NCBI GenBank assembly: GCA_964016885.1
Contig: CAXHJY010000257.1
Coordinates: 1-64,000 of the forward strand
Source of the DNA: Eledone cirrhosa
Lineage: Eukaryota
Direction: 5' to 3'
Length of the DNA: 64,000 bases
Part shown: one piece after another, positions 1-64,000 of the stretch
Layout of the letters: every line of letters starts with the position of its first letter
Numbering within the stretch: the stretch's first letter is position 1
Notes under the pieces: model-generated
The model's input: the letters and a program-made list of their open reading frames with translations, nothing else
Database searches by the model: none
Told to the model about the DNA's origin: nothing
Program-made: the position numbers and the translations under genes

Positions 1-167
1 TATGCAAAAAACCGATCTAATTGTTTGAAAAAAATACAACACTTTGTAGATTAACCCCCAAGCTGAATTGTCAGCTGGGTGGTAATCCCATTTTTCGCCC
101 CTGTAGGGGCGAAAATTTTATTTAAAAGTTTGTCTTAAAATATCAAATTTTACAAAGTAAAAAAAAC

Positions 168-2042
168 TTGAGCAACACTAGAACGCTGGAGAACGTTAAT
201 AGTGAAAAGAGAGAGAAAGAGGCAGATATTAACGTTATATCTGCTTCTGCTGCTATGGACGTTGCCATAGATACTGTCACAAAAGAAAAAAATATATCAA
301 CATTTGAAAATGTTACAATTTCTACCGCCGAAGCGGAGAAAAATGACAATAACACACGGGAAAAACACGGCAAAAAAAACCATTGACATACATACACATG
401 AAAAAGACATCAACAACTCTACAGATACATCTACACATAAAATTTCCAACAACGATAACATCATTATCAACAACAACATCACACAAAAAAAGAAAATGTC
501 TTTTGCTGACACAGTCAACAAGAAACAAGATTTTATAAATCTTGATATCTCCAACGCAAGAGATATGCTCCAGCAAGGGAGAAAATTTGTAACTTTCGAA
601 GAAAGAGGTGGGTTTAGAATTAACTCACCCCTTGAAATAAAGGAAGACACAAACCGCTGATCAGTCACTTTTAGGACTGTGTCAAATTCGTCAAGAAAAC
701 CGACATTTGTTAATCAGTCAGATATAGAAGATTCTTTCAAGGAGATTCTAGCAAATGTCGATTTTCTCCAGCGAGGAAAACAGTACGGAAGCGTTTCCGT
801 ACTGTTTAAAAGCGAGACACTGGCCCAAAAAAACTCTGTGACACCAATAGTGTCAAAAGCATACACCTTTTTCCCTACATACATGGGGAAAAGGACACAA
901 AAAATAAAAATAAAAAACATACCTCCAAGCATTAACATCTGGTGGATCTTGGCTGGCTTCGAAGAGCCAGAAACAGACATAATACTTTCGATACGAAAAT
1001 CCATTCGACAAAGGTGGGCGGGCACCGATTTGGAGATTCTGTTGCAAATGAAACCGGAGAGAATCTCCAAAATACCCGAAAGAGTCGTTATTGATAATAA
1101 CAACAAAATAAACATTTCGGTAGAAGGAAGAAAATTTCACTGCTTTCGCTGTGGTAGCACATCTCACCTAAAAGCCTCTTGTCCACAAACACACAACAGC
1201 AACATCATAAAAAAAACGCTATTACCAACACCAACACCAAAACAACCACCACCACCACAAGTACAACGACAGACGAAACGAGCAACCACACCAAAACAAA
1301 CAGACACTCAACCAACAACAACAGAAAAAACAGAGACAACACCCCTGAAGAACACATCCCCACTCCATCCCACTCCATCAAACACTACCACAAACACACA
1401 TACCGAAACACCACCACCACCACACAACATACCCTTACCCCACACACCTGACGATGATTATTCATCGACGGATGAAGCTGCTTCTCCTTCTTTAAGTGAA
1501 GAAGAGGGAGAACCGCGGAAATCCAAAAAACAAAAAAAGAGACACCACAAAACCCCCAAAACTCCAATCACCAACACCAACACACAACCACAGACACAAA
1601 CAACAACACAAACAACACCACAGTCAAACACCCCCTATCAGCAAAACCAGCACCAACACCACCCCAAACACAAGCACCCACCATAAAAAGAAAACTCCCA
1701 GATGAACAACAAGCTAAAACAATACAACAAAAACACAAACAACAATACGCATACATCAACACAAACAACAAGAGTTTGATGGAGGTCATCTCCCAAAACC
1801 CCAAGGTGGAGACGGAGGGCAAAACTTTCGTCAAGGCAGAATCGTCTCCACACCTTAAACTTATAAGGGTTTCTATGGAAACCTATAAAGACCTGAAAAT
1901 TAAATTTTCACAGGACGTGGGCAACCCCTGCCACAAACCCATCAACCGCGTCCTGTTGAAAGGTTTCCCCACCCCACCCAACACCCCATCCAGCACCCAA
2001 ATGGAGATTGAACAACCCGATCTCCAGGAAACGAAAAGGTAA
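168..2042 (+). pseudogene. Tx1-like ORF1 (gag-like), disrupted, copy A
   Basis: Pieces 168-386, 304-660, 679-1686 and ~1683-2042 join via frameshifts and a TGA at 658-660. Zinc knuckle CFRCGSTSHLKASC, P/T/Q-rich linker, and a C-terminal block homologous to copy B (YAYINTNNKSL...HLKLIRV...KPINRVLLKGFP). Confidence 0.85.
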
Positions 2043-2083
2043 GTGCACCTTTCGTCCCTTTTCTCCAACTTTTCTTCACCAAC

Positions 2084-5000
2084 ATGGCTGGTTTACGAGT
2101 TGGAACCGTGAATGTGCGTGGCCTAGGGATGCCCTGGAAACAGGGCCTACTTTTAAACGACCTTAAGTCACACAGTATGGATGTGATAGCCATCACCGAG
2201 TCCAGAATCCACAACAGGCAGCAACTAACCCCCATCTTCGACGACTTTGAGATCTACGCATCTCTCTGTCAGCCAGGAGGTGGAGGTGGAGTGGCTGTTA
2301 TGTTTCGGAAGAACCTGGACGTCGGAGTACAGCAAGTACACTTGGACCCGGAGGGTAGACTGGTAGTCCTAGACGTGAACAGTATCGGAGGTGGAGCCTT
2401 CAGACTGGTGGCCGTTTATGCCCCGACCGGGCAATCGCAATCACGGCCAGACTTCTTTAAGCGTCTAGAGTCTTTTCTGGGAACGTCTCGCTCCTTACTT
2501 TTAGTGGGGGACTGGAATGGTATCCTAGATGCACGATGGGACTATGTGGGAGCATGTCCCAGTAGAGCGGGGTGCAACAGCCTCAAAACTTTAATCGGCC
2601 AATTCCAACTGGCCGATAGGTATCGACTGGATTTCCCGACTGCACCACAGTGGACGTGGGTAAACCGCAGTGGGACATCTAGATCGTATTTAGATAGGTT
2701 CTTCATTAGAGAAAGGGACAAGGATATGTTAAGCTGTCCACGAATGCACATGGTTGCCTATTCAGATCACAAGTTAGTTGTCTGCTTAGTCAACCGTGAT
2801 AGAATACATTGACAGGGTCCCGGATACTGGAAGCTGAACATGTCGTTGCCGGCACGTAAAGCTTACAGTGAACGGATAAGTAAACTAGTCAAGCAACAGT
2901 TAACGGGAGCCATCGTCAACAATAGATGGTGGTACTCTCTCAAGAAAGCAATTAGAATAGAATCGATAGGGTATAGCAGAGAGTTAGCCTTAGAGAAAAA
3001 CAGAATAGAAAGAGAACTAGTAGCCAAGGTAGAGGAGGCACTTAGAAGTGGCAACGCGGCTAGAGTGTTAGCGTCGAGAACGGCACTGGACCAGTTCTTC
3101 GATGCGAAACACGAAGGCTGCGTGGTCAGAAGCAAAACACGTGCTCTAGGAAACGAAGGAGCGAAAGCTGTCAGCTGGGCCCGAGTGGCGGAGGCAAAAA
3201 GTGGCAACAAGTCCACGATTCGGTCTTTGAAAGACCAAAACGGACGCGTGCTACTTGACCCCAAGCAAATGTGCGCGGCCTTTCAGCGGCACTTTGCGCG
3301 ACTGTTTGAGCAGAACGACGGTGAGCCGAGCGGGGCAATGGACTTTAGTTCATACCTCGACGGCCTGCCGCGTCTCTCGAACACGGACGCCGAGTTCTGC
3401 GAAAGACCGATCACGGACACTGAGATACGGGACGCTCTGGGCCGCTGCGGGAAACGCAAGTCACCCGGTCTAGATGGTCTACCCTACGAATTTTACATAG
3501 GCATGCCGGACTTTTTCTCTGGCGTCCTCGAAGCCGTCTACTGCAATTGGCAGCAGAACGGGAGAATTCCCAGTTCTGCAGGCAAGGGCGTAGTAACGCT
3601 GATCAGGAAAGACGAGAACAAGGGGGACGAAATTAACAACTTCAGGCCCATAACTCTGCTCAACACAGAGTTAAAGATTTTGGCCAAGGTGCTAGCGATG
3701 AGGTTGGCGCTTGTCGTCGAGAACCTGGTAGGGAAAGCGCAAACGTGTGCAATCCCGACCAGGTCCATACACGACAACCTCCACCTCATGCGATACATCA
3801 TAGAGAGGGTGGGTAGTAAACCCGGCTTCGGTGGGGCTCTGATCAACTTGGATCAGTCTAAGGCATTCGATAGGGTCGACCATCGATACTTGGAAGCGGT
3901 TCTCAAGGCGGCCGGTTTCGGTCCCGTGTTCAGAGGATGGATCGAGGCGATGCACACCAGCATCTGCTCGAGGGTCAAGGTGAACGGCTACCTATCGGAG
4001 CCGTTCGCAATCACGCGTTCCATTCGACAGGGATGCCCTCTCTCCTCCATTCTGTATGTATTGATTCTAGAGCCACTACTGCGGAAATTGGAGCTGTTGC
4101 AGGGCATCCCCCTAGAACCGGGACTGCGCAAAGCGGCGTCGGCTTATGCCGACGACGTGACAGTAATGGTGTCGAGCACCTCGGAAATCGGGGTGATCGG
4201 CAACATACTGAAAGAATACGAAACGCTGACGGGAGCAAAACTAAACCCAGACAAGTCTGTCGGTTTGCAACTCAGTACGTGGAGAGGCAAACCGATGACA
4301 TCCGACAGTGTCGTTGGACGGACGGACCGGTGAAATTGCTCGGGGTCTGGTTCAGTCCAGACCTCCAGGTGGAGAAAAACTGGAACGAGGTCACGGCCAA
4401 GGTGTTTGCACTCACTCAGAAGTGGGCAGAGTGCAAACTGTCCTTGAAAGGTCGAGCGGAGGTTGCGAACACTTTCATAGAGTCCGTCATCTACTACCGC
4501 TTGACTGTCGTGCCTTGTCCCCGTGAACACCTCGCCAAGATGGAACGCATGCTCTTCCAGTTTCTGTGGAAGAAGCAGGCTCCGCTGGTGAGGAGATCCG
4601 TCTGCTGTCAGCACCCTTCCAACGGAGGGCTGGGAATGCCGTGGCTGATGATGCGCAAACATGCGCTGAGGCTGCAGGATCTCCAGGTATTCCTCACCGA
4701 CCCCCAACCGGTGTGGGCACCGTTTGTGAGACAGGCTTTCCCACAGCTCGTCTCGCTAACGGAGCTGCAGTCCTGGGTGAAGAAAAGACCGAAAACGATG
4801 GGCGCCTGGCACATTGAATGCGCTCAGGCGCTCACAGTCCTCTGGCAAGCGGGCGCAGCAATCAGTGGAGACTCCACTTCGACATTCTATAGAGGGATTG
4901 TACGTTACAAGGGCGACGACGTGCTCGGAGAGACTCTGGGCGTCGAAGACGATGAGCTCACCAGTATGTTTGGTAGGACTTTCCGCCCGGGACCTATGGA

Positions 5001-5593
5001 CAACTTCCAGAGGTCCCGACGATGAGCTCACCAGTATGTTTGGTAGGACTTTCCGCCCGGGACCTATGGACAACTTCCAGAGGTCCCTGGCCTGGCAGTG
5101 CTACCGAGGAGCTCTACCGGTTCGTGACAAGATCTACAGGCACGGACGCCCTGGCAGGGATCCTTCCAAGAGGACGTGTCCAAGATGTGCGCAGGACATT
5201 GAAACAGTTCTGCACGCAATTGTACACTGCCTGGGCGTAAGCGACCTGTGGAACTATGCAGAACAACTGCTGTCGCATATGGGACAAATACAGTTGACTG
5301 CCGAGTCCATAGTAAGGATCAAACCGCCAGACTCTTTCAAAAACGAAAGAGAGGCGGTTTTCCTCTGTACGGTGGCTATGGTGAAAGAAGTTATATGGTG
5401 GACGAGGTTGAGAGGACTGAGGACAGATGCCTTTCTCTCCGGACAACAATTGATTCCATTCTTTAAGTATCACTTTAGAAGGAGAATCAGGGTGGAGAGA
5501 GAGGCACTGCACCCCAGTAAATTTACTGAAAGGTGGGTGAATGAAGCGAAAATGGCCCGAGTGATTGGGCCTTCTCTGTTTATAAGCCTGTAG
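2084..5593 (+). pseudogene. Tx1-like ORF2 (endonuclease-reverse transcriptase), disrupted, copy A
   Basis: EN motifs GTVNVRGL, AITES, VYAP, GDWN, YLDRF, SDH. RT motifs [38 protein letters not shown]-terminal CPRCAQDIETVLHAIVHC. Lesions: TGA at 2810-2812, frameshift near 4320, 70-bp duplication. Confidence 0.93.
4948..5087 (+). repeat. Exact 70-bp tandem duplication inside ORF2 of copy A
   Basis: GACGATGAGCTC...AGAGGTCCC occurs at 4948-5017 and 5018-5087 and shifts the frame. Confidence 0.95.
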
Positions 5594-5826
5594 GTTGAGG
5601 AAGAGAGCAAAAGGAAGAAAGGAGCACTTGCACAACACGCTCCTTGAGTTGAGGGTTGTTCTATCGACGGGGTATTAAACAACCCATTTGTGGCGCCTCC
5701 CCCCTATTGGGGATTTCGATTGTTGAAATTGTTTGTTTTTATATTTTTTACACGACTGTATGTAAAATCCCCGGCATGTCTTTGTATTGTCCCCTTTCTT
5801 GTTGCGCCCTTGTGGCTAATAAAGAA

Positions 5827-5846
5827 ATCTATCTATCTATCTATCT
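5827..5846 (+). repeat. (ATCT)5 tail/target microsatellite between copies A and B
   Basis: Directly follows AATAAAGA. Confidence 0.95.
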
Positions 5847-5850
5847 ATAC

Positions 5851-5890
5851 AATCTAGCTGTCGTCTGTTCTACAGTGTGGATGTCATTCA
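5851..5890 (+). promoter_or_regulatory. Possible internal Pol II promoter (Inr/DPE-like) at the 5' end of copy B
   Basis: GGATG at 5879-5883 lies about +28 to +32 from the apparent 5' end, and TCATTC is at 5885-5890. Short motifs, weak evidence. Confidence 0.3.
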
Positions 5891-6078
5891 CTTCGCACAG
5901 AAGTTTTGTTCAAATTTATTGAGGAAATTTTGTGAGTTCAAACTTAATTTTGATACAATTGTGTAGCTTGACCCTCCGTCTGAACTGTCAGGCGGTGGGT
6001 CAGCTCATCTTTACCCCTCCTAGAGGTGAAAAACCTGTTTTAAAAAATTGTGTAAAAAATTTCAATCGTCTAACAGAA

Positions 6079-7773
6079 ATGTTAAACGCAGCGAACGAAA
6101 ATAGTGGTGGGGGGACAGCGGTAAGAGTTGTAAGCTCGCATGCTTTAGTCCCCCCTTCCTTCACAACTAACGTCATAGAGAAGGAAGGAAAAATTAAAAT
6201 AAAAACAGACGAATCTGCGGAGAAAAAAAATGACGAAAACACAAATCTGGACATGGATTCCAACAACGAAAAAAAAAAATTTGAAAAATTGCATGACAAT
6301 ACTAATAACACAAACAAAGACACAACAAACACAAAAATAACATTTGAAAATAACACCATATCAGAAAGCAAAGCAGACGACAAGATTTCATTTGCACAGA
6401 AAAAGAAATCTTTGACTTATATAGCGGAAAATATTTCAGATGTGGCACGAAGGATCACAGACGCCAAACAATACATAAGTGAAGGAGAGAATGGTATTTT
6501 ATCGGTAAAAATGCCTCAAGAATTCACCAAAGACATTGAAAGCCGAACGGTCAAGTTTCGGACCATCAACAACAGTACAAAAAAACCTGAACAGCCTTCT
6601 CAAGCAGATATCAAAACAGTACTCACAGAAGTACTTAATGAAACCACTTTCATAAGAAAAGACAGACTGTATGGAAGCCTAGCAATTATCATGAAGAACG
6701 ATTCGGCGGCAAAAAAATGTGCTTTGTCACCGATTCGTTCGAAAAATTTCACCTTTTATCCATCTTATATGGGGAAAAGAACTCAACGCATATGGCTGGA
6801 TGCAATGATGCCAGATGTGGACTACTGCTGGCTCATATCTGTGCAGGCAGAGGGCACCTGAAGGCCGCTTGTCCCCAACTCAACAAAAAGAAAACCCTGC
6901 TACCAACACCAGCTCCACCACCACCACCACAACAGATAAACAAACAACAAAACTCAGTCCCACCCAACCCGTCCCTCAGTAAAACCACAACACCACCACA
7001 ACACAAACAGTCACAACACATTACCCCAAAACAAAATACAGGCCCACCCAACCTCTCACTCAATAAAACAACACAACCACCGCAGACACAACACACAACA
7101 CAGTCTAACATAGTGACATCCATCTCCCCCACAAAGAAAACCAACACGGAAACATTACCAGCAAACATACCTCTTCCCTCCAACACTGAAGATAACCCAA
7201 CGAATTCGGAGGAAGAAACGGAGTCCTTCAGACAGATTAAAAGGAAAAAAAGAAAACATGTGCAAAACACACAAGGCCAAACAACCCCCACCCAAAACTC
7301 AACACAATCCAACAAAACAGGAAACACCCCTCCAGCAACAAACAAAACCAAACCTGCCCCTCCCCTCTTCGAAACACTCACACCATCCGAAAAAAAGACA
7401 TTACACTATACTTACATCAACAGAAACAATAATAAATTAAATGAACTCATATACAATAATCCTTCGGTACAAACCGAAGGTGTAAACTTTGTTTCGTCAG
7501 AAAACTACCCACATTTAAAATTAATAAAGATCCCAATGAACCTCTACCAAAAACTAAAAAAGGATTTTAAGGAGGACGTAGGACCACCCTCTGTCAAACC
7601 CATAAACCGCGTCCTACTAAAAAGCTTTCCCCCTCCCCTTCCCCAACACAACTCCAAACACCCCAACCCCACCACACACTGACGACCCCACACCACCACA
7701 AGACACCCCTTCACCCAACACCCCCGACCCCATGGAAGTCGTGCAACCCGAACCCCGGGAAGCGGAAAGGTAG
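6079..7773 (+). pseudogene. Tx1-like ORF1, copy B, with internal deletion
   Basis: ATG at 6079. Homologous to copy A (FYPSYMGKRTQ vs FFPTYMGKRTQ). About 200 nt are missing near 6840, fusing CWLIS to a half knuckle CAGRGHLKAAC. Ends PMEVVQPEPREAER-TAG. Confidence 0.85.
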
Positions 7774-7806
7774 GTCTCTACACTCTCCTTTGGCTCTGCC
7801 GCCCAC

Positions 7807-10800
7807 ATGGATGTGTTAAGAGTAGGATGTTTGAATGCACGTGGCCTGGGCTCAACTTGGAAGCAAGCAAAGCTTCTAAATGACCTCAGGTCATGTAGTA
7901 TAAATGTAATGGTTATCTGTGAGACTCGAATCAGCGTCGTGCAGCAGCTGGCCCCCACCTTCGATGACTTTGAGGTGCATGCATCTCTCTGTCAACCTGG
8001 AGGTGGGGGTGGGGTTGTCGTACTGCTGCAAAAACACCTGGGTCTTGCCGTACAGGTTGTGCACTCGGACCCGGAGGGTCGTTTGTTGGTGCTAGACGTT
8101 GGCAGTAGTGAAAGTGCGGCCTTGAGACTGGTCGCCGTCTACTCCCCTTTCGGAGCTGAACTGCCCGACTTCTTCCAGCGTTTGGAGACTTTTCTGGGAA
8201 CGTCGCGTTCCCTGCTTCTAGCGGGGGATTGGAATGACATCCTGGATGCACGTTGGGACTATGCAGGAGCATGTCCTAATAGAGGGGGTGTAACAGCCTC
8301 AAGGGGTTACTCGACCGTTTTAACTTGGTCGATAGATATCGACTAGATTTTCCAACTGTGCCTACCTGGACTTGGAGAAACCACAGTGGTCAATCTAGAT
8401 CGTACTTAGATAGATTCTTAGTTAGAAGTAAGGATAGGGACATATTAAGCTGTCCAGAAATGCGCACGGTTGGCTACACGGATCACAAATTAGTGACCTG
8501 CGTGGTCAATCTCGAGAAAACACATAGACAGGGTCCCGGTTACTGGAAACTTAATTTGTCTTTACCGGCAAAAGAGACTTACAGAAACCGGATTAGCAGA
8601 TTAGTTAAGGAGAGGTTGACGGGTGCAATCGTCAACAACCGATGGTGGGCATCTCTCAAAAGAGAGATTAGAACAGAATCAATAAGTTATAGCAAGATGT
8701 TAGCTGCCGATAGGAATAGAAACGAGAAAGAATTAACAGGTAAATTAGAAAAGGCAATCAAGAGCGAAGATGTGGCCAGAGTGCTGGCATCGAGGACGGC
8801 CTTGAACCAGTTTTTTGATGCAAAGCACGAAGGCTGCGTCATTCGAAGTAAAATACGTGCTCTAGGTAATGAGGGGACCAAAGCCGTTGGATGGGCCCGC
8901 GTGACAGAAGCTAAGAGTGGAAATCGATCCACCATCCGGTCGTTGCAAGACGAAGATGGACGGGTGATCCGGGAGCCTAAGCAGATGTGCGAGGCCTTTC
9001 AAAGGCACTTTGCCCGATTGTTCGGGGGAGGCGAGGGTCCGGGCGGGGGCGTGGATTTTGGTCCATACCTCGACGGCCTGCCGCGTCTCTCGAGCGAAGA
9101 GGCAGAGTCCTGCGAGGGACCAATCTCGGCTGATGAGATCGGAGATGCGCTGAGCCAATGCAGCAGACGCAAATCTCCAGGTCTCGATGGTATACCTTAC
9201 GAACTTTATTTAGCAATGCCGGTCTTCTTCTCCGAACTCCTCGAAGCGGTCTACTGTAATTGGCAGCAGAACGGGAGAATTCCTTGTTCTGTAGCCAAGG
9301 GCGTAGTCACGCTGGTGAGGAAGGACGAGAACAAGGGGGATAGTATAAATAATTTTCGGCCCATAACCCTGCTAAACACAGAGTTAAAGATTTTGGCCAA
9401 GGTGTTAGCAAAGAGGTTGGCGCTTGTCGTGGGTGGCCTGGTGGGAGATGCGCAGACATGTGCTATCCCATCCAGGTCCATTCACGATAACCTCCACCTC
9501 ATGCGATACATCATAGAGAGGGTTGGCAACAAACCCGGCTTCGGTGGGGCCCTGATCAACTTGGATCAGTCTAAGGCCTTCGATAGGGTCGACCATGGTT
9601 ACCTGGATGCAGTGCTAGCGGAGGCTGGGTTCGGTCCTGTTTTCAGAGGCTGGATAACTGCCTTACATAGCAACCACATCTGTTCTAGGATCAAGGTGAA
9701 CGGCTACCTTTCGAAGCCGTTCGAAATCACACGATCCATTCGACAGGGGAGCCCTCTCCTCCCTTCTGTACGTATTGACTCTCGAGCCTTTACTGAGGAA
9801 GTTGGAGTTGTTGCAGGGTATCCCCCTGGAACCAGGATTGAGCAAAGTGGTGTCGGCCTACGCCGATGACGTAACAGTAATGGTATCGACCGACTCGGAG
9901 ATCGAGGCGATCGGTACCTTACTGGAGGAGTACGAAAGGTTGTCAGGAGCGAAACTGAACCGGGAAAAATCCATCGGGCTGCAACTCGGAACGTGGAGAG
10001 GCAGACCGATGCCTCCTGACGGTGTCGTCGGACACTGGACGGAGGGCCCGGTAAAGTTGCTTGGGGTCTGGTTTGGACCGGACCTCCAGGTGGAAAAGAA
10101 CTGGAACGAGGTTACGAACAAGGTGTTTGCACTAACCCAGAAATGGGCCAAGTGTAAGCTGTCCCTAAAAGGCCGGGCGGAGGTGGCGAACATTTACATA
10201 GCGTCCGTCACTTACTACCGCCTGACTGTCGTGCCTTGCCCTCACCACCATGGAACGCATGCTCTTCCAATTTCTTTGGAAGAAGCGCCCTCCTATGGTG
10301 AGAAGATCCATCTGCTGCCAACAACCTTCGAAAGGAGGGCTGGGGATGCCGTGGTTGATGATGCGTAGGCACGCATTAAGGCTACGGCACCTACAGGTAT
10401 TCCTCACTGGTCAACCGGTGTGGGCTCCGTTCGTGAAACGAGCCTTTCCGAGACTCGTCTCGCTCACCGAGCTACAGTCCTGGGTCAAGCAAAGATCCGG
10501 AAAACTGGGAGACTGGCACACTGAGTGTGCTCAGGCGCTCAGGGCTCTCTGGCAAGCGGGCCAGGCCATCAGTGGAGAATCCACCTCATCATTCTATAGA
10601 GGGCTGGTGGCTAGCAGGGGCGATGACACCCTTGGAGAGTCGCTGGACATGGAAGAAGACGAACTGGCCAGCCTGTTCGGTAGGACTTTCGGCCCAGGAC
10701 CAATGGACAACTTCCAGAAGTCACTGGCCTGGCAGTGCTACCGGGGGGGCTCTACCCGTTCGAGAGAGGCTCTACAGACACGGGCGCCCGGGCAGGGATC

Positions 10801-11231
10801 CCTCAAAAAAGATTTGCCCTAGATGCGTGCGTCACGAAGAAACCGTTGCGCACGCATTGGTGCAATGTCCGGGCGTGGCTGATCTGTGGGGCTACGCCGA
10901 ACGACTGCTGTCGCGGGTGGCGCCGATTAAATTGACCGCCAAGTCCGTGATGACAATCAAACCGCCTCCCCTCTTCACAAAGGAAGCAAAGGCGGTTTTT
11001 CTGTGCGTAATAGCCATGTTGAAAGAGGTTGCTTGGTGGACACGATTGAAAGGTCTGAGGTCAGGCAACTTCCTCTCTGGCCATAGTCTGGTCTACTTCT
11101 TCCGATATCACTTCGGAAGAAGGATAAGAATGGAGAGAGAGGTGCTTGGCCACAGGCAGTTTTATGAAAGGTGGGTGATAGTGGCGAGAATGGCTCGTGT
11201 AAATGGGCCTTCTCTGTATACCATCCTGTAG
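7807..11231 (+). pseudogene. Tx1-like ORF2, copy B, frameshifted
   Basis: [55 protein letters not shown]. Frameshifts near 8285, 9750, 10245 and 10745. Confidence 0.93.
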
Positions 11232-11464
11232 GTAAAGAAGTGAAGGGGAGCACCTTCTCCATGTGCTCCCCGGGCAAAGGATTGCACACTTTTTCGGGGG
11301 TGTGTGCAACCCCCATCACGTCCCCTCCCTTTTGAGGTTATTTTCGATTATTTTCATGTTACACCCTTTTTACTCGATTATATGTAAACTCCCCCTTTGT
11401 ATTTGTCCCTTCTTTTTATGCCTTTATGGTAAATAAAGAAATCTATCTATCTATCTATCTATCT

Positions 11465-13083
11465 ATCGACGGCCTCGGAAATCAGGGCGATCGGCACCTT
11501 ACTGGAGGAGTACGAAAGGTTTACAGGGGCTAAGCTGAACCGGGACAAGTCGATCGGTCTGCAACTCGGCACGTGGAGGGGCAGATCGATGCCCTCCAAT
11601 GGCGTCGTCGGGCACTGGACGGAGGGCCTGGTGAAGTTGCTCGGGGTCTGGTTCGGACCAGACCTCCAGGTGGAGAAGAAATGGGGTGAGGTGACGAACA
11701 GGGTGTTTGCACTGACCCAGAAGTGGGCCGAGTGCAAACTGTCCCTGAAAGAATGGGCGGAGGTGGCGAACACTTATATAGCGTCCGTCATCTACTACCG
11801 CCTGACCGTTGTGCCTTGCCCAAGGGAAACGCTCGCCAAAATGGAGTGCGCACTCTTCCAATTCCTTTGGAAGAAGCGGGCTCCTATGGTGAGGAGATCC
11901 ATCTGCTGTCAACACCCTTCGAAAGGAGGGCTGGGGATGCCGTGGCTAATGATACGTAAACACGCATTAAGGCTACGGCACCTTCAGGTATTCCTCTCCG
12001 GTCAACCGGTGTGGGCCCCGTTTGTCAGGCGAGCCTTTCCCAGACTCGTCTCACTCACCGAGCTGCAATCCTGGGTCAAGCAAAGACCGAGAAAACTGGG
12101 CGCCTGGCACACCTAGTGTGCCCAGGCACTCACGGCTCTCTGGCAGGTGGACCCGGCTGTCAGTGGAAAATCCACCTCGTCATTCTATAGAGGGCTGGTG
12201 GTTAGCAGGTGCGACGACGCCCTCGGAGAAGCCCTAGGCATGGAGGAAGATGAACTGGCCAATCTGTTCGGTAGGACATTCAGCCCGGGACTCATGGATA
12301 ACTTCCAGAGGTCCCTGGCCTGGCAATGCTACAGAAGGGCTCTGCCCGTTCGAGAAAGGCTCTACAGACACGGGCGCCCGGGTAGGGACCCATCGAAAAA
12401 GATCTGTCCCAGATGCGTGTGCGACGAGGAAACCGTTGCACACGCATTGGTACACTGCTCGGGCATTGCCGATCTGTGGGGTTATGTCGAACAACTGCTG
12501 TCAAGGGTGGGACCAATCCGGTTGACCACCGAGTCTATTGTAACGATCAAGCCGCCTCCCCTCTTCAAAAACGAAGGAGAGGCGGTGTTTCTGTGCGTAA
12601 TAGCCATGGCGAAAGAGGTTGTATGGTGGACGCGTCTGAAAGGACTGAGGTCAGACACCTTTCTCTCTGGCCAACAACTAGTCCGTTTCTTCCGATATCA
12701 TTTCGGAAGAAGGATCAGGATGGAGAGAGAGGTGCTGCACCCCAGCCGTTTCTATGAAAGATGGGTGAAAGTGGCGAGAATGGCCCGTGTGAATGGGCCT
12801 TCACTCTACATCAGACTATAGGTGAGGAAGATGAAAGACCAAGGGAGCACCCCTTCTCTGTGCTCCTGAGGAGAAGGGTTGCAAACTTTTTTCGGGGGTG
12901 TGTGCGACCCCCCAAGGCGCCTCCTCTCCATTGAGGACTTTGTTATAAATTTTATTTTTTGTTATATTTTATTTTATTTTTATATATTGTTATTGCCTCC
13001 TCCTTATTGAGGACCCCTTGTTTTGTAAACTCCCCCCATTGTACTTGTCCCACTTTTGATGCCCTGGTGGCAAATAAAAGAAA
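11465..13083 (+). mobile_element. L1/Tx1-clade retrotransposon, copy C, 5'-truncated just after the YADD motif
   Basis: Collinear with copy B from about 9884. In-frame TAG at 12114-12116, ORF2 stop at 12819-12821, conserved 3' UTR, AATAAA at 13073-13078. Confidence 0.92.
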
Positions 13084-14719
13084 CATAGATATAATATATA
13101 TAGATATAATATATATAGATATAATATATATAGATATAATATATATAGATATAATATATATAGATATAATATATATAGATATAATATATATAGATATAAT
13201 ATATATAGATATAATATATATAGATATAATATATATAGATATAATATATATAGATATAATATATATAGATATAATATATATAGATATAATATATATAGAT
13301 ATAATATATATAGATATAATATATATAGATATAATATATATAGATATAATATATATAGATATAATATATATAGATATAATATATATAGATATAATATATA
13401 TAGATATAATATATATAGATATAATATATATAGATATAATATATATAGATATAATATATATAGATATAATATATATAGATATAATATATATAGATATAAT
13501 ATATATAGATATAATATATATAGATATAATATATATAGATATAATATATATAGATATAATATATATAGATATAATATATATAGATATAATATATATAGAT
13601 ATAATATATATAGATATAATATATATAGATATAATATATATAGATATAATATATATAGATATAATATATATAGATATAATATATATAGATATAATATATA
13701 TAGATATAATATATAGATATATAATATATAGATATATAATATATAGATATATAATATATAGATATATAATATATATAATATATATATATATAATATATAT
13801 ATATATAATATATAGATATATAATATATATATATATAATATATATATATAATATATATATATATAATATATATATATATATAATATAATATATATATAAT
13901 ATATATATATATAATATATATATAATATAATATATATATAATATAATATATATATAATATATATATAATATAATATATATATAATATATATATAATATAA
14001 TATATATATAATATATATATATAATATATATATATAATATATATATATATAATATATATATATAATATATATATATATAATATATATATATATAATATAT
14101 ATATATATATAATATATATATATAATATATATATAATATATATATATAATATATATATATAATATATATATAATATATATATATAATATATATATATAAT
14201 ATATAAATATAATATATATATATAATATATATATATAATATATAAATATAATATATATATATAATATATATATATAATATATATAATATATATATAATAT
14301 ATATATATAATATATAAATATAATATATAAATATAATATATATATATAATATATAAATATAATATATATATATAATATATATATATAATATATATATATA
14401 AAATATAAATATAATATATATATATAATATATATATATAATATATATATATAATATATATATAATATATAAATATAATATATAATATATAAATATAATAT
14501 ATATATATAATATATATATAATATATATATATATAATATATATATAATATATATATATATAATATATAAATATAATATATATATATATATATATAATATA
14601 TATAATATATATATATATATTATATAATATATATAATATATATATATATATATTATATAATATATATAATATTATATAATATATATATATATTATATAAT
14701 ATATATATATATTATATAA
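13084..14719. repeat. AT-rich satellite: homogeneous 15-bp unit ATAGATATAATATAT (about 42 copies) decaying into (AT)n/ATAAT variants
   Basis: Identical 60-nt lines from 13141 to about 13700, then 13-bp and irregular units. Confidence 0.97.
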
Positions 14720-16277
14720 TCTATATATATAAAACTGTGGTTGTCTGTCTGTCTATCGATTTTTGGCACACATCTTTTAGAATCTCTCACGGAATTGCAC
14801 CGAAATTGCTATACTTGTACATAGAGCCCTAGCGAAGACATCGGAAAAAAATATTTCAAATTGACCCACCCTATGTGACGAAATCGAATATAATGTATCG
14901 ATTTTTCAGCGTAAGTTATCAGTTATTTCCCTTTGTTCTGTTTACAATGAGCGTCTTACGTAAAAAATTACGCTGGCTTTCTCAGCGTTTAAAATGACAT
15001 TAACACAATACACGAACAGACAGTTGTCGAGCCAGCAAAATATTGACCTGCAAAATTCATCAGTTCGAACACTAAGCTTCCGTTTTGCTTCATTTCCATT
15101 TAAAAGCATTTTAAAACAATATTTTTACTTGAAAACAAGTCTATTTAAAGACTACGTAAAACAAGCAAATATTTTGTCGTTAGGCGTGCAGACAGACAGT
15201 CGTGCAGAGAGGTGATATACGCGTGCAGACAGTCGTGCAGAGAGGTGATATAGGCGTGCAGACAGACAGTCGTGCAGAGAGGTGATATAGGCGTGCAGAC
15301 AGACAGTCGTGCAGAGAGGTGATATAGGCGTGCAGACAGACAGTCGTGCAGAGAGGTGATATAGGCGTGCAGACAGACATAACTGATAATTTGGTTACGC
15401 TAATGTTTTTCTCTGCGTTGCAGTGTTTACATTTTCGATCTTTGTTAATAAATAACCAGTGCAGTTTCTATCCCCAGCATCCTCTTTTGTTATAACATTC
15501 GGGTTATCGTTATGTTTTCTTAACTTCATAAGGCATATTGTTGGTTGAGGGAATATTAATCAAAAATACCACATGCAAGTCTGCACAGTAGACACTACAG
15601 TTTTTAAGCCAAGAAAGAAACTTAACATTGTAACTTTAACACAGCTACTGAGCGTACAATACACGAACAGTTGTCGAGCCAGCAAAATATTGACCTGCAA
15701 AATTCATCAGTTCGAACACTAAGCTTCCGTTTTGCTTCATTTCCATTTAAAAGCATTTTAAAACAATATTTTTACTTGAAAACAAGTCTATTTAAAGACT
15801 ACGTAAAACAAGCAAATATTTCGTCGTTAGGCGTGCAGACAGACAGTCGTGCAGAGAGGTGATATAGGCGTGCAGACAGATAGGCGTGCAGACAGACAGT
15901 CGTGCAGAGAGGTGATATAGGCGTGCAGACAGACAGTCGTGCAGAGAGGTGATATAGGCGTGCAGACAGACATAACTGATAATTTGGTTACGCTAATGTT
16001 TTTCTCTGCGTTGCAGTGTTTACATTTTCGATCTTTGTTAATAAATAACCAGTGCAGTTTTTATCCCCAGCAACCTCTTTTGTTATAACATTCGGGTTAT
16101 CGTTATGTTTTCTTAACTTCATAAGGCATATTGTTGGTTGAGGGAATATTAATCAAAAACACCACATGCAAGTCTGCACAGTAGACACTACAGTTTTTAA
16201 GCCAAAAAAGAAACTTAACATTGTAACTTTAACACAGCTACTGAGCGACCCCGAGCAACGCCGGGCTTTACTGCTAG
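14720..16277 (+). mobile_element. Non-autonomous Helitron (Lep1-like)
   Basis: Starts A|TCTATATATATAAAA with GTCT repeats nearby. Ends with a hairpin (CCCGAGCAACGCCGGG) and CTAG|T. Sits between A and T with no TSD. Confidence 0.85.
15005..16247 (+). repeat. Internal tandem duplication (about 0.6-0.65 kb units) carrying a 37-bp minisatellite
   Basis: Units 15005-15655 and 15656-16247. TAGGCGTGCAGACAGACAGTCGTGCAGAGAGGTGATA is repeated at about 15181-15378 and 15828-15971. Confidence 0.93.
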
Positions 16278-16559
16278 TATATAATATATAAATATATAAT
16301 ATATATAATATATATTATATAATATATATATATATAATATATATATAATATATATAATATACATATATATATATATAAAATTTTATAAGAAACACAAAAT
16401 AAAAATATAACCTGCAAATGACAAAACTGCGTATTTAATGGTAGCTAAAGCTGGAACAAGGCTAAAGGTGTTTGTAATAGCTATAGTTGGTTGGTAGGGA
16501 AATGAAAAGAGAAGGGAATAGGGTGGAAATAAAAAGATATGATTATAGTTACCTGAGCA

Positions 16560-16900
16560 ACAGCTATAGATAATCAATAGGGCTGAAATGATGGTAACTC
16601 TTTCTTTCATTGTGAGTTAGAGCTGGGCATGTGAACGACTTTACCGGAGCCCAGAACACAAGGCTAACTGGGTATACAGCTTATTTTGGGGACCAGTTTA
16701 ATAGTTAGGATGTTGGCAGAATGAGAGAAATAATGAAACAGAAATTTATTTAAAAAGCAAAATACAAATTACCAAACAAAATAAGAATTGAAGAATGGCA
16801 AGTATTACTCCGTAAACAGTTAGTTGGTTGTCTTGTTTCATATTGTAGAGCAGGTATAAATGACAGGTGCTGACTAAGGAGAGAAAAGTTGTACTGTGCC
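16560..16900 (-). mobile_element. Possible highly degenerate Penelope-like GIY-YIG C-terminal remnant
   Basis: Only faint residue spacing (LYxxET.., VLG.., IF.L) across several frames. Confidence 0.2.
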
Positions 16901-17451
16901 TAGAGTGGGTCTGATAAAAAGTGAGAATGGCATGGAAAAACATTGATAGAGCAACACTCAATTATTGTCTGGTGAAGAAATAAGGTGAAACTGTCCAGCC
17001 ATTTTCAGTTTTAATAGTTAGTCACACTGAAGAGAAAAGAACATGTTATTAAGAAATGGGGGAAATATAGTAAATATAAGGTGTGAAATATTGATGAGAG
17101 GGAAGTATAATTTAGAAGTGGACTGATTGTCTTCAAATTGCTATCCTTGGAACTATGAAAATGTAATTAATCTATTAAAGAGGTTAATGACATTGGTATT
17201 AATTTAATAGTCACTAATTTAGAAACCGATTCTTCAGCAACAAACTATATCACAAACTGAATCATCTGATAAAAACTGCCTATCCATATATATAATCTTT
17301 TATAAAGTTGATAAACTTTATGACGATAAAACTGGGATTAAGTTAGTGGGGTTTTGGGTTGTTTTTTCTAAGTTATATTTTAATCTACTAGGCTATTTAT
17401 GGAGATGATGCCTAAACAAAAAAAATAATGCAAATAAACAAACAATGTACT

Positions 17452-17622
17452 ATTGTATCGGTAGAGGGTCGGACGCCATGCTTTCCAGCATAGTTACGTC
17501 CCTTTACGATCTGAGTTCAAATCCCGCCGAGGTTGACTTTGCCTTTCATCCTTACGGGGTCGATGAAATAAAGTACCAGTAATGAACTGGGTATTTGCTG
17601 GCCTAAAGTAGAAACAATTATT
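17452..17622 (+). mobile_element. tRNA-derived SINE with Meta-type central domain (family 1)
   Basis: B-box GAGTTCAAATCC and core GCCTTTCATCCTTACGGGGTCGATGAAATAAAGTACCAG. Five copies in the window. Confidence 0.85.
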
Positions 17623-18314
17623 TAGTGTATTGTTTTCAGTTCCCACAATATTAAAAGTTGTTGACAAAATTTAACCACCTTTAACTACTATCACAAGATT
17701 TTTAAAGGGATTTCTCATTTACAGAAAAAAAATTGTAAGTTAGTGAAGTGAGAGAACCGCAACACGTTTATTAGTTACGCAAATACATATTTGATGTAAC
17801 CAAATTTTACAGCTATGAATAAATTTTGCTGGTTTATTAGTGTATGTATATAAATATTTGATGTAGACAAATATTCCAACTGAACTATTTAAGAGAGAAA
17901 AGTATTAACTACTTTAAAAGGTGAGAAAATATTGCATCTGTTTAATATAAAATATTTTTTAATCAAATACTGGTTACTGTAAGCATCCGAATTGAGTAAA
18001 AGAACTTGTAATATTTATTTAATGGTGAGAAAAGGAGGAATGTAATAATGAAACAAGGAAGATGGATTGATGTAAACGTTACTATTAAATGATTATAAAC
18101 TAGTGTGAAAGTACAAAGAGATAAACACAACACTCACCATAAACAGACTTGGATGAGAAAGTTAAGAGAAAACAGGTGTTAAATTATTAGAGGTGATATA
18201 TTAGGGGAGATATAAAGGGGAAATATATATATATATATATATAAGGTGTTGAATAATTGGAGGTGATACAGAAGGGTTATATATATATATGTGTTGAATA
18301 ATTGGGAGTGATAC

Positions 18315-18357
<43 letters not shown>

Positions 18358-20706
18358 ATGTTGAATTATTGGGGGTGATATATTAGCAGGGGAACCATAA
18401 CTTCAATAAATTATTTAGATTTCTGTTATCGCTAACTTATACAAATGCTTTGTTAAATAAATATGAAGCGGGGACTGTGTCTGATAACAACAATTGGAAG
18501 AAAAGAGAGAAGCTGTGAATGGGGACAAATCTAACCAGGTTACTAAGTGACAGTAGGGTTAAAACATGAATGTAAATTAATACTCCTGAAATTTAGTGAA
18601 CAGGATCCCACTTTAGCTACCAGACACACCTACACCTGTACCTTATAATATAACTGATTCATGTAGACAGTTTCTTTTTGCTGTCTTCAATCCTCCCACT
18701 CCCTCTTGTTCTTTCACTTTCTCCTCTTCCACACTCCTTCCTCTCTCTAACTCCATGTTTTATCTCACTATCTACCTCTCCCCTTCTATAATCATTTCTC
18801 TCTCTCTCCTCTACATTGCCCTATCCCTCTTTCTCTCTATTCCCACCTCTCTGGTTGTCGATGACAACAATGAACATCATAAGTTATGAGTGTATCAGAT
18901 GGTTAACTACCAACTTCCATTCAGTGACCAGGACTGTATTATTTCTCCTGAGGAAACCTTGTCGTTCCACAGGAACAATATATTCTCCCAGTCATTTTTT
19001 TTTTTTTGCTGTAATGAGGTGAAAGATTGAAGTGTCAGGGGAAGAGCCAAAATATGGGTGGGCTTTGGGTTGTTCTTAGATAAGGCCTTAAATGCTGATT
19101 GATACAGCTCTGATCTATAGGCTGTATATGGACAGTGAAGGTCGTTTTTTTTAAAGGGGGGAGGGGCACAATCACTACGTTGACATCAGAATCCAGGTCA
19201 TCAGGATGCGAGATCTATACCCACGGGCGTTAATTATCAAGGTGCTGTGTTCGTAAGCCCTTATAATGGTCGTAAATGTGAGCGGTCGTTAAACGAAGAT
19301 TATTACTAAATCAAGACATATTTTAAAAGCCAGAAGGTTGAGAGAGAGAGGAATAGATGTTAATGTTTGACTATCATCACACCACTACTAAACTAAGTCA
19401 AATTAGAAAAGGCAATTAAATAAAGCAAAGGTGTAGTTATATGTAGACACGAGATCAGTGACCTTTTCACATGGTGGTTTAATTACAAATGTCTCTGGAC
19501 AAACAAACGACGAAGTTAAATGATAGTTACAATAAACAAGTATGTTATAATCGACATAACTAGAGTTTAGTTTCCACAGCACAGGTTTTCTTTCCTTCTA
19601 ACTTCCTTAATAATGTATATTTTCATATAAAATTTTGCAGATAAACATTAATATTTTTTTTTTTAAATTGTTGTATACTTCTAATATATTTAAATGTTTG
19701 TGTGTGTGTTTTATGTAATTCAGAAGCAAAGGCAAAGGAATAAGAGTGCTCTATGTATAGAACAGAGCTGTTTAATTAGAAAGTGAACAACATAAAATAT
19801 TACTCCATTACCAAATGTTTCTGGACCACAGACGATAAGATAATATATGTCTGGATCGGTCGTCTGACAGATGTTATAGATAAAAGATATGAAATGAGAT
19901 TTAAAATCTGTTGAAAATTGGAAGTCAGACTTCCAATTTCCAAATACACATATACACACATACCAGTATATATAATATATGCACCTATAACAAATATATA
20001 CGTACGAGAAAGTATACGTTACACCACAAAACATACCTATACAAATAAGTAATGGTATAAACATAAAATATACTTAGCTACCACATCAAGACATTATCCG
20101 CGTATTATTCGTACTAACCGTTAATGTGGGGCTGTAATACAGGAAAGTTTTATGCAATTTGTGTTTACAAGCCGAAATTGCCTCAGATTTTTTTGTGTAT
20201 TTCGTTTTTGTGTGTGTATGCATGTTTGTACGTATATATGGTGTGTATATGTGTACATTGAGTTTTGGTATATATACGTTTGGTGAACATATGTGTATTT
20301 ACCTGTAGGCATGTGTGTGCGTACGTTATATACGTATTTATGTGTGTATATTTATAAACGTTCATATAATTATATGTATACACATACAGACATTTTTTTT
20401 ATATGTGTATTTCGTGTATACATTCGTATGTGTGACCGTATTTATAAGTACGTACATGTATTTGCATGCATGGCATGTGTTTTCGCGTATGCACGTGTAT
20501 GTGCGTATATAGATGTGTGTATGTATATAATCAAAGAGATATTTAATTTGTTGGTTATTCAATAAATTTATTTATAGCAGATTCGAAGCACTCTACAAGT
20601 TTCTTCTGGAGTATAATATCAATGATATTATCATCATCATCATCATCTGCGTTTAACGACCATTTTTCACGCTAGCAAACGGAAACTATCTTTATAAAAC
20701 CATATT

Positions 20707-20768
20707 TATTTTATTATATATATTTCAAGGGTACCAAAAATGTTGGTATGCTCTCATCAGATAAAATA
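20707..20768 (-). ncRNA. Minimal type I hammerhead ribozyme (Penelope-type)
   Basis: Minus strand reads TATTTTAT-CTGATGA-[GAGcaTACCAA cattt TTGGTAccCTT]-GAAA-TATATA-TA^ATAAAATA: 8-bp stem I, intact core, palindromic stem III loop, AUA triplet. Confidence 0.85.
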
Positions 20769-21737
20769 CAAAAGTTGTTTTATAAATATTGACATATCCA
20801 AAACACAAGAACTTATCATTTTAAGTTCAGTTTGGATAGTGAAAGAAATTTCAAATCTTAGGATGAATATGTTAATTAGGCTAAACGTACAGTTGAAAAA
20901 GCTCATATTTAGATGGTAGGTAAATTTAAATATTTAAGGGAAGAAGAGAGAGAGGTTAATATTGCAAGAAAATTTAAGGAATGAGTATAAGAAAAAAATG
21001 ATATTATAGTTAGAAATACACTTATTATTAAAATATAATTGTATAGATCATATCAGTGATGGTGTAAAGAGAGTGATACAATTATATTTATTTATTTAAT
21101 TATAATTATACACCCCGGTAGTATTCACAAAATAATATGAGAACTATAAATGTGTTGAAGTGGTGGAATACCAATTTTAAAATTGAGAGATAGTACTAAT
21201 TATTGGATCTATTCTAATCATGAGTTATAATATTATATAGATAATATATATAAGTATATTTTATGAAGAATTAAGGTTGTAAGTATATTTTATTATATTA
21301 CAGGTTATTTATATAAATAATTTTGGTGAGTATATATGTTTTTTTCAGTAGATAGATAATTTAAATATTTTTATTATATGTTAAGCGTTTCGATAATTTT
21401 TGTGTTTACATTTTCAATATATAGTTAAGATAAAGGAAGTAGTTCTAGTTTTATTAGAGAAGATTATTTAGTGCATTCTATAGTTCAATCAAGATAGGAA
21501 TACATTTACAAAGTTTAGTAAGTTAACGAAATTATACAGAAAATTTAATATTTGTGTAAAGTTGTTACTTAGAAGAAATATTTAAGTGTGTTACACTATA
21601 AAGGAAAAGATAACTCAATATTTCTTAGTTAAAATAGTTAGGTTACATTTGTTGTTTATACTACAATTTACTTTAAAAGAATTTTTTCAAAGATAACAAT
21701 TCTTTTATATATGTATTTAGATAGCATTATCTGCAAA

Positions 21738-21927
21738 GGGCGGTGGATTGGCAGTATCGGTAGAAGGTTGGAAGCCATGCTTTCCAGCATAATTACGTCC
21801 CTTTACGATCTAAGTTCAAATCCTGCCGAGGTTGACTTTGCCTTTCATCCTTACGGGGTCGATAAAATAAAGTACCAGTAATGCACTGGTTAATTACTGG
21901 CCTTGTGCCTAAAGTAGAAACAATTAT
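21738..21927 (+). mobile_element. SINE family 1 copy
   Basis: GGCGGTGGATTGGCAGTATCGG head, B-box and the same core as 17452. Confidence 0.85.
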
Positions 21928-22111
21928 CTACATTGCTGCAAATGTTAATGTCTATATAGTCAATTATGAAGAAATGTTAGAGACATCCAAAGTATGATAT
22001 CACAAGAAAGATATATTTCAAAATATTTAAAAAACCATTTTAAAAGAGTATCATTTGAAAAATATCATTTAAAAAGAATAACATCATCCCATGAGGTATA
22101 GATAATATTTT

Positions 22112-22330
22112 CTATAGATTATAGATACTTCTGAATGTTTTGGTTTGGCGATGTCTGCAAGAACTGAATAATTCTTTCTTTTTGTTAATAGAGTTTTGGC
22201 TGGTAAGTATATGAAAAATGTCCTCAATACACAAATGACAAATTCTTGAAGAGCCATATTTCTGTATGCGGGCGCTTTCAAAATCGTTCCCCAAGAGATT
22301 GAATAATCTAATTTGGTACTTAAAAGACAA
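22112..22330 (-). pseudogene. Penelope-like element, C-terminal part of GIY-YIG endonuclease region (degenerate)
   Basis: RICHLCIEDIFHILTSQNSINKKKELFSSCRH matches the CxLCxxE...NK(R/K)xE...CRH tail seen in invertebrate PLE ORFs. Confidence 0.6.
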
Positions 22331-24956
22331 TATTGACGTGAAAGTGATGTTGAAAATCTTTTGTCTGATCTATTAAATGTATGTTTGTGATTATATCAGC
22401 GTTCCTTAAATTTTGTAGAAGTGGCCCCTATATAGTTAGATATTTTATCTCTAGTTTTTACTATGCATTTATATACTAAGTTTTTATCTAGACAATTATT
22501 CTGTAAAGGGCAATTTAATTCGTTTCTCCAGTTACATTTTCCAGTGTTGTCAATAGGAACGGTACGATTATTATTAGTATTAATATTATTATTAGTAATA
22601 TTAATAGTTATTTTAGTTTATTTTGGTTTGGGTTTAAATTTAAATTTCTATTATTAATTCTATTAATATTTTGTGCTATGTTCATAGTAGTATAGTAAGA
22701 TAGTTTTATAGTATGTCTGTTAAAAATAGAATGGTATCTATGGGATTTAGGAAAACATTTATCTAATGAAAAATAGGTTTGCTACTGAGAATGGGGGAGA
22801 GTACCAAATAATATTTCTAGTTCTGGTTCTTTTGTTTGATTTACTATTTATGTTAAATTGCTTATTATTATTATTATAGTAAATTTTTGGATGATTTTGC
22901 ATGTTATTGTTATCTAAGTATTTAATTTTATTCATGTAGCCAGCTCTGTGTAGAGCATCACTGTATTTATTTTTACCCCATAACCTTACGTTCTGCTTCA
23001 GTGTGTATATTTTTCCCGTTATTTTATTTTATTTCTTATCTTTATTTTATTATATTTCAGCCTCACTTTCAATTGTAATAGCCTTTGTTTTTAAATTCAT
23101 ATCTTACGTCCATATTAAATTTTCATTCTGATGAGCAATTTCACACATCTCTTGAACTCATCTGTCTTCGTTAAACCTTTGGTAAATGGAATAATTGTCT
23201 TATATATATATATTTATGTAATAAACAACATATGTCTTATTAAGATAGTTGAAAGACCAGGTATTTTCATAAAAACCATAAAAATGCTAACCAGGTTGTA
23301 GGGGCAATATATTTTCTATGATCCCCCAAATCATGCTTCTGTTCTTTGAAAATAACTGGGGAGCTCTATATGGTCATTTAAATTGCTAGAAACAGCAGCC
23401 AAAATCTGAAATCACACCCTACCAACTGTAAAATAAACAGGGAATATTAGATAATGTGGTCCTATATTTGCTGTTTAAAAGAAAGATGAGATAGTCATGA
23501 CAAGAATGTTTTTGAATATAGGTTTGCTCAATCAGTGTCTGACCAAGGGTTAAAGACAACAACTGAGTGACATTCTATAAAAAACATACTAATTCCCCAC
23601 TTTAGATACTGTATTAAATAAAACATTCCGTTATAATGAAGTCAATATTTCTTTTCTGTCTCAAAATGGGAAAACCAAGATGAAGAAAATGAAATCAAGG
23701 GAGTTGGTGGGAAGGATGTAGCAGATAGAACAAAATGGAGAAAGTTCCCTGGACCACCTCCCTAAACACTACTACCAGGGTGGAGTTGGCCACCCAAAGG
23801 AGTGAGCCCCACTAATGCGTCTCCTTTGCCATCATCTGGAGCAAAGTTTTCTCCATTCTATTTGCTGGCACCATGAGGCAGCACACACATGCTCTCCCAC
23901 ACACAATAGAACAATTCCCCCACACTGTTTGGGCCTGTACAATGGGTAGCGATGCTGAAACATAAAATTGGATACAACTATATTTTTATGAAGACATTAA
24001 GATGTTTGAAATAACTTAAACCACATTAAACTGTCAACTTAATAAATATTTAACGACTGAAATCTAATATCACCTGTCAGGTAATAATGATATTTCTGTT
24101 CAAGTTTTGAATCAAAGTAGTTTTGCATGTACACACACATACACACACTACTTATACACACACTACTTGTGCACACACACATATATATATACACATACTG
24201 CATTACACACATACTGCATGTGCACATACACACACCATCTGTCTTTTCTATAAACAGAGCCTCTATGCAGTCACTCGACCTGCTAGAAATAACACTAAAA
24301 ACTCCCTCAATTCCAACCTCTACCATCTTAAAGAGAAAGGACTTATTGGATGATATGGGCTCCAATGCACTATTTTTGCAAAATTACAATGATGGTCATA
24401 AGTGGACTGCCTTTCATCATAGGTTTGCTGTAATTAGATCTGACATGGGATTATACAACAACAATAATCCACACACACATCCCTCCCACCTACCAACCAT
24501 CCACACTAAAAAACTACATACAATCCTTACTCAGCCTACACACACGCACACATAACACATACCATATGCACTCACACATGTGCACCTCATGCACACACAC
24601 ACACATCTCATGCACACACAATCACACACCTCAGTTTTTCATTCATACACACAAATACTTCAAACATTTCATTTCTTTCTCTTCCACCCCAACACACACA
24701 TTATACACACCCTCATCTTTGACCCCCATGAATCACACCACCCACATTCAATTTGCCTGACTCACACACACTTTTCATATATATTTTTCTCCCGCACTTG
24801 TCACAATTATTTCCCTTATGATTTTGTAATAAAAAAATAAATAAAAAAAATAAATAAATAAAATAATAAAAAAAATAAAAAAAATAAAAAAAAAAATAAA
24901 AAAAAAAACTTTATTCCTGTTATTTATTTTTTCATTGTTTACTCTTCAATGCTGTT

Positions 24957-25141
24957 TGGATTGGCAGTATCGGTAGAGGGTCGGACACCATGCTTTGCAG
25001 CATAGAGTTATGGCCCTTTATGATTTGAGTTCAAATCTTGCCGAGGTTAACTTTGCCTTTCATCCTTACAGGGTCGATAAAATAAAGTACCAGTACCACT
25101 GGGATAATTGCTGGCTTTGTGCCAAAAGTAGAAAATTATTA
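24957..25141 (+). mobile_element. SINE family 1 copy
   Basis: Same head and core as 17452 and 21738. Confidence 0.85.
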
Positions 25142-25193
25142 TGGCTCACATCTGTAGGTTTTACCTGTTGTTTCTTTATCCCTAGGTATTGGG

Positions 25194-25430
25194 AAGGCTC
25201 ATGGCTTAGTGGTTAATCTGTTGTTAATCTGGACTAACAATTAAAAGGTCAATGATTCAATTCCCAGGTTGGATGACACATTGCGTCTTTTAGCAAGTTC
25301 ATGTTACTCGAGTTCACTCAACTAAAAATGAGTACCATCTGTAGCTGGGAGTTAACCCTGTGAGAAACTGGTATATTATTCATACTTTCAGCTGTTTTAT
25401 ACCTATCAGACTGAGATAAGGTCTTGGCTT
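25194..25430 (+). mobile_element. Degenerate tRNA-derived SINE (family 2)
   Basis: A-box TGGCTTAGTGG, B-box-like GATTCAATTCC, ACTCAACTAAAAATGAGTACC. Related to 26313-26594. Confidence 0.6.
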
Positions 25431-25844
25431 CATCCAACATATGTAACATGAAACCACATTAACAAGATATTCATGAAAAGTACAAAACAGCACTTTGACT
25501 ACATCACATTTTAACTAATATATTTCCACAACAATCGGTCCACTACTAAAGACACTAAACATTTGAATTAACAAACTAGTTTGTAGATATTTTCTACTAA
25601 ATCATTATAGGATGTTAAGAGTTAAAAATACTGCAAATTTTCACTACAATCTGTCTACTAATAAAGATATTATAAACATTTGAATTAACAAATCTATTTT
25701 TGAATATTTTCTGCTAAATCATAAGAGTGTCTTAAGTGTTTATGACCTGGACATGAATTCTAATGCTGTCTAGACTGGATTATTCATAAAGCTGATTAAG
25801 CTGAAGCCTGGGGGACCAGCTCAGGATGAGTTGGAGGGAAGGTC

Positions 25845-25957
25845 AGCACAAGCTGGGGGAGAGAACCCAGCACGGACTAGTGGGGAGCAGCACAGCACGA
25901 ACGGGGGGGGGGGGGGGGGCTACATGGACTACGGGGGTGGGGGGCAGCACAGACTAG
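25845..25957 (+). repeat. G-rich short tandem repeat (CAGCACGGACTAGTGGGG-like)
   Basis: Four to five imperfect units with G runs. Confidence 0.6.
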
Positions 25958-26312
25958 TTTAGTTCAGTAAAAGTTTCAAGACCTGAAATAGCTATATGTC
26001 TAGACGTGAGTTAATATGGCCCAGATGTTGATACAATACAACAACATGGATTACTCCAGGTATTTTTTTTTAAATGTATTGTTTCTCTTAAATTCCTAAC
26101 TACTGTAGCAAGAACCCCTGAAGTTATAAAGCAACAATTTAACAAGTCAAGCAGAACATCTCTGTAATAATTAAGTCAGTGAACCAACTAAAAAGTCAGT
26201 GAGTGTAATCACATAAAAGTTAAATATCCCAACACAACATGTCAGGAATGTTGAGTGTGGTCCCATATTTAGCAGACACACAAAGGGTTGCCAAACTTAT
26301 AGTCTAAAAATC

Positions 26313-26594
26313 TAAAGTTTGTCTCGAGCCCAGAGGCTCGTCAGTCTGGTGCTTATCCCAGTTTCTGTGGTGTGAAGCAACTGAAAATACAAAAAAAACC
26401 TCCTGGACAGGAAACCAATCCATCGCAGGGTTAAACCCCAGCTATTGCTGGTGTTCATTTTCAGCTGAGTATACTGGAGCAATGTGAAATGAAGTGTTTT
26501 GCTCAAGAACACAACACACAACCCAGTCCAGGAATTGAACCCACGGCATTATGATCATAAGTCCAAGACCCTTACCACTAGGCAACACACCTCA
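26313..26594 (-). mobile_element. tRNA-derived SINE (family 2)
   Basis: Minus strand: TGCCTAGTGGTAAGG...GGTTCAATTCC...CTTGAGCAAAACACTT...ACTCAGCTGAAAATGAACACC...CCTGCGATGGATTGG. Confidence 0.75.
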
Positions 26595-26629
26595 ACTTAT
26601 AGGCTTCACTTAAATACTCTCATGATGGA

Positions 26630-26890
26630 TGTGGCATGGCTAAATTGTTGAGAAGTTTGCTTTGTAATATCGTTAGGTCATGGGTTCAATCCCACTGCAG
26701 GGTATCTTCAGCGTGTTTCATTTTCGATATCCTTGGGTCGACCCATATCTTGTAAGGGAAATTGGGTACACAAACTTTTTTTTTGGAAGCCCATCAGATG
26801 GACCAAAACCTGTTATTCAAACAGCCAGCTTTATCACACACTGCATCATGATGAATCTCCCTGAAAACTACTTTAGGAATACACATACAC
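26630..26890 (+). mobile_element. tRNA-derived SINE (family 3), degenerate
   Basis: TGGCT..AGAAGTTTGCTT..GGGTTCAATCCCACTGC..GGAAGCCC. Related to 35195-35420. Confidence 0.55.
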
Positions 26891-27139
26891 GTTTGAAGGA
26901 TGCTCAGCGAAATACATGTTACTTTTATAGGAAGGGTGATTCGTTAATCCAATGGTATGCTAATAGGGAAGACTTTATAAGTCATCTTGCGACTTGCTAG
27001 AAAAAGCAGGCTAAACTCCTTCAAACCACACTTAAAAATCTTAAAATTGAAAGGACACATTCAGAATGGAATAGAATGGATCAACACACACACAACCACA
27101 CACAGACGAACACACCAACAGTCTGTCACAGGACTAACC

Positions 27140-27290
27140 CCTAACTCTCACTGGTATTCATCTCCAACTGAGTAAATTGAAACAATGTGAAATGAAGTGT
27201 CTTCCTCAAGGACAATGTATCACCTGGTCCAGGATTTGAAGCCACAACATTATGTGCCCACTGCCTTAACCACTAGACCACACGCCTTCA
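27140..27290 (-). mobile_element. SINE family 2 fragment
   Basis: Matches 26450-26590 (AATGTGAAATGAAGTGT..CAAG..CCACTAG). Confidence 0.65.
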
Positions 27291-27842
27291 CTAATTATAA
27301 AAATAATATCTGTAAAAGAAGGCATAAAGAAAAAAAGCAATTATATTATGGAAGAGCTATTTTGATCAATAACAAAAAACCACACATAAATTGTCATCTT
27401 CAGTTTTCGTATATTTTGTGGTGACAAAATTTTCATCACACCTCTGCAATCTGGTAACATAATTCCACAGCAAACTCAGACACCTCACAATAAATGACAT
27501 GTATGTGTGTGTATGTGTTTGAGCAAGAGTGTTTGGGTGCGCATTTGCATGCACGTGCCTGTTTGCACACATGTATGTGTGTGAGTGCGCGTGTTTTGCT
27601 AAAGTAGCCCTTCCATTATTATTCATAGAGCTGACTAGTTTTAGTGTAGAGGTGTGAAAGATTGAAATGGCAAAGAGAGCCTAAAATATCTGAAAACCCA
27701 AGTGCTCAACCCTCGATTAATATGGCCCTGCCTCAATGATGTAATTGCTTCAGTGTTTTAACACACAGTCTCATTTCAGATTAAGTCACTTGCCAAGCAA
27801 ATACAATTCCGAAAAATGATAAATAATTGGTTGAAAACTTAC

Positions 27843-28433
27843 TTTCAGAACATGCAATGTCTTCTGTTTGTGGACAGCCTTCATGTACGAGTCCCGTTAT
27901 GTTGTATGCAGCAGCTAGATCAATATTTGGACCAGACATCAAACAGCCAGTAAAATTAGATCCCACTAGGAGTGCTGAGCCATTTTCTAGTTTTACATTC
28001 CAAAGATCCTTGTTCAGAGTTTCATTAGCAATTAATTTTAAAAATAATAGTTGTGATCCTTTCTTTACCTTAACTGAAAGGTTGCCCAGCAGAAATTCGA
28101 ACATAACAAAATACCAAGCATTGTCATTTAAATTCTGGCCTACTGTCACATTCGAAAAAGAACTGTTTATTTGCCATTGAAGGTTCAAAACTCCATTGGT
28201 CAGTGTTAATGTTAAACTGTCCCCTGTGGCACCAACTTGATGAAGTAATTTACCATTAGAACAAGTCTGAAAAGAAAGTCCCGAATTTGACTTCAGTTGC
28301 CAAATGTGGGGCATATTGAGAAAGCCCGATGCATTTAAATAAACACTTTTTGGTAAATTGTCGGAGAAAGACAATGAAGATGAGAATGATGATGTCTTTA
28401 CTGGAAGGAGAAAAATTATAGCCAGTAGGAACC
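27843..28433 (-). CDS. crb: Internal coding exon (591 nt, phase 1-1) of a Crumbs-like gene: end of signal peptide plus N-terminal laminin-G-like domain
   Basis: Acceptor TTTGTTTATTTTCAG|G and donor AAA|GTAAGT; open frame. Motifs SGLSFQTCSNGKLLHQ, LNDNAWYFVMFEFLLGNLSV, IANETLN, LLVGSNFTGCLMSGP and EGCP parallel the Drosophila Crumbs N-terminal domain (recalled, not searched). Confidence 0.8.
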
Positions 28434-28619
28434 CTGAAAATAAACAAAACAATATTGAATACTCACATTAGCAATGGGAAATATGGTTAGTTGGTGGTTT
28501 CCAGAATACCCTATAAAGTAAATAACCAATAGCTTACGGCCACACACTCTTAGGGGCCTCATCTTTTAAAAATATACTTTTATTTTATCATTAGTTTTTT
28601 TAGTCTTTTAATATTAAAT

Positions 28620-28892
28620 CAAAAGGACAGCTGTATGACACCTGTGTGCAAAGCACAATACTGCATGGTAGTGAAACGGACTGGGACTACAAAGGAAATG
28701 CCAGTGGAGAAAAGCCGCAGTAAATGAACAAGAAAAACCAGGGCCGAGGTTGTGAGAGCGGACCTCAAATCGCTAAGATTAACATAGGTAGGGGATGACA
28801 AAGGAATGCAACAAATGGAGAGATGCCATGCTAAGAAGGACCCATCCCACCCATGCAATCATGGAAAAATGGATGTAATGATGATGATGACG
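28620..28892 (+). mobile_element. RTE LINE 3' fragment
   Basis: CTGCATGGTAGTGAAAC (LHGSET) with a (GAT)n tail. Confidence 0.6.
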
Positions 28893-28954
28893 ATATATAC
28901 TATTTACTCTTTATCATAAACATTAATACAAAAAAATCTTTTTCGCCCACTTAT

Positions 28955-29560
28955 TGCTAAGACTGTCGTGGGAGCAGAGTCTTCAAACACTCCTTCCAGT
29001 GGGTCCTGTCAGAAACACCTGTCTCCAACTGATACGGCTGGATCCCCAAGCGAGACCAGCTGAGCTCATGGATGTTATCCAACTATCTTGCTCGTGGTCT
29101 ACCCTCAGGTTGCCTGCTGGTTGGTTTCGCCCGTAAAATCTGTCCAGCGATTCTTTCCTGAGACATTTTAACCGCATGCTCATAGTATTGGAGCTGTGAT
29201 CTCTCAATTTGAAGAAGTAGTGTATCTACCTGGAGTGACTCTCTGATCTCCGAGCTATGTACTCTATCATGTAGCATTACTCCAAAACCCTTCAGAGGAA
29301 CCCCATTTTGGCTGCTTGTATTCATGATCGTATTCTTTTGGTCATTACCCAAGATTCAGGACCATAGGTAAAGGTTGGCACGAATACTGAATTGAAGATA
29401 GTGAGTTTGGTCTTTACACCTGCTTCTCTTCTGATTACCGAATGCTGAAGCTGGTGTATTACTGCATTTAATTTAGCCTCCTGCCTTCCATCACTCGTGA
29501 ACATGGCCCTGAGATATTTGAACTTCTCCACCTGCTTCAGTGGAACTCTGGGTAGTGATA
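28955..29560 (-). mobile_element. RTE LINE (second subfamily) C-terminal fragment
   Basis: LKQVEKFKYL..FTSDGR, FVPTFTYGPESWVMTKRIRS, IERSQLQY, PTGRS. Confidence 0.75.
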
Positions 29561-30600
29561 TGGCCACCAGATATGATTAGTTGCGATATAAGCAGGCTAC
29601 TACCAGAAGAATAAGCAATCCAGGACCAAGAGCAGTAAACTACTAGGGGAGATGGAGCAATGGGTGACACTAGTAGTTCCCCAAAAAACTCACAACCCAG
29701 TGATATAGCTATAAAAACTGCCTCTAAAAAAGCCTATCTTCGCATATTTGGCAAAGTTCCAGATTGGTGCGAATAAGACCACCAAAATTGCAACTGCATC
29801 ATTCTTCATGTGGGTTAACAAAGGATGCCTTCAGGTCTTAGGAAGAGGAGCCTGTTCAAAAAATACATTGCAGTCTCCATTTCGTACCGCAAAAACTGAC
29901 GATGGGCCTGCATCCTGGAAGGCGTGGGATCGATGCACAAAGATTGCATATCCCGAGACCCCAAAGAGAGTCCAAAACTATCCAAACCTTGACAACTGGT
30001 ACATCACAACCCTTTCACGTAAGGAGCGGGAACAAGTGGGGGAGGCTAGATGCTACCGGCTAGATATAGTCAGGGTTTCTTCAACAAAGTTCTGTGGCGT
30101 TGATACGGTAGATTTGGATGGATGATGAAAAATCCACTATTCAGGTGTGGCACCAGAAATGATTGCATCGGCAGGAGTGGGGATTCTCACAAGCCCCCCG
30201 GTTGTCATAATGCGTTAATGACTGGATCCCGTTAGGAGGAAGGATTTTCCTCCTGAAGCTTAGGCTGAAAGATAGGTCTCTGTGGGTGGTGCAAATTTAT
30301 GTACTAAACAAAGAGTCCAAACACAGGTTCTTCCTTGATGAAGTCACTGCAGCATCAGATGTAGTTGAAACTAAGTCACCAATCCTGATGGGAGACTTCA
30401 ATGCACATGTTGGCACTGACCACCTGATATGGAAAGGAGTAACCCCAATCTAAATACAAATGGAGAGGCCCTATTAGGCTTCTGTTCTAGCAATGGGCTT
30501 TCTATTATGAACACCACCTTCTAGCACAGAGACATCCATAAATATACATGGTATAAGGGGAATCAGGGACAGAGATCAATAATAGATTTTGTAATCACGC
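29560..30600 (+). mobile_element. RTE LINE (second subfamily) 5' and endonuclease fragment
   Basis: NWYITTL..RLDIVRVSSTK, MGDFNAHVG, YTWY...QRSIIDF motifs in broken frames. Confidence 0.7.
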
Positions 30601-30602
30601 AA

Positions 30603-32287
30603 TCCAAAATTTCAGAGCTGGGACCATGAATGTAGGCACTTTAAAAGGTCGCTCTAGCGAGGTTGTAGAGATGCTTGAATGTAAGGAAGTCGATGTTTGC
30701 TGTGTTCAAAAGACCAGGTGGAGGGGTGGGTCTGTTAGATTCATTGTGGGTAAAAAATGATGCTATAAACTTTTCTGGGTGAGAAATGACAATGGGCTGT
30801 GTGGAGTAGGAATTATGTTAGCAGAAAAATGGGTAGATAAGGTAATAGACGGAAATAGAGTGAACGACAGAATAATTAAAATAAGACTTGTCTTAAATAG
30901 AACTACTGTGACAATGATATCTGTGTATGCACTCCAATCTGGACTGCTTGGCGTTATAAAAGACAGATTCTATGAGTCGCTAATGCTCACTACCTCCCAA
31001 ATAACCGACAGTGACTACATAATTATTGCTGGCGAACTAAATGGTCACGTTGGACAACATTGTGACGGCTATGATGGAATCTATGGAGGCTATGGGTTTG
31101 GTACTAGAAATGAGGAAGGCTTCAGAATCCTGGAATTCTGTGACGCTAATAACCTAACCATCTGTAACACAAACTTCAAAAAACGAGGCAATCACTTGAT
31201 CAGGGGAACACGCCAGTCAGATAGATTATATCCTTACCAGAGGATGTGACAGTCTCTATTGTAAACACTAAATCCCTCCTCCGTGAAGAATGCGCCTCCC
31301 AACATAGCCTCATAGTTAGCGACTTCATAGTCAGGACGAGACGTACTCGATAACAGAGCAGGACTACCCTAAGAGAAGAATATGGAAGTTAAAGGACCCC
31401 ACAGCCAGTAACAAATTTAAAAGCATATTACTTGATGCTTTTGACAGTAAGGAAGAGCAATTAGAGACGTACAATATAGAGGAACAGTGGAAATTCCTGA
31501 AAGTTAACCTGCTGAAGGCAACAGATGAAATCTGTGGCTGGAGCAGACCTATAGGCAGGAGGAGAGTAACGTGGTGGTGGAACAGTAAGGTGGAGGAGTC
31601 AATCAAGGCCAAAAAGCAGGCTTGGAAAGTATGGCGGAATCGGGGAAGTAGAGAAGACTATCAAGTGGCCAGGAGGGAAGCTAGGAGACAAGTGTACTCT
31701 GCAAGAAGGGAAGTAGAGGAAAGAAAGTTCAAGCATGTTCTACAATGCAAGGACCAAAAACTTGAGGTGTTCAGGATTGTAAGACAATGTGTCAAGGAAA
31801 ACTGTGATATTGTCGGGGAGAAGTGTGTCCGTAATGATGATGGTGTACTTGCCATCACTGATGATGATAAGAAGGTAGCTTGGAAGTGTCACTACAAGAG
31901 GCTACTAAATGAGGAGAATAAATGGGAAAAAGATAGTCTGCCCCAAATCGATCCAATAGAAGGACCAGCAGTGCAAGTTGAAGGTAAGTGCAAGTGTAAG
32001 TAAGGCAATCAAAGATATGAAGACAGGCAAAGGCAGCTAGCTGGGCCTTCGGAGATAATTGCTGAAAGCATCTGGAATGGTGGGACACACTATGGTCACC
32101 TGGATAGTAAAGCAAGTAATACAGAATACCAAATGACTGGCATAGCAGCATCATCATCATTAACTGCTACAAGGGTAGAGGAGATGCCCTAGATAGGGGA
32201 AACTATAGAGGCATTAAATTGATTGACCAGGTCATGAAGGTCACAGAAAGAGTTATAGTGCAACTAATCAGAAAGCGAATTGATCTA
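30603..32287 (+). mobile_element. RTE LINE (PHD-bearing family), 5' half, interrupted by hAT insertion
   Basis: GTMNVGTL, GELNGHVG, WWWNSKVEESIK, NYRGIKL. Continues at 38316. Confidence 0.9.
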
Positions 32288-32559
32288 AGGTTATCAACGG
32301 GGGGGGGGGGGGGGATATAGTGTGCAAAATATAGTGTGCAATTTAACAGTTTATAAAATATAGTATTCTTCTTCAAATTGTTTAATGGATCAACTTTATT
32401 GCTTGTTCATCACTTATTTGTCAGTTTAATCTGTTCATAAAATTCATAAAATACATAAATAGAATAAATTAAAATTTGCGAGGTATATTTATTAATATAT
32501 TTTAATATTTATAATTATATTATATTAATATTATAAATTTCAGATGTATAAAAATCCAG

Positions 32560-34288
32560 TTGCTAAAGAGGAAAGTAAAAAGATTTGGGCACAAAATATG
32601 TCATTTTGAGAAAAGAAAGAAATCTAGGAAAACGAAAATTCAAAGTTCATTAATCGAATTATGCAAGCTACCTACTGAGCAACAGATCATTGATAGAAAT
32701 ATCACTCTTGCTGCTAAAGAGAAAAATACCAAAAAAAGAATTAAGATAATTACTAGAGAATGTGAAAGTTTATGGGAAAGTTCAGCTTTCCAACTATCAA
32801 CAAACTTTCAATACCTCGAAAAATTGAAAAAATAATTAAAAAAAGGAAAAAGAAGTGAAAAAACCTGGCTCTGCGAATTTCAATAATCTGTTTGACATTA
32901 CAAAAAGATATGGGATACGGTTAGCAGCCGAAGATTTGTCATTTTATGAAAAGCAAGTTGAGAGTTGTGGAAAGGTTGGGTATACTACAATGAAAATAGA
33001 CAGTGAAAAGAAAATCCATCCTTCTAAGAGAATTAAAAACAAAAAACAAGAACTAGATCATGATAAGCCATCCTGCTCATACATTCATCTGGACTCAAAT
33101 GAAAGTTAGTGACACCGATACAAATACCAGCGATTACAAACCTTCACCTTCACCAGAAAAATAAACGAAAAAGAGAAAACACAGCTCATGCTGTTAACCT
33201 AGTAAGAAATACTAAATTACCTAGTAGAAAAGCAGCAGCAGTTTGCAACGAATTTAAAAGTGGTGGTATTTAGGTGAGCACCCCGAGTCAGTCGGCAGTG
33301 CACAAAGCAGTTATCAGAGAAGGTGAGAAACTCATGAAAAAGTGGAAAAATGAACTCAAAAGGGAAAAATGGAGCCTTCATTTTGATGGAAAATGAATGA
33401 GAGACGTAGAATATCAGGTTGTAGTGATAAAAAATGAAGAGAAAGAAATACGCCTGAGGCCGATGGCATTAACCGATGGAAAGGCTCTTACTATATTTAA
33501 TGGATTGAAAGAAGTTATTGACAAATATGAACTGTGGGAATATATTGTGATGATAGTCTCCAACACAACTAGTGTCCATACCGGCAGGAGTTGTTGCCAT
33601 GCTCAACAGTGAGTTCGCTCGTCGCAGTTACAGCAAGCCATTATATGTTGGATGCCAGCACCACATTTTAGACAGTGCATTGAAAGTTTATTTTGATCAA
33701 CTATATAGTAGCAAAACAACTTTGCCATATATCAATTATTACTTTGTTGAGGCCATTTTAAAGAACTATGACGAACTGAAGCAGAACTTTTCAAATGGAA
33801 CGGCGGAAATTAATGAAACCCTGCCACGCTGGAGAAGTGACATGGATTGCCTTCAGCATCTCATGATAACCGTGCAACATTTCTTTGAAAACGGTGCGTT
33901 TCCTAAATTAAATTTTAAGAAATTACCTAATTTGCACAATACTCGTTGGAATAGCCGAGCAATTTATTTGTTGCTTAGGTTTATTTTGATGCCTGATGAA
34001 CGAGCGAAGCTGCGCGCTGGTGCCGAATACATCTGCGGAATGTGGGGAAAAAAATGTGGTTCGCAAGTCAACTGTATAGAGCTGACAGCAAGCAGAAACT
34101 CATTGGACCAACTAATTAAGGCCAAGTGTGAAAAGGCTGCAAACACCATCAGAAAATGTTGGTCTAATGAAGAATCTCCAATTGTGATGCAACGCTCGAA
34201 CATTTGCGCTGAGCGAACTGTAAAAGTTGTGCAGAACATTTTGCCATTTTGTAAAAGTAGTAGAACCTTAGAGTTTAATTTTGTTTAA
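32560..34288 (+). pseudogene. Degenerate hAT-superfamily (hATm-like) transposase
   Basis: WSLHFDGK, MIVSNTTSVHTG, GCQHHILD, RWNSRA, NICAERTVK across frameshifts and stops. Confidence 0.7.
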
Positions 34289-34577
34289 CTAATAATTAAA
34301 ATTAATTTTTTATTGTCATAATTTATTGTTTTAAGTATTTATTTTATGGGACTGGCTAATTACCAAAAAATTAAAAATATAATTTAGAATGTGCAAGAAT
34401 TTTTTTTCAAAATTTACAAAAACACTACTGTAATTCTTTCTTTATGACAAAAACCTCATTAGAAAATAGCATGCTCATATGGGGTTGTAAAAAAGTCATA
34501 TGCCTAATATGTATGTAGATTTATATATATATATATATAAATCTACATACATACATGCATATATATATATATATATC

Positions 34578-34652
<75 letters not shown>

Positions 34653-34904
34653 TTTATTTACTTTATTCTTAACTCTGTAGCCGAGAATCTTTCGGTTTCC
34701 TAAATAGAATATTAGCCTACGACTTCATTTATACCATAAACGTGGTTTTGTCTTTGCGTGTAATTGTTTTCACCGCTCCAAATAATGACGTATTATCTTT
34801 GTTTTTTTCCGTTCTTCGCCAGGGAACGTTTCCACGAACCAAAGTATCGTCTTCCTGTCTTCCTCCGGTTGCAACGTTTTTTGAAATATTCACTTCTGCG
34901 TTCA

Positions 34905-34970
34905 CAGATTGATTTTTTTAGTTTCAGAAGATCCCATTAAGGGTGAAAGCAGCGATTAAACTTTAATCTG
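34905..34970 (+). ncRNA. Hammerhead-like motif with variant core CAGAAGA
   Basis: CAGATTGA..AGTTT-CAGAAGA-T CCC ATTAA GGG T-GAAA-GCAGCGA-TT^AAACT-TTAATCTG. Second copy inverted at 42039-42114. Confidence 0.5.
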
Positions 34971-35194
34971 TTATTTTAATAATTATATATATATAAATCT
35001 ACATACATACATACATTTACCTATGTATATAGCTATGCCTTTATACATTTGTATGTAAACATGCATTTATATTTAAGTGTGTAAGGTTATATATATATAT
35101 ATATATATGTGCGTAATATATATATTATACACACACACGTGCGTGCGTGCGTGCGTGTATAATATATATATATTTATATATATACATACGCACA

Positions 35195-35420
35195 GTGTGA
35201 CAAGAAGCTTGTTTCCCAACCACATATTTCCGGGTTCAGTCCAACTGCCGGGGCCGACCAAAGCCCTGTCGGTGGATTTCATAGACCGAAACTAAAAGAA
35301 GTCCATCGTATATATGTCTGTGTGTGCGTGTCTTTGCATTTGTGTTTGTTTGCTCTCCCATCAATGCTTGTTGGTTTGTTGACGTCCCCATAACTTACCA
35401 AGGTGATGCTCCAGCATGGG
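35195..35420 (+). mobile_element. tRNA-derived SINE (family 3) with TG repeat
   Basis: AGAAGCTTG..CCAACCACAT..GGGTTCAGTCC..CCGACCAAAGCC..GAAACTAAAAGAAGTCCATCGTATAT. Confidence 0.65.
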
Positions 35421-35460
35421 CGTAGTCCAGAGACATAAAAAAAGGTGTGTGTGTGTGTCT

Positions 35461-35502
<42 letters not shown>

Positions 35503-35749
35503 CGTTATTTGGCGTTTTTATTTGGCGTTGTTGAAAAGAGCAGTGGCCTTTGACCTGGCAATAAAAACTGTAGGCAAAATTCTTTCTGTACCCAAACCAA
35601 GGCACACACACAAGTTTGTCTGCGTGTATGTATATGCGCGTCTGTCTGTGTGTGTATGTGTATGCACGTATGTGTGTGTGCATGCTTGCGTGTGCGTCTA
35701 TGTGTGTTTGTGTGTGTCTGTGTATCTATCTATGTATATATATATAAGG

Positions 35750-36520
35750 GATACAAATACTACTTTCTCACTGTCACCAAGCTTCTCAATTCATTCGTTG
35801 CTAAGTATTTTATTTTGCTACGAGGTATTTTATTTTGCAAGGTACTATTCCCCAAGTCTGTACAACAAGCTTCACTTATCAAAAATGTTCTAGATTACGT
35901 GAATGAATTGCGGAAACTATATAGTACATTAGGGAAATTTAAGCACACGTATTTATCACAACATGATGAAGAAAATGAAGTATCGTCACCACGCTCCTTA
36001 AAACCTGTGTGCCCTACTCGATGGCTAACACGACTTTCTGCAGTCAAAGCCCTTGACAATTATTCAGATGTCCCTATTTCTTTACAAGAGGCAACAAATG
36101 CTAATGTTATTCTTACGTGTCACTCTCCGGGCCAATGTGCTCTTGGATTGCACGTTATAGTTCCATTACTTCAATTCCTTGAAGGATTGAACAAATCTTT
36201 TCAAAGTACCACCTTCAATCTAGGTAGCATATTGCATAGTGTCAAACTGATGTAGGAGGAGCTAAAAATCTACGCAGTGAAGAAAAATTTCAATACAGCA
36301 GAAAAAATGATTTATCAACTCGATATTTCTCCTTTGGAGCTACCTAGATAACGAAAAGTTCCTAAAAGATACCAGGAAGGAAATGCATTGAAATATCAAC
36401 ACTGCACTGCTTTGGATCGTTACAGAGTGCAGTATTTACAGGTAGTGGATACTGCAATATCAAATTTGAAAGATTTTTTTTCACGGGATGTAGCAGATTA
36501 TGAAAAACTTAGCAATATTT
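35750..36520 (+). pseudogene. hAT transposase fragment (Tip100/ZMYM-like)
   Basis: SLKPVCPTRWLTRLSAV, LEGLNKSFQ, YRVQYLQVVDTAISNLKDFF. Confidence 0.65.
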
Positions 36521-36524
36521 TCCA

Positions 36525-37702
36525 ACAAAACGAAGTGCACGAGGAGCTTCTCTTCACTCTGAATCTAGCCACAGATACTAAAGCTGCCACCATCTTTGAA
36601 GCTGTCAAGGGATACCCCGAAGAAAAAGAGATACCTCTTAACAATATTGTATCATGTGCTACGGACGATGCAAAAGCAATGGTCGGCCAACATAAGGGTT
36701 TTGTCTCTTCTGAAGAGGGAAAATCCATCTATATTTGCTGCTCATTGTGTCATTCATCGACAACACTTGGCTGCGAAGAAACTCAGCGAGCCGCTGAGCA
36801 AGTCTTTGCAAGTAACCATTGATGTCATCAATTATATCAAACGCCATGCCCCCAATGAACGGATTTTCCGGCAACTGTGTGAAGATAATGACGAAGAATT
36901 CGTCGAGTTGCTCCTTCATACTGAAGTGAGGTGGCTTTCAAAGGGCAAGTGCCTTACTCGCTTCTTTGAACTGTTCGACTATCATTGTGTTTCTTCGAGG
37001 ACGCAACACAGACATGTATAAAAAAAACCCTCAATGTGAGGCAAGACTGCGCCTACCTCGCCGACATCTTCGACAAATGCAATAGCCTAATTATGGCTTT
37101 GCAGGGGGAGAAGATCACCTTGTTTAAAGCAAGGAATGCTGTGAAAATATTCCTGGCCAAATTGAAAGTCATCGAAAGGAATCTTTGTCGACGGGAATTC
37201 TATAATTTTCCTAGTGTCGCCAATGTTCAAAAGATTGTGAACGATGACCAACTCCAAATTTATACTGTGCACCTTGGTGCACTACAAGACAACACGAGAG
37301 AACGGTTTGTCGACGTTTTGCAGATGGACATCCCAATGTGGATAGCAGATCCCTTCATAGCTAACGTCGACGATTTCGACATTAAATTTCAGGAAGAATT
37401 AATTGAACTTCAGACAGATGACATTATCAAAATTAAATTTTCCAAAATAGGTGAACCCTTTTTTTGGATGCAAGAGGAAATTCAGCATCGATTTCCACTC
37501 CTACATGCAGAGGCTAAGAGATTTGCCTTTTCCTAGCTCATACTTAGTTGAGAGGGGGTTTGGCGCTGTTTCCAGACAGCATAGTAAGGCTCGCAACCGC
37601 TACAATGTGATTGCATGTGGAGATCTCCAGCTACATCTTACGAAAATCCAGCCTGACGTCAAAGAGTTGGCTAAACTCCATGAAGCTCAAGGGTCCCATT
37701 AA
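36525..37702 (+). pseudogene. hAT transposase, C-terminal two-thirds (Buster/Charlie, SCAND3/ZBED8-like)
   Basis: EELLF, SCATDDAKAMVG, AHCVIHRQHLAAK, LLLHTEVRWLSKG, FPSSYLVERGF, AQGSH-stop. Confidence 0.85.
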
Positions 37703-38315
37703 AACGAGGTCAAAGTAAGTCCATTCTTTATTTGTAGTTGCAGTCTGACTGGACTGGAAACCATCTACCACAATTCACTTACTCATTTGTTGTATATATT
37801 TTACCGTTTACTAATATATACCCTCTTACGTGGTCATGAATACCCTCTTATGTGGTCATGAAAAACCCTCTTCCGTTGTCTCTAAGTTCACAAAGCGGAG
37901 GGGACATCAACATTTATTCTGTCCCATTAAAGGGAAAATTGGAAAGCTTTGAAATAATACAATTGCCACTTTCTTCCAGATAAGAGCACTCTTTGGATAG
38001 GCAGAGTTGCTCTTGTATAAATGTTCAAAATAGCTGGTATCGTCTGGTGGGAATATAACAAATTCAACTGGTCCTTATTCATAAAAAAGAGAATTTATGT
38101 TCCTTTTTTTGAAATTTATATACTTCCTTTCAAGGAATGTATTTATACTTTCAACTGCCTGCAATGGTATCTTTGGAATATCGTTAATCAATTTTTTAGT
38201 AATCTACTGATATCAAAATCAGTAGTATATTGAAAAATGGAAAAATGGGATAGGTAGGCGTTTCGTGATTTTGAGGGGCAAAAGGAGGTATTTGGCCGAA
38301 ATGGGTTGAGAACCT

Positions 38316-39963
38316 TTGATCTAGATGAAATGCAGTTTGGGTCTGTGTCAGGTAAAAGTACAACGGATGCTCTTTTCCTTGTACGACAACTACAGGAGAA
38401 GTACCTAGCTAAAAGTAAACCCCTATACTTAGCTTTTGTTGACTTGGAGAAAGCCTTTGACAGAGTCCCCCCCCCCCCTCTCCATTATCTGGCAGGCTCT
38501 TAGAAAGCTAGGTGATGATGAATGGCTTGTGAGAGCTATACAAGCCATGTATAAAGAAACAGTCAGTAAGGTTAGAATTAACAATGAATATAGTGAAGAA
38601 TTTAGCGTAAAAGTTAGTGTTCATCAATGCTCCGTTTTTAGCCGGCTATTTATTATTGTCCTTCAGGCTATAACAGGAGTTTATGACCGGCTTCCCATGG
38701 GAACTTCTATATGTAGATGATCAAAAGGCCTTAAAGTTAACTTGTCTAAGACTAAAGTTCTAGTATGTAGGAAGGAAAATAGGGCACAGGTCCCCTCTGG
38801 GAAATGGCATGCTCAGTGTGTAGGAAAGGAGTAGGCAGAAATTCCATTTTATGTCCCAAATGCAAAGTATAGGTGCATAAAAGATGTAATGGGATCACAG
38901 GTAAGCTATCTAAGAATGTAGATTTTATATGTGGCCGGTGCTCAGGTGCAATAAGTAGTGAGTGCCCACATGATACTAGCTCCTATTGCCCAGATGGCTC
39001 TATAGAAATAGTAGACACCTTCCATTACCTGGGTGACAAAATCAGCAGTGGTGGAGGGTGCTCTGAAAGTACAGTAGCCAGAGGCAGCACGGGATGGAAA
39101 AAGTTCAGAGAGCTTATACCACTAAAGGTTTCTCTCTAAAAATGAAAGGCAGACTGTATGATGCCTGCATACGAACAGCAATGTTACATGGCAGTGAGAC
39201 ATGGGCATTGTGTGCAGAGGATCTGCGCAGACTGGAGGAACGAAGCATGCATGCTCCGTTGGATGTGTAATAGTAATATACGTGAACAGCAAAGCATAGA
39301 TGAACTAAGTGAGAAATTAGGAATAATAGGGATCAGATGCTGTTTACTCGAGAGAAGACTACATTGGTATGGTCACGTGATGCGCATGAAAGACAACAGC
39401 TGTATAAATAAGTGCAGGGCGATCAAAATTGATGGAAGTTACCGAGTAGGCAGACCCAGAAAACCGGAGACGATTTGATAAATTCCGACCTTACACAATT
39501 ACACCTCTCTAAGACAATGTCACTGGACAGAGATTTTTGGTGCCACACAGTAATACAGAAGACGCGCCTTGTCTAAATACAGAGCGAAACCTAGTCAGTA
39601 GGCACCTCTTAATCAAATATACACCCCCATCCCACTACCCCTACTCCCCCACCCCCATCAACACCACCCCTTTCTCTTTAATGTTATGTTGGTACCACAA
39701 CATCCAGTCCTAAATAAATGAGGTCGTGACAAAAATGTCACGACAAAAAAAAACAGTCCACGCTGTAATGTGGCCATGTAGGTAACATGGTAAAAACCTC
39801 CCAGTCCACACTGTATACGTGGTTGGTGTTCGGAAGGGTATCCAGCCATAGAAAACCTGCCAGACAGTCCTATACAAGCGAGACAACCAATCTTGCCCCA
39901 AGTGGGATAATTCTCGTCTAAACCCATGCTAGCGTGGAAGATAGATGTTAAACGATGATGATT
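38316..39963 (+). mobile_element. RTE LINE (PHD family), 3' half
   Basis: DEMQFG..STTDA..AFVDLEKAFDRVP, PHD remnant, HWYGHVMR, 3' UTR and (GAT)n tail. Confidence 0.9.
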
Positions 39964-39964
39964 G

Positions 39965-40425
39965 TCCCTGGTCTTTTTGATTCTGTGCTGGATGTCCATG
40001 TTAAGAGAGGGGCTGAGCTGTCAATCTAGTTATCTGCAGCTTGGGACTACCTAAAGTCAAAGATGTTCACAAAACTGACAGGTCCAGGGCGACCTACAGG
40101 ATAAAGTGGGAAGCATTGGTGGATAAGGATTGGCTTGGAAATAAAACCTCCTTCTTGCACTTGCGGTACAATCAAGCATGAAGAATTGCAGTAAAGGCAT
40201 CCAAAATCAAGACATGGGAGGACTTTAGGGTTAAGCTGGAATCTGACTTCAGATCAGCAAATAAAGTGTTCTGGCAGACCATTTGTAATAAAGAGCTCTG
40301 TAATAAACAGACCATTTGTAATAAAGAGCTCTCCTCCACACCTGCTATCAGAAATGTTTCTGGGCTTCTCCTCTCATCAAAGAGGTGCATCCTCGCGAGG
40401 TGGAGAGAATACTTTGCTGATCTAA
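39965..40425 (+). mobile_element. RTE (second subfamily) linker fragment
   Basis: WEDFRVKLESDFRSANKVFWQTI..ILARWREYFADL. Confidence 0.65.
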
Positions 40426-40799
40426 TCCCAATATAAAAAAATAATAATAATTATTATTTTAAATTATTTTAGAGAGGGGCCTCAGATTTCATATAGTTTA
40501 CGGCCTCAGCAGATAAAAGTCCAGCCCCGAGAATACAGCTCACCACCACAAAATAAATATTTATTTTTGAGCCTTCATAAGGCAAAAATCAGAGTATTTT
40601 TTTAAAGTACATCTAGTGGCCTATCGATATGGTGGGTTATATCAGGTATAGTACAATATTTGCTTGAGTTCATGGATAGGACACACTGTTTACATTTATG
40701 TTTAATTTAACTGGATATGTAACAGGATGAGTAAATAATAATATTTTGCAAGAGAGCCTCATTTTGCAAAGCCAGCCATAAAATCACTCGGAATGCAAA

Positions 40800-41543
40800 T
40801 AAGGCTAATCAGCTGATGTACACTTTAGAGAATACTTTAATATATATTGTCAAGAGTTCCAGAGTGTAGCAGAAAAGAGAGAAATACACAATCTTGATAA
40901 GGGGTAATAATCTTGAAACAATTATAGATTGTTTTTCTCTCTGCTACCACTGGAACAAAAGCATGATGTTAGTTGTCTAGAACACATGGCATTTTGAGGC
41001 AGTTTGCTTGCAAACTAACTGAATATTAATAATTGTTTCTACGTTAGGCACAAGGCCAGCAATTACCCAGTGCATTACTGGTACTTTATTTTATCGACCC
41101 CGTAAGGATGAAAAGCAAAGTTAACCTAATAATATTATTATATTGTTATTCACTCATGAATGCATTTATGTATCCACCGTGTTAAAGCGAATTAGGCTAT
41201 CAGCCAATGTATACTTTAGAGAATACTATATATTCTCAAGAGTTCCAATATGTAGCAGAAAAGAGAGAAATACGCAATTGTGATAAGGGACAATAAACCC
41301 TAAACAATTGAGGCTGTTTACTTGCAAACAAACCAAATACCAAATATTAATAATAATTGTTTCTACTTTTGGCACAAGGTCAGCAATTACCCAGTGCATT
41401 ACTGGTACTTATTTTATGGATCCCCTAAGGATGAAAGGCAAAGTTAACCTCGGCAGGATTTGAACTCAGATATTTGAACCAAATATTAATAATAATATTA
41501 TTCACTCACACATGCATTTATGTATCTGCCATGTTAGAGCAAA
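40800..41543. repeat. Diverged tandem duplication (about 350-390 bp units), each with a minus-strand family 1 SINE 3' fragment
   Basis: Units start at about 40800 and 41193. SINE cores at 41025-41128 and 41352-41470. Confidence 0.75.
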
Positions 41544-41567
41544 AACAAATTTTGTTTATATAATATA

Positions 41568-41600
41568 CTAGCAGAATGGCCTGGCATTGCTCAGGATTCT
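41568..41600 (-). mobile_element. Helitron 3' terminus
   Basis: Minus strand CCTGAGCAATGCCAGG hairpin then CCATTCTGCTAG|T, matching the 3' end at 16250-16277. Confidence 0.7.
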
Positions 41601-42038
41601 AAACATAGATTGGCATGTTTATCCCTCCTTTCTGAAACAGTTTCGTCATGTGTTCACCAATTGATGCAGAAGTCCTAATAAAAAGTGAAGCCGTCTTGGG
41701 TGAATAGGCAAATAATTTTGCATTAAGATTTTTCAAAAGCATGTAATTGTGTTTCCTCTCTTTTTTTTTTTTTTGTTTTTGCTGCTGCTGGTGTGATAGC
41801 GGCCGTTGGTCGTACCTACTAACACAGTCTCATCCTTCTTCAGCCAATCGTGTATATCCCTTCTGCCTTGTCAGCAATGAGAACAATATCTGCTCTAGGG
41901 TTCTTATATATTTGATATATATTTATCCTTATCGAGCCTGGTGAAATCAATACGTTTGTTTATATTTTGTTATTTTGTATGCAAAAATATCTGTGCACGA
42001 ATATATAATTATAAATATATATATATATATTAAAATAG

Positions 42039-42114
42039 CAGATTAATGTTTAAGCGAAGAATCACTGCTTTCACCCTTAACGGAATCTTCTGAAACTAAA
42101 AAAAAATCAATCTG
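42039..42114 (-). ncRNA. Second copy of CAGAAGA hammerhead-like motif
   Basis: Inverted homologue of 34905-34970 with a longer stem III (AGC...GCT). Confidence 0.5.
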
Positions 42115-42161
42115 TGAACACAGAAGAAATATTTCAAAAAACGTTACACACTATCTATCTA

Positions 42162-45100
42162 CATCTTCATCTTCATCATCATCATCGTTTAATGTCCATC
42201 TTCCACGCTTGCATGGGTTTGGACGGGAGGTTTCCCACTTCAGGCAAGATTTGTTGTCCTGCTTGTATAGGACTGTCTGGCGGGTTTTCGACGGCTGGAT
42301 GCCCTTCCTAACACCAACTACGTTTACAGTGTGGACTGGGAGGTTTTTACCGTGTTACCTACACGGCTACATTACAGCGTGGACTGTGTTTTTTTGTCGT
42401 GACACCTACACGACCTCATTTGTTTCGGAGTGGATGTTGTGGTACCAACATAACTTCACATTTAAGGGGGTGGTGTGGATGGGGTGGGGGTAGTGGGACG
42501 GGTATTTTGTTAGAGGTGCCTACTGACTGTAGGTTTCGCTTTGTACTTAGGCAAGGCGGGTCTTCTGTATGACTGTAGCGCCAAAGATCTCGGTCCAGTG
42601 ACATTGTCTTGGAGAGGTGTAAGTGTGTGAGGTCGGAATTTATCAAGTCGTCCCAGGTTTTTCTGGGTCTGCCTACACCGTGGCTACCGTCTATTTTTAT
42701 CGCCCTGCACTTTCTTATACATCTGTCGTCTTTCATGTGCATCACATGACTGTACAAACAGTCTTCTCTCGAGTAAACAACATCTGATCCCTCTTATTCC
42801 TAATTTCTCCCTTAGTTCGTTTATGCTTTGCCGTTCACGTATATTACTATTACACATCCAGCGGAGCTCGCAAGCTTCGCTTCTCTCCAGTCTGTGTATA
42901 TCCTCTGCACACAATGCCCAGGTCTCACTGCCATGTAACATTGCTATTCGTATGCAGGCATCATACAGCCTGCCTTTCATTTTTAGAAAGAACCCTTTAG
43001 CGGCCAATAGTGGTATAAGCTCTCTGAACTTTTTCCATCCCGTTCTGACTCTAGCTACTGTACTTTCAGAGCACTCTCCACCACTACTGATTTTGTCACC
43101 CAAGTAACGGAAGGTGTCCACTATTTCTATAGAACCATCTGTGCAATGGAATGAACTAGTATTCTGTGGGCACTTGCTGCTACTTATTGCACCAGAGCAC
43201 CGGCCACATATAAAATCTATATTCTTAGTTAGCTTACCTGTGATCCCACTACATCTTTTATGCACCCATACTTTGCATTTGGGACATAAAATGGAGTTTC
43301 TGCCTACTCCTTTCCTACACACTGAACATGGCCATTTCCCAGATAGGACCAGTGCCCTATTTTCCTTCCGACAAACTAGAACTTTAGTCTTAGACAAGTT
43401 AACTTTAAGGCCTTTTGATTCTAGACCATGCTTCCATGTTTGGAATTTCTTCTCTAGTTCAGCCATTGATTCAGCTATGAGCGTTAGATCATCTGCATAT
43501 AGGAGTTCCCATGGGCAGCCGGTCTTGAACTCCTCTGTTATAGCCTGAAGGGCAATAATAAATAGTAGGGGGCTAAGAACGGAGCCCTGATGAACACCAA
43601 CTTTTACGCTAAACTCTTCACTATATTCGTTGTTAATTCTAACCTTGCTGACTGTTTCTTTATACATGGCTTGTATAGCTCTCACAAGCCATTCATCAAC
43701 ACATAGTTTTCTAAGCGCCCACCAGATAATGGAGCCGGGGACTCTGTCAAAGGCTTTCTCCAAGTCAACAAAAGCTAAGCATAAGGATTTACTTTTGGCT
43801 AGGTACTTCTCTTGTAGTTGTCGTACAATGAAAAGAGCGTCTGTGGTACTTTTACCCGACACAAACCCGAACTGCATTTCATCTAGATCAATTCGTTCTG
43901 ATTAGTTGCGCTATTACTTTTTCAGTGACCTTCATGACCTGGTCGATTAATTTAATGCCTTTAGTTACCCTTATCAAGAGCATCTCCTTTACCCTTGTAG
44001 CAGTTAATGATGATGCTGCTACGCCAGTCCTTCGGAACGGCTCCATTCTGTACGACTTGGTTTACTATCCGGGTGACCATAGTGTGTCCCACCGTTCCAG
44101 ATGCTTTCAGCATTTCAGCAACTATTTCCGAAGGCCCGGCTGCCTTACCCGTCTTCATATCTTTGATTGCCTTACTTATTATACTACCTTCAACTCGCAC
44201 TGCTGGTCCCTCTATTGGATCGATGTGGGGGAGACTGTATTTCTCCCATTTATTCTCCTCATTTAGTAGCCTTTCGTAGTGACAATTCCAAGCTACCTTC
44301 TTATCAGCGTCAGTGATGGCAAGTACACCATCATCATTAAGGACACACTTCTCCCCGGCAATATCACAGTTTTCCTTGACACATTGCCTAGCAATCCTGA
44401 ACACCTCACGTTTTTGGTCCTCGCGTTGTAGAACATGCTTGAACTTTCTTTCCTCTGCTTCCCTTCTTGCGAAGTACACTTGTCTCCTAGCTACCCTCCT
44501 GGCCACTTGATAGTCTTCTCTACTTCCCCCATCCCGCCATACTTTCCAAGCCTGCTTTTTGGCCTTAATTGACTCCTCCACCTTACTATTCCATCACCAC
44601 ATTACTCTCCTCCTGCCTATAGGTCTGCTCCAGCCACAAACTTCATCTGCCGCCTTCAGCAGGTTAGCTTTCAGGAATTCCCACTGTTCCTCTATATTGT
44701 ACAACTCTAATTGCTCTTCCTTACTGTCAAAAGCATCAAATAATATGCTTTTAAATTTATTACTGGCTGTGGGGTCCTTTTAACTTCCATATTTTTCTCC
44801 TGAGGATAGTCCTCCTCTGTTGTTGAGTACGTCTTGTCCTGACTATGAGGTCGCTGACTATGAGTCTATGGTGGGAGGTGCATTCTTCATGGGGGAGGGA
44901 TTTAGCGTTTATAACAGACACTATCACATATTCTGGTAAGGATATAATCTATCTGACTGGCGTGTTCCCCTGATCTATAGGTGATCAAGTGATTGTCTCG
45001 TTTTTTGAAGTTAGTGTTACAGATAGTTAGGTTATTTGCGTCGCAGAATTCCAGGATTCTGGAGCCTTCCTCATTTCTAGTACTAAACCCATAGCCTCCA

Positions 45101-46110
45101 TGGATTCTGTCATAGCCGTCACAATGTTGTCCAACGTGACCATTTAGGTCGCCAGCAATAATTATGTAGTCACTGTCGGTTATTTGGGAGGTAGTGAACA
45201 TCAATGTCTCATAGAATCTGTCTTTTATAGCACCAGGCAGTCCGGTTTGGGGTGCATACGCAGATATTACTGTCACAGTAGTTCTATTTAGGACAAGTCT
45301 TATTTTAATTAATCTGTCGTTCACTCTATTTACGTCTATTATTTTATCTACCTATTTTTCTGCTAACATGATTCCTACCCACCCAGCCCATTTTCATTTC
45401 CCACCCAGAAAAGCTTATAGCAACGTTTTTTTACCCACAATGAATCTAACAGACCCTCCCCTCCACCTGGTCTCTTGGATACAGCAAACATCAACCTCCT
45501 TACGTTCAAGCATTTCTACAACTTTGTTAGAGCGGCCTTTTAAGGTGCCTACATTCATGGTACCAACTCTGAAGTTTTGGATTGCGTTTGGTGGGTGGGA
45601 ACGGTGGGGCGCAGGGAGGGGTGAGGGGGATGGCGTTGGGGTTATGTTGGCCATCCACGGCCGAAACAAAGAGGAGTCATTGTCTTTTCGTCCGGCAGCA
45701 TGTGGTGAATTTGTCTTTATCTTTAGCATTGTCACTGAGTGTCCAGATTTTTCAGACTCTCCAGAATTCCATAGTCCATCCATCATATCGGCAAGCAACC
45801 AGAAGTGATAGCATAGTCCGCTGACTTATGATTGGTCCTAATAATAATGGTGGAGAGTGGGGGTGGGTGGGATTTGTATGGGGTAGTCAGCGAGAGGGTT
45901 TAAATGAAATCTTCGAATTTTGGGCATAATTGGAGAAGCATATAACAGTAATAATAAGCGAATAATGGGGTTTTAAAATACAAGAAGATTATTTAGAAAC
46001 AACCAGACAGAATTATAGACTAGCATTGAGAGAGAGCAAAAGATACGGATATATGAATGAAGGGACCGATAGGCTGGAGAGAGATAAGAAAAATGGCATT
46101 TACATTATAC
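42162..46110 (-). mobile_element. Near full-length RTE LINE (PHD family), frameshifted
   Basis: ORF pieces 45415-45798, 44902-45324, 43961-44581 and 42684-43877 (LLYADD, HQGSVLSP, PHD). (GAT)n tail at 42162-42186. Confidence 0.93.
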
Positions 46111-46329
46111 TTCGCAGGGAACGATGGGGGTCTGACCATTAATAAGCGTTGACAAATTCTGAGATTCGTACCTCGTAACAGGTTTATTTATATTTGGTGA
46201 GAGAAGGGAGTGATGCGTAATACGATATAGTGGGACCGTGGGTAAAGAATATAGTGTCATAATGTCGTAATGCAGACAGCCAGACATACAGACATATTAT
46301 AAGACATACAGACACGTTATAACTATCTA

Positions 46330-46425
46330 ATGCGGTCCCTGTAAAGTTTGAAAAAAATTGGTTGGGTGTTTCTCGAGTTTTAGGAAGTCAGACAGACAGA
46401 CATTCTCTGTTTTAGATATATATAT

Positions 46426-46428
<3 letters not shown>
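46330..46428 (-). mobile_element. Helitron 5' terminus (Lep1-like)
   Basis: Minus strand A|TCTATATATATATCTAAAACAGAGAATGTCTGTCTGTCTG resembles 14720-14760. Confidence 0.6.
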
Positions 46429-46464
<36 letters not shown>

Positions 46465-46899
46465 CATTGTTATTATTTATTAAATACGAGGGTTTTTGTC
46501 GTATTGAACAGAACAAATCTTGTATTTTTGTTATCGCTTGTTAAATACGAGGACCTCATTCAATCCTTACCTTCTAGCTATCTACCCAACCTTAATTCCT
46601 TAATTCTATCGTATTTTCAAAACAAAACAAAATCCTTTCCTTCTTATAAATTCTTTTAAATATATTTGTTACTTCGAAAACTCTAAACTCCCGCTCCTAC
46701 TATCTTCGCCCCCCTCCCTCTACTTCATGAGGGTTTCGCGGTCAGCCACCCCAATATCTACATCATGCGGCCAAACCTACCCCCCCCCCCATCTCTCTCT
46801 CTCTTTCCCCCTCTCTCTCTAGCTATATATATATATAAGATAAACCCTTCAAGTAAATCACATTCGCCAAATTCATCGCTGCTTCTTCACGGTATATCA

Positions 46900-49800
46900 T
46901 GTAACGTAATGTACACATTTTTCTACCATCTCCACACTCCATTCGTACCCAGTCCAAACCTCCAATCTTGCCAAATCCTAAATGTAGTTGTCGTATTCCT
47001 AAAACAAATCTGTATTTTTTGTTATTGCTTGTTAAATACGAGGGTTTTTGTCGTATTGAACAGAACAAATCTTGTATTTTTGTTATCGCTTGTTAAATAC
47101 AAGGACCTCATTCAATCCTTACCTTCTAGCTATCTACCCAACACCGCTCCCTCACGCCCCCACGCACCACCATTGTTATTACGTGGACCAATCATAAGCC
47201 AGAGCCCCCACGCACCACCATTATTATTACGTGGACCAATCATAAGCCAGAGGCCTATACTATCGCTTGCCTGGTTGCCTTTCGATATATGATGGATGGA
47301 TGGACTACGGAATCCTGGACAGTGGAAGAGAGAAAAATCTGGACGCTCAGCCACAATGCCAAAGATAAAGACAAATTCACCTCGTGGATGAGAATGCGAG
47401 CACTCCTCTTTGTTTCGGCCGCGGATGGCTAACATAACCCCATCTCCCCCCCCCCTCCAAACGCAATCCAAAACTTCAGAGTTGGTACCTTGAATGTAGG
47501 CACCTTAAAGGGTCGCTCTAACGAGGTTGTAGAAATGCTCAAACGTAAGGAGGTCGATGTTTGTTGTATTCAAGAGACCAGGTGGAGGGGTGGGTCTGCT
47601 AGATTCATTGAGGGTAAAAAACGATGCTATAAGCTTTTCTAGGTGGGAAAGGACGATGGGCTGGGTGGAGTAGGAATCATGGTAGCAGAAAAGTGGGCAG
47701 ATAAGATAATAGACGTAAATAGAGTGAACGACAGAATAATTAAAATAAGACTTGTCCTCAATAGAACTACGGTGACAGTAATATCTGCGTACGCACCCCA
47801 ATCCGGACTGCCCGGCACTATAAAAGACAGATTCTATGAGACACTGATGCTCACTACCACCCAAATAACCGACAGTGACTATATAATTATTGAAGGCGAC
47901 CTAAATGGTCACGGACAACATTGTGACGGCTACGACGAAATCCATGGAGGCTATGGGTTTGGTACTAGAAATGAGAAAGGCTCCAGAATCCTGGAATTCT
48001 GTGACGCAAATAACCTAACTATCTGCAACACTAACTTCAAAAAACGTGATAATCACCTGATCACCTATAGATCCGGGGAACACACAAGCCAGGTAGATTA
48101 TATCCTTATCAGAAGACGTGACAGAGTGTCTGTTGTAAACACTAAATCCCTCCCCCATGAAGAATGCACCTCCCAACATAGACTGATAATTAGCGACCTC
48201 ATAGTCAGGACGAGACGTACTCGACAACAGAAGAGGACTATCCTCAGGAGAAAAATATGGAAGCTAAAGGACCCCACAACCAGAAATAAATTCCAAAGCA
48301 TATTACTTGATGCTTTCGACAGTGAGGAAGAGCAATTAGAGACGTACAAGGTAGAGGAGCAGTGGGAATTCCTGAAAGCAAACCTGCTGATGGCGGTAGA
48401 CGAAGTCTGTGGCTGAGCAGGCCTGTAGGCAGGAGGAGAGTAACATGGTGGTGGAACAGTAAGGTGGAGGGGTCAATTAAGGCCAAAAAGCAGGCTTGGA
48501 AAGTATGGCGGGATGGGGGAAGTAGAGAAGACTATCAAGTGGCCAGGAGGGAAGCTAGGAGACAAGTGTACTTCGCAAGAAGGGAAGCAGAGGAAAGAAA
48601 GTCCAAGCATGTTCTACAACGCAAGGACCAAAAACGTGAGGTGTTCAGGATTGCTAGGCAATGTGTCAAGGAAAACCGTGATATTGTCGGGAAGAAGTGT
48701 GTACTTAATGATGACGGCGTACTTGCCATCACCGACGCTGATAAGAAGGTAGCTTGGAAGTGTCACTATGAAAGGCTACTAAATGAGGAGAATAAATGGG
48801 AGAAAGACAGTCTCCCCCACATCGACCCAATAGAGGGACCAGCAGTGTTAGTCGAGGGTAGTATAATAAGTAAGGCAATCAAGGATATGAAGACGGGTAA
48901 GGCGGCTGGGCCTTCGGAAATAGTTGCCGAGATGCTGAAGGCATCTGGCACGGTGGGACACACCATGGTCACCCGCATAGTTAACCAAGTCGTACAGAAT
49001 GGGGTTGTTCCGAAGGACTGGCATAGCAGTATCATCGTTAACTGTTATAAGGGTAAAGGAGATGCCCTAGATAGGAGTAACTATAGAGGCATTAAATTAA
49101 TCGACCAGGTCATGAAGGTCACGGAAAAAGTAATAGCGCAACTAATCAGAGAGAGAATTGACCAAGATGAAATGCAGTTCGGGTTTGTGTCGGGCAAAAG
49201 TACCACAGACGCTCTTTTCATTGTATGACAACTACAGGAGAAGTACCCAGCTAAAAGTAAACCCCTCTACTTAGCTTTTGTCGACTTGGAGAAAGCCTTC
49301 GACAGAGTCCCCCGTTCCATTATCTGGTGGGCCCTTAAAAACTAGGTGTCAACGAATGGCTTGTGAGAGCTATACAAGCCATGTATAAAGAAACAGCCAG
49401 CAAGGTTAGAATTAACAACGAATATAGTGAAGAGTTTAGCGTAAAAGTTGGTGTTCATCAGGGCTCCGTTCTTAGCCCCCTACTATTTATTATTGCCCTT
49501 CAGGCTATAACAGAGGAGTTCAAGACCGGCTGCCCATGGGAACTCCTATATGCAGATGATCTAACGCTCATAGCTGAATCAATGGCTGAACTAGAGAAGA
49601 AATTCCAAACATGGAAGCATGGTCTAGAATCAAAAGGCCTTAAAGTTAACTTGTCTAAGACTAAAGTTCTAGTTTGTCGGAAGGAAAATAGGGCACTGGT
49701 CCTATCTGGGAAATGGCCATGTTCAGTGTGTAGGAAAGGAGTAGGCAGAAACTCCATTTTATGTCCCAAATGCAAAGTATGGGTGCATAAAAGATGTAGT

Positions 49801-50893
49801 GGGATCACAGGTAAGCTAACTAAGAACATAGATTTCACATGTGGCCGGTGCTCTGGTGCAATAAGTAGCAGCAAGTGCCCACAAAATACTAGCTCTTTCA
49901 ACTGCGCAGAGGGCTCTATAGAAATAGTGGACAGCTTCCGTTACCTGGGTGACAAAATCAGCAGTGGGGGAGGGTGCTCTGAAAGTACAGTAGCTAGAGT
50001 CAGAACTGGATGGAAAAAGTTCAGAGAGCTTATACCACTATTAGCCGCTAAAGGGTTCTCCCAAAAAACGAAAGGCAGGTTGTATGATGCCTGCATACGA
50101 ACAGCAATGTTGCATGGCAGTGAGACCTGGGCATTGTGTGCAGAGGATATACGCAGACTAGAGAGAAACGAAGCTTGCATGCTCTGCTGGATGTGTAATA
50201 GTAATATACGTGAACGGCAAAGCATAAACGAACTAAGTAAAAAATTAGGAATAAGAGGGATCAGATGTTGTTTACTCGAGAGAAGGCTACGTTGGTATGG
50301 ACACGTGATGCGCATGAAAGTCGATAGCTGTATAACAAAGTGCAGGGCAATAAAGATAGACGGTAGCCACGGAATAGGCAGACCTAGAAAAACCTGGGAC
50401 GAGCTGATAAACTCCGACCTCACACACTTACACCTCTCCAAGACAATATCACTGGACCGAGACCTTTGGCGGTACTCAGTAATAGAGAAGACCCGCCTTA
50501 CCTAAATACATAGTAAAATCTACTACAGTCAGTAGGCATCTCTAACAAAATACACCCCCGTCCCACCACCCCCACTCCATCAACACAGCCCCCTTCTATG
50601 TAAAGTTATGTTGGTGCCACACCATCCAGGCCGAAACAAATGAGATCGTGTAGGTGTCACGACAAAAAACACACAGTCCACGCTGTAATGTGGCCGTGTA
50701 GGCAACACGGTAAAAACCTCCCAGACCCACACTGTAAATGTGGTTGGTGTTAGGAAGGGCATCCAACTGTAGAAAACCTGCCAGACAGTCCTATGTGAGC
50801 AAGACAGTCACTCTTGCCTCAAGTGGGAAAACCCCCGTCCAAACCCATGCAAGCGTGGAACACGGACGTTAAACGTTGATGATGATGATGATG
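46900..50893 (+). mobile_element. Near full-length RTE LINE (PHD family), few lesions
   Basis: EN 47470-48416; RT and PHD 48362-50505 (LLYADD); 3' UTR; (GAT)n tail. The 5' UTR has local duplications (46460-46590 vs 47010-47140; about 48-bp tandem near 47157-47250). Confidence 0.93.
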
Positions 50894-51094
50894 ACATACA
50901 TACATACATACATACATAGAATGCTGTTGAAGTGTGTATACATTTTAGGGGGACATCCTATGGGCAGAAACATATACTCTTAATGCTGATACAGATCAAC
51001 AAAATACGTACACACACCTCTACTTTTATCTTCACAGCTCTGTACACATACAAACTCCTTTACATTAACATACTTTAGCTCACAGCTTTGTACT

Positions 51095-51440
51095 TACACA
51101 GATGCTCTCTTCCTGGCGTATCAGTTACAGGAAAAGTACCTAGCTAAAAGTAAGCCACTCTTCCTGGCATTTGTTGATCTGGAAAAAGCTTTGAACAGAG
51201 TGCCCCATGCCATAATCTGGTGGGATCTTAGGAGTAGATAAGTGGCTTGTGAAGGCTGTATAAGCTATAGGGCAGCAGTGGGCAAAGTTAGGATTAACAA
51301 TCACTATAGTGAGAAATTTAGCATATAGGTTGGCATTCACCAGGGCTCTCTTATTAGCCCACTCCTCTTTCTTCTTGTACTACATGCTATAACAGAGGAC
51401 TGGCTGCCCTTCGAAACTCCCGAGGAATCTATGGTGGAAC
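51095..51440 (+). mobile_element. Old RTE RT fragment
   Basis: [36 protein letters not shown]. Confidence 0.75.
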
Positions 51441-51450
51441 TACAAAAGAA

Positions 51451-52112
51451 ATATATATATACATACGTACACATACATACGTACACATACATACATATAT
51501 ACATATATATATACATATATATATACACATATATATATACACATATATATATACACATATATATATACACATATATATATACACATATATATATACACAT
51601 ATATATATACACATATATATATACACATATATATACACACATATATATATACACATATATATATACACATATATATATACACATATATATACACACATAT
51701 ATATACACACATATATATATACACATATATATATACACATATATATATACACATATATATATACACATATATATATACACATATATATATACACATATAT
51801 ATACACATATATATACACATATATATATACACATATATATATACACATATATATATACATATATATATACATATATATATACATATATATATACATATAT
51901 ATATACATATATATATACATATACATATATATATACATATATACATACATATATATATACATATATACATACATATATATATACATATATACATATATAT
52001 ATACATATATATATACATATATACATACATATATATATACATATATACATATATATATACATATATATATACATATATACATACATATATACATATATAT
52101 ATACATATATAC

Positions 52113-52143
<31 letters not shown>

Positions 52144-52152
52144 CATATATAT

Positions 52153-52213
<61 letters not shown>

Positions 52214-52234
52214 TATATACATATATATATATAT

Positions 52235-52267
<33 letters not shown>

Positions 52268-52452
52268 TATATACATATATATATACATATATACATATAT
52301 ATATACATATATACATATATATATACATATATACATATATATACATATATATACATATACATACATATACATATATATACATATATATACATATATATAC
52401 ATATACATATATATACATATACATATATATATACATATATATATATACATAC
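51451..52452. repeat. (AT)n/ATAC microsatellite array
   Basis: Direct inspection. Confidence 0.97.
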
Positions 52453-52898
52453 ATGGTGGCTGCCAACTCGTTTTCGAGTACGGCCACTACTTTATATCCA
52501 TGTAGGAGAACCCCTACCGATACGCTGAACGAGTGTGACTTTTTAGTCCAGCCAGCGACTTGAAAACTCTGGTACAAACACTACACTTGTGACAATTATT
52601 GACACATAGTTCTGGGCCCATGGTACCATGTAACGACAAGTGCAGAGAGATCTCCAGATATAAAGCAATGCCTGTGCCGTGAAGCTTTTATAGTGAGCAA
52701 AGGCACTGCACAAAGCCAGTCCCACTCTCTTAACCAAGATGATATTTACCAAAAAGAAGAACAAGTCAACATCATTGGATACCATCAGGGTTGCAGGTGT
52801 TATATCAGAGTTTTCCTTCTCCTAGAATTCTGCCTTGACAAAGGCTAAGGGGTCATCTCTCCCGGTGATTTTGGATGGCCATTGACTCTTAAGAGTTC
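52453..52898 (-). mobile_element. Bipartite non-autonomous RTE-derived element, 5'-truncated copy
   Basis: Near identical to 61016-61460. Confidence 0.75.
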
Positions 52899-53345
52899 CT
52901 ATATACATATACACATATATATACACATATATATACACATATATATATAAATATGTATATACATATATATATACACATATATATACACATATATATACAC
53001 ATATATATACACATATATATACACATATATATACACATATATATACACATATATATACACATATATATACACATATATATACACATATATATACACATAC
53101 ATATACACATACATATACATATACATATACATATATATATACATATACATATACATATACATATATATATACATATATATATACATATATATATACATAT
53201 ATATATACATATATATATACATATATATATACATATATATATACATATATATATACATATATATATACATATATATATACATATATATATACATATATAT
53301 ATACATATATATATACATATACATATATATATACATATATATATA
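52899..53345. repeat. (AT)n/ATAC microsatellite array
   Basis: Direct inspection. Confidence 0.97.
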
Positions 53346-54087
53346 CTTTTACTCGCGTGTACCCTCAGCACACGTCACTGGAATATTTCCCCCTGGGAAC
53401 ATAAATACCGCAACCCGAACTATATTGTATTTCTCCTGTCTCTTGAACTCTACATTTACTAGACAACGACTATTGTTTGTTTATCTATATCTTCACATCT
53501 TTGTTTGCTGTATTAATGTCCTGATTTCTCCATCTTACTCCAACACCACTCTTGTTGGTTTATTTACATGTTTATACCTATATATTGATATGTTTATATA
53601 TTTATACCTCTGCTGTACCAATGTGCTCTTCCACGTATTCCACTTCTATGTATCCATGTATTTCTACCCCTCACATTGGGACCTGTACCCATTAGCTCTT
53701 CCACGTATTCCACTTCTATGTATCCATGTATTTCTACTCCTCACATTGGGACCTGTACCCATTAGCACACGACACTAGAATGTCTCCTCCTGAGAACAAA
53801 AATTAAACATTACACGACTATATCCCGTACTCTACATCCCACTAGGATAAATTACAGATCTACATAATACAATTAACGTTTCTTCATAAAAGACTATTTA
53901 ATTAAACCCCGCAACCCAAAACCTCATAGAAGTTATTTGAATGTCTAATCTTCAATTTTCTGTTTGTTCAATTCTCAATCCTCTTACTCCTTAGTTTCAT
54001 AATGTTATTCTGAATGTTATTCTGAATGTTATTCTGAATGTTATTCTGAATGTTATTCTGAATTCTTTCAACTTCATCCGATAGAGT

Positions 54088-55107
54088 TAAGCAAAATTCT
54101 AAAGTTCCAACTTTCTGTCGGACCGTTGGGTGGGTTTTAGCGGCGGCGCGACCAGCTCCCTGGCGAACGGGCTCACCTGGAGTGCTTGGAAAAATAAATT
54201 CCCCTTCTTTCAGTAAATGAAAATACTCGGCGTGGCTTAATTAGCCATGGGGCCTGGGGCGCGGCCGGTGTTTTAACCGCCAAATAGTACCTTTAAATTA
54301 CAGAACAAATCGGAACTATTATATATATCAACCTGAAACTGTTGAGCTTTAAGTTTTCTAACCTCTTTAATATGGAATATTGATTATTAATTTATTAATT
54401 TTTTAACTTCATCCTATAAGTCTAAACATTGTAACACACTGACCCCCATTATATTCACCTCTGCTAAGATGCGAGTCCCTGTGAAAATTTTGTCGCGCCA
54501 CTCCTGGCCCGACTGTGGTGTGACATTAATATCGACCTTCCTTCCTCTCTCTTTCTATCTTCCTTCTTGTAGCTATCAACCATTACTCTTTTACTTCTCT
54601 AAGCAAAATTTTAAAGTTCCAACTTTCTGTCGGACTGTTGGGTGGGTTTTAATGGCGGCGCGACCAGCTCCGTGGCAAACGAGCTCACCTAGAGTGCTTG
54701 GAAAAATAAATTTCCCCTTCTTTCAGTAAATGAAAATACTCGGCGTGGCTTAATTCGCCATGGGGCCCGGGGTGCGGCCGTTGTTTTAACCGCCAAATAG
54801 TACCTTTAAATTACAGAACAAATCGGAACTATTATATAATTAATTGTTAAACTGTTGAACTTTAAATTTTCTAACCTCTTTAATACTGAATATTGATTAT
54901 TAAATTTTTTTAACTTCATCCTAGAAGTCTAAACACTGTAAAACACTGACTCCCAATATATCCATCTCCGCTAAGATGCGGGTCCCTGTGAAAATTTTCT
55001 CGCGTCACTCCTGGCTTGACTGTGGTCTGACATTAATATCGACCTTTCTTCCTCTTCCTTTCTATCTTCCTTCTTGTAGCCATCAACCCTTACTTTTCTA
55101 CTTCTCT
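54088..55107 (+). repeat. Diverged tandem duplication, period about 512 bp, with GC-rich stems
   Basis: Units 54088-54599 and 54600-55107. Confidence 0.92.
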
Positions 55108-55467
55108 CTTCCCTTCCTTCTCTCCTCTCCTCCTCCCTGCAGACTTATATTCCTTCTCCCTCTTGCTTGCCTATATCTGACCAGTAGTAGTTACCTTCCT
55201 CTTTTAGCTGACATTAACCCTGACTTCTCTTCTTCTTTCTTCCCCCTTCTTCTCCTTCCTTTCTTTCTTTCTTTTACCTTGTGTCATGGGATCGACGTTA
55301 ACCTATGCTCCCATCTCTTTCTGTGTTCGTTCATCTGACCGGTAGTAGCATACTATAAAATTTAGCCACGTCACTCCAGGGCGACCGGCTGAGGTTGAAG
55401 GAACAGAATAGCGGTCGCCCTCGGGTCTCGATTTTCAGCCCCATGGATTTTACCTATTACATTCACG

Positions 55468-55542
55468 TATTATATTTCGAATACCTGATGATATCACCGG
55501 ATTCATACGGAACCCGGTCATTGAAATGATCATAGTATAATA
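55468..55542 (+). ncRNA. Minimal type I hammerhead ribozyme (Penelope-type)
   Basis: ATAC-CTGATGA(55485-55491)-[stem II with ACCGG/CCGGT]-GAAA(55523-55526)-TGATCA palindrome-TA^GTAT. AATAAA overlaps the 3' end. Confidence 0.8.
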
Positions 55543-55584
55543 AACCTTTCAAGGATTTACACAAATCCAGCCTCCTGTCATTTC

Positions 55585-55673
55585 ATTACATATATATATA
55601 CATATATATACATATACATATATACATATATATACATATACATATATACATATATATACATATATATATATAC

Positions 55674-55706
<33 letters not shown>

Positions 55707-55743
55707 CATACATATATACATATATATATATACATATATATAC

Positions 55744-55776
<33 letters not shown>

Positions 55777-55803
55777 CATACATATATACATATATATATA
55801 TAC

Positions 55804-55837
<34 letters not shown>

Positions 55838-56067
55838 ACATACATACATATATACATACATACATACATATACATACATATATACATACATACATATATA
55901 CATACATACATATATATATATACATACATATACATATATATATATATACATATATATATACATACATACATATATATATACATACATATATATACATATA
56001 CATATATATACATATACATATATATACATATACATATATATACATATATATATATATACATATATAT
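55585..56067. repeat. (AT)n/ATAC microsatellite array
   Basis: Direct inspection. Confidence 0.97.
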
Positions 56068-57170
56068 CATCATCATCATCATCATCATCAACGTTTAACG
56101 TCCGTGTTCCACGCTTGCATGGGTTTGGACGGGGGTAGTCCCACTTGAGGCAAGAGTGATTGTCTTGCTCGCATAGGACTGTCTGGCAGGTTTTCTACAG
56201 TTGGATGCCCTTCCTAACACCAACCACATTTACAGTGTGGGTCTGGGAGGTTTTTACCGTGTTGCCTACACGGCCACATTACAGCGTGGACTGTGTGTTT
56301 TTTTGTCGTGACACCTACACGATCTCATTTGTTTCGGCCTGGATGGCGCGGCACCAACATAACTTTACATAGAACGGGGTGGTGTGGATGGGGTGGGGGT
56401 GGCGGCGGGAGGGGTGTATTTTGTTAGAGATGCCTACTGGCAAGGCGGGTCTTCTCTGTTACTGAGTACCGCCAAAGGTCACGGTCCAGTGACATTGTCT
56501 TGGAGAGGTGTAAGTGTGTGAGGTCGGAGTTTATCAGCTCATCCCATGTTTTTCTAGGTCTGCCTATTCCGTGGCTACCGTCTATCTTTATTGCCCTGCA
56601 CTTTGTAATACAGCTATCGACTTTCATGCGCATCACGTGTCCATACCAACGCAGCCTTCTCTCGAGTAAACAACATCTGATCCCTCTTATCTCTAATTTT
56701 TTCCTTAGTTCGTTTATGCTTTGCCGTTCACGTATATTACTGTTACACATCCAGCGGAGCATGCAAGCTTCGTTCCTCTCTAGTCTGCGTATATCCTCTG
56801 CACACAATGCCCAGGTCTCACTACCATGCAACATTGCTGTTCGTATGCAGGCATCGTACAACCTGCCTTTCATTTTTAGGGAGAACCCTTTAGCAGCTAA
56901 TAGTGGTATAAGCTCTCTGAACTTTTTCCAACCAGTTCTGACTCTAGCTACAGTACTTTCAGAGCACCCTCCCCCACTGCTGATTTTATCGCCCAGGTAA
57001 CGGAAGCTGTCCACTATTTCTATAAAACCCTCTGCGCAATTGAAAGAGCTAGTATTTTGTGGGCACTTGCTGCTACTTATTGCACCAGAACACCGGCCAC
57101 ATGTAAAGCCTATGTTCTTAGTTAGCTTACCTGTGATCCCACTACATCTTTTATGCACCCATACTTTGCA
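56066..57170 (-). mobile_element. 5'-truncated RTE LINE (PHD family)
   Basis: Open frame from CKVWVHKRC (mid-PHD) to RLASRHL-stop, 3' UTR, (GAT)n tail. Confidence 0.92.
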
Positions 57171-57302
57171 TATATATATACATATATATATACATATATA
57201 TATACATATATATATACATATATATATACATATATACATATATATATACATATATACATATATATATACATATATATATACATATATATATACATATATA
57301 TA

Positions 57303-59184
57303 TAACTTTGAATAACTTTGAAATGTTTTGGCCAGTATTGGCCCAGGCCATGTCTAACTTAATAGCACCACCTGGCGAAGTCTTTCAATTCAGGATTTGG
57401 GCACCATGGCCCATTCGAGAAGAGAATTACTGTTTGCGGAGACATATCCGGGTGTGGGTGGTTTGTCCGGGATTACTTGGAGGAATTTGTCCAAAGACTT
57501 CTTGAATTTTGTGTGGTCAGTTTCTGTTTTGACGTGTCCTGGTGTGATGTTGAAGAGAGCAGGGCCGATTGAGGTGAAATAATTGTGCCGTATTGTTGTT
57601 ATGAGTTGCGATTTAGATTTTTGAATGGGACGGATAGCACGGGGCCCAAGCCTTGGGTGTATCTTGAAGGCGATGCCAACATCATTTGGGCAGTGATGAT
57701 GGAACATTTTCCACATCATGCAGATAATATAACGCTCACGGCGACGTTGGAGTGAGTAAAGTTTCAGGTTTTCCAATCGACCCCAGTAGTCAAGGTCTGA
57801 CATGCCATCTATCTTTTTCGTGATTGCCCTTTGAGGAGCTTCAAGTTTCATGATACTTTGTTTCGTGTGGGGAGACCACAGTGGACAACAGTATTCAAGG
57901 TGTGGTCGGGCGAAAGTAGAGAAGAGAAGGATAATGGTGCGGGAATCTCTCGACTGGAAGGTTCTGAGGATCCAGGAACACATTCTGCGGGCCATGTCAA
58001 CTTTGCTGCTTATATGCGTGGTCCAGCTTATGTTGCTGTCCACGGTTACTCCCAAGTCTCTGATGTTGTTAGATGCCACGAGAGTTTCCCCGGAGGGAAG
58101 GGAGTACGGGAGTTTCAGAGCATCCTCTTTTCCAAAGTGGATCAGTTCGAATTTGTCTTCGTTCAGTAGCATGTTGTTCTTTTCTGCCCATTGGGTAACA
58201 GCCAGTAGGTCTGACTGAAGGCTTATCCGGTCATCCACGCCATTGATGACCTTTTGGAGCTTGGAATCATCAGCGAAAATTTTAATGTTGCTGTGTTTGA
58301 TGATGTCAGTGATGTCATTAATATAGATGATGAAGAGAAGTGGGCCCAACACAGTGCCTTGTGGGACTCCACTACTGACTTTGGCTGGGCTTGATTTGAC
58401 TCCCTCAACTACAACATGTTGGGTTCTGTTTGACAGGAAGCTCTTGATCCACTGCAGCAGCTTTCCAGTGACACCAATATTGGACAGCTTTCTCAGTAGA
58501 ATGTTATGATCAACCCTGTCAAAGGCCTTGCTGAAATCAAGGTAGATAACATCAGTGTTGGAACCCTCTCCCAAGGCTCTCAAAATGTCATCAAAGTGAT
58601 GCAGTAGTTGCGTCAGGCAATCCCTTCCATTACGGAATCCATGCTGGTTGGAGTTCAGCATATTGTTACTCTCAAGGAAGTGGGTCATTCGCGATCTCAC
58701 CACTCGCTCAAATACCTTAATGATATGAGAGGTGAGTGAGATTGGACGGTAATTCACGGCAAGGGATTTGTTTCCCTTTTTGAAAACTGGGACAACAGAC
58801 TGGGATAGAAGGTTTTCTGGCACATATCCAGCATCCAGTGAGTTCCGCCACAGATTGGCAAGAGGAGAAGCAAGTTGGTGTTGACACGCCTTCAAGACAC
58901 AAGCAGGGAACCTATCGGGACCTACTGCTGAATTATGCTTGATTTCCTTTATTGCCGCCAAGACATCAGGGGCGCCAAACGTTATGTCCGATAAGGTGTA
59001 ATGGGGAGTAACATCGCCGATACAGCCCAGATCGGCCATATCAGGATTGCTGAAAACAGAGCAGTATTGTTTCTGCAGTATCTCACCCATGGTTTTAGCA
59101 TTGTCTTGAAGAGTGCCATTTTCATCAATTAGAGGGCCAACAGTAGAGCCAGTGATTTTGTGTTTTTTTGCAAATGAAAAGAAC
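57303..59184 (-). mobile_element. 5'-truncated CR1-type LINE with uninterrupted RT frame
   Basis: [78 protein letters not shown]. Stop at 57390; 3' tail (TTCAAAGTTA)2. Confidence 0.92.
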
Positions 59185-59316
59185 ATATATATATATATAC
59201 ATATACATATATATATATACATATATATACATATATATATACATATATATATATACATATATACATATATATACATATATATATACATATATATATATAC
59301 ATATATATATATACAC

Positions 59317-59411
<95 letters not shown>

Positions 59412-59412
59412 C

Positions 59413-59457
<45 letters not shown>

Positions 59458-59484
59458 CATATACATATATATATATACATATAC

Positions 59485-59542
<58 letters not shown>

Positions 59543-59615
59543 ACATATATACATATATATACATATATACATATACATATATATATATACATATATATAT
59601 ATACATATACATATA

Positions 59616-59646
<31 letters not shown>

Positions 59647-59892
59647 ATACATATACATATATATACATATACATATATATATACATATATATATATACAT
59701 ATACATATACATATATATACATATATACATATATATACATATATATACATATACATATATATATACATATATATATATACATATACATATACATATATAT
59801 ACATATATACATATATATACATATATATATATATACATATATATATACATATACATATACATATATATACATATATATATATACATATATAC

Positions 59893-59923
<31 letters not shown>

Positions 59924-60031
59924 CATATATATACATATATATACATATATATACATATATATATACATACATATATATACATATATATACATATACATAC
60001 ATATACATATATACATATATATACATACATA

Positions 60032-60065
<34 letters not shown>

Positions 60066-60232
60066 CATATATATACATATACATATATATACATATATAT
60101 ACATATATATATACATATACATATATATACATATATATACATATATATACATATATATACATACATATACATATATATACATACATATATATACATATAT
60201 ATATATACATATATATACATATATATATATAC

Positions 60233-60283
<51 letters not shown>

Positions 60284-60294
60284 CATATATATAC

Positions 60295-60345
<51 letters not shown>

Positions 60346-60356
60346 CATATATATAC

Positions 60357-60423
<67 letters not shown>

Positions 60424-60458
60424 CATATATATACATATATATATATATACATATATAC

Positions 60459-60489
<31 letters not shown>

Positions 60490-60500
60490 CATATATATAC

Positions 60501-60579
<79 letters not shown>

Positions 60580-60662
60580 CATATACATATATATACATAT
60601 ATATATATATACATATATATACATATATATACATATATATACATATATATACATATATATAC

Positions 60663-60693
<31 letters not shown>

Positions 60694-60714
60694 CATATAT
60701 ATACATATATATAC

Positions 60715-60761
<47 letters not shown>

Positions 60762-61016
60762 CATATATATACATATATATATATACATATATATATATAT
60801 ACATATATACATATATACATATATACATATACATATATATATATACATATATATACATATATACATATATACATATACATACATATATATACATATATAT
60901 ACATATATACATATATACATATATATACATATATATATATATACATATATATACATATACATATATATACATATACATATATATACATATATATATATAT
61001 ACATATATATATATAT
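59185..61016. repeat. (AT)n/ATAC microsatellite array
   Basis: Direct inspection. Confidence 0.97.
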
Positions 61017-61624
61017 GGTGGCTGCCAACTCGTTTTCGAGTACGGCCACTACTTTATATCCATGTAGGAGAACCCCTACCGATGCGCTGAACGAGTGTGA
61101 CTTTTTAGTCCAGCCAGCGACTTGAAAACTCTGGTACAAACACTACACTTGTGACAATTACTGACACATAGTGCTGGGCCCATGGTACCATGTGACGACA
61201 AGTGCAGAGAGATCTCCAGATATAAAGCAATGCCTGTGCCGTGAAGCTTTTATAGTGAGCAAAGGCACTGCACAAAGCCAGTCCCACTCTCTTAACCAAG
61301 ATGATATTTACCAAAAAGAAGAACAAGTCAACATCATTGGATACCATCAGGGTTGCAGGTGTTATATCAGAGTTTTCCTTCTCCTAGAATTCTGCCTTGA
61401 CAAAGGCTAAGGGGTCATCTCTCCCGGTGATTTTGGATGGCCATTGACTCTTAAGAGCTCCTTTGCCCTTTGACAGGTTTTGTTTTTAGTCCTGCAGGAT
61501 GTCCAAAGTCACCCTCCTCACCAAGAAACCTTGGTGGGGTTGCCAGTTTAGTCGCCAACGACCCGACCATGGGACAGGTTGTACTGGGATACATGTTACC
61601 AGTAGCACCAACTGGTGACCTGAC
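61016..61624 (-). mobile_element. Bipartite non-autonomous RTE-derived element (5' UTR fused to 3' end)
   Basis: 5' part with GGCAACCCC and CTAGGAGAAGGAAAACTCTGAT motifs typical of RTE 5' UTRs. 3' part encodes a C2H2 remnant [17 protein letters not shown]. Three copies in the window. Confidence 0.7.
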
Positions 61625-61664
61625 ATATATATATATACATATATATATATATACATATATATAC

Positions 61665-61743
<79 letters not shown>

Positions 61744-61856
61744 CATATATATACATATACATATATATACATATACATATATATACATATACATATATAT
61801 ATATATACATATATATACATATACATATATATATATATACATATATATACATATAC

Positions 61857-61919
<63 letters not shown>

Positions 61920-61936
61920 CATATATATACATATAC

Positions 61937-62015
<79 letters not shown>

Positions 62016-62080
62016 CATATATATACATATACATATATATACATATACATATATATATATATACATATATATACATATAC

Positions 62081-62111
<31 letters not shown>

Positions 62112-62119
62112 CATATATA
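61625..62119. repeat. (AT)n/ATAC microsatellite array
   Basis: Direct inspection. Confidence 0.97.
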
Positions 62120-62726
62120 TGGTGGCTGCCAACTCGTTTTCGAGTACGGCCACTACTTTATATCCATGTAGGAGAACCCCTACCGAAGCGCTGCATGAGT
62201 GTGACTTTTTAGTCCAGCCAGCGACTTGAAAACTCTGGTACAAACACTACACTTGTGACAATTATTGACACATAGTGCTGGGCCCATGGTACCATGTGAG
62301 GACAAGTGCAGAGAGATCTCCAGATATAAAGCAATGCGTGCCGTGAAGCTTTTATAGTGAGCAAAGGCACTGCACAAAGCCGGTCCCACTCTCTTAACCA
62401 AGATGATATTTACCAAAAAGAAGAACAAGTCAACATCATTGGATACCATCAAGGTTGCAGGTGTTATATCAGAGTTTTCCTTCTCCTAGAATTCTGCCTT
62501 GACAAAGGCTAAGGGGTCATCTCTCCCGGTGATTTTGGATGGCCATTAACTCTTAAGAGCTCCTTTGCCCTTTGACAGGTTTTGTTTTTAGTCCTGCAGG
62601 ATGTCCAAAGTCACCCTCCTCACCAAGAGACCTTGGTGGGGTTGCCAGTTTAGTCGCCAACGACCCGACCATGAGACAGGTTGTACTGGGATACATGTTA
62701 CCAGTAGCACCAACTGGTGACCTGAC
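62119..62726 (-). mobile_element. Bipartite non-autonomous RTE-derived element, third copy
   Basis: Collinear with 61016-61624 with scattered substitutions. Confidence 0.7.
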
Positions 62727-63841
<1,115 letters not shown>

Positions 63842-64000
63842 TCATCATCATCATCATCAACGTTTAACGTCCGTGTTCCATGCTTGCATGGGTTTGGACG
63901 GGGGTAGTCCCACTTGAGGCAAGAGTGATTGTCTTGCTCGCATAGGACTGTCTGGCAGGTTTTCTACAGTTGGATGCCCTTCCTAACACCAACCACATTT
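63842..64000 (-). mobile_element. RTE LINE (PHD family) 3' end, continues beyond the window
   Basis: Nearly identical to 56066-56230. Confidence 0.9.

Follow-up and report, generated by a model that had tools for sequence, protein, structure and literature searches.

A conserved splice-donor motif and a predicted long-range duplex at the borders of ORF2 in a young LINE clade of Eledone cirrhosa

Three tandem LINE copies and their clade

The window analysed here, a stretch of 64,000 nucleotides of Eledone cirrhosa (contig CAXHJY010000257.1), opens with three LINE copies arranged head-to-tail on the forward strand: copy A (to 5850), copy B (5851–11467) and the 5'-truncated copy C (11467–13085), all with damaged open reading frames. 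In copy A, the 3' part of ORF1 (661–2042) carries a frameshift near 1686 and terminates with Arg-TAA, and a 5' splice-site motif G/GTAAGT (2038–2044; the slash marks the boundary) places a putative intron start at 2039. A pyrimidine spacer (2043–2083) leads to the ATG at 2084 of ORF2 (2084–5593), which encodes an APE endonuclease, a reverse transcriptase (RT) and a C-terminal zinc motif and is interrupted by a stop at 2810–2812, a deletion near 4320 and a short duplication near 4950–5095. The 3' UTR (5594–5850) contains AATAAA and an (ATCT)n tail, to which copy B is directly adjoined.

Judged against the intact B-family ORF1, which spans 650 codons from stop to stop, ORF1 of copy B (6079–7773) lacks about 190 bp near 6840 and is frameshifted near its end, where it terminates with Arg-TAG; its splice-site motif G/GTAGGT (7769–7775) gives a putative intron start at 7770. 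ORF2 (7807–11231) is frameshifted as well, the intact family copies encoding 1,145 aa, and is followed by the 3' UTR and (ATCT)n tail (11232–11467). In contigs of 4 runs of unrecorded kind aligned to positions 1–13085, none of the 15 joints listed out of 323 connected a donor with an acceptor, and one contig each of X1 and X5 spans the copy B stop unbroken. Copy C, without ORF1 or donor, retains a CAG at 12812–12814, the stop TAG at 12819–12821 and the 3' UTR. An Rfam scan of positions 1–13100 gave no match at E 0.1.

Pfam assigned the ORF2 domains to PF03372 (APE endonuclease), PF00078 (RT) and PF13966 (zinc motif), and the best PDB match of ORF2 was the L1 ORF2 protein (E 8e-51), R2 following at E 3e-20. 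A separate ORF1, a 3' UTR with a poly(A) signal, a simple-repeat tail and 5' truncation are all present as in the L1/Tx1 group, and copies A–C are tandem members of a young LINE clade of that group. A zf-CCHC match in ORF1 (E 0.32) lay below the cut-off, and one distant match bears the name TX1 (P0024). Head-to-tail arrays in (ATCT)n or (ATT)n were seen.

A degenerate pattern for the ORF2 start gave 6,513 matches in the 3.0-Gb genome. B is a young family, with its best 40 matches 98–100% identical and intact copies in existence. Sampling comprised 60 regions covering the variants among the first 100 matches, 8 further B regions and 20 F16 regions. After 12 of the 60 had been dropped for a missing or rearranged end (L103, L105, L107, L108, L115, L121, L129, L135, L137, L145, L149 and L150), 59 copies, with 4 of the 8 B and 7 of the 20 F16 regions used, were sorted into 17 subfamily groups. 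These groups are related and mosaic, with 69% as the lowest ORF2 identity between them; F17 is a single rearranged copy whose two ends are possibly unrelated. F16, nested in the tree, is a large subfamily with 4,625 exact 3'-end matches and an ORF1 tail unlike that of the other groups. For a more distant family in the same genome, the pattern search gave no matches, and the 30 loci read among the 150 matches of a protein search were all F9/F3-type copies. A comparison set of 80 loci was taken from distant metagenome relatives, subsets of which were used for the donor (30) and the duplex (32). Relatives P0002–P0006 are 39–45% identical.

Donor motif, stop AG and long-range pairing

The preliminary description had read the end of ORF1 as a 5' splice site, and its two sites, AAG/GTAAGT at 2039 and AAG/GTAGGT at 7770, were found as given, each overlapping the Arg-AGG codon and the stop. 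The motif extends well beyond the window: AG/GTRRGT occurs in 52 of the 60 fetched copies and GG/GTRAGT in 4 more, the last 4 being decayed, and every one of the 17 groups has G/GTRRGT where ORF1 ends. Positions −1, +1, +2, +5 and +6 are invariant and +3 and +4 are always purines, while 0 of 25 flanking positions are invariant across the groups; as a neutral control, 31 of 163 fourfold ORF2 sites (19%) were invariant across 16 groups. By a naive estimate, the probability that the three positions left free in phase 2 (+1, +5, +6) all stay fixed is about 0.007. The donor matches the U1-complementary consensus at 6–8 of 9 positions, and GTRRGT was found at the ORF1 stop in none of the 30 distant L1/Tx1-type loci with an ORF1 end.

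The reading phase of the donor differs among the groups, being 2 in 11 groups, 1 in F3, F9a, F9b, F14 and F17, and 0 in F6, and the motif is kept in the phase 1 and phase 0 groups though it no longer holds the stop there. TAA, TAG and TGA all occur as ORF1 stops, and F16 keeps a perfect donor in 14 of 15 copies despite its unlike ORF1 tail. Since the motif is found in all three phases and its flanks are not invariant, the Arg and stop codons do not account for it; for the donor, the earlier expectation of GT conservation beyond these codons is borne out by the three phases, the variable flanks and the fourfold control. By this pattern of conservation, the donor is a selected feature.

At the other end, the preliminary description had reported that ORF2 closes with TAG/G and that A and C bear an additional AG shortly before it. 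The coordinates 5593, 11231 and 12821 were confirmed in the three window copies and the additional AG was located 7 nt upstream, but TAG/G is not the universal state of the clade: ORF2 ends with TAG in 15 of the 17 groups, with TAA in F16 and F16b, and F17 (one copy) reads TAG/A. With a home-made score, 11 of 15 groups placed the stop AG at rank 1–4 of their roughly 260 AGs. The pyrimidine share before it is modest (0.54–0.71) and weak in C, F3 and F9, and inspection by eye revealed no convincing branch point.

Joining the donor to the stop AG in silico ended ORF1 within 3 codons in 10 of 15 groups (permutation p 0.033, the groups not being independent), at once in F1, C, F11, B and F14 and within 3 codons in F3, F6, F9a, F9b and F17. 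No short tail is left by this AG in A, F4, F7, F10 and F13, all of which carry the AG 7 nt upstream, whose use would bring the ORF2 stop into frame after two residues; when this AG was also allowed, a short joined ORF1 tail was obtained in 15 of 17 groups. F16 lacks an AG at the stop and its next AG would append 64–110 codons, though donor and pairing are kept. The rebuilding of the ORF1 stop on joining, as first proposed, is thus exact in the minority of groups in which the stop returns at once and fails as a general rule. The extra T reported earlier for copy A is a family state rather than a defect of that copy, carried by all 5 grouped A copies and by F10, F13 and F14.

A predicted duplex of 50–70 bp connects the ORF1 end, the spacer and the ORF2 start with the ORF2 end and 3' UTR. 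In copy A, its 5' strand (2022–2123) takes in the ORF1 end, the donor, the pyrimidine spacer and the ORF2 ATG, and its 3' strand (5554–5648) contains the AAG at 5584–5586, the stop TAG at 5591–5593 and a donor-complementary stretch, with 70 predicted pairs and a binding energy of −18.6 kcal/mol. In copy B, the strands at 7753–7846 (with the ORF2 ATG at 7807) and 11192–11299 (with the stop TAG at 11229–11231) form 52 predicted pairs at −11.3 kcal/mol, the 3' strand being short by 5 nt. This long-range duplex had been missed in the preliminary description.

The ORF2-start segment had its best partner at the ORF2 stop for 16 of the 17 groups, a different window lowering this to 15, and the same method gave 0 of 32 on distant LINE loci. 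Own pairs averaged −52.0 kcal/mol versus −43.7 for mixed pairs. In a fixed register, 205 of 288 cells were paired, versus 91–114 when the register was slid and 187 when the groups were permuted, with 11 types of double change, all by permutation and co-variation tests that ignore the tree. The duplex appeared in the global minimum-energy fold of the 3.7-kb region of B (69 pairs), A (42), C (55) and F9a (64) and was missing from that of F16. It is predicted to continue past the donor into the end of ORF1, in competition with a hairpin local to the 3' UTR; donor positions +1, +5 and +6 were predicted to pair with the 3' UTR in 12 of 12 co-folds, fully so in A, F1 and F16. The start and end of ORF2 are complementary and co-vary; the duplex itself is a prediction.

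In 14 of 16 groups, two C preceding the ORF2 ATG are the pairing partners of the G of the stop TAG and of the G after it, and both sides are changed in F16. Because of this pairing and of the partner changes in F16, the look of the acceptor needs no splicing, and according to the folding model the duplex explains most of it, including the pyrimidine spacer and the purine-rich start of the UTR. As an independent signal, the acceptor therefore does not stand: it is largely explained by pairing with the ORF2 start, it is absent in F16 and, by its sequence, it is weaker than the donor. The donor itself is not accounted for by the duplex, since equally paired neighbouring positions vary. Taken as features of the sequence, the splice motifs with their conservation and complementarity are a real, selected and lineage-specific RNA architecture.

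Genomic copies that bear on splicing

The preliminary description had also envisaged genomic copies without ORF2, and these were not found in any family searched. Exclusion searches of B, C/F4/F7, F1, A/F10/F13, F16 and F3/F9a returned no ORF1 end joined to the 3' UTR. For B, the only family with a counted denominator, 0 such copies stood against 604 unspliced ones, and in the other families the matches proved to be indels, inversions or breaks. The fixed parts of earlier patterns matched 4/4, 9/13, 6/6, 8/10, 5/6 and 7/15 of the fetched copies. The missing ORF1-to-3' UTR copies make splicing less likely; even so, splicing is compatible with their absence, as the L1 ORF2 protein prefers its own RNA (PMC5860796, excerpt).

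A different class of copies emerged from the search for A/F10/F13-type ORF1 ends with an altered continuation, which gave 23 matches. Nineteen of them, a lower bound for the genome, share one joint, in which an F10-type ORF1 end is cut exactly at the exon boundary and continues with C-type sequence that begins immediately after a CAG located 23 nt upstream of the C donor; the remaining 4 were deletions or a break. The main group of these copies has a C-like ORF1 further upstream. A second joint, present in 4 copies, uses the identical boundary and resumes after a different CAG, located 98 nt upstream of the C donor. Its haplotypes differ on the two sides, indicating two parents rather than a duplication. 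The other 16 matches of the second search, of which 7 were inspected, read as small deletions.

Since the joint-search patterns detect only joints at the donor boundary, a control was made on 70 copies that had not been picked by the donor; the first joint was the sole true insertion of at least 15 nt in the last 400 nt of ORF1, the 2 other rows being 5'-truncation artefacts. The acceptors of both joints lie in the next element and not at the stop AG, and the two share only AG. Both joints obey the GT-AG rule and keep ORF2, although the AG is also usable by a template switch and there are two events only. On the simplest reading, these sequences resemble fossil products of splicing between neighbouring elements of a tandem array that were later retrotransposed, as their retained ORF2 would allow; a switch of template at the AG they share could also make them. 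The spliceosome has probably used the donor in the past and, judging by the joints, splicing across tandem arrays may be a route by which LINE subfamilies swap ORF1.

Interpretation and comparison with known systems

An old question bears on this arrangement, namely how LINEs get far more ORF1 protein than ORF2 protein from one RNA, and how that RNA exits unspliced and escapes decay at the ORF1 stop. The best explanation for the sequence features, to which we give about an even chance, is that ORF2 behaves as an intron that most transcripts retain, the duplex holding splicing back, and that a minority would be spliced to an ORF1-only mRNA. U1 would bind the donor during transcription, and once the 3' end had been transcribed, both splice sites together with the ORF2 start codon would be enclosed in the duplex. 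It would compete with U1 and U2AF, most of the RNA staying full length and exportable, and by folding would bring the poly(A) end near the stop of ORF1. In transcripts that escaped the duplex, the acceptor would be either the stop AG or the one 7 nt before it; the resulting ORF1 protein would be almost unaltered, and the 3' UTR would measure 200–270 nt. ORF2 protein probably prefers its own RNA in this clade, and because it would act in cis, the spliced RNA, lacking ORF2, would not be copied back. The ratio of the two proteins may be affected as a consequence.

The more ambitious version is held to be less likely than not: one RNA switch might govern two genes, in that a co-evolving duplex with a range of 3.4 kb would shut the ORF2 intron by hiding the donor, the acceptor and the ORF2 start codon, that the ORF1-only mRNA from splicing would set the ORF1p:ORF2p ratio, and that splicing between tandem neighbours would already have built new, amplified chimeric subfamilies. 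Several points count against the retained intron: a spliced RNA of this kind would keep the whole 3' tail, yet no ORF1-to-3' UTR genomic copy appeared in any family searched; F16 thrives with donor and duplex but without an AG at the stop, and its global fold lacks the duplex; the look of the acceptor needs no splicing, its pyrimidine content is modest and no branch point convinces; and the acceptors of the joints lie in the next element. Two other uses of the region were discarded. Splicing of the donor to an AG directly after the ORF2 ATG, which would fuse ORF1 to ORF2, would remove only 39–62 nt, and by eye its AGs are weak and its phases disagree across groups; read-through of the stop into ORF2 is in frame in B, C, F1 and F4 and not in A, F3, F7 and F10, and is thus not general.

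The lack of ORF2-less copies in the families searched and the success of F16 speak for a U1 landing site unconnected with ORF2 removal, and this alternative, although less likely, is the main rival. U1 would guard the nascent RNA from early cleavage, as early termination is blocked by U1 in the Arabidopsis element EVD (PMC5580714, excerpt); a duplex formed by full-length RNA only would then mask the motif for export, which agrees with the nuclear retention of mRNA by exposed 5' splice-site motifs (PMC4380460, excerpt), and would also shelter the ORF1 stop from long-3' UTR decay, as a folded-back poly(A) tail suppresses nonsense-mediated decay (NMD; PMC2689704, excerpt), and throttle ORF2 initiation. 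The acceptor would be a by-product of the duplex and splicing a rare accident, consistent with the pairing of the acceptor letters with the ORF2 start and with the pairing of donor positions +1, +5 and +6 in every co-fold. However, there are few poly(A) signals to guard, none lying between the donor and the ORF2 stop in 8 of 17 representatives, the brevity of the joined ORF1 tail in 15 of 17 groups is left unexplained, and the joints on the donor boundary are explained only as accidents.

It is improbable that the donor is spliced mainly elsewhere, to a recurrent AG about 440–466 nt into ORF2, to downstream tandem copies or to host exons. Both fossil joints do use another element's ORF1 end, and an acceptor-like AG at +418 to +466 ranks in the top five of 16 of 17 representatives, but the site at +450 owes its pyrimidines to the conserved endonuclease-motif codons in which it lies, splicing there would leave 3 kb of 3' UTR, and its joint occurred in no genomic copy of B, F16 or F3/F9a searched. 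Least probable of all, and only slightly behind, is an inherited accident in which ancestral letters were frozen by the stop-codon context and RNA pairing with U1 uninvolved. The groups are related and mosaic, some donor positions double as stop-codon or paired positions, and the clade is one lineage in one genome; against this, equally paired flanks all vary, only 19% of fourfold sites are invariant, the motif outlives the loss of the stop in the phase 1 and phase 0 groups, and the joints fall exactly on the donor boundary.

By repeat make-up and domains, the element is probably of the same kind as the L1-Tx1 LINEs of Octopus vulgaris, in which 13 recently active families were described (PMC13282606, excerpt); the words 'splic', 'intron' and 'ORF1' are absent from the excerpted text of that paper. 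No published description of such a LINE arrangement was found in the literature searched, a body that excludes most subscription papers, Repbase reports and supplements. The nearest relatives in kind are the spliced integrated retrotransposed elements (SpIREs) of human L1, whose RNA has functional donors and acceptors; rare spliced RNAs have been retroposed, and most transcripts evade splicing (PMC5860796, excerpt). The presence of splice sites in LINE RNA and the retroposition of spliced RNAs are thus shared, whereas the splice sites of L1 are located in its 5' UTR and ORF1 and are considered harmful, that excerpt describing none at the ORF1 stop in a position framing ORF2, and the joints reported here, unlike SpIREs, link two elements and were amplified. 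HAL1 (half-L1), an ORF1-only derivative of the L1 group (PMC5753468, excerpt), is what would be expected of a retroposed spliced RNA; no such copies occurred in the families searched here.

Two ORFs on one RNA with a short spacer and structure near the ORF2 start recall the termination-reinitiation of L1 and SART1, although pairing of the ORF2 start with an ORF2 end 3.4 kb away is not described in the excerpt of that work (PMC5972666). In bringing the poly(A) end near an upstream stop, the predicted duplex resembles the fold-back that allows NMD escape, for which the constructs were artificial (PMC2689704, excerpt). Here, a natural element places the splice donor, the ORF2 start and the ORF2 stop in one predicted duplex open to disruption and repair through point changes, and thousands of young copies in at least 17 lineages are at hand as replicates.

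The closest parallel is shGAG splicing in EVD, a Ty1/Copia element of Arabidopsis, in which a single donor has two roles: splicing, which yields an mRNA for the structural protein alone and puts a stop directly behind the junction, and protection by U1 of the full-length RNA, which remains the major form (PMC5580714, excerpt). EVD belongs to the LTR elements, encodes a single polyprotein, has a short intron and terminates early (same excerpt), whereas the present two-ORF LINE would lose its entire 3.45-kb ORF2, keep a normal 3' end and carry a long-range duplex over both sites. The copia-type traits (LTR, gag-pol, early termination) are absent from this non-LTR, two-ORF element, so that at most it would work like EVD and copia by analogy without being a member of that family. 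If the splicing is true, a copia-like subgenomic strategy would exist in a non-LTR element; if it is not, the element would offer a natural fold-back with a masked U1 site.

ORF1 ends and ORF2 starts in related subfamilies

A chimeric subfamily of the LINE clade, comprising the genomic copies L316-L337 (19 copies), L339, L340, L342 and L352 as well as L071/L158, carries one or two out-of-register joints at the end of ORF1, which lie behind CAG and exactly on an F10-type donor boundary, that is, on the exon side of the G|GTRRGT 5' splice-site motif. Past the joint or joints, ORF1 reads beyond the ORF2 start in a different frame. In group F6 (L121-L125 and L153), the ORF2 start is ATA, in place of the ATG of the other groups, and ORF1 traverses the spacer so that its stop overlaps this ATA. 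F6 is a multi-copy subfamily with a putative non-AUG ORF2 start.

Arrays, young copies and the rest of the window

Copies of different subfamilies are stacked head-to-tail inside (ATCT)n, both in the window (5827-5850 and 11441-11467) and at L064, L065, L108 and L110, and the tails are (ATT)n on the F3/F16/F17 side of the tree. Group F9a (L284-L313 together with a protein search) is very young; an open frame of 1,150 aa was found in the majority of the 150 matches listed, and its arrays reach up to 10 copies (sequence C1, near 423.4 Mb). L108 switches near the middle of ORF2 from an F3-type 5' half to an F16-type 3' half, its identity to F3 being about 95% and then 76-82% after the switch, and it is either a recombinant or a nested copy.

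Elsewhere, the window holds long AT-rich microsatellite blocks (13086-14700 and 51300-63900), along with features labelled by eye from translations: several RTE-like and one CR1-like reverse transcriptase remnants (30761-32003, 42684-50505 and 57390-59100), remnants that resemble transposases (33557-37536) and, on the minus strand, a host exon with laminin-G-like sequence (27781-28467).

Predicted RNA folds

A local hairpin predicted at 11250-11278 is conserved in homologous 3' UTRs and may serve as an ORF2p recognition element. Because it has strands in common with the long-range duplex, the two folds are mutually exclusive. In copy A, this imperfect predicted duplex of 50-70 bp pairs 2022-2123 with 5554-5648 and includes both stop codons; it would be a candidate target of A-to-I editing, a process that operates on a large scale in coleoid cephalopods.
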